Source of the DNA: Macrostomum lignano
Lineage: Eukaryota
Assembly: GCA_002269645.1 (NCBI GenBank)
Contig: NIVC01000284.1
Span: 372,001 to 436,000 of the forward strand
DNA: 64,000 bases
Direction of reading: 5' to 3'
Shown here: piece by piece, positions 1 to 64,000 of the stretch
How positions within the stretch are numbered: the stretch's first letter is position 1
How the letters are laid out: every line of letters begins with the position of its first letter
Notes under the pieces: generated by a model
The model's input: the letters and a program-made list of their open reading frames with translations, nothing else
What the model was told of the DNA's origin: nothing
Database searches by the model: none
Made by a program: the position numbers and the translations under genes

Positions 1-250
1 AGACTCAAGGACTGAAGGATCAGTGAAGAGGCAGACTCAATGACTGAAGGATCAGTGAAGAGGCAGACTCAATGACTGAAGGATCAGTGAAGAGGCAGAC
101 TCAATGACTGAAGGATCAGTGAAGAGGCAGACTCAAGGACTGAAGGACCAGTGAAGAGGCAGACTCAAGGACTGAAGGACCAGTGAAGAGGCAGACTCAA
201 GGACTGAAGAATCAGTGAAGAGGCAGACTCAAGGACTGAAGGATCCGTGA
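1..250. repeat. 32-bp tandem minisatellite (AGACTCAAGGACTGAAGGATCAGTGAAGAGGC)n, continuing off the window start
   Basis: About 7-8 direct copies read in the sequence. Confidence 0.9.
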
Positions 251-899
251 GGTGCATACTTAAAGCTACTTAAGAAATCGATAATCAATTGCTTACCCCT
301 TCAGCACTGCTGAGGTCCTCGAGGCCTCTCAGTAGCATTTCACCTGCCGGAAGCTCCTCGGTTTCCTGCTGCAAGTCCTTGGCAACTGCAGATAGCTGAC
401 TGTCGGTGTCTCCGCTCTGATGACTATTGACAAACAGCAGAGGTTGCAGAGGCGGTCGTATCCACGATTGCACAGTAGAAATTACAGGCACTGTAGTTAT
501 TAGAGCGTTGCTGTCAGCAGAAGATTGTGAACTAGTTGTGCAGCGATGGGTTTCCTGCAAAGAAGACGAAAAGATGGGAATTTCTATATATTGTAAAAAT
601 AACCAAAAAGCTCTCGAATTTGATTGGATTCTTGAGAAAGGATGTGGAGCTCCTATTATAAAGATGGACAAAAGTGTTTTGTTTCGAAACTCTCTCTACC
701 TCAACTATTCGAATGACCTGACGCCATAGCAACTAACTGAGGCAATTAGTTCGAGAGGAAGACGGCTTTGTTACAATGAGATGCCTCACTTGAGTCACTA
801 CAGTAGCTGATGAGCTCGTTCAGTTAGGTGAAAGTTCAGTGAGACAGTTTCGATGTACTTTTAATTTGGGGAGCCATTTCTAAGAAAAAGCCACTTTAA

Positions 900-1520
900 A
901 TTTGATAGTGCCATTTTCATCTTGATGGTGCCATTTTTATCTTGATGGTGCCATTTTTATCTTGATGGTGTCATTTTCATCTTGATGGTGTCATTTTCAT
1001 CTTGATGATGCCATTTATTGGATGGTGCCATTTTCATTTGGATAGTGCCATTTTTATTTGGAAAATGCCATTTTCACATTGAAGGTGCCATTTTCATCTT
1101 GATGGTGCCATTTTCATCTTGATGGTGTTATTTTCATCTTGATGATGCCATTTTTTGGATGGTGCCATTTTCATTTGGATGGTGCCATTTTTATTTGGAT
1201 AATGCCATTTTCACATTGAAGGTGCCATTTTCATCTTGAAGGTGCCATTTTCATCTTGAAGGTGCCATTTTTATCTTGATTGTGCCATTTTCATCTTGAT
1301 GGTGTCATTTTCATCTTGATGGTGTCATTTTCATCTTGATGGTGTCATTTTCATCTTGATGATGCCATTTTTTTGGATGGTGCCATTTTCATTTGGATGG
1401 TGCCATTTTTATTTGGATAATGCCATTTTCACATTGAAGGTGCCATTTTCATCTTGATGGTGCCATTTTTTCATTTAAATGGTGCCATTTTTATTTGGAT
1501 GGTGCCATTTTCATCTTGAT
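900..1520. repeat. ~20-bp minisatellite (GATGGTGCCATTTTCATCTT)n
   Basis: Degenerate tandem copies seen directly. Confidence 0.9.
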
Positions 1521-2169
1521 GGTTCCGCTTTCATCTTCTTGGTAAAATCTAACTTTGACTTATTATTTTTACCCAAAAAAGAATACGCATAATTGCTCAC
1601 CTGTAAATTATTGCTAGAAAAGTCACGAAGGCCTTTGCCAGAGCTTTCGGAGCCTGCTGTCAACGGTTCATTGGGTTCGACCACGCCAATGTCACTCGAA
1701 GTTGTTTTAACTTGACATGACATAAAGTCTGACATGACAGCTTGGAAATCCTCCTGCACTTGGGTTTCTGCGGGGAGATGTGTGTGAGTGTGTGTATCTG
1801 TGCTTTAATTTGAATCGAGAACTATGGATATATCGATTAATCACTAAGCAGAGAGATGTACCTCAGCTCTCAACTCTCGTGACTCAACGACTGATCTCGT
1901 TTAGTTGTCATGCAGCCCTGTGCTACTCTATTATATGTATAAGAAATCAATTCTGATCCCGCCTAGGGGGAGTTCATTGCGGTTTTTTGTAATGATGGGC
2001 CAAGCCAAGATTGGGTTCAGAGGATGAACAGAGAAATAGGGGAAGAAATGGGAAGAAAAGGAAAGGTGGAGTCATTGCTAGGTGATAGGTGATAAAGTAT
2101 GGAAGTTCGTAAGGAGTCTAGGGACTGATGGATGTGATGGGTCGGGTTTGACCGTTTGGACCGATAAAG

Positions 2170-2845
2170 TGGCATTCTAGGGTGAGATTCTCATAGATTG
2201 TAGCAGTCTAGTATGAGATTCTCAAAGATTGGAGCATTCTAGGGTGAGATTCTCATAGATTGTAGCAGTCTAGTATGAGATTCTCAAATATTGGAGCAGT
2301 CTAGGGTGAGATTCTCATAGATTGGAGCATTCAAGGGTGAGATTCTCATAGATTGTAGCATTCTAGGGTGAGATTCTCATAGATTGTAGCAGTCTAGTAT
2401 GAGATTCTCAAAGATTGGAGCAGTCTAGGGTGAGATTCTCATAGATTGTAGCAATCTAGTATGAGATTCTCAAAGATTAGAGCAGTCTAGGGTGAGATTC
2501 TCATAGATTGTAGCATTCTAGGGTGAGATTCTCATAGATTGTTGCAGTCTAGTATGAGATTCTCAAAGATTGGAGCAGTCTAGGGTGAGATTCTCATAGA
2601 TTGTAGCATTCTAGGGTGAGATTATCATAGATTGTAGCAGTCTAGGATGAGATTCTCAAAGATTGGAGCAGTCTAGGGTGAGATTATCATAGATTGTAGC
2701 AGTCTAGGGTAAGATTCTCATAGATTGTAGCATTCTGGGGTGAGATTCTCATATATTGGAGCAGTCTAGGGTGAGATTCTCATAGATTGTAGCATTCTGG
2801 GTGAGATTCTCATATATTGGAGCAGTATAGGGTGAGATTCTCATT
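2170..2845. repeat. 31-bp minisatellite (CTAGGGTGAGATTCTCATAGATTGTAGCAGT)n with two alternating variants
   Basis: Tandem units alternate between GGGTGAG...CATAGATTGT and GTATGAG...CAAAGATTGG types. Confidence 0.9.
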
Positions 2846-3319
2846 GCTAATCGTTTTGAGAGCAGAATCTGTCTTTCAGAATCTGTCTGATATTCAGACT
2901 CATTAATTATTGAAATAAAAGCAGGATTTTCACATACACTACAGCTGTGTAATATGAGCAAAGCTAAGCTAATAAGCATCTTCACTTCTTCAACGGAATA
3001 GCATGCACTCCCTCAGGATGACCAAATTCTCAGGTTGCTTCGATTCCTGGGGAGCTCTTTTTTAAAGTCGCTTACAACCCCAAACTCTATCTCGACAACA
3101 AATTTTCTTTTGTTAAAGCTCGGTGCTCAATTAAACTAATACTAAACTATGGATGAACTACAGGTATAAGATAATTAAATGGGATTATTATAAAATTATC
3201 GATTAATCTGATCTAATCACTTTTGCCAGCTTGTGATAGGGAAATAGAGGAATTTTTTCTAAGACAAAAACGAAGAGTACATAATTGAGAAGCTGAATTG
3301 TTATTTTGTACGCCGAGGA

Positions 3320-5600
3320 TGAGATTTTGATGCGATGAAATGGGACTTGACGCACTGAGACGAGATTTGAGGCACTGAGGTGGGATTTTGAGGCACTGAG
3401 ATGGGATTTGAAGCACTGAGATGGGATTTGAGGCACTGAGATGGGATTTGAAGCACTGAGATGGGATTTGAAGCACTGAGGTGGGATTTTGAGGCTCTGA
3501 GACGAGATTTGAGGCACTGAGGTGGGATTTTGAGGCACTGAGACGAGATTTGAGGCACTGAGGTGGGATTTTGAGGCACTGAGATGGGATTTGAAGCACT
3601 GAGATGGGATTTGAGGCACTGAGGTGGGATTTTGAGGCACTGAGATGGGATTTGAGGCACTGAGGTGGGATTTTGAGGCACTGAGATGGGATTTTGAGGC
3701 TCTGAGACGAGATTTGAGGCACTGAGGTGGGATTTTGAGGCACTGAGGTGGGAGTTTGAGGCACAGAGATGGGATTTGAGGCACTGAGATGGGATTTGAG
3801 GCACTGAGATGGGATTTAAGGCACTGAGATGGGATTTGAGGCACTGAGATGGGATTTTGAGGCACTGAGATGGGATTTTGAGGCTCTGAGACGAGATTTG
3901 AGGCACTGAGATGGAATTTGAGGCACTGAGATGGAATTTGAGGCACTGAGATGGGATTTGAGGCACTGAGATGGGATTTAAGGCACTGAGATGGGATTTG
4001 AGGCACTGAGATGGGATTTGAGGCACTGAGGTGGGATTTGAGGCACTGAGACGAGATTTTAAAACACTGAGATGGAATTTGAGGCACTGAGATGGGATTT
4101 GAGGCACTGAGATGGGATTTGAGGCACTGAGGTGGGATTTGAGGCACTGAGGTGGGATTTTGAGGCTCTGAGACGAGATTTGAGGCACTGAGGTTGGATT
4201 TTGAGGCACTGAGACGAGATTTGAGGCACTGAGGTGGGATTTTGAGGCACTGAGATGGGATTTGAGGCACTGAGGTGGGATTTGAGGCACTGAGGTGGGA
4301 TTTTGAGGCTCTGAGACGAGATTTTAAGGCACTGAGATGGGATTTAAGGCACTGAGATGGGATTTGAGGCACTGAGATGGGATTTGAGGCACTGAGATGG
4401 GATTTGAAGCACTGAGATGGGATTTGAGGCACTGAGATGGGATTTTGAGGCACTGAGATGGGATTTGAGGCACTGAGATGGAATTTGAGGCAGTGAGGTT
4501 GGATTTTGAGGCTCTGAGACGAGATTTGAGGCACTGAAGTGGGATTTTGAGGCACTGAGGTGGGATTTGAGGCACTGAGATGGGATTTAAGGCACTGAGA
4601 TGGGATTTGAGGCACTGAGATGGGATTTTGAGGCACTGGGATGGGATTTTGAGGCTCTGAGACGAGATTTGAGGCACTGAGATGGGATTTGAGGCACTGA
4701 GATGGGATTTTGAGGCACTGAGATGGGATTTTGCGGCTCTGAGACGAGATTTTAAGGCACTGAGATGGAATTTGAGGCACTGAGATGGGATTTGAGGCAC
4801 TGAGATGGGATTTGAGGCACTGAGATGGGATTTGAGGCACTGAGATGGGATTTTGAGGCACTGAGATGGGATTTTGCGGCTCTGAGACGAGATTTTAAGG
4901 CACTGAGATGGAATTTGAGGCACTGAGATGGGATTTGAGGCACTGAGATGGGATTTGAGGCACTGAGATGGGATTTGAGGCACTGAGGTGGGATTTGAAG
5001 CACTGAGATGGGATTTTGAGGTACTGAGATGAGATTTGAGGCACTGAGGTGGGATTTTGAGGCACTGAGGTGGGATTTGAGGCACTGAGGTGGGATTTGA
5101 GGCACTGAGGTGGGATTTTGAGGCTCTGAGACGAGATTTTAAGGCACTGAGGTGGAATTTTGAGGCAATAAGACGAGATTTGAGGCACTGAGATGGGATT
5201 TGAAGCACTGAGATGGGATTTGAGGCACTGAGATGGGATTTGAAGCACTGAGATGGGATTTCAGGCACTTAGATGGGATTTTGAGGCACTGAGACGAGAT
5301 TTTAAGGCACTGAGATGGGATTTGAGGCACTGAGGTGGGATTTGAGGCACTGAGGTGGGATTTTGAGGCTCTGAGACGAGATTTGAGGCACTGAGGTGGG
5401 AGTTTGAGGCACTGAGATGGGATTTGAAGCACTGAGATGGGATTTGAGGCACTGAGGTGGGATTTGAAGCACTGAGATGGGATTTTGAAGCACTGAGATG
5501 GGATTTGAAGCACTGAGGTGGGATTTTGAGGCACTGAGATGGGATTTGCGGCATTGAGGTGGGATTCGAGGCACTGAGATTGGATTTGAGGCACTGGGAT
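3320..5600. repeat. 20/21-bp satellite (GAGGCACTGAGATGGGATTT[T])n
   Basis: About 2.3 kb of tandem copies. It explains all the overlapping PQIPSQCLKSHLSAS-type ORFs. Confidence 0.95.
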
Positions 5601-5674
5601 TGAATTGTGAGTACTTATAATTGATTTGACACATTGGGATGAAATTTAAGGCACCGAGATGGGATTCAAGACAT

Positions 5675-6205
5675 TGAGAATCAATGGCACCAATATCAGA
5701 ACAAGATGGCGCCAATATCAGAATCAGATGGCGTCAATATCAGAACCAGATAGCGCCAATATCAGAATCAAATGGCGCCAATATCAGAATCAAATGGCAC
5801 CAATATCAGAATCGAATGGCACCAATATCAGAATCAAATGGCGCCAATATCAGAACCAGATGGCGCCAATATCAGAATCAAATGGCGCCAATATCAGAAC
5901 CAGATGGCGCCAATATCAGAATCAAATGGTGCCAATATCAGAACCAAATGGCACCAATATCAGAATCAAATGGCACCAATATCAGAATCGAATGGCACCA
6001 ATATCAGAATCAAATGGCGCCAATATCAGAACCAGATGGCGCCAATATCAGAATCAAATGGCACCAATATCAGAGTCAGATGGCGCCAACCAATATCAGA
6101 ACCAGATGGCGCCAATATCAGAATCAGATGGCGCCAATATCAGAATCAGATGGCGCCAATATCAGAATCAGATGGCGCCAATATCAGAATCAGATGGCGC
6201 CAATG
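5675..6205. repeat. 22-bp minisatellite (ATGGCGCCAATATCAGAATCAA)n
   Basis: Tandem copies. The ORFs in three frames repeat every 22 aa, which is 3 units. Confidence 0.93.
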
Positions 6206-6689
6206 GCTTTGCTTACCTTTTACCTCTTTCAGAGCCAAATTGAAATCTCCTGAAGCGATAAATTGGTGCATAAATGTCAAATCATTTCTTCAACTCGCGA
6301 ATTCAGTTCCAAGAAACCGTCTGTAACCCAGTCTGTGCACAAAGCTTCATAATCCTAGTTAATGAGTTTTTATTCTGTAAGCAAACCTGCCGTCTCATTG
6401 GCTGAGGCGATCTGTCCCTGATGTCTGGTGGAACGAAATTCAGAGAGAATAGAAATTTCTGCGAAAGGGGAAGACTGGGGGGTCAGTCCGTCAGTGGCTG
6501 CAATTCATATAAATTTATTGACCATGGATGTCTAATATGACAAATCTGGATTGGGAAAGTCCCTCTGGGAATGAGACTGATGACATGGCTACATGTACCA
6601 GCGATTCGTCCTGCAATTTCTATAAATGATATGATTGTTTTGAATATAGACATTAATGGTAATTCAACTATCCATTTTAGCGCCATTGT

Positions 6690-7215
6690 AGTGTCATATT
6701 TTGGCGCTATTTAGCTTCATATTTTGGCGCTATTTAGCTTCATATTTTGGCGCTATTTAACTTTATGATTTGGCGCGATTAAGCTTTTAGGCTTTAAGCG
6801 CCATTTAGATCTATTTTTGGCGTTATTTAAATCTTATAGCGCCTTTCAGATCTCTTTTTAGCGCCACTTTGATCTCCATTTTAGCGCTGTTTAGATCTCT
6901 TTTTTAGCGCCATTTAGATCTATACTTTAGCGCTATTTAGATCTATATTTTAGCGCCATTTAGATCTATATTTTAGCGCCATTTAGATCTATATTTTAGC
7001 GCCATTTAGATCTGTATTTTAGCGCCATTTAGATCTCTATTTTAGCGCCATTTAGATCTCTATTTTAGCGCTATTTAGATCTCTATTCAAGCGCCATTTA
7101 GATCTATATTTTAGCACTATTTAGATCTCTATTTTAGCGCCATTTAGATTTCTATTTTAGCGCTATTTAGATCTCTATTTTAGCGCCATTTACTTTTATA
7201 TTTAAGCGCTAAATT
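6690..7215. repeat. ~23-bp minisatellite (TTTTAGCGCCATTTAGATCTATA)n
   Basis: Tandem copies seen directly. Confidence 0.9.
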
Positions 7216-7635
7216 ATGTCTTCATCCGGATCAATTTAGTGCCAATTAATTTTCTCATTTTCGCGGCTATTCAACACAATGTCAGACTGATTTCAACAAT
7301 TCGAATACAAAAATAACGCCAGACTCCAATACTGCATCCCTTTCCATGCGATCCAATGCGCCTTACTGAGCGCTTATTGAAGCCAGCTGAAATTAAATTT
7401 GAAGAAACCCCCCCCTAGCCTCACGTACGCTTGCGAACAATAGCAGAGACTCAGAGAGAGAGGGGAGCGGGTATAGGGGAGAAGTTGGACCATATTATGA
7501 TTATTACTATTTTCCCACTGCGCGAAAAAGTTTTACGAAGGATATAAACTTCATGGGGCATGAGGGTCTGCATCTAGCTTAGCAATTGATACTTTGTGCA
7601 TAGCTGGGGGCTGAAGTACTGACGGAATGGGCTTT

Positions 7636-7870
7636 ATTCCCACTGCAGGGCTGAGGTTGGCTGCGGGAGGTGGGGTCGCCTGGCCACCCTGCGCCCTGAC
7701 TCCTCATGACACTTGACTTGCCCGCCTGCTCACTGCTGCGGCCTGCCATGGGAAACACTGAATTGCTAGGCAGTTGGCTTTGGAAGAGTTGGATAGGGGA
7801 GAGACAAAATACAACTGCTATATCGGACTGGTCAGTCGGGACAGGAGTGCAGTGAGGATAGATCTAGTAG
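7636..7870. mobile_element. Dispersed repeat, with a second copy at about 48358-48590
   Basis: Shared collinear blocks ATTCCCACTGCA..GGCTGCGGGAG, ACCCTGCGCCCT, ACTTGACTTGCCC, GAGACAAAATACAACTG and AGGAGTGCAGTGAG. Family not identified. Confidence 0.5.
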
Positions 7871-7896
7871 TTGTGACAGAATATGCATGAATGCGT

Positions 7897-8360
<464 letters not shown>

Positions 8361-8618
8361 GATAGCGAGAAAGAGAGAGCGAAGCGAGCTCTTTCGAGCT
8401 TGCTTGCCGCAGCCAATCAAGCTGAAAGCACGCACACACGATCACAGGAAACGATTAAGGCAGCTGGAAAGCCAATGGGCGCGGTAAGCGCTTTTATCCA
8501 GAGGAACTACCTGCTGGAACCAGCCATGCCGAACGAAAATCAGACTACTCAAGTAGTGCAAAAGAGTACGTGCAACTACCGAGAAATCTAATTTTCGTAA
8601 CCGCTCCGGTGCAGGTCC

Positions 8619-8966
<348 letters not shown>

Positions 8967-9029
8967 TTTTCATTTCATAAAAATGAATATTGAAATTCCT
9001 GATGTTCGCCTGAAGCAGGTGCTGAGCAA

Positions 9030-9430
9030 CGGTAACGGTGACTTCTAGTGGTCCTTGGGCGCACTGCTGAAAAAGTGGGCGATCGCTGGGTCTGTGGTCT
9101 TCGACCACGTACTCTGGGTCATCTACTTGCGGAAAACAGCTGGAGAATAGTAGATTTAGCGAGTCTTCGGCGCTGGCAGTGTAGTTACCATCCGGATGCA
9201 GAACCGAGAGAGCGTGTCGTGCCTGAGGGACCTGACCAGCCTAGTCGTGGGGTGCTGCCCCTCAAGGTTGGTGCAGTAGGCCTTCCAGATGGTCTTCTTA
9301 GCCCTTCGGATGCTACTTTTGTACGCCCAGTTCTCCGAGTCCTCTAGGGCGTTCGAGCCGTTCGCAAGGCGTTACAGCCGGCGGGTGTTTTTCTTCATGC
9401 GAATGAGCTCATAACTGCACCATGAGAAAG
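9030..9430 (-). mobile_element. Decayed non-LTR retrotransposon (LINE) ORF2 fragment, endonuclease-to-RT linker region
   Basis: My minus-strand translation gives SWCSYELIRMKKNTRRL* ... [23 protein letters not shown] ... [12 protein letters not shown]. This resembles the WW-x2-EL...RR, YK-x2-IR-x-AK-x3-W-x2-FC and LL-x2-HFP motifs of R1/Jockey/I-group LINEs. It contains an in-frame stop. Confidence 0.6.
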
Positions 9431-10395
9431 AGCATTTTTTTCCTATAATTCAATTTCAGGGGCGTTAGCGCGTATGGCGGTGTTCTCGATCGATCAGGAT
9501 CTCAACGAGGGAATTGCATCGCGCTGCTCGATGTTAGCGAGGTTCTCGCCAGAGTCAGGTAGATTGGCTTCGGTTAAGCACGTCTCTTCAGGTTGAGGCG
9601 ACAGGGTTGCATCGGAGCGGATGGGAATATTATCCCTAACCAGTCAGTTGCGAACCGGGTTCAATAACCTCAGTTTTTTTCTCTAGCATTCTTACAATGC
9701 ATTTCAAGTCGAAAAGTCTGCTTGACGCTTGCAAAAAACATGTTTTTAGGAAATGTTATATATTTAACTAATTATACAACTTACTCTACTTGAAGTAGTT
9801 TTGAGCCAATAGACTCTTTAGAAAGGCTTTATATGTGAGGCGTAAATTTGTTCTGAAAGAATAATGATAACTATTATTCGGAGATGGCTCTAAACAGTGA
9901 CATAACAGTTCTTTTTTACCACCTTTCACACTAACCTAGCAATTCTTGCCTAAAACCTTTTTCTGTTTTGAAAAAAATATGACTATACTTTCTGGTCTAC
10001 CATTTTAACAAAATCTAAGAAGAAAAAAACAAAAAATAGCTAAACTTAACAAAACAATTCTACAAATCATTTTAACAAAACCCAGCCTCAAATTAAGTAC
10101 ATCGTAGTTTTACTTACTAATTAGCCTTAAAATGTGACTAAATTTTAGTAGTATCTGTCACATGTATATCTCATACATATTTTCGGTAAAACTTGTCGAA
10201 AACCAGTGCTGTCCGTATGAATTTGAAGTTAAGTAAAGCTGGAAAACTTTACGGGTAGTTTTCATTGTGTGTGCCGACTAAAACAGCCCCTACTGATGTG
10301 CCATCGGGCTTCATGAAAGTATGTTATTGTCATAACTGATTCATAATGCACGGAACACGGCCAATAACACTCTAACAGTTAATCCTGTAAAAACC

Positions 10396-10751
10396 TCATT
10401 TAACGATTTCGCTCCAGCCCCAACCTTCCCAAAAACGATCCCACGTTATCTGCCGCTTTCTCCGTCCCTTAGTGCGCCGTTTGGTGGTTGAGCTCGGCAT
10501 AAGAGGTTCCTCCGTTGAGTCGTCGCCAGTTCTGTTCAACGGATCTTCAACGTCGTCATCATCTGCAAGTGGAAATCAGCGATTTCAAGTGGAAATCTCT
10601 CTTTATAGAGAGCACTCTAAGATCTATCAGATCGGCATATTAACGCACGTGATTGCAAACCTACCGATCTCAGATTCGGCTTGTAAATGGCAGTTGAACA
10701 AAGGAGCAGCGCGAGAAGCCCAAGCTGCATCAGCGAGCTTCGGTTTGACAT
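10396..10751 (-). pseudogene. Secreted prepropeptide gene, paralog 1, with a 1-nt frameshift (pseudogene or sequencing error)
   Basis: Coding exons are 10751-10665 and 10562-10396, with a GT-AG intron at 10664-10563 and an upstream UTR intron conserved with the 52.5-53 kb copy. Exon 1 is 87 nt versus 88 nt in the intact copy (ATT-TACAA vs ATTGTACAA). Restoring one base gives MSNRSSLMQLGLLALLLCSTAIxQA-ESEIDDDDVEDPLNRTGDDSTEEPLMPSSTTKRRTKGRRKR-QITWDRFWEGWGWSEIVK*. Confidence 0.75.
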
Positions 10752-11494
10752 CACAAGGCGGTAGTTCGATGCAAGTTCGCACAAAGTTTTGTACCTGTGT
10801 TGTGAGGAGATAAAGTGACAAGGATTTATATGTACATGCCGATGGTGCGATATCGGTAAAATAATGTCCTGAAATGAGCAGTTTCAAAGGTACCTGGTTC
10901 TTCAAAAGCAAACGCTCACTCAACTTCTCAAGACACGTATAATAGGCTTAATTCGCCTCAAGAAACTTAAAGTTATAAACAAATATAATGCTTGCTAGTT
11001 ATTCAGAGGCAAAAAATTTCTTGCAAAATTCCTCAAAATTCAATACACGAGCGTACTATTTTTCGAAGAATGAGACATTTCTTTCTGGGAAGTCTTCAAA
11101 TTTAAAGATTTATTTTAAAAGTTTTTAAATTAATCTTTCCTTAAAAATGCTCAGCGCATTCACAAACGCTTCAATTAGCATTTTGATAAAAAGAAAACGA
11201 ATTCTGTTTTACTCTTTTGGTTGAAAACTAAATAATATAGAAAAAAATTCGATTCCATAGGTTTTTCAATTAAAACAAAGTCCAAGTATTATATTTTTCC
11301 TTTTCTGCAAAATACGAGTATCAGTCGTGACGCAATTCAAAACGTAGTTTTGTTTTTACAAACAATTGGTGCTCATAAATACTTAAATAAGTTTTAAATT
11401 ATAATTACCTGCATGCACCCATGACAGACATCCTCTGAAACTCCTGTACACATGATGCTTCTTTCGTGTCCAATTTACAAGTGACTCATGGTCT

Positions 11495-13520
11495 GTGATC
11501 AGTGAGGGGCACAAGTGACTCATGGTTGGTGATCGGTGAGGTGCACAAGTGACTCATGGTTGGTGATCGGTGAGGTGCACAAGTGACTCATGGTTGGTGA
11601 TCGGTGAGGTGCACAAGTGACTCATGGTTGGTGATCGGTGAGGTGCACAAGTGACTCATGGTTGGTGATCGGTGAGGTGCACAAGTGACTCATGGTTGGT
11701 GATCGGTGAGGTGCACAAGTGACTCATGGTTGGTGATCGGTGAGGTGCACAAGTGACTCATGGTTGGTGATCGGTGAGGTGCACAAGTGACTCATGGTTG
11801 GTGATCGGTGAGGTGCACAAGTGAATAAAGGTTGGTGATCGGTGAGGTGCACAAGTGACTCATGGCTGGTGATCAGTGAGGTGCACAAGTGACGCATGGT
11901 TGGTGATCGGTGAGGTGCACAAGTGACTCATGGTTGGTGATCAGTGAGGTGCACAAGTGACTCATGGTTGGTGATCGGTGAGGTGCACAAGTGAATAAAG
12001 GTTGGTGATCGGTGAGAGGCACAAGTGACTCATGGTTGGTGATCGGTGAGGTGCACAAGTGACTCATGGTTGGTGATCGGTGAGGTGCACAAGTGAATAA
12101 AGGTTGGTGATCGGTGAGGTGCACAAGTGACTCATGGCTGGTGATCGGTGAGGGGCACAAGTGACTCATGGTTGGTGATCGGTGAGAGGCACAAGTGACT
12201 CATGGTTGGTGATCGGTGAGAGGCACAAGTGACTCATGGTTGGTGATCGGTGAGAGCAGAGGCACAAGTGACTCATGGTTGGTGATCGGTGAGAGCAGAG
12301 GCACAAGTGACTCATGGCTGGTGATCGGTGAGGGGCACAAGTGAATAAAGGTTGGTGATCGGTGAGGTGCACAAGTGACTCATGGCTGGTGATCGGTGAG
12401 GTGCACAAGTGACTCATGGCTGGTGATCGGTGAGGTGCACAAGTGACTCATGGCTGGTGATCGGTGAGAGGCACAAGTGACTCATGGTTGGTGATCGGTG
12501 AGGTGCACAAGTGACTCATGGTTAGTGATCGGTGAGGTGCACAAGTGACTCATGGTTGGTGATCGGTGAGAGCAGAGGCACAAGTGACTCATGGCTGGTG
12601 ATCGGTGAGGGGCACAAGTGACTCATGGTTGGTGATCAGTGAGGGGCACAAGTGAATAAAGGTTGGTGATCGGTGAGGGGCACAAGTGACTCATGGTTGG
12701 TGATCGGTGAGGTGCACAAGTGACTCATGGCTGGTGATCGGTGAGGTGCACAAGTGACTCATGGTTGGTGATCGGTGAGGTGCACAAGTGACTCATGGTT
12801 GGTGATCGGTGAGGTGCACAAGTGACTCATGGCTGGTGATCGGTGAGGTGCACAAGTGACTCATGGTTAGTGATCGGTGAGGTGCACAAGTGACTCATGG
12901 TTGGTGATCGGTGAGAGCAGAGGCACAAGTGACTCATGGCTGGTGATCGGTGAGGGGCACAAGTGACTCATGGTTGGTGATCAGTGAGGGGCACAAGTGA
13001 ATAAAGGTTGGTGATCGGTGAGGGGCACAAGTGACTCATGGTTGGTGATCGGTGAGGTGCACAAGTGACTCATGGCTGGTGATCGGTGAGGTGCACAAGT
13101 GACTCATGGTTGGTGATCGGTGAGGTGCACAAGTGACTCATGGTTGGTGATCGGTGAGGGGCACAAGTGACTCATGGTTGGTGATCGGTGAGAGGCACAA
13201 GTGACTCATGGCTGGTGATCGGTGAGGTGCACAAGTGACTCATGGTTAGTGATCGGTGAGGTGCACAAGTGACTCATGGTTGGTGATCGGTGAGAGCAGA
13301 GGCACAAGTGACTCATGGCTGGTGATCGGTGAGGGGCACAAGTGACTCATGGTTGGTGATCAGTGAGGGGCACAAGTGAATAAAGGTTGGTGATCGGTGA
13401 GGGGCACAAGTGACTCATGGTTGGTGATCGGTGAGGTGCACAAGTGACTCATGGCTGGTGATCGGTGAGGTGCACAAGTGACTCATGGTTGGTGATCGGT
13501 GAGAGCAGAGGCACAAGTGA
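11495..13520. repeat. 34-bp satellite (GTGCACAAGTGACTCATGGTTGGTGATCGGTGAG)n, about 59 units
   Basis: The period is 34 (GTGCAC at 11541 and 11575). Most units contain TGACTCA. The same family occurs at 53742-54450. Confidence 0.95.
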
Positions 13521-14315
13521 CCCTCCCCAACGAGGATTATTACATGCATACTATAGTTTATTACTGCTATAGTTGGCTTTGAGTTTCTCGTCACACTGAC
13601 CCACAAAACCTACAAAAACTTCTCATGAATAAAAAGCTACATGAATTAGCTAGCAGCATATTAGAATTGAGTCAGGACAGCCCATGCCTCCTTGCTACTG
13701 TGTGATTTTTTGCTGCCGACTTTTATATACACACCTCGTACGCATCAGAGAGACTGAGAGACATCCCAGGCTGTCTTGGGCTGTTTTGAAGTTCTTTGCC
13801 CTAGATACTCGTAACAGTGACAGGGACGCATCCCATACAAGCTACTCATAAAGTTGTCCTGACATCAGACGAATACAACAACTGTGAAAGGAAAATTCAC
13901 AAGAAGAAATTGAGTTGAACCAAAATATAACAGACTTTATAAACATAGCTTAAACAGAGGAACAAAATTCTAAAGCCCAGGAATTTAACCATTAAAATTC
14001 AGTCTGGGTACCTTCTCTGAGATTGAATTGATTTTAATAGATAAATTGAACTATAGTCCTGACGATGTCCATAGTGGACGATGTGCAAAATATAAAGTAA
14101 ACTGAAAGAAGATAAAAAAATTGATCAGTTGTATATATAGTACAATGATGATTGTTTCTTTCGCGTATTTAATTTTGATTAGGCGAGCTACTTTACCTGA
14201 ATTTCATTATAAAATCCTTGACTGATTTAACATTTGTTGGTGAAAGCGCGATAAAAATTCATTAAGGCTTATAGTCTTGGGAGCGTTCTACACAGAGAGA
14301 CATTCAGACGGACAT

Positions 14316-15932
<1,617 letters not shown>

Positions 15933-16393
15933 ACAGAGACTTGGTGTATATGCTTAGTATAGCGATAAACAGATGTATATAGGAACTAAGGAGTGAAAAA
16001 TTTCAGATTCAGTCATTGCTACTCATAGTAGAGTAATTGACAACCCAAAACATAAAAAAACAGTCAGCCGATCAACAAGATTTACTGCGGCCGGAGTGAT
16101 TGTTTTGCACATTCATTACGTCATCTTTGTACATCATTTCAGTGACTATGCTTTTGTCAATAGATGCTGTGTACATTGCACGCCCACTGAATCGGATACA
16201 GCTGCACATCTTTGATGTACACCTCTAACCTTTTTGAAAAAAACCGTGCGATTTCTATCAGTAAGAACCCGCACATACAAAGTGGTCTCAAATATCAAAA
16301 GCATCGAGCAGAAGTAAGTTTTAAATCTCTCCTAATCAAACCCAGCAGAGACAAAGTGAATCGTCACGTGCTAGTGTAGTAAATTTTCTCTGA

Positions 16394-17623
16394 ATGACAG
16401 ATAAGTACTTTCCTATTGGTCCCATACTCAGCAGTCAGTTATGCTTTACCAATCACGTAGAAAGTGCATCGTCTGCGCGGCAGCAACAGTCTGCACCGAA
16501 AGCAGTAAATGAAGGCAACAGCGAAGCCTTCACCAGCAGTCTATGGTCAAGCCAGCCCCTAATCAATCACAGTCTCTGGTCGAAAGCAACGCCTCAGGCG
16601 AGAGCGAAAGACCGTACAGAGGAAGGCACCAACGGCTCGAGCAGAGCAAAAGCATCCCGAGTTGCAACAAGAAATTGGCCCAGCAAAGCAGCAAACGCAG
16701 CTAGCAAACAATCAGAGAACAGCTCAGCAAGCCCAGCCAGCATGGAGTCTTCCACGCGCACTGAAGTTGACCAGCAACAGCCGCTTGCTTTGTCTCCGCT
16801 GGAGTCCAAGTCGGAGCAGCTCGCCCGTCGTCGGTTCGCTGACAGCCTCCGACGTCTGGTGAACAGCGCCGGCGGCGCGTCGAACTTTCTGAACCTCCTG
16901 CTGACGGAAAAACTCGAGCCCAGCGGCGCTTCCACCGACCAGTCGTCCATCGGACTTGGCGATCGCCGCGAGGTTATCGAGGAGGCCAACGAAGCTTCGC
17001 CTGTCGAGGCTCTGCAGCGATGCTCAACCATCCTGAGCCGCATGCCGGAGGCTCAGCGAGCTCTGCGACAGCTGTACAGTCAGGCTGCCGCAGATTGCAT
17101 CGCCCTGTCTGCCAGCGCGCCTTCGCTGCAGGTTGAAGCGGATCACGTAGTCTGGCTGCAGTTCCGTCGAGTGCTCGAGTCCAACGCCACCGTCAATTTA
17201 GGCGTCCGCGACTTCGTTTCCAGCGTCCGCTCTGGCGAGTGCGTCCTGTTCCACCGGGACACGGACGAGGACACGATCGTGGAGAGCCTCTTCCCGGACT
17301 ACAAGTACCTCATCGTGAGCCGAGGCGCCGAGCAGACCGCCTTGATGCTGCCCGAGCTGTTCGAAGTCCGGAGCAAAACTTCGGAGCGAATCAACCATTT
17401 CCACAAGACTGCCGGCAGTGACGACTGCAAGGTGGTAGAAGTTGACGCACCGAAAGTGGAAGTGCGCAAGGAGCTCCGCGACTTGGAGGCTCGCAAACTG
17501 CACATCGTCACTAAGGACCTGATCGACGAACTGTACGAGTTCTACCGTCAGGAGATGTTGAGCGGAGTTCGTGCCACTACCGGGACAGCTCACGTGCCCA
17601 ACTATGACGATAGTCAAGAATAA
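16394..17623 (+). CDS. Uncharacterised 409-aa protein: low-complexity Ser/Ala/Gln-rich N-terminus, then a globular C-terminal part of about 290 aa
   Basis: Uninterrupted non-repetitive ORF. It becomes GC-rich with many C/G-ending codons from about 16780. AATAAA overlaps the stop (17619-17624). No family recognised, and the true start may be on an upstream exon. Confidence 0.65.
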   Translation: MTDKYFPIGPILSSQLCFTNHVESASSARQQQSAPKAVNEGNSEAFTSSLWSSQPLINHSLWSKATPQARAKDRTEEGTNGSSRAKASRVATRNWPSKAANAASKQSENSSASPASMESSTRTEVDQQQPLALSPLESKSEQLARRRFADSLRRLVNSAGGASNFLNLLLTEKLEPSGASTDQSSIGLGDRREVIEEANEASPVEALQRCSTILSRMPEAQRALRQLYSQAAADCIALSASAPSLQVEADHVVWLQFRRVLESNATVNLGVRDFVSSVRSGECVLFHRDTDEDTIVESLFPDYKYLIVSRGAEQTALMLPELFEVRSKTSERINHFHKTAGSDDCKVVEVDAPKVEVRKELRDLEARKLHIVTKDLIDELYEFYRQEMLSGVRATTGTAHVPNYDDSQE

Positions 17624-19859
17624 ATGCGACCAAAAAGCTTGTAAATCTGCGCTGGGGTTTTAAAAAGACCAAACTTTTTATTTTACATTCCCAACCTGTC
17701 GGAGATTTAAATCAGATTCCATGCACTTTCTGCGTCAATCCACAAGCTTCGCTATCCGCCTTCTCCTGCAGGGGTTTGCCGAGCTGTCTTTCGCTTTCCT
17801 TGTTGTCCTTTTTTCTCTCAATTAATTTTAATACACCGACAGTACACACAGACCGGCCAAGTGTCTCTAATTTAATAACTAACGGCGACACTCAACTGCG
17901 TGTGTGCAAGCAACAGGGAGATGGTGCTTCACTTTTATTTGTGACTTTTTTCTTTATTGTTGCGGTAGCGAAGTGTCACTTGTGAAGTTGTAAAGTAATT
18001 TGTAAGATAAGATTTAGAATAACCATAAGCACATTGTGCTACTGTGAAACAAAAATGTAACAGGTCATTTATCGGTAGGTCTCTGAAGGCCTCTCACGCC
18101 AACTACCTTACACGCCTGCTACCACCCTGCCACGACAGACAGAAGCTTCGAAGAACTGAGACAAGTCCTTTTCTTAGGTTTGAGCTCAAACTTTACCTAA
18201 CTCGGCAGTGGAGAGCCTGGGCTCTTCCAGTTGCATTTTGTCGTATGAAATATGGTCTCTCAACTGAGGAGCTATATGTTAAAACTGAAACACGTCTCGT
18301 ACGAGATTTGTTAATTCACAAAAATATTGAGTTTCTTTTGAACCGGGAATAAACAGTTCTTTAACTGTTTCAAGGTGTAAAACTGCTGCCATTTGGATGT
18401 TGTACAATATGAGAATATTCCGCACCGTTATCGAATACTCTCGATCTGTAAACTTACGTGCTAAAAATATACACATTTGTTATGCTGCTGTACATGTAGG
18501 TGTCAAGTGGCGTAAGCCCCAGAATTTACCATAGACTACGGAAAGTTCGAGGCCAAATTTTATTGATTGAGCCTGCAAAATCGAAGGCAAACAAATCGAT
18601 GTCAACGTTTTCCAAAAAAATTTAATGCCCTTAAGGCTTAAGGTGGGCCGTTTCTTTTATGTAGCGCTAACTGCATGCCTTTCAATTCAGTTTTTTTTCA
18701 AATCTGTTTCATTTACCTGCTTTAGCTTTCTTACAATCAGAAACTATTGCAGACTTGCGAGACATTTATACAAGGTAAAAAAGCACAGCTGAACTCAGAA
18801 AAGGGAGCTACTATAGAAAGACAGAGACAGACAAGCGCGGGACACGAGCCCCCCCCCCCAAAATGAAGCTCGAGACGACTGATACGAGCGCATTTCGGCA
18901 AACGTTCTACACTGCAACGTGCCGTCTTAGCTTCAGAAAATCTCGTTTTATGCTTGAAGAATAGAAGTATGCTACTCTTAAATTTATTCTATTCAACGTT
19001 TAGAATAAAAACGTTTTAACTCAATTGCACCTCTCTTTGAGGTTCGTTACTTAGGCTCGGGTTGGCGGTCTGGGCTCAAAGCTAAAATAGTTAAAATATG
19101 TGTGCCGATTTCTCAGACTGAAGGCTATTGTCTGTAGTCTGCACCGTTTCTTTTCTAGACGTTGTATCAAGAGTCTGTTGCATTGCTTTTTATCGCACAA
19201 TTGTTAAGAGCCAGCGGGCCATCTTAGCAATCCTTTCAACGTGGCTACTAGAAAAACAAAAAACAAAATTTGATGCTATACTTGAAACGCAAGTTTACTT
19301 GCTTACTTAGGAGTCTGCTGATGCAAAGTTTTTTCGTATCTATGTGTGTTCTTAAGCACCTGTCCCCCTTATTTCATCTCCTGTCCCATTATTTCAGCCC
19401 TGCCCCCCCCCTATACCAGGTTTTATTTTCCTGCTTATCTTCTGCTCACATGACAGAAAGACTTTAAAAAACACTGGCCTCCAAAGGCCTTATTTTGAGT
19501 GCGGGGCTCACATCTGAGAAATAGCCGTACCGAATATTATTTAAAGCAGTGTATTCCATATGCAACGAGACCGCATAGACACAATGCAGAAAAATGAATA
19601 TAGTTTGAGCGGGGCAGGGTTACCGCTCACGCAGTTTCGCTCGGTGTGGTTGCTAGGCAACCATCAACACCCCCCAAGGCATTTGCTGCGAGCCCTCTGT
19701 GTCACGGGCTCGCAGCCTGTCCGCCCGGCTCTCAAAACTCAGCTTTGCCATTGTTTCCTGGGCCTTGAGACCGGCCTGGCTTGGCAGGGCAACCCTGCGG
19801 TCATGACGAGCAGAGGTCGCCGTTTTTCTGCTGCGCTCTATAGGCACTTTTCCAGTGCT

Positions 19860-21607
19860 TACACCTACTTTTCAGCGCCTGTCTCCCCTATTTCAGCACC
19901 TGTCTCCCTATTTCAGCACCTGTCCCCTTATTTCAACACCTATCTCCCTATTTCAGCACCTGTCCCCCTATTTAAGCACCTGTCCCCCTATTTCAGCCCC
20001 TGTCTCACTATTTAAGCACCTGTCCCCCTATTTCAACACCTGTCCCCCTATTTAAGCACCTGTCCCCCTATTTCAACACCTGTCCCCCTATTTCAGATCC
20101 TGTCCCCCTATTTCAGCATCCGTCCCCCTATTTAAGCACCCGTCCCCTATTTCAGATCCTGTCCCCCTATTTCAGCACCTGTCCCCCTATTTCAGCACCT
20201 GTCCCCTATTTCAGCACCTGTCCCCCTATTTCAACACCTGTCCCCCTATTTAAGCACCTGTCCCCCTATTTCAACACCTGTCCCCTATTTAAGCACCCGT
20301 CCCCCTATTTCAGATCCTGTCCCCCTATTTCAGCATCCGTCCCCCTATTTAAGCACCCGTCCCCCTATTTCAGATCCTGTCCCCCTATTTCAGCACCTGT
20401 CCCCCTATTTCAGCACCTGTCCCCCTATTTCAGCACCTGTCCCCCTATTTCAACACCTGTCCCCTATTTAAGCACCTGTCCCCCTATTTCAACACCTGTC
20501 CCCCTATTTAAGCACCCGTCCCCCTATTTCAGATCCTGTCCCCCTATTTCAGCATCCGTCCCCCTATTTAAGCACCCGTCCCCCTATTTCAGATCCTGTC
20601 CCCCTATTTCAGCATCCGTCCCCCTATTTAAGCACCTGTCCCCCTATTTCAGATCCTGTCCCCCTATTTCAGCACCTGTCCCCCTATTTCAGCACCTGTC
20701 CCCCTATTTCAGCACCTGTCCCCCTATTTCAACACCTGTCCCCCTATTTAAGCACCTGTCCCCCTATTTCAACACCTGTCCCCCTATTTAAGCACCCGTC
20801 CCCCTATTTCAGATCCTGTCCCCCTATTTCAGCACCTGTCCCCCTATTTCAGCACCTGTCCCCCTATTTCAGCACCTGTCCCCCTATTTCAACACCTGTC
20901 CCCCTATTTAAGCACCTGTCCCCCTATTTCAACACCTGTCCCCCTATTTAAGCACCCGTCCCCCTATTTCAGATCCTGTCCCCCTATTTCAGCATCCGTC
21001 CCCCTATTTAAGCACCCGTCCCCCTATTTCAGATCCTGTCCCCCTATTTCAGCACCTGTCCCCCTATTTCAGCACCTGTCCCCCTATTTCAGCACCTGTC
21101 CCCCTATTTCAACACCTGTCCCCCTATTTAAGCACCTGTCCCCCTATTTCAACACCTGTCCCCCTATTTAAGCACCCGTCCCCCTATTTCAGATCCTGTC
21201 CCCCTATTTCAGCATCCGTCCCCCTATTTAAGCACCCGTCCCCCTATTTCAGATCCTGTCCCCCTATTTCAGCATCCGTCCCCCTATTTAAGCACCTGTC
21301 CCCCTATTTCAGATCCTGTCCCCCTATTTCAGCACCTGTCCCCCTATTTCAGCACCTGTCCCCCTATTTCAGCACCTGTCCCCCTATTTCAACACCTGTC
21401 CCCCTATTTAAGCACCTGTCCCCCTATTTCAACACCTGTCCCCCTATTTAAGCACCCGTCCCCCTATTTCAGATCTTGTCCCCCTATTTCAGCATCCGTC
21501 CCCCTATTTAAGCACCCGTCCCCCTATTTCAGCACCTGTCCCCTATTTCAGCACCTGTCCCCCTATTTCAGCACCTGTCCCCCTATTTCAGCACCTGTCC
21601 CCCTATT
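19860..21607. repeat. 20-bp satellite (TTTCAGCACCTGTCCCCCTA)n with higher-order variant pattern
   Basis: About 1.75 kb tandem array with recurring variant runs (AACACC, TAAGCACCCG, AGATCC, AGCATCCG). Confidence 0.96.
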
Positions 21608-22828
21608 TATCATAATACATGTAAGCCAGTTAACTGGGGAAACGTCCTTTAGCAATGAGCAGTAGCTTTAGAGGCGTGTCTAGTATGTATTCTATACCGG
21701 TATATTACATTCTATATTACCAGCTAAAATAGGTTCTGAGATCTTACTCGTTGGCAAGCTGGTCTAAACCACCAAGCCTTGGTCCGAACCTCACCTGTGG
21801 ACACACGTTCAAATAAGTTCTGTATAACTATGAATATAGTGCTAGAATGGTCTATTTTACATAGCAGCCGAACTACGTCGCTCTGTAGCAACAGTAGTCG
21901 GCGGTTTTGAGTCCTTAGTTACTGTAGACTTTGTCTTTGCCTTCACTTGTAGAAACCCGTTTAATGTGAAGCCGCTCCTCAACGCTGGTCTCTTGATCTC
22001 TTGGAATTTTAGGAATCGAAAATTCTTAAAAGTTGGTAGCTATGAAAGTACCCTCGCATTTTTACGAGTATCTCTCTAACGTGGCAACTATATTTTTATT
22101 TGATTTATATTATTTGATTAACGGTTTGCAAACAAACTAATGTTGAGCGCAGTTTGAGTTGGTGCTCTAGGTTTATTGATTTTTCAATTTAATAGAAAGG
22201 GGTTTAAAGCACAGGCTCTAGCGGGGAGTGGGGTGGTAAGAGTGCATAACCTGATGTGAACGATTTAAAAAATCAGGGCGAAAGGTAGCGTGAATCGACA
22301 GGGTAGATGCAGATACAACTCAAAACCAAACTAAAAACTACAACAAAATTATTGAGTAGTCCAATAACGACAATGAGTGGCACGGTAGTCGATCGTGAGT
22401 ATAAGTTTGTACAGACATGCAAACGATATCAACAACACCTTTACTCTTCCAATTAACTTTATCCTTTCAATTACTGGCAAATACGACTAATCACCCGAAG
22501 AGCCTTCAAGCGCATTTTAGAAAAAAAATCCAGTTTCTTTTAGTACTTGACTGATATACTAAACGCATGTTGTAATTAAAGGCTTTATAGTCCTCGTAAT
22601 AAAATTTTTGCTACAACCAAGTGAAAAACTTTACGTTGATCTCTCCAAGTTATTCTTGGTTATAACATTTGGTTAACCTTAACTAACGCTTTAAAAGCAG
22701 ACCCAATCTGTAACTGAACTGGTATTAACTACAGAAAATTATTGGGATTACGAAATTTAAAGAGAAGTTAGTTTTAGAATTAAACAGAAACTTCAGTGCA
22801 CTACAAAAATCTTCTAAACGACATCAGT

Positions 22829-25800
22829 TTAGTAATCTTTGAAACTCTCCATTTTTTGTAGACAGAACTTCACATGCTCGCGACTGTTGCTGTAGTGAGC
22901 CAGGGTGAGCAGCTCCTCCAAGTCCGGGTCATCTTGCAGCTGAGTCTTCCAAGCATCGAATGAGATTTTATTTTCGGGTGTTCGATCGCGGAGCAGCTCA
23001 GCTTGGAAACTCCAGCTCAGGCAGCGGAAGTTCACGTACAGGTGTGAGCACCGAGGCTGGGACAGTCTGGCAGTGAACAGAGACTGCGTGAACTCGGGAA
23101 GAAAAGGAAACCGAGGCGGAGTGTCGCACGGAAAGCAGAACCTCCACGCCCAGTCTGAGTCGTCGGGAACCTCCCAATGTTCCAGCCGACTGGTTGGAAA
23201 GCATTCCGGCGTCCAGGCAGGCTGAGCAGAGTGATTGTAGAGCCTCTTCAGTGGTGACTCGGCCTCCACAACCTCTCCGAACTTTAAGTGCGCCATGACA
23301 TTGAGGCAGAGTCCGGCAGTCTTGCACCACTGCAGTCGGTCAAGAAGTTGCAGGTCATTCATTAGGGAGACCTTATTCGTTTCTGCTGACGTCAGCTTCT
23401 GTAGGCACTGGTAAATTACACAGTAGGCATCCGCAAAGTGCAGGTATTGGTTTTTGCGTCTCGGTGTCACTTCGCTCACTCTACTTGGTGATGCCAACGG
23501 CAGTAGAGCAAAAGGGTGGAAGAAGAAGTTCTGTGACTGCAGTGGTCTTAGGTGCTCTTTCAGCACATTCACCATATCTCCAATGTTTCTTCGCACCTCG
23601 CTCAGTCGGAGTCGAACCCTCGATTTCGTGTTGTCGAATTCGCCGCCGATTCCAGCGTTCTTGAAGTACAGCGAAGCGTCCGACATGAAGAAGTGCGGCA
23701 TGCACTCGTCGGGCGAGCTGCTCGAGTCGATGAAGCTCAGCATCATTTCGAGAGCCTCTTTCACTAGAGAAATCAGATTTTCTGGCTGCCAAGCCAGATC
23801 GAAATCCTCGGTTCCATGCTTCTCGAGCATGAAGAAGAGCAGAGTCTTTGCGTGGTAAGTCTTGAGTCCAGGTGTTTTCAATGTGATGGGTAAGTATCTT
23901 TTGAAGATAAACTTGATTACTGTGAAGAGTTGGCCTTGAACGTCAGAGAGGCTTCGCATGATTCTCTTTTCGTGCAAGCTGAAGCTCACTCTGAGCTCGT
24001 TTCGGGTTTGCTTTGTAGGTCGGGTTGCTCTCACCAGATGAACTTTTGGCAGTTGATCAGTGATGAGTTTAATCTTCTGAGGATCTGTGCAAAAGTCGCT
24101 GCAGCACTGAAAGGCATGGCACAGGTCCAGTCTGGGTCTCACGCCGCTTGCCGGAGTTGCTACTGCAGGCTGGCTTCCTAAAATTAAATAATAATTTTTT
24201 GCTGTATTTATAAATTATATTCTTAATAATACCATTGTAGATGAGTTTTGACGCTCGTAGGCTATCGGAAAGACCTTTGATTTAGATATCTTCAGATATC
24301 TGTATGAGCCTAGATGTCTTAAAATGAAGTAGCTTTTGATAAAAGTAGCTCGTATGCCTAAAAGTTATAAAAGTCGTAAAATATTCTACGCACCACAGCA
24401 CTCGGGAATATTGGCATGACCGTTTGCCACCGTCCACTGATTAGCCTGTGCACACTCCCCCGCCTCGGAGCACCCGCCCTGGAGATGAAACTTCTGCAGA
24501 GCAACAACAACCGTCCAGTCGATGTCTGAGTCATCCGCCGTTCTGCCGTTCACTTGAACCAGACTGTTGGCCCAGCCCTCTGCGTAGCTGCCAGTCAGCC
24601 AACTGTCGTCACGGACCACTGCGATGGCGATTCTCTGCAGGCAGTCGGCCATCACCTTCTGGCACTCGGCTCTCTCGCGGGTGAATCCTGCCGAATTGAA
24701 CAGCTCGTGCAACTCCGTGCTCAGCTGCTCCTCCTGTGCGCGATTTTCGTTCCTAAAATGCGTAAATAGTTTAATATGTAATTGCAGGAAAAATCAGTTA
24801 TTAACTCGTGGATAGTTGGTCAATATCTTACCTTAAGAAAAAAGAATCAAGTAGTCGAAGAAGCTCTGAGTGTCCGTTCTGCTCCGCCCACTTCACGCAT
24901 ATCAAACCCCGATCGTCTTGGTGACTCGCATCCGCTCCTTTGTCTATCAGACTCTTTGCAGCTCGCACGTGACCCGCTTCGCATGCTCGAGTAAGAGCCG
25001 TCCGACCGTGACTGTCTTGGGCTTGCACGAATGCACCGAGCTCCACAAGCTTCTCGATGAGCTCGTGGTGACCTGCATCAGCTGCCAACATGAGAGCAGT
25101 GGCTCCTTCGCTGTCTGGCAGGTCAAAAACATCTCTGGTGAGCTGACGCAAAATAGCGAAGGCCAAGGATACATGCTCACTGTAAATCGATAGTAACAGA
25201 AGCCTCAACTTTTCGGCCGGCTCCATGGTTGACAATGTTTTGTCTAAAATAGAGTTTTCATTCTTCAGTGCCATCATAGAGAAAAATTGAAGCAACGGTG
25301 GAAACTCAAAGAGCCACTGTGGTTCAATATCAAAGCGTTCTACGACGGTTTCGTGTCCGAAAGACGCTCCGGCGAGAGCGCATTGGCGGTCGCACTCAGC
25401 TCTCCGTTCTGCATCGCGAACATTCCGCAACGAGGACATCATGGCATCAGCTTCGCCGCATTGTGCTGCAGACTCAGCAGCCCTGCTGTAGTAGAGATCC
25501 TTCAGACCTTCATCTTTCAGATCATCGACTTCTTTTGAGATAGCATCGAACACATCAGTTTTACCGCCACTTTGTGCGGACTCCGCTGCCTTCATGCAGC
25601 ACTCCAGCCTGACGGATGGCTCTTCAGCCGACTGAACCAGAAAATTCACCACCTCGGTATGGCCGTTGAAAGCCGCTGGCTCAACTGCAGTCAAGCGGCA
25701 CTTGTCTCGCACTTGCTTTTCTGAGACTGTCTCAATGACGAACTTCACAAAATCAAAGTAGCCGCTTTTGGCAGCCGGCTTAACTGCTACTGTGCAGCCC

Positions 25801-27248
25801 TGATCTTTTAAAGATGGAGGAAATTTCATCAGAAGTAAAGACTCCGCAACGTCGAGCTTGAGATTGTTGACGGCTGACTCCACTGATCGCAGATAGCCCT
25901 CATCTTTAATGCTGGAATCATTGATGCTGTTAACAAAGTCTTTCGTCTCTTCCAAGCTACCACTCCAAGCAGCAGATTCTGCAGCGGACGCGTAGCATTC
26001 GTCCTTTTGGCCCTGGTTCCTAATAGACGCAGCTAGAAACTTCACAACATCCCATTTTTGCGAATCCGAAGCGGATTTTGCAGCTTTCTTGCAGCACTGA
26101 TCTTTTACAGTTTCGTCGACCATTTCTTGAACCAGATAGGTCACCACCTCAAGATGACCGTTCTTTGCTGCAGGCGGAGTGGTCGTGTTGCAGCACTGGT
26201 CCTTCAAGTTGTCTGCAACAGAGTCTACCAGAAACTTTGTGATCCAAAGCTGACGATTCTCTCCGAATGCCTCAGCTACTTTAAGGCAGCACTTGTTTTT
26301 CAGTTTCTGGTCTTCGATGGCTTCGATAGCATGTTTTGCCACTTCAAAGTGACCGCAGCTGGATGCAACTTCAGCTACTTTTATTGGGCATTCATGCTTG
26401 AGTCTTATGTTTTTGCAGCCTTGCAACACGGACTTCACTAGCTCAAAGTGTCCATTTCTAGCAGCAGATTCGGCAGAAATCATGCACAGTGCACGTTTCT
26501 CGCTTTCATTTTCTAATTTATTGAGCAACGCTTCGACAAGTTGGGCGTAGCCTTTGGCACCGATATGCCTTGCTGCGACTGTCACTGAGAGTCGTTGATC
26601 TGCTTCGTGCTGTGCCAAGACATCACTGCACTGCTCTCTCACTTCTGGTTCAGTGGATTTTCTCGACAACAGTTCCAGTGTCTCCAACAATCCTTTTCCT
26701 GCAGCTTGTTTCTCTTGGTTGTTTGTTGCAGTTCCAGCTGCCTCTATGCGAAACTGTTGCTTCAACTCCTCGTCTGAGCTCAGTTCAACAAAAAAATTTC
26801 GGACATGTAAATCCTGGCTGTCTGCAGCAGCGTTAGCGAATCTGCGGCAGCATTGGTCTTTCAAGCTTTGGTTGCTGATGGCTTTTGTAAGAATTTGCAC
26901 GACATCCCAAGAGCGCCATATTTGGGCGGATTCTGCCATCTCACGGCACCAATTGTCCTTCCGCTCGCTGTCTCCCATGCTGTTTATGAATGATTCGAGT
27001 TTTTCCATCTGTTTGAACTTCATTGCGTGAATGGCAGCGGTTATGCAGCTCTGGTTCCTGGCATCTTCATCGCCAATACAGCTTATCAAGTACTCCACCA
27101 TTTCCCATTTCTGGTTTTGCAGAGCAAACAAAACTGAATCCTTGCATAACTGGTTTTTTGCATTCGAGTCATGCGTCTGCTCTACAAAAGCTTTTATTTT
27201 TTTTTGATCGCCACCCTTTACAACATCTATTAAACTGCTTTGACTCAT
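22829..27248 (-). CDS. Ankyrin-repeat cGAS-like receptor (Mab-21/cGLR nucleotidyltransferase), paralog A, 1374 aa, 3 exons
   Basis: Exons 27248-24832, 24752-24394 and 24177-22829 join in frame through GT-AG introns of 79 and 216 nt (phases 2 and 1), totalling 4125 nt. Exon 1 has degenerate 33-aa repeats and then canonical ankyrins (GATALMLAADAGHHELIEKLVELGA, GRTALTRACEAGH). Exon 2 has TGSYAEG...SDIDW (NTase GS plus DxD). Exon 3 has RLDLC (third acid), HLV, RVSFSLHEK, LKTYHAKTLLF and MPHFF, which are Mab-21 family motifs. Confidence 0.88.
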
Positions 27249-27462
27249 GATGGCGAGTAGATTTTGGCACGGTTGATTGGCGCCAAAAGCAAGCCGATAT
27301 AGTTAGTACTGAAATGTTCCTCGTTGTCTAGCACAGAATACGAGCGAAGTAGCTTGGCTAAAATTGAACAAAAAGAAAGTAAATTAAATGAATTGCATTA
27401 AGATCCAGCAATACTTTCGTTCTGGCAGGTTAACTAATGCAGAGTTTGAAACCTAATTCGAA

Positions 27463-27830
<368 letters not shown>

Positions 27831-28440
27831 AGCAGAAACGAAGTAGCTCGTAGTAGTCATGAAGCTCTCTAAACATTTTTGGTAACCAAGACGATGGTAA
27901 CATCTTTTATGGCAAATATACTCCTAGGTTATTCTTTAAATTTAACCAGATAGGTCACCGTTTAGGTTACATTTCTACCATAGTAATTTTAATCGAACCA
28001 ATAACTATACAGTGAGCGCCAATATGCAAGTAGTCGGAAACACCTCTGTAGTCGCACACAGCACGTAAAGGCCATTTCACATTGCTGTGTAGTGTGAGCA
28101 TCTTTTGCGTATTCTATTAGTTAGGTTTTGCATTATTGTTATTGAATTATTATTTTGCTTTAGTTTAGTCATACGTTTTTGGTGTACTTTTTCCTTGTTA
28201 AGTTAGAATCAATTTTGCGTAAACAGGCTAGACGTCAGACGCTATTTGTGACTCAGCGGAGGGTTGAGTTTTTGTCTGCGAACCCTAGCTTTGCGCGGCC
28301 AGCCAATCAGAACCGGCCTGGACCCTGGCACGCGGCAAGTTTCAATTCTACCCGGCGCCGCGGGCACAGTGCAATTCGGCTTAAGCAAGCGGCCGGCCAG
28401 ACGACCACCACCCGGCTTGAGGGGGTTTTGAGGGGTTGTG

Positions 28441-28820
28441 ACCATAGATAAAGTATACATAGATTCCACCCCTACCCCCGCGGAGTGTCTAAATTGTGAC
28501 CATCACTTTATTCACTGCGCTCCTATTGGCTGGGCCACGCTATGCACATTGAGTCCACGTGTGTACATTCCCCCAACTCCGCTTTTCTATTATCTCCGCT
28601 TTAACTGTTGAAACTGGTAAGACATCCTTTCGTTCCGCGCATTAAAGTTATAAAGCTTTCTTGTGTGGAAGGGGTGAGGGAATGAAATCGAAGGTGTTGA
28701 AAGGAAGGCTTTCGCGCCAGCCAATGAGAGCACGGTGAGTTTTATGGTGGTCAAAGTTTGGACACGAGCGTGTGTACATTCTGGGCAGGGGTGGAATCTA
28801 TGGTATACTTTATCTATGGT
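28441..28820. mobile_element. ~380-bp element bounded by a ~34-bp inverted repeat (MITE-like)
   Basis: ACCATAGATAAAGTATA-CATAGATTCCACCCCT (28441-28473) is the reverse complement of 28787-28820 with a 1-nt indel. Confidence 0.5.
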
Positions 28821-30944
28821 TGTGACTTTGACTATAAATGAAAGTGTGTTTGGCAATCAGATCTCGCCTTCTCTCCTCGCTTCTCTCCTCTCTTCCCCGG
28901 TTTTGTCTTGTCTCCCGGCCGGTGGCCTAGCTGTTTCCCTTTGGTTCGCGCTTTGAGGCGCCTGAATTCATCACCCCCGGTCCATATCTTTGTTTCCGCC
29001 CAACCGCTTAGTCTTGTGGCGTAACGTCTACGGCAAATTTCTGTCTGAAGTCGTCGCTGTCAAGCGCGGTTAGATAGAGACTGTCGGATCTGATCAAGTA
29101 CGCGGCCTCGATCCCGAGGGCCTCAGTGTTACACTGAAGGGCAGTGCCGATAGAATTTAGTCGGTACTCCGTTGAACGGTCGATTCGGCAGGGCTCTCGT
29201 TTGAGTGTAGGTTCTGGCTTAGGCCAGGGGTTAGGAGTCTTTCTCCGTGGTCGTGTGTTCGGTGCCTCCTTCTCCTTCTTCTTCTTCAAGCTGAGATCCG
29301 CTTGTCAGTGCGTAATATAATCATTATTATTAATCGTTATTATTCGTTATCATCAGTCTAATTATCTGCGCCGCGAAATTGCTTGAATCCTGTAACTTGA
29401 ATAATCAAATTAAATCGTCTAGCCAATTATCAGTTGTATCACGTAGGATTATCACTCTCTAAATCTTTCGGTTTGTGTTCCCTCGTGTTCTTTATTTTCT
29501 TGTACTGTACCTGCGGCTATTGGAGAAAGACTGGTAGGACTCGCCGACCGGCGATAGGCGATTAGGATCAATAGCTTTAAAATCTCTGACGCTCCAAGTA
29601 GGTTTGTCTAGGGCCTAAATAATTGCTCACCGTGCATGCTATTTATCTAATTGCCTATTTATCACAGCTGCCATCAGCTCTGCGGGTCCAAGATTGCTCA
29701 AATCAGTTTTGAAATGTGTCTGAACCAACTGCACATTGATTTGAGCAATATTGGACCCGCTAATATCGGTAATGTGGAACCTGACTTGACGAAAAACTTA
29801 AAGTAGGGCAGCGATTGAGTAAAAGTACACGAAATCAGCCTTGTCCTGGTTCTGGTATTTTTTATTTTGATAAAAGCTTAACTGGAAACAGTTTAATGCA
29901 AAACTTACCGAAGCTAAAGCTAAATGTCCAGTAGAGTTTCTAAGCTGTAGGTCTAGCAAATATTCAATGATAATAATCAAAGTCACTTGATTTCAAAAAC
30001 AGCGAAGGCAGCACTGAGTGTGCAGCTTATTGCGAACATATGCGGGTAGCTTCGTCTAATGGGGAGGCTTGTCTGCCCTGAGCTTTTATCCTTGGCTTTA
30101 CCGTACAAGGTGAGAACAATAGCAAGTCGGATTGCTCATGCACTACAGGTGCCAGCGTTAAGCCACTGGAATCTGCTTGGTTGGGGTTCGGTGCATCGTA
30201 GGTAGCATCTTCTAAATTTTGAGCAGAGCTTCTTATTGAAACCTGTGCGTACCTCGTACAATATTAGGTTTCAGAGCCGCGGTCAAAACTCTAATTAAGG
30301 CCCGAAAACATATTTAAACTCCTTAAGCGGAGGGGTTGGTGGATTGAAGCACAATGCAACGGAATAACAAGATGGCGCGTGTAGGCAGCCACGGGCCTTA
30401 AAACACGCCCCCCTTGCGTGCTCGCAAGCTTCGGTAGAAACTGAAATAGCCTCCTCTGTCTCATTTTTCTATAAGAAAGGCTGCCTTGACACTGCACTGC
30501 ACTGCACTACACTGCACTGCACTGGCAGAAGCTGAGATCTTAAAGAAAGTTTCCTTACTTTTTCAAACGTAGAATTGGTAGAATTTCCGACGAAGTCAAT
30601 ATATAAAAGGCAACCAAAAGGTAAGAAGTTTAGACAATTGGGAAGCATGCAATCGTTGCGTGTGTTTGTTCATGCTAAAGAGTTCGCTTTAGCACACTAG
30701 AGAGAGAGGGAAAGAGAGAGAGAAAGAGAGAGAGAGAGAATTAAGTCTAGTTTCTAAATGCACGAACTCCCACTTCCTGACCTAAGGCCTGGGAACGAAA
30801 TTCAGTTATCACTGCCTGGTGCGGGCTCCTCTTCTTTGTTGGGCAGGTTCGTAGAGCTCGTTTCTTCAAATCTTCCTCCTCCGGAGTAGTCTTCTTGAGT
30901 TTTAAAATCGGCCAATTATGAGAGCATTTCAATTTAATCCGTCG

Positions 30945-31270
30945 ACGTCAATACATTCCTCGAGTGCGGAAATCAATATATTCCTCGAGTGCGGAAATCA
31001 ATACATTCCTCGAGTGCGGAAATCAATACATTCCTCGAGTGCGGAAATCAATACATTCCTCGAGTGCGGAAATCAATACATTCCTCGAGTGCGGAAATCA
31101 ATACATTCCTCGAGTGCGGAAATCAATACATTCCTCGAGTGCGGAAATCAATACATTCCTCGAGTGCGGAAATCAATACATTCCTCGAGTGCGGAACTCA
31201 ATATATTCCTCGAGTGCAGAACTCAATATATTCCTCGAGTGCAGAACTCAATATATTCCTCGAGTGCAGA
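30945..31270. repeat. 25-bp minisatellite (AAATCAATACATTCCTCGAGTGCGG)n, about 13 units
   Basis: Direct reading. Confidence 0.95.
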
Positions 31271-32146
31271 GATGCGCCCTGATAACAAAGTCAACTCTAT
31301 AACAATGACGAGGTCCTCCAGAAGGGGCGTCTTCTTCTAGAAATAACGGAATCGGGGTCGTGCGCTCCTATCGGGTACTTTAGGGTAATAAAATCAATCA
31401 ATCAATAATCGACTAAGAGTATCGGAATCGGTCCGCAGATCCTATCCAATCCCTCAGGAATAGGGAGGCCTCAAATTCAATAACTCGATAAAATCGACTG
31501 ATCAGTAACGGCCGGCAATAACACAGCTCTCAATAATTGAATAACAAAGACTCTGACAAAGGCCTACGAATTGGTATTTGTCTCCCTCAGAGATTTAGCC
31601 TTACTTGGCTGCTCTGGCTAAGCCCAAGATTTTTTAAGGCTGCTCCGAGCCTGAGGTTTCAGCTCGGATTTTTCGCTTTTTCGATTTATACACAATTTTA
31701 TTCGACTTTGAGCCCCAAACCGGTTTTATTGATAAAAATCAAGAAAAAGACTGTGTCCTTTGACCGGTGGGGTTTTGAATAGAAAAGGTTGAAACTTGGG
31801 TCGCATTTAAGTTAAAATTTACCATATTTGGAAACATAGGTTGAGAACCGGTTTTTCGAACTATGGAATGATCACTCGCTGTTTTTGTGATATTACAGGT
31901 ATTAATGAAAATAGAGTATGCCGCATGCTACTTTTAAATTTGCATTGTAATTTTATCTTACTACTTCTAGTAGGCTACCTTGTTTGGAGATCTCTACAAT
32001 AATGTGTTAATATACCCAATTATGATCCTCAATGCTGATCAGAATTGACATAATTTACAAGAATAATGAACAGTTGCGTGCGATCGTACTAGACGTGATG
32101 AGTCAATCCTATTTGAAACTTTTAACTACTTTATTATTGGTTTTGT

Positions 32147-32400
32147 CAGCCTAACTGAGAATAAAGCCATCCAATGTGAGAATCCTGCCTACGCTGACTG
32201 CGAAGGGCCTGGCTGCGTGCAGCCTTAGTCTATGGGCCATAGACAATAAAGGACAAGCAAAGTTTTAAAAGACCAATCGATTCTCACATTGGATGGCTTT
32301 TTATCACTTTGCTTGTCCTTTATTGTCTATGGCCCATAGACTAAGGCAGTCAGCGTAGGCAGGATTCTCATTTTGGGTGGCTTTATTCTCAGCTAGGCTG
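32147..32400. mobile_element. ~250-bp foldback palindrome (MITE/hairpin element)
   Basis: The left arm CAGCCTAACTGAGAATAAAGCC...CCTTAGTCTATGGGCCATAGACAATAAAGGACAAGCAAAGT pairs with the right arm ACTTTGCTTGTCCTTTATTGTCTATGGCCCATAGACTAAGG...GGCTTTATTCTCAGCTAGGCTG. Confidence 0.7.
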
Positions 32401-32896
32401 AAAAAAGCAATACTTAATTAGTTTCAATGCTACATTTACCTTCAAGTGCACAAGAGTTACAAGTTTTTGTCTATGTTAGCTACACCGAACGTTCAACCTT
32501 GACAGCAACCCATTAGCGAAAACGTGCCCCCTAGGGTTGTCACAGCTTTAAAGACGCCTTCTGCAAGGGAGAAATACGCTCGTAAATGTTAGATTATGCG
32601 AATTATCTCGAACGCACTTGTCGCCCCTAATTTAATCTAGAACACAAGGATTACACACTATAAATAGTTAATGTTGGGAGAGCCAGCTTATTTATAAACA
32701 TAATTCTTGAATAACATTCCGTACTGCATATATTTACCACTGACCTTTAACCTTCAGAACCTTTGCGAGTTAATCGACACAAAAATTATATTCGAATCGC
32801 TGGAGATTTGAAAGAGTAGCTTCGCAACTTCGAATACCTTCGCAACTACGCAAGGCCTCAAAATCTTTAAAATACTTCTGAAAATCTGAGCAAAAA

Positions 32897-35749
32897 ATGA
32901 GCAGCGATGAAGATGACGATACAAGATTGCTAGAATCATTCACGCAGCAACTAGAACGCATTGAAGACAGCAGTTTGAAAAATGAATTCTGTTTTGCGGC
33001 TATAAAATATCCGGCGATCCAAGGTCGCACAAAACTCGTTCAGTTAGTAGTAAACAAAATGGCTGGCCAGGATGCCCGGGATCAGTGCTGCTTACTGGCA
33101 GCAGAATTCGCTGCAGAAGCTTGTCAATGGGATGTGGTTGCAGTTCTAATAGACGAAGTAAATATACTAATTGCGTTGGCAATTAGAAATATGGTGATCT
33201 CAAAAATTTGGAACCAAAGTATGAAATATCAGTGCTGCAAGGAAGCTGCGGAATCTGCTGCAAGGATCGGGCAGTGGAAAATTGTAACCTTTCTCTTGGA
33301 CACAGTCGCTGGCCAAAGTTTGGGACCTCAGTGCTCAAAGGAAGCTAAATCTGCTGCATCGAGTGGTCATTTAGAAGTGGTGAAGTTTCTTGTGGGGACA
33401 GTCGCTGACCAAAGTGAGAGAGATCAGTGCTGCAAGGAAGCTGCGGAATCTGCTGCAATTTGTGATCATTTAGAAGTGGTGAAGTTTCTTGTGGAGACAG
33501 TCGCTGACCAAAGTGAGAGAGATCAGTGCTGCAAGGAAGCTGCAAAATATGCTGCATCGAGTGGTCATTTCGAAGTGGTGAAGTTTCTTGTGGAGACAGT
33601 CGCTGACCAAAGTGAGAGAGATCAGTGCTGCAAGGAAGCTGCGGAATCTGCTGCATCGAGTGATCATTTAGAAGTGGTGAAGTTTCTTGTGGAGACAGTC
33701 GCTGACCAAAGTGAGAGATCTCAGTGCTGCAAGGAAGCTGCGAAATCTGCTGCAAGGAATTGTCATTTAGAAGTGGTGAAGTTTCTTGTGGAGACAGTCG
33801 CTGACCAAAGTGAGAGAGATCAGTGCTGCAAGGAAGCTGCGAAATCTGCTGCATCGAGTGATCATTTAGAAGTGGTGAAGTTTCTTGTGGAGACAGTCGC
33901 TGACCAAAGTGAGAGAGATCAGTGCTGCAAGGAAGCTGCGGGATCTGCTGCATCGAGTGATCATTTAGAAGTGGTGAAGTTTCTTGTGGAGACAGTCGCT
34001 GACCAAAGTGAGAGATCTCAGTGCTGCAAGGAAGCTGCGAAATCTGCTGCAAGGAATTGTCATTTAGAAGTGGTGAAGTTTCTTGTGGAGACAGTCGCTG
34101 ACCAAAGTGAGAGAGATCAGTGCTGCAAGGAAGCTGCGGAATCTGCTGCAATTTGTGATCATTTAGAAGTGGTGAAGTTTCTTGTGGAGACAGTCGCTGA
34201 CCAAAGTGAGAGAGATCAGTGCTGCAAGGAAGCTGCAAAATATGCTGCATCGAGTGGTCATTTCGAAGTGGTGAAGTTTCTTGTGGAGACAGTCGCTGAC
34301 CAAAGTGAGAGAGATCAGTGCTGCAAGGAAGCTGCGGAATCTGCTGCATCGAGTGATCATTTAGAAGTGGTGAAGTTTCTTGTGGAGACAGTCGCTGACC
34401 AAAGTGAGAGAGATCAGTGCTGCAAGGAAGCTGCGGGATCTGCTGCATCGAGTGATCATTTAGAAGTGGTGAAGTTTCTTGTGGAGACAGTCGCTGACCA
34501 AAGTGAGAGATCTCAGTGCTGCAAGGAAGCTGCGAAATCTGCTGCAAGGAATTGTCATTTAGAAGTGGTGAAGTTTCTTGTGGAGACAGTCGCTGACCAA
34601 AGTGAGAGAGATCAGTGCTGCAAGGAAGCTGCGGAATCTGCTGCAATTTGTGATCATTTAGAAGTGGTGAAGTTTCTTGTGGAGACAGTCGCTGACCAAA
34701 GTGAGAGAGATCAGTGCTGCAAGGAAGCTGCAAAATATGCTGCATCGAGTGGTCATTTCGAAGTGGTGAAGTTTCTTGTGGAGACAGTCGCTGACCAAAG
34801 TGAGAGAGATCAGTGCTGCAAGGAAGCTGCGGAATCTGCTGCATCGAGTGATCATTTAGAAGTGGTGAAGTTTCTTGTGGAGACAGTCGCTGACCAAAGT
34901 GAGAGATCTCAGTGCTGCAAGGAAGCTGCGAAATCTGCTGCAAGGAATTGTCATTTAGAAGTGGTGAAGTTTCTTGTGGAGACAGTCGCTGACCAAAGTG
35001 AGAGAGATCAGTGCTGCAAGGAAGCTGCGGAATCTGCTGCATCGAGTGATCATTTAGAAGTGGTGAAGTTTCTTGTGGAGACAGTCGCTGACCAAAGTGA
35101 GAGATCTCAGTGCTGCAAGGAAGCTGCGAAATCTGCTGCAAGGAATTGTCATTTAGAAGTGGTGAAGTTTCTTGTGGAGACAGTCGCTGACCAAAGTGAG
35201 AGAGATCAGTGCTGCAAGGAAGCTGCGGAATCTGCTGCAATTTGTGATCATTTAGAAGTGGTGAAGTTTCTTGTGGAGACAGTCGCTGACCAAAGTGAGA
35301 GAGATCAGTGCTGCAAGGAAGCTGCAAAATATGCTGCATCGAGTGGTCATTTCGAAGTGGTGAAGTTTCTTGTGGAGACAGTCGCTGACCAAAGTGAGAG
35401 AGATCAGTGCTGCAAGGAAGCTGCGGAATCTGCTGCATCGAGTGATCATTTAGAAGTGGTGAAGTTTCTTGTGGAGACAGTCGCTGACCAAAGTGAGAGA
35501 TCTCAGTGCTGCAAGGAAGCTGCGAAATCTGCTGCAAGGAATTGTCATTTAGAAGTGGTGAAGTTTCTTGTGGAGACAGTCGCTGACCAAAGTGAGAGAG
35601 ATCAGTGCTGCAAGGAAGCTGCGAAATATGCTGCACAAAAAGGTCATTTAGAAGTGGTGAAGTTTCTTGTGGAGACAATCGCTGACCAAAGTGTGAGTAA
35701 ACAGTGCTACAGAGACGCGGAAGTCTTGCAGTGCCTACTGAAGACATAA
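32897..35749 (+). CDS. Ankyrin-like repeat protein, 950 aa, with 22 near-identical 33-aa (99-bp) repeats plus a terminal repeat
   Basis: Single ORF with a unique N-cap and C-cap. The unit DQCCKEAAxxAAxxxHLEVVKFLVETVADQSER matches the ankyrin core AAxxGHLEVVKxL. The array runs exactly 33422-35599 (22 x 99 nt). It is homologous to the repeat region of gene A. Confidence 0.82.
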   Translation: MSSDEDDDTRLLESFTQQLERIEDSSLKNEFCFAAIKYPAIQGRTKLVQLVVNKMAGQDARDQCCLLAAEFAAEACQWDVVAVLIDEVNILIALAIRNMVISKIWNQSMKYQCCKEAAESAARIGQWKIVTFLLDTVAGQSLGPQCSKEAKSAASSGHLEVVKFLVGTVADQSERDQCCKEAAESAAICDHLEVVKFLVETVADQSERDQCCKEAAKYAASSGHFEVVKFLVETVADQSERDQCCKEAAESAASSDHLEVVKFLVETVADQSERSQCCKEAAKSAARNCHLEVVKFLVETVADQSERDQCCKEAAKSAASSDHLEVVKFLVETVADQSERDQCCKEAAGSAASSDHLEVVKFLVETVADQSERSQCCKEAAKSAARNCHLEVVKFLVETVADQSERDQCCKEAAESAAICDHLEVVKFLVETVADQSERDQCCKEAAKYAASSGHFEVVKFLVETVADQSERDQCCKEAAESAASSDHLEVVKFLVETVADQSERDQCCKEAAGSAASSDHLEVVKFLVETVADQSERSQCCKEAAKSAARNCHLEVVKFLVETVADQSERDQCCKEAAESAAICDHLEVVKFLVETVADQSERDQCCKEAAKYAASSGHFEVVKFLVETVADQSERDQCCKEAAESAASSDHLEVVKFLVETVADQSERSQCCKEAAKSAARNCHLEVVKFLVETVADQSERDQCCKEAAESAASSDHLEVVKFLVETVADQSERSQCCKEAAKSAARNCHLEVVKFLVETVADQSERDQCCKEAAESAAICDHLEVVKFLVETVADQSERDQCCKEAAKYAASSGHFEVVKFLVETVADQSERDQCCKEAAESAASSDHLEVVKFLVETVADQSERSQCCKEAAKSAARNCHLEVVKFLVETVADQSERDQCCKEAAKYAAQKGHLEVVKFLVETIADQSVSKQCYRDAEVLQCLLKT

Positions 35750-36599
35750 TCTAGCCATTTGTGAGGCAGCTGTCAACGGACTTTAGACGTTTTTTTACTC
35801 TGAGTAACTAATCGTAGTTTCAATTATTTTCTTGAAGAGACCAGCTTAATGCTATAATTGCTTGCCTCGAGTTTCAAGCCATTAGAAGCAGAGCTTTAGC
35901 AGAATTGTAGGAGTATATCTGAAAGAAACAGTAAAATGGTTGATTTTTTAATTACAAAAGAGCTATGCTTAGCACGACAGGAATTTAGAAGCTTATTTCA
36001 GTAGCTACTGGTTTGCCTTTAAGAAAGAATCTCTGCGATTTAACTTAAGTTTAATTGAATTTATAACATACTTAACCGATTGCCCTGCTTTTGTTATTTT
36101 GTTTCTATCCACATTTGAATATTTTACTCTAGCTGCGTGAACTATATTGACTTGATGCACTATTTTGTCTGTCTGTCTGGCTGTTGTAAAATGTTGAATG
36201 TCCGAAAATCTGTCTGATAATGCTTATTCAACTTAAGTTTTTTAAATGAAAGATGTAGCAAGCTATGCTCGTATTTCTTGTTAAAATTCATAACTGTCAC
36301 GGCTTACATGTAAGCGTATGTGTACGCTTACATATTACATGCTTACATGTCGTATGTTTGTCTGTACTGAAAAGTAGTATGATTTTTTTACTTTTTACTA
36401 TTGATACTATTAATTAATTTTTTCGCCTTTCGCACAAAAGCTATTGTATAGTTATCGATTCTTAAAATGGAATACTACAATAATTAAGTTTGCTATCTGT
36501 AAAAGTATAATTACTTTAATTTTGACGGAATGTTATAATTTGAATAAAAATTTATTGTTTGTTTTGCCTAGATGTCGGCTGATGGAGAAATTACTGAGA

Positions 36600-36835
36600 T
36601 GTCAAGGATTAGAGGGGAATTGCTAAAATCTCAAGGCTTACAGGGGAATTGCTGAAATGTCAAGGCTTACGGGGGAATTGCTGAGATGTCAAGGCTTACA
36701 GGGGAATTGCTGAAATGTCAAGGATTACAGGGGAATTGCTGAAATGTCAAGGCTTACGGGAGAATTGCTGAGATGTCCAGGCTTACAGGGGAATTGCTGA
36801 GATGTCCAGGCTTACAGGGGAATTGCTGAGATGTC
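36600..36835. repeat. 29-bp minisatellite (GGGGAATTGCTGAAATGTCAAGGCTTACA)n
   Basis: About 8 tandem units. Confidence 0.9.
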
Positions 36836-36884
36836 AAAGCAGAGAGGTAAGAAGCCACATGTAGTTTATTCAAAAAATGTACCT

Positions 36885-37415
<531 letters not shown>

Positions 37416-37880
37416 TATTCATCTATTCGAGCGTATAAGCTTTAATATTAAAGATCGAATAAGTTTTTCCATGAAAGCAAAAGTAGTGGGTAGTATCCTT
37501 ATACAGTGCATAAAAATTTGCGTCCAGTTGAAAACGCCTGGCAGAGCTGCAAGTACATGTAGTGATATGATGGTACTGCAATGCAAAATCTTAGCTGTTG
37601 TAGTGGTAATTTTCATTAGTGCAGAAAAAAGCATCAATTTCAGTCCGCTCCTGACTGAAAGAGAACGGTGTCCTTTCAGTCCATTGACTGAGACAGTCTT
37701 GTCCAATTAGGTTACCAAAAGTGACTTGTTGTTGATGCTGCGATCATGATCTACACCATGAGCACAGGTGCAAGCTTTGTCGACTTCCTGCTGGCTGATG
37801 CAATTGGGTGCAATGCATTTTGTTTTTCATTTTCTTGTGTCTGTCACTGCATAAGCTAATAAATATGAATTTCATAAAGG

Positions 37881-38240
37881 GGGGCCGTAGCCCAGCGGTC
37901 TAGCGCAGGCTCTGGTGTGCCAGCGACCCAGGCTCGATTCCAAGTGCAGTCACATTAATTTGGGGCTGAATTGGAATCTCGGCTTGGCTCTGCTCGTGCA
38001 ATTAACGGCCTTGAGAGCCAACCCCCCCCCCAAGGCGCAGTGAAGTGTACATGCCTAACGATAAAATAAAGTTAGGGCCGCTGTACACTCCTGTGTGAGT
38101 GTGTGCCTGCGTACGTATCCGCGCGCTTGTATGCCTGCTCAGGGGAGTCGGCGGAATGGGCAGTAATGCCTCTCGCCGGTTGTGTGCCTATGTCGCCTTA
38201 AGTGCGCCAGGGTGCACACAACCCCCCTGGCTCTAAAAAA
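37881..38240 (+). mobile_element. tRNA-derived SINE
   Basis: The head GGGGCCGTAGCCCAGCGGTCTAGCGC...GGCTCGATTCC has Pol III A- and B-box-like motifs but no complete cloverleaf. The 3' end is uncertain. Confidence 0.55.
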
Positions 38241-38464
38241 ATGAATTTCATAAATTTGAGTGCGGTCTGAATAAGCAGAAATATATGTTTAATTCCATAA
38301 TTAATTCAAAGTACTCGAGTATAAAATTCTATGCACAAATACGAAACATATTTGTTTCAAAATCCGTTCCAAGTAAATCTGAGGAGCAACTTTCTTCTTT
38401 CAGTCGACGTCTCCAGGAGCTAAATGTTGAAGTTTAACATTTTTATCAACTGAAATGAGCACAA

Positions 38465-38545
38465 GTAGAGGCTGAGCAGCTCAGTATAAACGCATCTGAC
38501 TCGCGCCATGACCCCTGGTTCGATTCTTTGTGCTCCAGTTGTCGT
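38465..38545 (+). mobile_element. Degenerate tRNA-like SINE head
   Basis: B-box-like CCTGGTTCGATTC preceded by a weak A-box-like GAGCAGCTCAG. Confidence 0.35.
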
Positions 38546-39694
38546 GCGATTCACACTCACTAGTGCCAGCCCCAAAGCACAGAGAGTGTGACATGTCTGA
38601 AGATTAGAAAGTCAGGGCTGCTATCAGCGTTCAAATGCTGTTATGCCACCCCTGACTGACTGTGTAGGTCACGCGATAAAAGTGCGGCACAGCCACTGCC
38701 ACTCCCCGCAGCTCGTGATAAAACGGAGGAGTACAATGGAGGAGAGAGCTAAGACCTCTCATTCTTTCTTCCTGGAAAGCACAATACACTCGCGCATCGG
38801 TCCGAGGGAGATCACCGACCCTTACACTTGACCCGAGCTCGACAGTAGGCATGTGGCTGTAGCCCAATGCATTAACAGTAGGAATACCAAGCCATTTTTC
38901 GCCCGTCGAACTACCAAGAGGATGTCACCTGGTGTCATCTGTTGAAGGTGCCGACGGTGTCGGGGGATGACAGAATGCTTGAGATATTAGCTTAGGATGT
39001 CCAGCAGTTGAGACTTGCCCACTGTCGAGGCTTGATCAGCAAAACTACAGAAATTTCCATCAGGGTGTCCATAGTCACCTGGTGCCACCTGTTGAAGGTC
39101 CAGAAGCTCCGTCTGGGTGAAAACCAGTGACCAACGAAGACAGACCTGATGCAGTAACATGTGATAGAAGTGCTGATGAAATTTGGTGACTTAGCAAGGC
39201 TGCACTGAGGTGCAGTGCTGATTGGCTCACAGGGGTGTACTGGTTACACTAGCGCTTATGGGAAAATCCGACCTTCTGGCAGAATCGTCGAATATCTCGA
39301 CGGTCCGGAGGGCTGGAAAATTTATTCTTGTTTGAGAAGGTGCGCAACAAAAAGTTAGCATGTGTTTTTTAATTTTGTGTACCTGCATTGCTCCAATACG
39401 GCCCAGCAAAAATTGTCGGGGGGGGGAGGAATTCCCCCCTTTTAGTAGTTCCACTGTTAAAATAGGTATTTTAACCTATACCTATATCGAAGAGACAGGA
39501 AGCAGTGGATAAAATAACAAAAATATCCGCGCTATAGCCGCTGTACACCCTGTATGAGCAAGTGCATGAGTGCTGTGCCTGCGTACAGTATTGACGCTTG
39601 TTGTGGGATGATGTGGGACGATATAGAAAGAAATTGATGTTTCTCTTTAGTTTTAAGTCGAACTGTCCAATCTTCCTACTACATGTATAAGCAG

Positions 39695-42600
39695 TGTCTC
39701 TAGAACCTGTAACTGATCTGGTCAACAGAATCAAAGACGAACGACGCAAAGATCTGTGCTGCAAGAATGCTGTAAAGGCTGCGTCAGATAACCAAAAATG
39801 GTCTGTAGTTAAATTTCTGGCAGAATCTGTCAGCTCAGATGACGGTAAAGATGACTGCTACGAAACCGCTGCAGAACGAGCCGCATGGAGCGGAGAGGCA
39901 GAAGAAACGAAATTCTTTGTGTCAAAAATCGCTGATCCGCACCGGAAGGGTCAGAGCTATCTTAAGTCAATTGAGTCAGCGGCCAGTAAGCTGAAATTTA
40001 ATGTCGTCGAATCATTAAGTTCAGATGAAGTCAGTTACTCAGGTCCTGCGAAATGAAGGCTGTGAAAGAGCGATGAAGCACGCGTCCAAAGACAAGTACC
40101 TTGATTTTGTTGAATTTCTCATTACAACCGTGTCTGACGATCGAGTTCGAGACAAGTGCTGCTTGACTGCCGTGGAGCACGCTGCATTCAACGGTCACTC
40201 CAGAGTGGTGGACTACTTAAGGCGATCAATAAGTCCGTCTGCCGAGCAAGAATTCCTCCTGAAAGCGGTGATAGGTTCAGGAAGCGGCGGCCACCCTGAA
40301 GTGTTTCATATCGTATCCAGAGATTTTAATTACGACTTAGCAAAAATGGCCGCGGAATCAGCAGCCCAGTCCGGAAAAAAGGATAGCATGCTACATTTTT
40401 TGGACCAAATTAAAAATAAAAATGGCGACGTTGAAGAATGCAACCACATATGTGCAAGGGCAGGAGCTTCCTTTCATCACGAACACATCGTAAACTACTT
40501 CGATATTCAGCCCCAATGGCTTAAGGAAGACAAAGACTTCGTGGATTTCTTTTCGAAGTTGGCGAGGGAAGGAAAGAATTCAATTCTTAAAAAACTTTTG
40601 CCTCGTATGAGTAAAGCTGAAACTCATCATCTTTTAACGGAATCAATTTCAAAAGGCTACGTCGCACTTGCCTTAGCGCTAGTGCCTTTTGTCTGCAAAC
40701 AGCAAGTCGATCTGTCTGACAAAGATGGATCCACTGCTCTCATGCTGGCAGCTGATGCAGGTCACCACGAACTCATCGAGAAACTGATAAAGCACGATGC
40801 TTCAGTAAATGCTCAAGATAGTCTCGGTCGAACCGCTTTGACTCGAGCGTGCAACGCAGGTCACGTGCGTGTGGCCAAGTCTTTAATAGACTCTGGGGCG
40901 AATGCAAGCCATCGAGACAATCAGGGTCTGACTTGCGCGCAGCTTGCAGAGAATCGAGGACACACCGAGGTGCTGCGATTGCTGGAATCGACCAGCCTCA
41001 GGTAATTTCAATATTACATTTAAATAGAAGTTTATTTATTAGAGAACAAACTGCATTAATGACTCTAAGCTACTGTTAATTTCCAAAATAATTGTCGATT
41101 GAGTCAAAATATTCTTTTCAGAAGCAACGACTGCAACAAAAAAAGCCTAAAACTACACGATTTGCTGAAAAAGTCCGGATTCACGAGTTCCAGAGCTCAG
41201 AGCGTGCAGGCAATGGCCGACTGCCTTCAAAGAGTTGCAATTTCTATTGTTCAAGGCGAAATAGAAATTACGGGTAGCTTCGCAGAGGGATGGGCTAATA
41301 GCCTAATGCAAGTAAATGGCAGAACAGCAGCTGAGTCAGACATCGACTGGACTGTGTTCATTGCTGGACTGATAATGCATTTGAATAACCACTGCCATTG
41401 TCCACCCGGCACCAAGTTACGTGTGACAAACGGACACGCCCAAGTGAATGAAGGGTCCGGTAAGTTAAGAATATTTAGTGTAAAACCGTACATGACACGC
41501 TAGTTAGTCAGACTAAAGTAATATAAAATGTTGGCCCCTCCGAGAGAAAAGAGTGGTTTGTGTGGTAGGTTCGTTGAAATAAAGCATAATTATGAGGAGG
41601 CCATTTTATTCAAATAATATAGATATTACAGGTGCTTCTTTGAAACTGATCCCAGAAAAAATCCTGACAAATTTTAAATACGAGCTAAAAATCCTTTGAC
41701 CGCTAAAAAGTTACCGTAAAGAGAATATCACTTCCGACGTTTTTAAGCCCGCATTCCTACTCATGCAGTCCAGAATTTTTTACTCAACTATTATCCACCA
41801 TATAGGAAGCCAGCCAGCAGTCACGACACCAGCAGGCGGTGTTCGACCAACACAGGACCTGTGCTATGCCATAAAGTGCTGCAGTAGCTATTGTACAGAA
41901 AACAGAAAATTGCTCAAAAAATTGGTTATACGCCCCAACGCTGACGATCCAGGACTACATGTTCATCTCGTCAGTGCTACCCGACCTACAAGGCAAACTC
42001 GAAACGAGCTCAGGGTGAGCTTCAGCTTACACGAAAAGAGGATCATGAGAAGCCTCTCTGATGTCCAGGGTCAACTCTTCACAGTAATCAAGTTTATCTT
42101 CAAAAGATACTTACCCATCACACTGAAAACACCTGGACTCAAGACTTACCACACAAAGACTCTGCTCTTCTTCATGCTCGAGAAGCACGGAACCGAGGAT
42201 TTTAATCTGGCTTGGCAACCGGAAAATCTGATTTCTCTTGTGAAAGAAGCTCTTGAAATGATGCTGAGCTTCATCGACTCGAGCAGCTCGCCCGATGAGT
42301 GCATGCCGCACTTCTTCATGTCAGACGCTCCGCTCTACTTCAAGAACGCTGGAATCGGCGGCGACTTCGACAACACGAAGTCGAGGGTTCGACTCCGACT
42401 GAGTGAGTTGAGATTCGGCATCGAAGGAGTAATTGAGCAATTCATGGAACAGCTGAGACCACTGCAGTCACAGAACTTCTTTTTCCATCCGTTCACCATT
42501 CTACCACTCACGCATCCAGCTAGAGTGAAAGAAGTCACGTCAAAGTACACTGATCAGTACCTACACCTTGCGGATGCTTACTGCGTAGTGCATCACTGCT

Positions 42601-43424
42601 TGCAGCAGCTCCAGTCAGATCACACTAATCAAGATGACCTCGCGACTCAACTCAGTCTGTTGGACCAGCTGAATTGGTTTAAATGTGCCTTTTTGTGTCT
42701 CACTGCCATGGCTCACCTCAAGTTTGGTGAGGCTAAGAAGGCTGAGGTAACACTAACTGGACTTCAGAGTCACTCCATACAGACTGCTTGGGACCCAGAG
42801 CTGTTATCAAATCGAAGATTCAAGAACCGGAGTACGTGGGAAGTACCTCTCGAATTAGACTGGGCGTGGAGGTTCTGCTTTCCGTGCGACTCTCCGCCTC
42901 GTTTTCCTTTTCTTCCCGAGTTCACGCAGTCTCTGCTCACTGCCAGACTGTCGCAGCCTCGGTGCTCACACCTGTACGCGAACTTCCGCTGCCTGAGCTG
43001 GAGTCTCCAAGCTGAGCTGCTCCGCGATCGAACACCCGAAAATGAGATCTCATTCGATGCTTGGAAGACTCAGCTGCAAGAGGACCCGGACTTGGAGGAG
43101 CTGCTCACCCTGGCTCACTACAGCAACAGTCGCGAGCATGTGGAGTTCTGCTTGAGACAGATGGAGATTGTAAAAGACGAGGGGCGCGTTGCCATGGAGA
43201 GGGTTGATAAAGATAAGCTTCAATTGGTCAAGAAAATATGGATGAGTGAGCTTTCCGACTTTGGTGCCGTGATAGAAGCCACTGATTTGCTACTCATTCA
43301 GTCAGGAATTGTGTCACGGGTCAAGAAAATTGGCAGTATTCTCAGAATACTAGCATTGCACTTCTTGATAGTTGTCGTGTTGATTGTTATTGTCATTTTC
43401 GTATCCTATCTTCCCGCTGTTTGA
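39695..43424 (+). CDS. Ankyrin-repeat cGAS-like receptor (Mab-21/cGLR), paralog B, with C-terminal transmembrane helix; 5'-incomplete with one frameshift
   Basis: Segments are about 39695-41001 (frameshift near 40015-40020), 41122-41459 and 41806-43424. The GT-AG introns have the same positions and phases as in gene A. Motifs are TGSFAEG...SDIDW, QDLC, RVSFSLHEK, LKTYHTKTLLF and MPHFF. The protein ends ILALHFLIVVVLIVIVIFVSYLPAV*. Confidence 0.8.
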
Positions 43425-44559
43425 GTGCCCTATATTTTCGAGCGGCAAATTGAATGGAAACTCGATTTCTACGATTAAGCACACGAAGCACAGAACTAAA
43501 ATATTAATTAAAAGTTTTTTAAACTGAAAAAATTATACATTGGAAAAAAAGTAAAAAAGTTAATCTTACAGATGATAAAAGTCAGATTGAAGACATGAGG
43601 ATACGGTTGGATAAATTAGGAAAATATTGATCTATTTCGTGTCGAAAAGTGTGCTTTTTTACTGTATAACTCGTAAATGACTTTGAAATTTCCACTTAAA
43701 CTTTTTAGCACTGTCATCTTTGCCTAGCTTTGGTGACAATTATTTTTGTTTAGAATTTTGGTACGAATTATGTAGAACGGAAAGCGTATTACTTTTACAT
43801 TCGTCGGGCTAAAACAGGTATTTTATGAGCGAGTAACTTTTTGTGCTTTTGCGTGTATTTTGCACTAAATTTAGTTATCACGTTTTTGCTGTTTTTCGCG
43901 CACGAATTTAGCAGTTTTTTCTGTATGTATTAATCCTATGTTCTAATATTACTTGTTTTCCGGGAGTTTTCCACGCGACATGGCTATACGCATTTCTATT
44001 GATCATTTTAACAGTCAGACCGGAGATCACGTGGTAGTCAAACTTTGACCTTTGAGTACGAGCGTAGATCCCTGGTGAACTGGCTTTCCAAGTTTGACTC
44101 GGTACGACGCCCCTAACCAGCGGAAATACTTTAACGTAGCTTTAGCCTTTAACGTTGACCACTCTAGCTGGCCTAACCTGACCTAGTAGTTGCTTGTATA
44201 TGTTCTAGTTGCAGAAATGCTTTAATTATTATTTTGACATTAAAATTGTAGCAGTTCTGCCGTGAAACTGCGTGTGAGTTTATTAGTTGTGTCCACTACT
44301 GGACGCTAATTTTGAAAGCTATAACTGTTAAATGTTTTTGTGATTGTATGAGTAAACGAAGAGCCTAATAGAGAACTTTTGAGCACTGCTAAAGGATCCA
44401 TCTAATTAACTGCTAACTAACATGTACCTCAACTTTCACTATATTTTACCTTTAGCCTCTTGCTACCTTCATCGTCAGATTCATTTGATCAGATCTTCAT
44501 TCGTTCCTGGAACTGATTTTAAGTGTTAAAAGACCCTACCTATGTTGTAAACTAGTTAT

Positions 44560-44730
44560 TTGAGCATAGGACTCACAACTGAAGGTCGGGGGTTGGATTC
44601 ACGACCCAATCGGAAAAATCTGTGCCTTTGAGAAAGACACTTAACTCTGCATTGCTTCAGTTCACTCAGCTGTAAAATGGGTTCCAGCCTTAGCTGGGGT
44701 AATTGAGGGTGCGTGTGGCGACCCCCTGTC
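44560..44730 (+). mobile_element. tRNA-derived SINE with a CORE (MIR-like) domain
   Basis: The B-box-like GGTTGGATTCA is followed by CCTTTGAGAAAGACACTTAACTCT...CTTCAGTTCACTCAGCTGTAAAATGGG, which resembles the CORE-SINE consensus (CCTTGGGCAAGTCACTTAAC...CTCAGTTT...CTGTAAAATGGG). Confidence 0.6.
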
Positions 44731-46107
44731 GGTTGCAGATCTGCCTATTAGAGTAGGTGTAATAAAAAGAGGCTGATTTTTGCCTGTAATTTTGGAATCA
44801 TATCCGTATTTGTATCTTAATAAAAAAAGCATAAGAAACGAAAAAATATAGTTATTGCTGTGCTTTTTTCTCCGAAAAATACCTTTTATACCGTCACGTA
44901 ACATTGCAGTGATGACTTATGATGACCAATGATTTATTAACTCAAAAAATTTAGATCTCAATATGACAGTCTGTCTTTGACAAGCACATAGGAGTAAACA
45001 TCGAAAATGGTAGTTGTCTCTAAAAAAATTGTCCGTAGTCGATCTACATGTAATAAGCCAGGTAACTGGAAAATGTCCTTTCGCAATGAACAGTGTCTCT
45101 AGTTTTTATTCTACTTTATATTAAATTATAGATTAAAATTGTTTAACTAAGTTCTTATTCGTTGGCAAACTGGAGACCTCACCAGTGGACACACATTCAA
45201 AAGTCTGTTTAACTATGAATACAGTGTTAACTTTTTGAATTTTACATTATTATTATTAACTCTCATTGTTTATTAAACAAATTTTACGATCCAACGCATT
45301 TCACAGACGTTTCGACAAAATTAGCAGCCGAATCTCACTGCCAAAAACGGCCGCATGATGGCAAGAGAAGCAGACAGATTCGGCGAAGCCTCCGGTGTCG
45401 AATGCTTGCCCACTAGCAGCCGACCGATGCACTGTACGCTCGTACGCTCCAGTTGTGTCGGACGTACTGCTTTTATCAGAAAGACCGTTTTGTAGCTCAG
45501 ACACGTAGACCGCTCGGACTGAAGTATAACAAATAATAAATAGTTTTTACAGAAATAAATAAGCTAATAACTAGAAACCAGTTTCGTTGAATCTGCGTAA
45601 GACCCTGAGAATGCGGGTGGCCTGCTCTGCAGGCCTTTGCTTATGGTCTATGGCTAGCGAATCATTTCGATGCTATTTCGAAAAATGTCTGCATAACCGT
45701 AGCTTGCCACTTTTTTGTAAGCTACGGTTTACAAGCTAAGCTTTTGTAGAAAACATTTGTAGATCACGGTCAACGAGTTTTTCTCTTGGTGTAGTATTTT
45801 TAATAAGAAGCGGGAAAATTATCAGCAATAAAATTATTCTAACGTATACGTTATGTTTAACAACTAAACAACAACAATAACATGACCTGTTTATAAGCAG
45901 ATGGCATATTGGGCACAACTTCGGTTTCCCACCCTAAATTTTTTCCGGACTTTCCAGCATTAATATTTTAACGTTTTAGACCTGCATTTTGGATTATTTT
46001 CCTAATTCAGTAACCTGGTTCATTTCCCTGCTTTGTGTTATTAACCTGTCACTCGTTGGCTTTTTATTTGTTACTGTTACAGAAGTTTAAAAATTCCAGA
46101 CAATAAT

Positions 46108-46915
46108 TTAGAGCGGGAAACCGAAGTTATGCCGCGTATTGTTTAAGTCAAACTCGAGTGTACCTCCGCACGAACGATACACAACCCAGCCGTTTCTGGC
46201 CAGCACAAGAAAAAAGTGCGCGCCGAGCTTTGTTTGCCATTTCTGAGTCCGCCGGCATGGGTTGTATGGCTGCAAGGCAGAGTCCAGCCTGTCGACACCA
46301 CCCATAAATCTGTTGTACGACACAACTGTCTGTTGCTTCTGCTGGATGACCAATTCGTTTCGCACGATTCGGTGAACAGGATGAAGTTGGGCTACGCCTT
46401 GTGTGTCGAGAAACTAAACTTTTTTTAGGCTTGAGCTCTTCCTGTCAACTGTTTTCAACGCTAGCACGTTTCCTTTGCGCATAAACATGTAGCTTGAAGC
46501 TTTGTTTCCCTGGATACCACGAAGGCCATCTGGGACACCGTGATCGGCGCGAACTGTGCATGTCAACAGGGTGCTCCGCTGTTGAGGAGGGAGCTTCTGC
46601 TCCCCCAGTATCCCTTCCCCCAGGGAGCGGATACATCGCAAGGTGATAAGATCTGAACCAGCTATCGCAGAAGACGTGATAAACTAAATCCAATACGTAC
46701 CTAACTGCCTCCACCAGGACTTTCTCACTCAGAGACAGCCCCCCGCACCTGAGACCTTGACCGAATCGCGCATTCTCAGCTCTACTGGAGTGCACTAAGA
46801 AGTTGCTGACGTAACCGGATCTAGCTTCGCAAAGACAATATAGTTTGATGTCATATCGCTTTTTCTTTAATGGAATATATTGACGAAATGTGACGCGACT
46901 TCTTAACAGGAGCAG
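46108..46915 (-). mobile_element. Decayed piggyBac (PGBD-type) transposase fragment
   Basis: RVTFRQYIPLKKKRYDIKLYCLCEARSGYVSNF, HVFCDSWFRS and YNRFMGGVDRLD...RRTQKW are piggyBac DDD-domain motifs. They are split across frames. Confidence 0.85.
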
Positions 46916-48350
46916 AGTTTTCTCAACTCCTTGATGACATTCATAAAGAATCTCTAGGAATTCCTTTCGCATGCTTTGAGGTAAGAATGTTTTTGAATCT
47001 CTTTTGATGAGCCTATCTATTTCTGACAAATCATGTCGAACGTTCCAAAACGGCTTCAGGTGATTAGGTAGCTCTCTTCTGTACTTCAAGAGGTCTACAG
47101 GTAAACACCTAGGACTTGATTCTTGAGATCTTCGTCTATGTCGCTAGCTGTGTATGGATTTTAAGTATGCACGAATTAGTGTATCTGCAAGGTGTAGGTC
47201 TTTACCTGGCTTGTACTGCACGTTTAGATCGAATTCCTGTGTCTTCAGTCTCAGACGTTGTATTTTGGCAGATAGCTCGCTCATTGGTTTCTTCATGATG
47301 TATTGAAGTGGCTTGTGGTCTGACTCAACGAGTACTCGTACTTTTCGACCCCACAAGTACTGTTTGAATCGTCTGCACCCGTATACAATCGCCAACAGTT
47401 CTTTTTCAATCTGTGCATACTTGCGTTGCGCTTGGGTCAGAGCTGAGGACGCATATTCAATCACGTATCCATCTTGCATCAGTGCTGCTCCCAATCCGTC
47501 CTTGCTGGCGCCAAGTGACAGAATAATTTCCTTATTGGGGTCGTAGTGCGTGAGAAGTAGCGCTTTATAGAGATCACGCTTCGAACTTTCTTTGGATCGA
47601 TTTTCACGCCTTTATTCGTCAGTATGTCCCAGAAATCGTAACTCAGTCTTGCCATTAGCTTCCTTCTTTCTATTTAGGGTCAACTTCTTTCTGCACTGTT
47701 CTAACAAGCTCCTTACAGCTCAGTCGTGCTCCTCTCGAGTCTTTCCCCAGACGATGATGTCATCGATGTAGTTGGAAGAATTGACAACCTGACTGGTTAC
47801 TTCCTCTCGAATTCGTCTCTGGTAAGCTTCTGGCGCATCTTTCAGAGCGAATGCTAGTCGGTTTCACTTGTAGACACCAATCGGAGTGTTAAATGCAGTA
47901 AGAAGTGAGCTTTCCTGGTCGAGCTGAACTTGGTGAAATCCTGCCTGAAAGGTTGTAAAATAGTTTGCTCCTGTCATCTCATTGATTAATTCGTCGTATG
48001 TGGGAATCGGATATGGATTTCTGACGATGCATTCATTCAGGTCTCTCGGATCCAGACCCAGACGGATGGAATTGTCTCTCTTCCAGAAAATGACAACGTT
48101 GACAATGACAAAATGCCAGTCCGTCGGCTGATCGCATTTGGATATAATTTCTTGGTTTTGTAGCTTTCGAGCACCTCCCGTAGGGCCTTCATTGCCGCAA
48201 AAGGAATCTTTCTTGGGCCTTGGACTTGGAATGGCATCCTTGCGTAGAGAAACGTGGTGACTTTTGGGTAAGCATCCAACTCCAGCAAACACGTCACTGT
48301 ACTCCTTGAATACGTCTTCCTTAGTCAACAGAGGTGCGGTTTCTGTCTGA
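46916..48350 (-). mobile_element. Decayed Ty3/Gypsy pol fragment (RT, RNase H, integrase Zn-binding start)
   Basis: RT motifs IRLGLDPRDLNECI..YPIPT and GFHQVQLDQESSLLTAFNTPIG; RNase H motifs GAALMQDG..YASSALT...YAQIEKELLAIVYG and SDHKPL...IQRLRL...YKPGKDLHLADTL; integrase HQGVEKT. It carries frameshifts and stops. Confidence 0.88.
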
Positions 48351-48357
48351 ATGGAGA

Positions 48358-48590
48358 CTATTCCCACTGCACGTCTGGGGGTGGCTGCGGGAGTTGCAGG
48401 CGCTTATCTACCCTGCGCCCTACCTGAAACTTGACTTGCCCTCCTGTTTCTGCTCACCCTGAACCGTTGAGGCTTTGGGAGAGCTGGATGGGGGAGGGGT
48501 AAACGTATAGTAAAGGTAGAGACAAAATACAACTGGTGTATCGAGCTGCTGGTCAGTGAGGAGTGCAGTGAGCGTAGTTCTAGTTCTAGT
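48358..48590. mobile_element. Dispersed repeat, paralog of 7636-7870
   Basis: Collinear shared blocks as listed for the 7.6-kb copy. Confidence 0.5.
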
Positions 48591-48619
48591 CTAGATTAAT
48601 TGATTGATTAATTGATGTG

Positions 48620-48652
<33 letters not shown>

Positions 48653-51600
48653 AGGAGGAGTACTAGTCTGTTGGAGATGTTTGAGGGGGAGTACATGTAT
48701 TCGACTGTTGGGCGATTGTTAGGCAAACAAGTGTTGCGGCTCAGGTAATCTATTTTGACTCAATTAATGAGATAACAACACATGTAAATGATGCTGACTT
48801 CCGCTAATGGAAAATATTTATTAGAAATATTTGATTCTTTGACTTAAAGGCAAATAAATATGGGGATCTAAGGCTGCAGGGAACCAGAATATGCCCAAGC
48901 TAATGACGATAGGCACTAGGCGTTTTTGTATTTGACGAGAAAAGCTTTAATAGCCGAATGAAAAGGGGCTTTTTTAGCTGCTTAATTTTTTTTGACTCGG
49001 GTCATTCCATAAAAGAGAAACAGTAACGTAAATTGCTCTCGCAAACAAATGGAAGCCTCATGGTGGCATTTTTGCGCTTCTGGAGAAGCTTAAAAGGCTA
49101 GTAATTAACCATGTATACTACTGAACTTATTTAAAGTAGTTACAAGCTATTAAACTCATAGAAATGTAAACTTGAAATTACAACTCATTTCATATTGGTT
49201 TTCGAATCTATTCTGGAAAAAATATGATAACTAAGTATCGTTTGTAGATAGACTAAAAAGCGGCATCACATTTTTACTACACTTCCTACTAAACTATTTT
49301 TTTCTGAGAAATTTTCTACTTTGAAAATTTCACGTTTTTGGACGCCATACGCCATACAGGCTACAGCTACAATATTGCTAGTTTACTTTTCAAACAAAAC
49401 TCAGTCTCAAATAAAGTACATCGTTTTAAGCATTTGCTATATGTCAATTTTCTACCATAGAACTTTATTGTCGATAATCGGTGCTTTTTAATTTGAAAAG
49501 AAAACTTTACTGCACACTTTTGTAAACATGGAGGTAAAAGTTATTATATCGGTAAAGATCACAAGAAAATTTCTACACACGAATCCAAGCACCGTTTAAC
49601 AATGTGCGAAGATGATCTGACTTCTGCAGGAAAATATACTTCTGTCGTAACAGATCCTCACGCAGAACACGGCCAATAAAACTCTAAAAGTTTAATTTCG
49701 GGTTTTTTTCTCTCTCTATCTCTCTCGCGACATTCTGCATCCATCTCATTTCTTTCTTTTGACTTAGCCGAATACGTAATTTTTAATTCCTTAACTTGTT
49801 TCATAGTGTAGTATGACTATTATTTTAGCCATAATAACTTTGTTGATTGAGTATAGCTATTGTCCCAGGGCTCTTAATTATTCTTTTGCTAGCCGTACTA
49901 GCTGCCACCACAGTTGTTACAGGGGGGATTCCTGTGCACCTAGAATACGACTAAATGCCACCAAAGTTGTAATAAAGCTATTTCTCCTTAACAAATCTAC
50001 TGGTTATTAATTGTCTTTCTACTGGTAGCGCATGTACTTCTATTGGTAGCGTATGTACTTCTATTGTACTTTCTGGCCTGAGCGGTCTAATAGCACTGTC
50101 TATTCTATTCCTATACTTCCCCTAAAAATATTATTCTCTCAGTCCTGGGCGTTCCCTGGATCAGAGGGTCACAGCTTATGCTCTTTCTCTGCCCTGAGGC
50201 GATCTTTCCCTCGCTCTGAGGCGGTTCTCCTGCCCTGAGGCGAATTTACTATTACTGCCCTGAGGCGATTTCTCGCTTTTTAGCGGATCTCAATACTACT
50301 CCCGATTTGGGGGTTTTACTATAGAAATGAATAAGACACTCTGAACAATTTTCTGATCAAGTTTTAGCTACTGTTAGAACACACGAAAAGCACAAGTTGA
50401 TTTCTTGGCCCACTCGGGGCTTCTATTTATACTAGAGTCTCTCATCAAGTCAAACAAATAATTGTGAAAAATATTTTTGTAAATCACAACATTTAAACAA
50501 AAACACTAGTAATTTCTTTTTAGCGCGGATTTGAACTAAAGTTTCTAAGAAAACAAGTTACTATTAGCACTATCGTACAGTATCATACTATTATTAATGC
50601 ACTGTCTCACTATGGCTTTAAATGAAGAGCAGATCGCGTCATCAATTAAAAAAATTGACATAATTGACAGACTGACTATAAAATGTATGCTATATATATA
50701 TGTATATCTATATATATATCTAGGCTTGTCTCCTACTCCCAGAGTCCCAGGCCTATAAGTATCAAAGTATGAATAGGCCTAGGCCTATGACTTTGTTCTA
50801 TGCTTTAATAGAAACAGAATGCATGTCTAGACCTAGTGATGTTGTCCATTAATAATTCATTAATCCATTAATAATTCAGAAATTCAGTTACATACATAGA
50901 ATATAGATCAGTATTTTTTGTTGTCTTTTGCATTTCATTATATTATATTTATATATACCTACCTAGTTCTAGCCCCTAGGCTAGGGCTAGGCTAGTTTTA
51001 GTGACCTAGCTAGTAAGTAAATCTTAATTAAATAGGTCTACTCTGTTTTTGTTTGTTTTATATATGCTTATCTAGATTTATAAATAGGTAGACTGACATA
51101 TCTGTAAAACTTGGTTTTAATCCCTCCTTGATTTTAAACACTTAGGTTAAGAGTGTAATGTCTACTTCTAGTGAATAGTGTTATAACTAGGCTTATCATT
51201 TTAATTTTAAAATAAAATAGGCCCTACTTTACTAAAAATTGTAATTGCTATATAGGGTATAGTTTTTATGAATTAGAATTAAACCTGGATGCTTAAATAT
51301 AGGCTTATGGTTGTTAGAAAGTTATCTTAAGCCTTGAACTACTATTTGAAGAATATAGATAGGCATAGTAAAATCTAAAAGTATTTATGCTAGATAGGCC
51401 TAGATGAATGATATGAAAAATATAGAATAGAAGAAAAACATAGGTCTAAATTTAATTAGACCATAGAACTTTTACAAAAGTTATTACTCTGACTGTTTAA
51501 AAACATAACAACGATATTTGTGTTATATTTTAGTTATTTTGAATTAAATATTAATGTTTATAATCCTAGAACTTTATTACAATTTTCCCTTTCATTCATG

Positions 51601-52518
51601 CTACTTTACATGGTCAATATGGCATCGCTACTTATTGGTTCCAAGCTTGTCTTTATACCAAGTGGCAAAGTGGCAAGCATCCTATGATTGCTAAAAGAAA
51701 AAATGAAGCCAGCCTAAAGTAAAAATGCAACATGATAAAGAGCCCTAAAGTAGGCCCTATTACTAAAAGCTCTTATAGACCTACTTTTATTGATAAGAAA
51801 GTAAGCTTAAGCTTTCTAGCAATATTGACTTTAAAATCTCAGTACTGGACTTTTTCAGTTTCAATTATTAGCAAACCAATTTAATTGTACATTGTAGTAA
51901 AAGATGCACCTAGTTGTTTTCAGATGTTTCTGCTTCTATTTTTTGCTAAAAGTATTGTTCACCCTAATTTCATTTTTCCATTGTACCATTAGTATTTTTC
52001 TATTGAATGTGTGCTTAACTTTTGTTTTAAAGTTGACTTATTTTTTGCTTGTGCTATTTCCCTTGTGCATACAAGTTTTATTTCATGAGCATATATGTGT
52101 ATTTGTTTACATTTTCACAAATAAATATGTCTACTTTATTTTGATTGTTCAATGACATTTGATTTTGTTCTGGCAGCTTACTAGCACAATACTAAAAGTG
52201 CAGAATCAAATAAGAAAGTCCTGTCATAACTCGTGTTCTTTATTGGAATTAGATTAGTGCATCGGGGTTTTATAAATGGATTACTAAACAGATCTGGGAA
52301 GATTTGATAAGACGGACAATGCATTCAATTGGTAAAGCTTAATACATCTTACAAGATCTGCCCAGATCTCCTAAGATCTGCTCGTGCAGACCGTGCAAGA
52401 TCTTCCTGCAGATCTTGTAAGTTCTGCCTATATATTTAAATAGTGCAGATCTGTTACGTTCTTGCAAGAACGTAGCGAGAAGCTCCAGACAGATCTGCTA
52501 AGAAATGGCATGACGATT

Positions 52519-52860
52519 TCATCTACAGTAGCCGGGCCTACATGGCCATGGAAATCCACCAAAGACACGGTTTTCCCGTCCCGCGGATGCAGCACGCCGT
52601 TTGGTGGTTGAGCTCGGCATAAGAGGTTCCTCGATTGAGTCGTCGACAGCTCTGCTCGACGGATCCACAACGTCGTCATCCTCTGGAAGTGGAAATCAGG
52701 GATCAGAAGTCTTTGTAAGAGAGCACTCTAAGGCCTATCAGATCGGCATAACGCGCGTGATTTCAAACCTACCGATCTCAGATTCGGCTTGTACAATGGC
52801 AGTTGAACAGAAGAGCAGCGCAAGAAGCGCAAGCTGCATCAGCGAGCTTCGGTTTGACAT
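52519..52860 (-). CDS. Secreted prepropeptide precursor, 83 aa (signal peptide, acidic pro-region, basic cleavage sites, short Cys-loop peptide); 2 coding exons
   Basis: Exons 52860-52773 and 52682-52519 join through a 90-nt GT-AG intron, giving MSNRSSLMQLALLALLFCSTAIVQA|ESEIEDDDVVDPSSRAVDDSIEEPLMPSSTTKRR|AASAGRENR|VFGGFPWPCRPGYCR*. A 94-nt GT-AG intron (52997-52904) lies in the 5' UTR. Splice sites are conserved with the 10-kb paralog. There is a TATA box upstream and AATAAA on the minus strand at 52239-52244. Confidence 0.78.
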
Positions 52861-53152
52861 CACAAGGCGGTAGTTCGATGCAAGTTTGCACACAGTTTTG
52901 TACCTGTGAGGTGAGGCGATAAAGTGACACGAATTTACATGCCAATGGTGCGATATCGGTAAAGAATAATGTCACTGAAAAGCGATTTCAATGCTACCTG
53001 GTTATTCAAAAGCAAACGCTCAAGTCCTCAAGACACGTAATATGTTTAATTCTCTTCAAAAGAATTAAAGTTTTAAACAAATAAAATGCGAGCTAGCTAT
53101 TTAAAAGTCTGACGTGAGAAAGCTAAACGCTGCAGGGGCAAAAGCAGGCGCC

Positions 53153-53159
53153 TTTTATA
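53153..53159 (-). promoter_or_regulatory. Candidate TATA box of the peptide gene
   Basis: The minus strand reads GCTATAAAAGGCG, about 155 nt upstream of the UTR-exon splice donor at 52998. Confidence 0.5.
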
Positions 53160-53741
53160 GCTGAATTTTGGGCTAGTAAGCAAAAAATGCTTTGCTTTTA
53201 GCTTTTGCGATCCCTTAGCCCTTTTTGAGTGTGTTAGCGCAGCGTCTTTCTCCAAAAAAATTTGAAATAGCTACCTGCTCAAAATTTAATATCAGTGTAC
53301 CATTTTTCAAATAATGAGAAATTTCTCGGACTACTTTTTACTTCTTACTTTTTGTTTGGGCAAGTTTTCAAATTTATATGATTTTACCTTATTATTCCAT
53401 TTAGAAAAAGATATTCTCAGTGAATTAAAAAAAACCCTTGAAACATTTCGAATTTCGAAAACGAATTCCGATCTCTGACTCTTTTGGTTGAACCGTAAAT
53501 ATTATAGAAAAAAATATTGAATTCATAAGTTTTTTTTAACTTGAAACGAATTGCACAGGTTTGATTTTTATTTTCTGCAAAATATCAGTCGAAATTAAAA
53601 ATGTAATTTTGCCTTTACGATCCACGGTGCTCATAAATACTTGAACTGCATTTTAGATAAACTTCTTTCACCGTCGACAGACACCCTCTGAAACACCTGT
53701 ACACATTAAAGAAGCAATTGAGGCACCTTCCGTGTCCAGAT

Positions 53742-54450
53742 GCACAAGTGACGCATGGTTGGTGATCGGTGAGGTGCACAAGTGACTCATGGTTGGTGAT
53801 CGGTGAGGTGCACAAGTGACTCATGGCTGGTGATCGGTGAGGTGCACAAGTGACTCATGGTTGGTGATCGGTGAGGTGCACAAGTGACTCATGGTTGGTG
53901 ATCGGTGAGGTGCACAAGTGACTCATGGCTGGTGATCAGTGAGGTGCACAAGTGACTCATGGTTTGTGATCAGTGAGGGGCACAAGTGACTCATGGTTGC
54001 ATGGTGATCGGTGAGGTGCACAAGTGACTCATGGTTGGTGATCGGTGAGGTGCACAAGTGACGCATGGTTGGTGATCGGTGAGGTGCACAAGTGACGCAT
54101 GGTTGGTGATCGGTGAGGTGCACAAGTGACTCATGGTTGGTGATCGGTGAGAGGCACAAGTGACGCATGGTTGGTGATCGGTGAGAGGCACAAGTGACTC
54201 ATGGTTGGTGATCGGTGAGGTGCACAAGTGACGCATGGTTAGTGATCGGTGAGGTGCACAAGTGACTCATGGTTGGTGATCGGTGAGAGGCACAAGTGAC
54301 GCATGGTTGGTGATCGGTGAGAGGCACAAGTGACTCATGGTTGGTGATCGGTGAGGTGCACAAGTGACGCATGGTTGGTGATCGGTGAGGTGCACAAGTG
54401 ACGCATGGTTAGTGATCGGTGAGGTGCACAAGTGACTCATGGTTGGTGAT
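53742..54450. repeat. 34-bp TGACTCA-containing satellite, about 21 units (same family as 11495-13520)
   Basis: Direct reading. Confidence 0.95.
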
Positions 54451-55334
54451 TATACCGGGATTTTTTTATGATGTTGAAAACACCGGTTATTTTCTTCCTT
54501 CAGACAGTGATCGGTGAGAAAGCTAGCTTTCATGGCGATGCTTTTCCATTCGCTTCCATTCACAAGCAACAAAGTTCAGAACTGGCTGAGATGCTGCTAC
54601 TGTTCTCTTACTCCCTCACGGCTCGCTGTAGCCGATGTCTGTGGTACTCACCCATTCTTACAAAAGAGATTTCAGCCAGTTCTGAAGTTCTGTTTCTGTA
54701 GCTCATGACTCGTTTTTGGGTACCCGTCAGATCCGTTGCCACTGCATGCAATGTTGTAGAGTCGTTAAAAGAAAACTAAAAAGGAATTTCCGGCTGCAGC
54801 TTTGGCACTTTATGCTAAACCCTCCACTCCGTAATAAAAAAATAGTCTGTACTAAGCATGAATAATGAATTATGACTAAAAATTAATTTTATTTATCTAT
54901 TTTATGAGCTGGATGCAAGCATGTAGTAGAATTTTACTTCCATATGCTAAAAATTTTCAAACGGTCGGGTTGTGTCCAATCTGACGTTGGGCATCGCTAG
55001 TTCTTGTACTGCTAGTTGGCTTTCGAGTTTTTTGTCCTACTCAAACACAACCTACAAGTAATTCTCCGGGAAAACAAGCTACATGTACTAGCTGACAGTA
55101 AAGTGTAGTTGATTATAAAGCACTATTGCTGCTTCCAATTGCTGATTGGCGATTAGAGTGGAGTCGGGACAGCCCATGCATCCTCAATCTGTGATTTTTG
55201 CTGTCCGAATTTCATATACACACCTGATTGTCACGCTTCAGAGAGAGACAATAAAGCTGAAGTTCTTTGACTTAGATAGCAGTTGCTCCGTATGTATTCC
55301 TCCGTATGTCCGTAACTGTATGGAACTGGCATTA

Positions 55335-55425
55335 CACACGTGTAGCTATATGGTACGGCCCTTTTTTCACTACTAAAGTTCGAACCCAGGTCGCCGGATT
55401 AGCAGTTCAGTAGTCTGTTCACATC
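55335..55425 (-). mobile_element. tRNA-like SINE head or tRNA pseudogene
   Basis: The minus strand reads GCTAGCCTGGATG...CTGCTAATCCGGCGACCTGGGTTCGAACT with a T-arm/B-box. The acceptor stem does not pair well. Confidence 0.35.
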
Positions 55426-57222
55426 CAGGCTAGCTCTCATCGATTTGATAACATGATTCGTAGCACTTATAATTCGACTCTAATCAAGTCGGTTTTAGTA
55501 AAACTACGCTAGTTTTGTATAGTCGGTTTTGTATACTACTAGTCCAAGTATTATTCCTAGTCGAAAAGACCTCAATAGTCACAGAGAGCACACAAATACT
55601 GGTTCAATTACCGCTATTAGCTCTGTGGGTCCAAGATTGCCTAAATCAGTTTTGAAATATGTCTGAACCAATTGCATATTGGTAATGGTGTTGAGTGATC
55701 TATTCAGCCCTCAGTGCGGGTGAACCCTTCATTGCACCTTTCCTCACGTGTCCGCCGACCCCCGCTTTGCTAAATTTTAAGAAGTTTTCGCGCATCGCCC
55801 CACCCCCTTTCCGTGTGATTGGCTGAGCTGCCCGCCTAGCGTTCCCCATTACTCAGTTGTGATTTGTTCTTTACGTACGCTCTCGTGCCGGCCAATCGGC
55901 GGCCGAGAAATGGCTGTGGCTCCAAACCACAAGGGTTTAGGGGTGGGGTTGTGCGTGATAAATATAAATATGAGTTGAAGTAGAGTGAGGAAGAGCGCAC
56001 CCTTTTAGAACCTATCTCGACGACTCAATCTAGGAACTTGGCACTAATACGAGTATTAGAAACCTCTCGGCCGCTCTGCTTCGCTTCCACCCGCTTTATT
56101 TGCGTGGGAATAACTGCCTTCGGAAACGCTCCATTTGTGGGATCTAGGGACGGACCGGCTCAGTGTTCGACGCGATTTAACGCTGAGATATTGGAGTCGG
56201 TCCGGCCAGAGGGCTGAAGCGACCCTTAGCTCGTCCGCTGAAGGGGATTCTGTGTCACACTAGATCAGGCTAAGTCACAACAATGGTGTAATGTGAGCAT
56301 CTTACGTGAATTACTCGTAATTGCTGAATTATTATAGTTATTGCTAAATTATTAATTGTTACATGTACTTTATTCTATTTTAGTCATACTTTTCAAAGTG
56401 CATTGTCAGTTCAGAGTTTTTTATTTCGAAATAGTTGGCCACAATTTCAGAACCAGTTGGCCAAACAGAGGGGTTGAAGCGACCTGCAACTCATCAACGT
56501 ATCCCAGTTTTGCGCGGCCAGCCAATCAGAATTGGTCTGGACCCGGTGTCATGTCTTAAAAAAATCCTGCGTTGTTTTATTCGGCTGAATGAAACAAGAC
56601 GACAAACGCATTTGGCCAAATACTTTTCAGTTATCCAAACTCATTCGGTCATCTTGAATTCTCTCACTCACTGAGCAGAAACTATCTTATGCTTTATTTA
56701 ATTCGTCCTAAAATATTCCGACAGCATTGCGAGTAGACAATAAATTATTACTGCAAAGCAAATTGCAACAAAAAGACAACAATCGAGAACTGAATGAATA
56801 TTGTACCCGTACACAATATTAATTAATGCACTTTATAATACTCGTATTATAACGCTGGATGTGAAAAATACGAGTAAATTAACCACAAATAGCTAATCTA
56901 GCCTGTCCTCAAGATAAATCCTGCACGTTATACAAAGAAACGCAAATAAATTTCGAGTTAGCTATATGTTGAATTATCAAACTTCCTTATCGTTTAAGTC
57001 ATACTCTCTAGATCTTCCATTAAGTTTACATTGCTCTAAATCACAAAGTTTATAGTGAGTCAAGTTAAAAACCTTTTTTAGTCTCTAGTTCAAACCAAGT
57101 ACTTTAGATGACGCCAATTTGAACTTGTGCAGCAATTATTTTAATATTATTTTACAAGAGCCTAAAATACTCTTAAAATATTAGAAATTCTTTAAATCAC
57201 CAATTCGTGGTATTTCTTCAGG

Positions 57223-57735
57223 TCATTGATTGCTGTACATTTCCCTTTCGAGTCCGTACAGGTTGTTGTCTAGGACGACACGTTCGACCGTGTAAACCTT
57301 GGTACACCACGATGTATTCAGTTCGCCGCCTTTCCGATCGTAACGGAAAAAGTTCCGCAGCAGCACCTTGTCACCGACTTTAAAGCTGAGGCTGCTGGTA
57401 GACGCGTACTTCTGAACGTACGAGCGCGATCTTGCAGATTTTGTCCTGTCGTCCCTGTGAAATCGCCCTGCAGCTTCGATGGGTTGGACTTTATCCCCTG
57501 ATGAGCTCCTCCAGTAGCAGAGGTGCGATCTTCTTTGATCAATCGACAAATCTTTTTGATCTTTCGCCTCCAGGCGACGCTCCGTACGTTGACCGATGGA
57601 GCTTCTTCTAACATCATAGAACAGCTGCTGGCCCTCGTACCTCAAGTTGCGCTCCTTTTGTCGAACCTTGCTTTTGAAGTTGTTCTTCTCCTTTGTTGTT
57701 GTCGAAGACGCAAAGATGTCGTTCGTATGCACCAC
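57223..57735 (-). mobile_element. Internally deleted Gypsy-type integrase remnant (GIN/Ginger-like)
   Basis: N-terminal TGGAHQGIKS (Zn-binding start, in the alternative frame) and C-terminal FKVGDKVLLRNF...RKGGEL..SW...YTV (GPY/F-like module). No DDE core is seen between them. Confidence 0.5.
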
Positions 57736-59006
57736 TAAGCAAGTAAAGTTTTATATCGGAATACGCGACAGACATACTTATGTCTGTCTAGTGTAGTCGA
57801 TATGTTTAAACTTTCAGCTATTTATAGGCAACGTGTTGCGTAACAAAATTTACAATGGTACATATACTGTCTAGTTTAGATGTACTAAAAGTCAGAGAAC
57901 TTTGAAATTTTGTTAACAGCCCTGCAGACAAGAATGCGCGGCTGTAAAAAAATTCGGCAGTATTCATTTCAAGGTGATATCAGATCACGGCTTAAACTGT
58001 GATTATTGACAGGTTTTTAATCTCGTAAACCCCAGAGAGAAATCAGCCTCTCAAGAAGTCATGCGCTTGGCATGACTTATGTCGTGCCATATCCAACCTG
58101 GGCCCAGATAAAATAACGCATCCAAAGTTGTTCAGCCAAATACTTTTCTGCCTAGAATAATGGCTGGCATAACACCTGACAAAAGTCTATCCGGCCTGAA
58201 AGCACGCCGCGGGCCCAGTGCAAACGGGATTACCAACCGGCCAGCCAGACCAAGGATGATAGATAACAACTGGATTGTCAAACTACTCCACCTAAAAGGG
58301 TTGAATGTAGGGGGGGGGCATCACAAACCCTAAATATCACATTCTCGAAAATCCAAAATGCAGGCTTCATCATAATCCCTCTTTATCATATGATGGGGCT
58401 TGTCACAGTTTTCGAGAATATGATATTTCGGAGTTGTGATATTCAGGGTTTATGATGGGAGGTGCGTTTCGAGGTTGTGATTTTTAGGGGTTTATGATGG
58501 CGCTTCATATCGGGTAATGTTGTGATAGAAAACTGCAGTTGGATACAGTAGCTATATTTACAGTACTGCGCAATAATAATTTCATCACAAGTACCATTTG
58601 TGATGAGTCAAGGTAGGTTACATTGTTTAAGAAAAGTTAGGAGGATGAAAGCAAAAAAATCAAAGTCTAGGCTTACTAGACTTTAAAATTTACCATCTTT
58701 CTGCATCTAGATTATTGCCTTAAGATGCCGATTGTGTCGGCGAAACATGTCGCTTGAACATGAAAGAAATTGCGATTTGGTGTTATTTGATGCGATTTGA
58801 TGTAATAGGAATAAATTATGAATGATGACTATTTTGTTCCGTAACATTTAAGCTTCAGGAAAATTGCGAGTAAATCGACACAAAAACATTGGAATTGCCA
58901 GAGTTTTAGAAAAAAGTAGACTTGGTTTTATAAAGATGCGAATACCTTTTGCAACTACGTCAGCAATAAACATATTTAAAATACGTCTGAAAATCAAATC
59001 AAAAAG

Positions 59007-59456
59007 ATGAGCGGCGATGATAACGAGGATACGAGATTGATGGAATTATTCACCCAGCAATTCGAACGCTTTGAAGACAGTGGATTGAAAAATGAATACC
59101 GTTTTGCGACTGTTAAATATCCATCGATTCAAGGTCGCATAAAACTCGTTTTGTTCATAGTCAACAAGGTGGCTGGCCAAGATTCCCGGGATCAGTTTGC
59201 TGTCAGCTGTCACCATTTAGAAGTGGTGAAGTTTCTTGTGGAGACAGTCGCTGACCAAAGTGAGAGAGATCAGTGCTGCAAGGAAGCTGCGGAATCTGCT
59301 GCATCGAGTGGTTATTTAGAAGTGGTGACGTATCTTGTGGGGACAGTCGCTGACCAAAGTGAGAGAGATGAGTGCTGCCGAGAGGCTGCTATTTTTGCAA
59401 GCCAGCACACGGAAGTTTTGCGGTTACTACTGAAGACGGAAGCCAGAAATTTATGA
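59007..59456 (+). CDS. Short ankyrin-like repeat protein, 149 aa; paralog of 32897-35749 with about 2 repeats
   Basis: The N-cap MSGDDNEDTRLMELFTQQFERFEDSGLKNE matches MSSDEDDDTRLLESFTQQLERIEDSSLKNE. It contains the same repeat unit, and its C-cap EVLRLLLKT matches EVLQCLLKT. The upstream flank also matches (AAATCGACACAAAAA). Confidence 0.7.
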   Translation: MSGDDNEDTRLMELFTQQFERFEDSGLKNEYRFATVKYPSIQGRIKLVLFIVNKVAGQDSRDQFAVSCHHLEVVKFLVETVADQSERDQCCKEAAESAASSGYLEVVTYLVGTVADQSERDECCREAAIFASQHTEVLRLLLKTEARNL

Positions 59457-59984
59457 TGGAGCTGTCAAAGAACTGCGGAATTGGAACTGTGGAAGGCAGG
59501 ATCAAATTAAGTTAGAAATGAATTCAGATGTACGAAAAGCGCGGTTCGGAGGTAGTTAATCATTTCGAATCCATGTTAGGTGTGGAAACGCTTGCTGTTT
59601 TCCAAGAATTTATGAGCTTTTGCTAATTTTGAGTTCTTGTCCAAAATTGTATTATTAATCATCAATTAAATATTGGATTATTTCAAGTGTTTGGATCTTT
59701 TAATAATGCCGTTCCTGCCACAGGAACAGGTTTAGCACCACAACACAATCTGAATTTGTTTGTACCTTTTCTTTTGCAGGGTATTTTTCACGAATATTCT
59801 GTGCAGAAGCAGCTTTGCCTTTACTTGTTGCAGCACCTCCAAACACAAATGGAAGTACAAGATGCAAAAATGAAAACTACTGCTCAGGGGCGTCACCATG
59901 GATTTTATGGTGGGGGGGGGGACAAAGCCAAGAATTCGACATGTACATGTACATTATTTACATTATTTTGAATCGGTGTTGTCA

Positions 59985-62900
59985 GTGCTCATTTTGGCGC
60001 CGCAGGCATTTATTTTGGCGCCACAGGAACTCATTTTAGCGCCGCAGGCACTCATTTTTACGCCGCAGGCACTCATTTTAACGCCGCAGGAACTCATTTT
60101 AGTGCCGCAGGCACTCATTTTAACGCCGCAGGCACTCAGTTTAGCGCCGCAGGCACTCATTTTAGCGCCGCAGGCACTCATTTTAGCGCCGCAGGCACTC
60201 GTTTTAGCGCCGCAGGCACTCATTTTGGCGCCGCAGGCACTCATTTTAGCGCCGCAGGCACTCATTTTAACGCCGCAGGCACTCAGTTTAGCGCCGCAGG
60301 CACTCATTTTAGCGCCGCAGGAACTCATTTTAGCGCCGCAGGCACTCATTTTACCGCCGCAGGCACTCATTTTGGCGCCGCAGGCACTCATTTTGGCGCC
60401 GCAGGCACTCATTTTGGCACCACAGGAACTCATTTTGGCGCCGCAGGCACTCATTTTGACGCCGCAGGCACTCATTTTAGCACCGCAGGCACTCATTTTA
60501 GCGCCGCAGGCACTCATTTTAGCGCCGCAGGCACTCATTTTAGCGCCGCAGGCACTTATTTTAGCGCCGCAGGCACTCATTTTGACGCCGCAGGCACTCA
60601 TTTTGGCACCGCAGGCACTCATTTTGGCACCGCAGGCACTCATTTTGACGCCGCAGGCACTCATTTTAGCGCCGCAGGCACTCATTTTAGCGCCGCAGGC
60701 ACTCATTTTGGCGCCGCAGGAACTCATTTTAGCGCCGCAGGCACTTATTTTAGCGCCGCAGGCACTCATTTTGACGCCGCAGGCACTCATTTTGGCACCG
60801 CAGGCACTCATTTTGACGCCGCAGGCACTCATTTTAGCGCAAATGGCACTCAGTTTAGCGCCGCAGGCACTCATTTTAGCGCCGCAGGCACTCATTTTGG
60901 CGCCGCAGGCACTCATTTTAGCGCCGCAGGCACTTATTTTAGCGCCGCAGGCACTCATTTTAGCGCCGCAGACACTCATTTTAGCACCGCAGACACTCAT
61001 TTTAGCGCCGCAGGCACTCATTTTGGCGCCGCAGGAACTCATTTTAGCACCGCAGGCACTCATTTTAGCGCCGCAGGCACTCATTTTGACGCCGCAGGCA
61101 CTCATTTTAGCGCAAATGGCACTCAGTTTAGCGCCGCAGGAACTCATTTTGGCGCCGCAGGCACTCATTTTAGCGCAAATGGCACTCAGTTTAGCGCCGC
61201 AGGAACTCATTTTGGCGCCGCAGGCACTCATTTTAGCGCCGCAGGCACTCATTTTGGCGCCGCAGGCACTCATTTTAGCGCCGCAGGCACTTATTTTAGC
61301 GCCGCAGGCACTCATTTTAGCGCCGCAGACACTCATTTTAGCACCGCAGACACTCATTTTAGCGCCGCAGGCACTCATTTTGGCGCCGCAGGAACTCATT
61401 TTAGCACCGCAGGAACTCATTGTAGCGCCGCACCGTTTTGGCGCCGCAGGCATTTTTTTGGCGCCACAGGAACTCATTTTGGCGCCGCAGGAACTCATTT
61501 TAGCGCAAATGGCACTCAGTTTAGCGGCACAGGCACTCATTTTAGCGCCGCAGGCACTCATTTTAGCGCCGCAGGCACTCATTTTAGCACCGCAGGCACT
61601 CATTTTGGCGCCGCAGGCACTCATTTTGACGCCGCAGGCACTCATTTTAGCGGCACAGGCACTCATTTTAGCGCCGCAGGCACTCATTTTAGCGTCGCAG
61701 GCACTCATTTTAGCGCCGCAGGCACTCATTTTAGCGCCGCAGGCACTCATTTTGGCGCCGCAGGCACTCATTTTGGCACCACAGGAACTCATTTTGGCGC
61801 CGCAGGCACTCATTTTGACGCCGCAGGCACTCATTTTAGCACCGCAGGCACTCATTTTAGCGCCGCAGGCACTCATTTTAGCGCCGCAGGCACTCATTTT
61901 GGCGCCGCAGGCACTCATTTTAGCGCAAATGCACTCATTTTAGCGCCGCAGGCACTCATTTTAGCACCGCAGACACTCATTTTAGCGCCGCAGGCACTCA
62001 TTTTAGCACCGCAGGCACTCATTTTAGCGCCGCAGGCACTCGTTTTGGCGCCGCAGGCATTTTTTTGGCGCCACAGGCACTCATTTTGGCGCCGCAGGCA
62101 CTCATTTTAGCGCCGCAGGCACTCATTTTAGCGCCGCAGGCACTCATTTTGGCGCCGCAGGAACTCATTTTAGCGGAAATGGCACTCATTTTATCGCTGC
62201 AGGCACTCAGTTTAGCGCCGCAGGCACTCATTTTGGCGCCGCAGACACTCATTTTGGCGCCGCAGACACTCATTTTGGCACCACAGGAACTTATTTTAGC
62301 ACCGCAGGCACTCATTTTAGCGCCGCAGGCACTTATTTTAGCGCCGCAGGCACTCATTTTGGCGCCGCAGGCATTTATTTTGGCGCCACAGGAACTCATT
62401 TTGGCGCCGCAGACACTCATTTTGGCGCCGCAGGCACTCATTTTAGCGCCGCAGGCACTTATTTTAGCGCCGCAGGCACTCATTTTGACGCCGCAGGCAC
62501 TCATTTTGGCACCGCAGGCACTCATTTTGACGCCGCAGGCACTCATTTTAGCGCAAATGGCACTCAGTTTAGCGCCGCAGGAACTCATTTTGGCGCCGCA
62601 GGCACTCATTTTAGCGCCGCAGGCACTCATTTTGGCGCCGCAGGCACTCATTTTGGCGCCGCAGGCACTCATTTTAACGCCGCAGGCACTCATTTTAGCG
62701 CCGCAGGCACTCATTTTAGCGCCGCAGGCACTTATTTTAGCGCCGCAGGCACTCATTTTAGCGCCGCAGACACTCATTTTAGCACCGCAGACACTCATTT
62801 TAGCGCCGCAGGCACTCATTTTGGCGCCGCAGGAACTCATTTTAGCACCGCAGGCACTCATTTTAGCGCCGCAGGCACTCATTTTGACGCCGCAGGCACT

Positions 62901-64000
62901 CATTTTAGCGCAAATGGCACTCAGTTTAGCGCCGCAGGAACTCATTTTGGCGCCGCAGGCACTCATTTTAGCACCGCAGACACTCATTTTAGCGCCGCAG
63001 GCACTCATTTTGGCGCCGCAGGAACTCATTTTAGCACCGCAGGAACTCATTTTAGCGCCGCACCGTTTTGGCGCCGCAGGCATTTTTTTGGCGCCACAGG
63101 AACTCATTTTGGCGCCGCAGGAACTCATTTTAGCGCAAATGGCACTCAGTTTAGCGGCACAGGCACTCATTTTAGCGCCGCAGGCACTCATTTTAGCGCC
63201 GCAGGCACTCATTTTAGCACCGCAGGCACTCATTTTGGCGCCGCAGGCACTCATTTTGACGCCGCAGGCACTCATTTTGGCGCCGCAGGCACTCATTTTA
63301 GCGCAAATGCACTCATTTTAGCGCCGCAGGCACTCATTTTAGCACCGCAGACACTCATTTTAGCGCCGCAGGCACTCATTTTAGCACCGCAGGCACTCAT
63401 TTTAGCGCCGCAGGCACTCGTTTTGGCGCCGCAGGCATTTTTTTGGCGCCACAGGCACTCATTTTGGCGCCGCAGGCACTCATTTTAGCGCCGCAGGCAC
63501 TCATTTTGACGCCGCAGGCACTCATTTTAGCGGCACAGGCACTCATTTTAGCACCGCAGGCACTCATTTTAGCGCCGCAGGCACTCATTTTGGCGCCGCA
63601 GGCACTCATTTTGGCGCCGCAGGCACTCATTTTAACGCCGCAGGCACTCATTTTAGCGCCGCAGGCACTCATTTTGGCGCCGCAGGAACTCATTTTAGCG
63701 GAAATGGCACTCATTTTATCGCTGCAGGCACTCAGTTTAGCGCCGCAGGCACTCATTTTGGCGCCGCAGACACTCATTTTGGCACCACAGGAACTTATTT
63801 TAGCACCGCAGGCACTCATTTTAGCGCCGCAGGCACTTATTTTAGCGCCGCAGGCACTCATTTTGGCGCCGCAGGCATTTATTTTGGCGCCACAGGAACT
63901 CATTTTGGCGCCGCAGACACTCATTTTGGTGCCGATGGCACTTTTTTGAGCGGCGCGGGCACCATTTAGGCGCCGCAGACACTCATTTTAGCGCCGCAGA
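59985..64000. repeat. 21-bp satellite (TTTTAGCGCCGCAGGCACTCA)n, more than 4 kb, continuing off the window end
   Basis: Direct reading. It gives rise to the PQALILA and MSACGAK ORFs on both strands. Confidence 0.97.

Follow-up and report, generated by a model that had tools for sequence, protein, structure and literature searches.

A divergently transcribed pair of ankyrin-fused, probable cGAS-like receptor genes in the flatworm Macrostomum lignano

Introduction

Two similar genes that face away from each other and join ankyrin (ANK) repeats to a putative nucleotidyltransferase (NTase) raise the question of whether they encode cGAS-like receptors (cGLRs) and, if so, what the repeats might sense. 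The genes lie in a window of 64,000 nucleotides of Macrostomum lignano (GCA_002269645.1 NIVC01000284.1:372001-436000), in which positions are counted from the first nucleotide. Gene A runs from 27248 to 22829 on the minus strand and gene B from 40025 to 43424 on the plus strand; the two are arranged head-to-head and transcribed outward. The balance of evidence favors two old paralogues within a Macrostomum-specific expansion of ankyrin-fused cGLRs of the Mab-21 superfamily, an expansion that comprises about 90 clusters.

ANK-cGLRs are a recognized architecture in Li et al. 2023 (PMC9980059), where M. lignano cGLRs with an N-terminal Ank_2 domain appear in Table S2; the class includes PAA68676.1, PAA86972.1, PAA45980.1, PAA67649.1, and PAA58690.1. 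These proteins are of the same species, family, and architecture (N-terminal Ank_2, cGLR core, and C-terminal extension) as A and B. Since the class, with its M. lignano members, already stands in a published census, it is not new, and novelty for the fusion of ANK repeats to Mab-21 is not supported; the original caveat, that such fusions may already sit in databases without functional characterization, was well placed. Genes A and B themselves are not mentioned in the available portions of the text and supplementary text of that study. Its screen of 140 enzymes included five M. lignano paralogues (constructs 89-93), as cores without the ANK arm, and construct 92 (PAA93208.1) is nearly identical over its printed stretch to P0009, which has 59% identity to the core of gene A. 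Insects, anemones, molluscs, hydras, and corals were the sources of the 15 active enzymes that were followed up, none of which was from M. lignano, and the same portions of the paper report no product or ligand for any M. lignano cGLR.

Gene structure

Gene A is spliced from 27248-24832, 24752-24394, and 24177-22829 on the minus strand (4125 nt, 1374 codons), and gene B from 40025-41001, 41122-41459, and 41806-43424 on the plus strand (2934 nt, 977 codons); the resulting open frames of 1374 and 977 aa contain no internal stops. All four introns (79 and 216 nt in A; 120 and 346 nt in B) have GT...AG borders. Intron 1 is in phase 2 in both genes, following exons of 2417 nt (A) and 977 nt (B) that are both 2 mod 3, and falls after the same aligned “...LR”, while intron 2, in phase 1 in A and B alike, separates G from SQPAV. 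The GenBank model of gene B, BOX15_Mlig015951g2 (P0001, partial), begins at 40106 and is 100% contained in spliced gene B, and P0002, a copy of gene A with 96% identity, also contains the junction peptides of that gene, so that the splice junctions are independently supported. This copy is also the best match to gene A, as the protein collection searched holds no protein identical to it. Together, the joined frames, the intron borders, and the GenBank proteins sustain the original prediction of three in-frame pieces per strand with identical intron positions and phases.

In gene A, exon 1 (24832-27248, 806 codons) encodes the ANK arm, exon 2 (24394-24752) the N-lobe of the nucleotidyltransferase, and exon 3 (22829-24177, including the stop) the third catalytic Asp, the Mab-21 C-lobe, and a family-specific C-terminal domain. 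Exon 1 of gene B, taken from the first ATG (40025-41001), encodes 326 aa of ANK-like and canonical ANK repeats, exon 2 (41122-41459) the N-lobe, and exon 3 (41806-43424) the third Asp, the C-lobe, the C-terminal domain, and a predicted helical extension. The family-specific domain of about 240 aa that follows the core in both genes has no structural matches. The two C-termini differ: gene B closes with a hydrophobic tail of 25 aa (43347-43421), which is absent from A, where the protein ends in ...KDY with no reading frame beyond the stop.

Family membership

Pfam searches placed Mab-21_C (PF20266) at 28.4 bits in A and 24.9-26.2 bits in B, against a cutoff of 24.1, and matched Ank_2 in A (4.8e-31, best stretch 706-778), in B (1.2e-21), and in a 950-aa reading frame upstream of B (4.9e-116). 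PF03281, the Mab-21 NTase domain, had no direct match in A or B, and none in their isolated cores at E values up to 10. The ankyrin and PF20266 parts of the domain assignment thus stood and the PF03281 part did not, the N-lobe of A and B being too divergent for that model. Of 10 distant relatives scanned, P0126, P0144, and P0169 among them, the same model matched eight directly at E below 0.01, five of these above the cutoff.

Thirty of 31 word-index matches, the exception being one JGI sequence, were M. lignano proteins with ANK and Mab-21_C, as was every strong profile match for which the source was looked up. Searched against the PDB, the family profile found cGAS and cGLR1 as its sole matches (E 0.003-0.035). 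Against a profile of 17 distant proteins, it aligned by hhalign with 99.8% probability (E 2.2e-29) over 281 columns, spanning core residues 3-308; in that distant set, PF20266 was present in all seven proteins scanned, and PF03281 was above the cutoff in three and below it in three more. Modelled with AF2 (pLDDT 74.5, pTM 0.78), the core of gene A was matched by Foldseek in the PDB to MAB21L1 (top, 5e-6), MB21D2, cGAS, Cv-cGLR1, and MiD51, each with a probability of 1.00. Target-normalized TM scores were 0.45-0.53 and the rmsd was 7-10 A, which indicates that lobe orientation and loops are poorly modelled. Taken with the Pfam matches and the profile alignment, this bilobal cGAS/Mab-21 fold bears out the earlier description of ANK-repeat, nucleotidyltransferase, and Mab-21 proteins, and A and B are very probably members of the Mab-21/cGLR superfamily.

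The characterized cGLRs (human cGAS, Drosophila cGLR1, Cv-cGLR1 of C. virginica [8gjw], and Sp-cGLR1 and Sp-cGLR2 of S. pistillata) have in common with A and B the bilobal Mab-21 fold and the GS/DxD/D residues, and with the Macrostomum family the motifs SPAV...D, WRLSFS..EK, and YHxKT, the latter two being in register with human cGAS. Identity in structural alignments is just 11-14%, however, and the Macrostomum family differs in its 10-aa GS-DxD insertion, long ANK arm, family-specific C-terminal domain, and lack of a zinc thumb. Where cGAS carries the thumb, H(X5)CC(X6)C between the WRLSFS and YHVKT helices, the flatworm profile shows a 12-residue gap in the hhalign alignment. The nearest relatives outside Macrostomum are cGLRs of mollusc/cnidarian type (P0131-P0166; profile E 1e-10 to 1e-13, hhalign 99.8%), which likewise have a long region after the Mab-21 core, sometimes with TPR, but which differ in GS-x12-DxD spacing, the lack of an ANK arm, and C-terminal regions not alignable to the Macrostomum one.

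Active site and selection

The active-site motifs of gene A are TGSYAEGW (24572-24595; GS at 24587-24592), SDIDW (24515-24529; DID at 24518-24526), and RLDLC (24119-24133; third Asp at 24125-24127), followed in the C-lobe by ELRVSFS (23978-23998) and TYHAKT (23843-23860). Those of gene B are TGSFAEGW (41270-41293; GS at 41273-41278), SDIDW (41336-41350; DID at 41339-41347), and the third Asp, within QDLC, at 41856-41858. The exon 2 motifs align with the GS and SDxD of Mab-21 proteins, and in the hhalign alignment GS, SDID, and R(L/Q)DLC of both genes fall in register with the invariant G62 S63, D76 D78, and D170 of the distant Mab-21 proteins; the triad originally picked out therefore coincides with the Mab-21-domain active site. 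All 12 aligned paralogues, which reach down to 31% identity, have GS and SDID unchanged, and 11 of them retain the third Asp. Spacing between GS and DxD is 20 residues in the Macrostomum family versus 11 in human cGAS, with an insertion of about 10 aa there; this insertion and the surroundings of the third Asp (core residues 57-69 and 112-131) have pLDDT below 50 in the AF2 model.

Overall dN/dS between A and B is 0.27, and in the NTase exon it falls to 0.14, which indicates that both reading frames are under purifying selection. Two tracts stand out against the saturated dS elsewhere between the genes, namely 23591-24058 with its partner 41946-42413 (91% nucleotide identity, dS 0.32) and 22836-23176 with its partner 42837-43177 (92%, dS 0.17), and they indicate that A and B exchange sequence by gene conversion. 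Catalytic activity of A and B appears moderately probable.

Ankyrin arrays

Exon 1 of gene A encodes at least 12 “DQCC-type” ANK-like units of 33 aa (about aa 96-636) and three canonical ankyrin repeats (about aa 706-803), and an HMM of the 33-aa unit recovers 14 degenerate stretches in the gene. In gene B the corresponding module is broken up. An ANK-only frame of 950 aa (32897-35749), with 25 tandem 99-bp units, lies on the same strand as B; after a gap of 3.9 kb comes an out-of-frame ANK-like remnant (39694-40056) colinear with gene A residues 366-471, and a single-base shift in frame lies between about 40020 and 40045. This breakage accounts for the short ANK arm of B as annotated. Transposon ends or a target-site duplication were looked for at the gap and none were found.

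The 950-aa frame probably represents the 5' half of an ancestral gene B that has become detached. It is doubtful that this frame and gene B still form a single gene of about 2000 aa, in which the shift near 40020-40045 would be an assembly error and the gap an intron. In favor of a single gene, gene A exon 1 has homology to both the N-terminus and the repeat unit of the frame, repeat position 17 is the last in the frame and position 16 the first in the remnant, which makes frame and remnant nearly contiguous within one repeat, and paralogues P0032 and P0020 have such arrays fused to a cGLR in a single protein. A candidate splice, from AAAG/GT (35642/35643) to an acceptor after cag (39694/39695), would preserve the reading frame as well as the register of the 33-aa repeats. 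However, the donor it uses is weak, no homopolymer lies at the frameshift site, and GenBank has the 950-aa frame as a separate gene with its own stop codon.

Proposed function and alternatives

By analogy with characterized cGLRs, A and B would be nucleotidyltransferases under regulation, with a nucleotide second messenger as their product. The ANK array may serve as the recognition or regulatory module, either by binding a protein or another non-nucleic-acid ligand or by holding the enzyme off; a sensing role for it is offered tentatively, at somewhat less than an even chance. The protein of gene A would be soluble and that of gene B membrane-anchored. As to a downstream receptor, the human STING cyclic-dinucleotide-binding domain and Ptychodera STING, used as queries in word-index searches, retrieved deuterostome proteins only; the sensitivity of these searches would not suffice to rule out a divergent STING in flatworms. 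Table S5 of Li et al. (PMC9980059), in its available portion, does not list M. lignano. Counting against the proposed role, cGAS and STING are lacking in the flatworms studied so far, Schistosoma (PMC4117786) and Schmidtea (PMC13563047).

It is rather unlikely that A and B are ordinary nucleic-acid-sensing cGLRs in which the core binds dsRNA or dsDNA and the ANK arm merely localizes or scaffolds. All cGLRs with an assigned ligand so far are dsDNA or dsRNA sensors (Li et al., PMC9980059), and the core pI of 8.9 in gene B and 9.3 in P0012 lies in the range above 8.5 that these authors tied to nucleic-acid sensing. The gene A core is acidic, however (pI 6.4), core pI is scattered across the family (6.1-9.3), the zinc-thumb insertion of cGAS is absent, and M. 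lignano core constructs with a nucleic-acid PAMP pool are not among the actives reported in the available portions of that paper.

Less likely still, A and B are Mab-21 scaffolds or adaptors without catalysis, comparable to MiD49/MiD51 or MAB21L1, in which a nucleotide or a partner is bound by the fold but no messenger is made. MAB21L1 (5eom) is the top structural match of the gene A core, which MB21D2 (7lt1) and MiD51 (4nxw) also match well. MiD51 is not known to be catalytic. Mab21L1/2/3 have no predicted functional active site (Li et al., PMC9980059). Further points toward a scaffold are relatives without reported activity, the family member P0038, which has lost its second and third acidic residues (NDIN, QQTT), and a putative membrane anchor in gene B and P0018, as in MiD51, although the predicted anchor of gene B is a C-terminal helix and that of MiD51 an N-terminal one. 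Against this, the Macrostomum family, unlike Mab21L1/2/3, keeps the full triad, and conservation of GS, SDID, and the third Asp across paralogues otherwise 31-60% identical is hard to explain without catalysis.

Finally, the suggestion that A and B are functionally paired sensor/helper receptors under a shared bidirectional control region, like head-to-head plant NLR pairs, is very improbable, for in spite of their orientation and of C-termini predicted to be soluble in A and tail-anchored in B, the annotated starts are 12.8 kb apart across an interval with another reading frame and long microsatellites, unrelated genes occupy the 10-kb upstream flanks of three other paralogues, and A and B have identical sets of domains, neither with an extra integrated one, are homogenized in parts by gene conversion, and both keep their catalytic residues. 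Nor does the description of these proteins as organized like an NLR hold, since Pfam finds no NACHT or NB-ARC match in A, B, or the 950-aa frame; the likeness to NLR/STAND receptors is limited to a repeat arm plus an effector domain.

Fungal NLR-like (STAND) proteins carry ANK, TPR, or WD repeat arrays with high internal conservation, and in designed ankyrin-repeat binders the canonical ANK positions 13 and 14 are randomized. The 950-aa frame resembles both in its near-identical 33-aa ANK units with few variable positions, and differs from the fungal proteins in having no NACHT/NB-ARC module and in an array that is not demonstrably joined to the cGLR. Synonymous variation among its 24 near-identical units occurs at one site only, and amino-acid variation among the internal units is confined to 7 of 33 positions, two of which are canonical ANK positions 13 and 14. 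This variation reflects about five amplified repeat types and not unit-by-unit diversity. The confinement to seven positions speaks in favor of the ANK array as a variable surface.

Gene structure and annotation

Each of the two head-to-head genes, designated A and B, is composed of three exons that join in frame. Gene A occupies the minus strand (27248-24832, 24752-24394 and 24177-22829; 1374 codons) and gene B on the plus strand (40025-41001, 41122-41459 and 41806-43424; 977 codons), with no internal stops in either spliced sequence. All four introns (79, 216, 120 and 346 nt) are bounded by GT...AG, and in both genes the first intron is in phase 2 and the second in phase 1, at matching points of the alignment (the first after "...LR", the second between G and SQPAV). 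The joined frames therefore bear out the original prediction of three-piece splicing with shared intron positions and phases, as do the junctions of existing models. Specifically, the gene B junctions are those of the GenBank model BOX15_Mlig015951g2 (annotated as "partial"), which is contained letter for letter within spliced gene B, and the junction peptides of gene A are the same in P0002, a protein that copies A at 96% identity. The GenBank model sits on contig NIVC01000284.1 of assembly GCA_002269645.1, where the spacing of the annotated genes agrees exactly with the window. When the last 568 aa of the gene A product were used as a protein query, 30 of the 31 matches were named Macrostomum lignano, the other being a JGI sequence. 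A large protein search returned no protein identical to spliced gene A, the best match being a 96%-identical copy that covered 62% of the query, and gene A may thus be without a correct model in public annotation. An additional exon downstream of the gene A terminus (...KDY) was considered and rejected, as no frame there carries on the family's ERRVAMETQDEEK tail.

Family identity of the core

Pfam returned strong ankyrin (ANK) matches in both genes, together with the Mab-21_C domain (PF20266) at scores just above its gathering score of 24.1 (28.4 bits for A and 24.9 bits for B). PF03281, the nucleotidyltransferase-domain model, had no match in A or B, even at E values up to 10. A single-sequence phmmer search with the gene A core produced no PDB hit. 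A profile built from 12 family members and searched against all PDB sequences matched only cGAS and cGLR1, with E values of 0.003-0.035 over the C-lobe. Searched against 1.84 billion representative proteins, the same profile returned 612 relatives, of which 89 scored below 1e-30, and every strong match whose source was looked up came from M. lignano. A more distant tier (E 1e-10 to 1e-13) consists of Mab-21 proteins: PF20266 was present in all ten that were scanned, PF03281 in eight at E <0.01 (five of these above the cutoff), and weak, sub-threshold TPR matches in two. Profile-profile alignment of the flatworm family with 17 of these distant proteins extended over both lobes (281 columns, 99.8% probability, E 2e-29). 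Alignment to human cGAS alone using hhalign reached the C-lobe only, with 18% probability, and the register of the N-lobe was therefore set through the distant Mab-21 proteins.

For the gene A core (562 aa), AlphaFold2 modelling (pLDDT 74.5, pTM 0.78) gave structural matches to MAB21L1, MB21D2, many cGAS entries, oyster Cv-cGLR1, and MiD51, all at a probability of 1.00 and with target-normalised TM scores of 0.45-0.53. Taken together, the Pfam matches, the profile hits to cGAS and cGLR1, and the alignment over both lobes show that A and B are members of the Mab-21/cGAS-like receptor (cGLR) superfamily, and their reading as a pair of ANK-cGLRs was correct.

Conservation of the catalytic residues

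In the profile-profile alignment, the distant proteins place their invariant GS opposite G48-S49 of the flatworm family and their SDxD opposite S69-D70-I71-D72. Their invariant Asp after H-G-P-A is matched by the flatworm Asp of R-x-D-x-C (following S-Q-P-A-V). All 12 aligned paralogues, which reach down to 31% identity, have the GS and SDID motifs unchanged; the third Asp is retained in 11, the exception being the most distant one. The claim of intact catalytic residues is accordingly upheld at the level of sequence, where the active-site triad is shown to be conserved. Three points call for caution. The interval from GS to DxD is longer in this family by about 10 residues, the gene A core model is at its least confident within that insertion and immediately ahead of the third Asp, and the zinc thumb of cGAS is absent from the family in the hhalign comparison with the human protein. 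We take the human cGAS equivalents to be G212/S213, E225/D227, and D319, and the local motifs resemble one another (TGSYYE in human cGAS vs. TGSYAE; GSPAVTL...SVDITLAL vs. GSQPAVAT...RLDLCHAF), with the C-lobe being the part of this comparison that hhalign confirmed.

Divergence, gene conversion and pairing

The arrangement is not due to chance: the cores of A and B are 70% identical, and dN/dS between the two genes is 0.27, which demonstrates purifying selection. Over most of their length, synonymous divergence is saturated (dS 1.7-2.8), and it falls sharply in two inverted tracts of exon 3 that are 91-92% identical: a 468-nt tract (23591-24058 / 41946-42413) with a dS of 0.32 and a 341-nt tract (22836-23176 / 42837-43177) with a dS of 0.17. 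A and B are thus paralogues of long standing between which gene conversion has transferred sequence, and such a mosaic is expected from conversion between inverted paralogues. The further suggestion that the outward-facing genes constitute a sensor/helper pair was not supported; the 10 kb upstream of three other paralogues holds unrelated genes, so the family does not as a rule occur in head-to-head pairs.

Architecture outside the core

Exon 1 of gene A encodes a run of degenerate ANK-like units of 33 aa ("DQCC-type"), at least 12 in number, followed by three canonical ankyrin repeats. The corresponding region of gene B is more complex. An ANK-like remnant at 39694-40056 lies in a different phase from the gene B ATG at 40025 and is colinear with residues 366-471 of gene A, pointing to a one-base frame change between ~40020 and 40045. 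On the same (plus) strand, 3.9 kb further upstream, is a 950-aa ANK reading frame (32897-35749). Its N-terminus resembles that of gene A, and the remainder is a tandem array in which a 99-bp unit, homologous to gene A at 26070-26173, occurs 25 times with 91% similarity between copies. Since this frame stops at repeat position 17 and the remnant starts at position 16, the two look, from their sequence, like halves of one former exon; GenBank lists the 950-aa frame as a separate gene. Joining 35642 to 39695 as a candidate splice would preserve the frame as well as the repeat register, with a weak donor and a product still truncated by the frameshift. The 5' region of gene B may reflect either a split gene or an incompletely assembled or annotated one. 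A 13-nt "intron" skirting the frameshift was rejected because it is too short to be spliced, and the 3.9-kb gap, when considered as a transposon insertion, yielded no terminal inverted repeats or target-site duplication. A further 149-aa frame of the DQCC-type repeat occurs at 59007-59453 (plus; Ank_4, 4.3e-09), with tblastn matches to gene A and no cGLR core seen beside it.

Following the Mab-21 core, a domain of ~240 aa is conserved in A and B (motifs FxFHPF, DWAWRFC, FLPEF, and YVNFRCLSWS). It has no Pfam match and no counterpart in the distant cGLRs, whose C-terminal regions do not align; its AlphaFold2 model reached a pLDDT of 71, and a Foldseek search of the PDB found nothing significant (best E 2.6), with only short TPR/PPR-like helical hairpins. 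Gene A ends directly after this domain. Gene B continues into what by eye is a helical or coiled-coil extension and terminates in a 25-residue hydrophobic stretch, ILALHFLIVVVLIVIVIFVSYLPAV (43347-43421, plus), which is absent from gene A and looks like a putative tail anchor; similar hydrophobic C-terminal segments are present in another paralogue, P0018. The pI of the core ranges from 6.1 to 9.3 across the family (6.4 in A and 8.9 in B), so that a uniform nucleic-acid-binding surface is not evident.

Two proteins from outside the window are modelled with additional domains. P0038 (BOX15_Mlig026614g1; 2111 aa), a member of the family, has the order ANK, cGLR core, ANK and caspase (Peptidase_C14, 2.8e-27); of the acidic residues, the second and third are missing from its core (NDIN, QQTT). 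The model of P0033 (2381 aa) includes a WSC domain and a RING finger. These architectures may represent real fusions or merged gene models.

Published record and STING

In the census of Li et al. (2023), 87% of cGLRs are described as stand-alone, with some fused to TPR or ankyrin repeats, and "most platyhelminthes" as having none (PMC9980059). Its Table S2 lists M. lignano accessions with an N-terminal Ank_2, and samples 89-93 of Table S3 are five M. lignano core constructs within the 140-enzyme screen (PMC9980059). Samples 92 and 93 plainly belong to the same family as A and B, and sample 92 is nearly identical to the M. lignano protein P0009 over the stretch printed. A and B are thus part of a class and a species-specific expansion that have already been catalogued. 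Follow-up in that study dealt with 15 active enzymes, from insects, anemones, molluscs, hydras, and corals; no M. lignano enzyme is reported as active, and the species is absent from the table of cGLR and STING counts (PMC9980059). Within the searchable literature, no functional work on ANK-cGLRs or Macrostomum cGLRs was found beyond this study. Two large protein searches for STING in M. lignano, both of low sensitivity, matched only deuterostome STINGs, and both cGAS and STING have been reported as absent from Schistosoma and Schmidtea (PMC4117786, PMC13563047).

Possible function

We infer that A and B would act as regulated nucleotidyltransferases that produce a nucleotide messenger, and that the ANK arm may either recognise a ligand or restrain the enzyme. 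Indirect evidence for recognition comes from the 950-aa array, in which internal units differ in amino acid at only 7 of 33 positions (2, 10, 11, 14, 15, 16 and 18), with synonymous variation at one site only. The two most variable positions are counterparts of canonical ANK positions 13/14, where helix 1 ends. Variation confined to so few positions resembles that of repeat-based binders. However, the array comprises about five amplified repeat types, set in higher-order blocks, and its link to the enzyme is only putative.

It is tempting to combine these features, although we regard the combination as improbable when taken whole. Rapidly recombining ANK arrays, built from near-identical 33-aa units that vary at a few helix-1 surface positions, would provide diversity in the binding of proteins or other ligands that are not nucleic acids. 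The cGAS-like enzyme would be turned on once a ligand is bound, and its messenger would have a target different from canonical STING, in a phylum for which cGAS and STING are otherwise reported as absent. Family members that differ at the C-terminus, being soluble, tail-anchored, or perhaps fused to a caspase, would direct the signal to different places.

Within a major innate immune receptor family, the ANK-fused cGLRs form a branch that is recognised yet functionally blank. M. lignano, a flatworm amenable to transgenesis and RNAi, has about 90 clusters of such proteins. In planarians and the parasitic flatworms studied so far, cGAS and STING are reported as lost. Identifying the ligand and product of ANK-cGLRs would test whether cGLRs can be wired to protein-recognition modules and whether they can signal without canonical STING. 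The interest of the locus rests on this question of function in a phylum thought to be without the pathway; its own contribution is modest, consisting of gene A, a full-length member that apparently lacks annotation, and of an illustration of how an ANK arm is amplified, broken, and exchanged.

Other features of the window

Four long simple repeats lie between A and B, namely (AGT)x118 at 27463-27819, a 25-mer x12.8 at 30948-31267, a 29-mer x8.6 at 36589-36837, and (CTAT)x136 at 36883-37426, and these generate spurious long reading frames on both strands. Strongly skewed base composition marks 2001-6000 (GC skew 0.39-0.46), 14001-16000 (AT skew 0.71), and 20001-22000 (GC skew -0.55), where overlapping reading frames occupy one strand. 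The frames scanned in these blocks had no Pfam matches, and the blocks are probably satellite or low-complexity sequence. Approximately 3 kb downstream of gene B is a piggyBac-type transposase fragment (46448-47089, minus; DDE_Tnp_1_7, 8.2e-12), and beyond the 149-aa ANK-like frame, at 59.9-63.9 kb, both strands carry GC-rich reading frames, two of which match DUF6944.

Follow-up and report, generated by a model that had tools for sequence, protein, structure and literature searches.

What does a short spliced gene on the minus strand of a Macrostomum lignano contig encode, and to which kind of secreted peptide, if any, does its product belong? The window, a stretch of 64,000 nucleotides of contig NIVC01000284.1 (assembly GCA_002269645.1), holds at its positions 52519 to 53159 a locus, here called A, that had been predicted to be a gene split by a 90-nt intron and therefore absent from the list of open reading frames. 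Its exons and intron are found exactly as proposed. The ATG lies at 52860, coding exon 1 spans 52860-52773 (-; 88 nt), and coding exon 2 spans 52682-52519 (-; 164 nt) with TGA at its end. Between them sits a phase-1 GT-AG intron of 90 nt (52772-52683, -; GTAGGT...CCAG). The spliced coding sequence of 252 nt yields an 83-aa product, MSNRSSLMQLALLALLFCSTAIVQAESEIEDDDVVDPSSRAVDDSIEEPLMPSSTTKRRAASAGRENRVFGGFPWPCRPGYCR. Left unspliced, the locus offers 51 aa and 49 aa as its longest reading frames, which fall below the usual ORF-length cut-off, so that the gene is missing from the ORF list. Locus A is "hidden" solely to a prokaryote-style list of this kind; public annotation has it.

Three further loci have the same gene structure, with each of the four splice sites conserved. 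One of them, B, lies in the window at ~10.4-11.0 kb. The other two, L001 and L002, are the two genomic loci of the gene BOX15_Mlig026077 in assembly GCA_002269645.1. The features of locus A, its flanks and B are as follows, in window coordinates.

53741..54450, no strand: 34-nt satellite array, ~0.6 kb upstream of locus A; the same satellite lies upstream of B at 11477-13503.
53152..53159, minus strand: TATA-like box TATAAAAG; L001 and L002 carry CTTAAAAGG at the homologous position, and the segment is deleted in B.
52998..53125, minus strand: putative 5'-UTR exon 1, 76% identical to the paralogues; its 3' end is the conserved donor CCAG/GTA.
52904..52997, minus strand: 5'-UTR intron of 94 nt, GT..AG; B, L001 and L002 keep both its donor and its acceptor.
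52861..52903, minus strand: 5'-UTR exon 2, 91-95% identical in the paralogues.
52773..52860, minus strand: coding exon 1, with predicted signal peptide codons 1-25 (52860-52786, MSNRSSLMQLALLALLFCSTAIVQA), then ESEI and the first base of codon 30.
52683..52772, minus strand: coding intron, phase 1, GTAGGT...CCAG.
52603..52682, minus strand: acidic spacer of exon 2, EDDDVVDPSSRAVDDSIEEPLMPSSTT; the whole spacer comprises residues 26-56 and has a net charge of -10.
52594..52602, minus strand: basic processing site K57-R58-R59; strong homology with the paralogues extends as far as here.
52567..52593, minus strand: AASAG-RENR linker, the positional equivalent of the first TTFRW-GKR unit in the VFRWamide paralogue.
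52522..52566, minus strand: C-terminal 15-mer VFGGFPWPCRPGYCR with C77 and C82 (C-x4-C); in the fixed register, GGFPWPCRP lies opposite GVFRWGKRP of the paralogue.
52519..52521, minus strand: stop codon TGA.
49700..52500, minus strand: AT-rich insertion of ~2.8 kb, lodged after the stop codon and before the ancestral 3'-UTR motif TTAGAGTnTTATTGGCCG, which is found here at ~49690-49660.
10396..10751, minus strand: paralogue B, a probable pseudogene, with exon 1 at 10751-10665, intron at 10664-10563 and exon 2 from 10562.

The 5'-UTR exon 1 of locus A is assumed to start ~30 nt past the TATA box; the acceptor of the UTR intron could alternatively be used in SL trans-splicing. Of the outer elements that had been proposed to complete the gene, the TATA box (53159-53152) and the UTR intron (52997-52904) are there, but the polyA signal is not found as described: neither AATAAA nor ATTAAA occurs in the first 273 nt past the stop. 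The first AATAAA on the 3' side, at 52244-52239, lies beyond the range given in the original prediction and inside the AT-rich insertion, for which terminal inverted repeats that would assign it to a known transposon type were sought and not found. The 83-aa product itself has the predicted layout of signal ending in VQA, acidic pro-piece, KRR and RENR sites, and a positively charged 15-mer with a C-x4-C motif. A heuristic check of the signal peptide recovers the n/h/c layout, with an h-region LMQLALLALLF and V-Q-A at -3 to -1. Both basic sites, KRR (residues 57-59) and RENR (residues 65-68), precede the 15-mer, which is followed directly by the stop. The 15-mer carries a net charge of +2, which falls to +1 if the terminal Arg is removed, and the whole product contains only three Cys.

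An antisense frame at 52601-52873 (+), 90 aa long, is open in both A and B. It was considered as the true gene and rejected: it is interrupted in all frames of L001, and conservation tracks the minus-strand exons. The minus-strand two-exon gene is the real one.

Is the gene new? It had been taken to found a new family; in the sense of an unannotated gene, the databases decide otherwise. A search of 5.8 billion proteins with the product of locus A returned two matches. The first is the UniProt entry A0A1I8J6K9 (Macrostomum lignano, "uncharacterized protein", 83 aa), which is 99% identical (82 of 83 residues, E 4.8e-47) and is the same protein. Its sole difference from the window copy is N67K (REKR vs RENR), the whole 15-mer being identical, and it is presumably the product of another genomic copy or allele in a hidden-polyploid genome. 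The second is BOX15_Mlig026077g1/g2 (PAA47094.1, PAA62704.1; UniProt A0A267ENZ8), at E 9.6e-17. Searched exhaustively with phmmer, 1.84 billion cluster representatives yield BOX15_Mlig026077 at E 1.3e-17 and no relatives beyond these two, and a search with the full 149-aa paralogue retrieves the same two proteins again, with nothing outside M. lignano. Locus A is thus already catalogued as a protein and is a member of a small A0A1I8J6K9/BOX15_Mlig026077 family that, as far as databases show, occurs in M. lignano only. In UniProt there is also a third entry, A0A1I8HF14, a chimeric model of 1150 aa that joins the upstream ORF at 57223-57735 (-), an in-frame 5'-UTR exon 2, the coding sequence as far as GREKRV, and then retro-element-like sequence; it is treated as a prediction artefact. 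The transcript-based annotation at NCBI holds no protein with the locus A sequence, which may be due merely to an ORF-length cut-off. Domain searches add nothing to this picture. Neither the 83-aa product nor the 149-aa paralogue matches Pfam, a PDB sequence search with the 83-aa product returns only noise (E ~1), and Rfam has no match in the interval 49-56 kb. Full-text literature searches for the peptide strings found no describing paper; the VFRWamide gene may sit in flatworm neuropeptide surveys as an npp.

The nature of the family is read from its best-preserved member. At L001 and L002, the genomic coding sequence of BOX15_Mlig026077 specifies 149 aa, and it shares with locus A the 5'-UTR exons and intron, the signal exon, the phase-1 intron at the same codon and the acidic spacer as far as the first KR site. 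The signal peptides are identical in 24 of 25 residues. Beyond the first KR the two part ways: the paralogue continues with GTTFRWGKR and then with (Q/P)SGVFRWGKR seven times over before it closes with a short acidic tail. This makes eight F-R-W-G-K-R units in all (one TTFRWGKR and seven (Q/P)SGVFRWGKR) that would release amidated heptapeptides, whereas locus A offers a single non-amidated 15-mer that contains two Cys and lacks Gly-Lys-Arg. Precursors of amidated neuropeptides are typically recognised by such an array, in which a short peptide is repeated in tandem and Gly-Lys-Arg closes every copy. BOX15_Mlig026077 looks like a genuine, undescribed (Q/P)SGVFRWamide neuropeptide gene of M. lignano. 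The BOX15 models originate in transcript-based annotation (PMC5730564), so this gene is very probably expressed. M. lignano also has a neural and essential homologue of the prohormone convertase PC2 (PMC4490696), which means that the processing machinery exists.

In annelids and echiurans, multi-copy FRWamide/LFRWamide precursors have been accepted as neuropeptides, and those of annelids are linked to sNPF-type genes (PMC7737342, PMC6389622). These sNPF-related/RYamide-gene precursors consist of a signal followed by several x-F-R-W-Gly-basic units, just as the parent gene of the present family does. No homology of locus A or of the 149-aa paralogue to the annelid and mollusc LFRWamide/LFRFamide (sNPF-type) precursors was detected. 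Locus A, with its single GFPW-P-C-R, also differs from them in having no repeated x-F-R-W-Gly plus dibasic motif, a feature that L001 and L002 do possess. With no FRW-Gly-basic unit, locus A is not an FRWamide precursor, and its peptide is not itself an FRWamide. In planarians, paralogous prohormone genes with lineage-specific expansions have been described (PMC2953531).

Conservation along the gene is strongly uneven, as the DNA identities between locus A and its paralogues B and L001 make plain.

5'-UTR exon 1: A vs B 76%, A vs L001 76%.
UTR intron: A vs B 84%, A vs L001 69%.
5'-UTR exon 2: A vs B 95%, A vs L001 91%.
Signal exon: A vs B 95%, A vs L001 95%.
Coding intron: A vs B 84%, A vs L001 74%.
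Spacer: A vs B 90%, A vs L001 80%.
Peptide tail: A vs B 33%, A vs L001 55%.

Exons are better preserved than introns, with the signal exon at 95% identity against 74-84% for introns. The signal cassette is constrained and the peptide tail changes faster than the introns, the rapid divergence being limited to the peptide-coding tail. Estimates by the Nei-Gojobori method, which involve very few sites, give a dN/dS of ~0.17 for the signal peptide and ~0.7-0.85 for the spacer.

Paralogue B had been cited in support of the gene model. Its support holds for the splice sites, all four of which are kept, but B itself is probably a pseudogene. Its signal exon has suffered a 1-nt deletion at 10686/10685 (GCCATT-TACAAG), and with the conserved donor the reading frame meets a stop eight codons into exon 2. 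It also lacks the ~150-nt segment that holds the TATA box in A. With the frame restored, its tail reads RRKR-QITWDRFWEGWGWSEIVK*, a C-terminal peptide completely different from that of A, which can be related to the FRWGKR unit through indels only. An alternative donor 4 nt downstream would restore the frame; its use was judged unlikely, as the TATA segment is absent and the tail is scrambled by indels. A and B are each other's closest relatives, and the same 34-nt satellite lies 0.5-0.6 kb upstream of both, which marks them as recent duplicates of which one is dead.

How the 15-mer arose can be approached by aligning it with the repeats of the paralogue. Flanking homology sets the register, with AASAG-RE(N/K)R opposite TTFRW-GKR and VFGGFPWPCRPG opposite QSGVFRWGKRPS. 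In this fixed register, 18 of 33 nt match, a level attained by 35 of 100,000 shuffles. At the protein level, 5 of the 15 residues match (G, F, W, R and P; p ~0.011). Once all repeat registers are allowed, p becomes ~0.05. Free local alignment of the A tail to the repeat array is not significant (DNA p ~0.47, protein p 0.04-0.12), and the aligned codons that differ do so at two or three bases each. From the anchored register alignment, which alone is suggestive, the 15-mer is likely a remodelled FRW-Gly-Lys-Arg repeat, no longer marked for amidation or cleavage. The Arg of FRW would have been replaced by Pro and Gly-Lys-Arg by Pro-Cys-Arg (GKR to PCR), which would abolish amidation and cleavage at this position so that translation continues to PGYCR and the stop. 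The Lys of REKR in A0A1I8J6K9 matches the Lys of GKR, and N67 of the window copy is therefore the derived state.

The exon-intron structure of locus A and its ancestry from a precursor gene of the BOX15_Mlig026077 type are shown, and for its product secretion, processing, the disulfide and a signalling role are inferred. The leading reading, to which we give about an even chance, is that locus A encodes a lineage-specific prepropeptide of the neuropeptide type, duplicated from this (Q/P)SGVFRWamide precursor gene. Of the three kinds of peptide originally proposed, antimicrobial, toxin or neuropeptide, the last is the best choice in view of the multi-copy FRW-Gly-Lys-Arg relative, and the first two are unsupported. 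In such a pathway, the product would enter the ER co-translationally and the signal would be cleaved after VQA25, and the propeptide would then be sorted into the regulated secretory pathway. Cuts of the prohormone-convertase/furin type would follow after KRR59 and RE(N/K)R68, and a carboxypeptidase would trim the basic residues, possibly the terminal Arg83 too. Oxidation of C77 and C82 would close a six-residue ring, CRPGYC. The predicted end product, VFGGFPWPCRPGYC(R), would be an extracellular signalling peptide of 14 or 15 residues that may act as a neuropeptide- or hormone-like ligand.

The predicted ring invites comparison with known hormones. Urotensin II/somatostatin and vasopressin/oxytocin peptides are likewise short, cut out at basic sites and closed into a Cys-x4-Cys ring of six residues, a likeness of topology only. 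Urotensin II and somatostatin carry an F-W-K core within the ring (CFWKYC), to which CRPGYC does not correspond. In vasopressin and oxytocin, the ring is N-terminal and is accompanied by a PxG-amide and a Cys-rich neurophysin domain, whereas the ring of locus A is C-terminal, with neither PxG-amide nor neurophysin. The view that the sequence matches neither hormone type is therefore sustained.

Some observations count against the neuropeptide reading. In the window copy, the dibasic K67 is gone (RENR vs REKR). The locus also has an insertion of ~2.8 kb in its 3' UTR and a satellite in its upstream region, and its duplicate B is decaying. Protein database searches found no homologues outside M. 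lignano that would show constraint on the 15-mer. The protein's absence from the transcript-based NCBI annotation and the failure of the 15-mer to match the repeat significantly in free local alignment count against this reading too.

A more specific form of the neuropeptide reading is speculative, and we think it unlikely. It holds that the daughter gene turned an FRW-Gly-Lys-Arg repeat into a new, non-amidated and disulfide-cyclised ligand, VFGGFPWPC-RPGY-C, keeping the cassette of signal and spacer as its cargo evolved faster than the introns. If true, the daughter gene would be a conotoxin-like "cassette" innovation of a neuropeptide, caught at an early stage and with its sister copy already dead.

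The main rival explanation is that locus A is itself a recent VFRWamide-precursor duplicate in decay, its repeat array collapsed, its reading frame open by chance and its 15-mer of no selected function, even if it may still be transcribed. We consider this a possible explanation that deserves to be taken seriously, though an unlikely one. The fate of B, the closest relative by identity, fits it well, given the frameshift, the deleted promoter segment and the indel-scrambled tail. So do several properties of A: it no longer has the amidation Gly or the dibasic sites of the repeats, its K67 has become N, the 3'-UTR insertion and the upstream satellite flank the gene, the spacer evolves nearly neutrally, and its protein is missing from the NCBI transcript-based set. 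Against decay stand the intact ORF, four splice sites, TATA box and signal peptide of A, and purifying selection on the signal exon relative to the introns. The second copy or allele, A0A1I8J6K9, moreover retains an identical 15-mer together with a perfect REKR. Two Cys placed around a Pro-Gly turn would be unlikely from drift alone, a point that is only suggestive.

A second rival is a secreted peptide of defence or offence (antimicrobial, toxin or pheromone-like), in which a conserved signal/pro cassette carries a hypervariable mature peptide under diversifying selection. The tail indeed diverges far faster than the introns (A vs B 33% vs 84%), and the profile of conservation along the gene, signal over intron over mature region, is that of the conotoxin and amphibian skin-peptide superfamilies, a likeness in form only. 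Unlike those superfamilies, the family of locus A is tiny, with one variant a pseudogene and another a canonical neuropeptide precursor, and no venom or gland context is seen. The anionic propiece, the richness of the peptide in Pro, Gly and aromatic residues, its weak cationic character and its predicted disulfide also fit a defence role. The acidic pro-piece had been put forward as the mark of an antimicrobial peptide or toxin, an argument that finds little support here: cationic antimicrobial peptides may have an anionic propiece, but the same propiece serves the amidated-peptide VFRWamide paralogue, and the mature charge in locus A is only +1 (trimmed) to +2, on a peptide that is short and not amphipathic. 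Furthermore, the family member that is best preserved is no toxin but a textbook precursor of amidated neuropeptides in multiple copies, indels and repeat slippage explain the hypervariability at least partly, the two variants include a pseudogene, and just three gene lineages are known where a large arsenal would be expected. We therefore regard a defence or offence peptide as improbable.

Lastly, the peptide had been suggested to be the effector arm of an adjacent cluster of cGLR genes. The neighbourhood contains two ORFs, at 22829-24142 (-) and 41763-43424 (+), in which the Pfam domain Mab-21_C is barely over threshold (E ~1e-6 to 1e-7), and ORFs with ankyrin repeats adjoin them. A PDB sequence search with the Mab21-like ORFs gave no match, and the Mab21 assignment is weak. 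The peptide genes are duplicated directly and the Mab21/ANK genes are inverted, with no larger block to unite them; the two sets of duplications in the window are independent. That locus A is an effector co-regulated with, or downstream of, these cGLR-like (ANK-Mab21) genes is very improbable: proximity is all that speaks for it (A lies ~9 kb from ORF 41763-43424 and B ~12 kb from ORF 22829-24142), and against it stand the independent duplications, the retro-element and piggyBac-like fragments that intervene between A and the nearest Mab21-like ORF, the absence of Mab21/ANK sequence within 10 kb on either side of the VFRWamide loci L001 and L002, and an 83-aa product in which Pfam and PDB searches find no nucleotide-binding, nucleotide-sensing or known cGLR-effector domain. 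To our knowledge, functional clusters of this effector-arm kind are not the general organisation of animal genes.

Locus A would not open a new class of immune effectors. Should the peptide indeed be produced, a flatworm that serves as a model of regeneration and reproduction would possess a cyclic signalling peptide specific to its lineage. The locus would then also provide a compact case of how a ligand of different structure emerges from a multi-copy amidated neuropeptide gene. Of more immediate use is a by-product of the analysis, the unnamed (Q/P)SGVFRWamide precursor BOX15_Mlig026077.

The peptide gene is present in the window as the two-exon gene at locus A and as paralogue B, a probable pseudogene. 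The features around the two copies are the following:

11477-13503 and 53741-54450: satellite with a 34-nt unit, ACAAGTGACTCATGGTTGGTGATCGGTGAGGTGC
49700-52500: AT-rich insertion of ~2.8 kb (GC ~32%) in the 3' flank of locus A
57223-57735 (minus strand) through to 52567: region of the UniProt model A0A1I8HF14

The satellite lies 0.5-0.6 kb upstream of each copy, in the same way at both, and is missing or nearly missing at the homologous position of the two loci of the paralogue BOX15_Mlig026077. Short inverted repeats containing CAGATCT crowd the gene-proximal end of the AT-rich insertion, in which neither clear terminal inverted repeats nor coding capacity was detected. The 1150-aa model A0A1I8HF14, titled 'Peptidase A2 domain-containing protein', is a chimera in which the upstream ORF, 5'-UTR exon 2 (read in frame) and the greater part of the peptide CDS are joined to retro-element-like sequence; the C-terminal 15-mer is left out.

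Further repeats, mobile elements and ORFs occupy the window:

1-9000, 14292-15937, 19870-21608, 36883-37426 and 59988-63999: tandem-repeat stretches
46445-48367 (minus strand): retro-element pol fragments, from domain matches
16394-17623 (plus strand): 409-aa ORF with an ATG start
39694-43424 (plus strand) and 22829-27248 (minus strand): ankyrin-repeat ORF with a Mab21-like ORF, present twice in inverted orientation
33213-35708: ankyrin-repeat array whose 99-nt unit encodes a single ankyrin repeat of 33 aa

The tandem-repeat load is very high (periods of 4, 20-23, 31-34 and 21 nt, in arrays of up to 4 kb), and because of it many long spurious ORFs appear on both strands. The pol fragments comprise RVT_1 (weak), RT_RNaseH and an integrase zinc-binding domain, interrupted or adjoined by a piggyBac-like DDE_Tnp_1_7 segment. 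The 409-aa ORF matched nothing in Pfam.

In both inverted copies the Mab21-like ORF, with a Mab-21_C match (E 6e-6 and 1.4e-7), directly follows the ankyrin-repeat ORF. Judged from sequence, these pairs may be fused ANK-Mab21 genes resembling cGAS-like receptors (cGLRs); they are very divergent and found no sequence match in the PDB. A GS...SDID motif in the ORF at 41099-41503, which had no Pfam match, could represent a candidate NTase core. The ankyrin array (25 repeats, 91% identity) is a recent expansion; it sits inside a 950-aa ORF (32897-35749, plus strand), opposite which the other strand is likewise open for 800 aa.

The paralogue is an M. lignano gene without a name, found at two loci:

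L001:10001-10560 (NIVC01004577.1) and L002:10001-10560 (NIVC01001908.1): BOX15_Mlig026077g1/g2

No description of this precursor was found in the searchable literature. Its genomic CDS encodes 149 aa, versus 129 aa in the annotated protein, so the genomic version has two extra repeats. With one TTFRWGKR and seven (Q/P)SGVFRWGKR units, the predicted product is a textbook multi-copy precursor of amidated neuropeptides.
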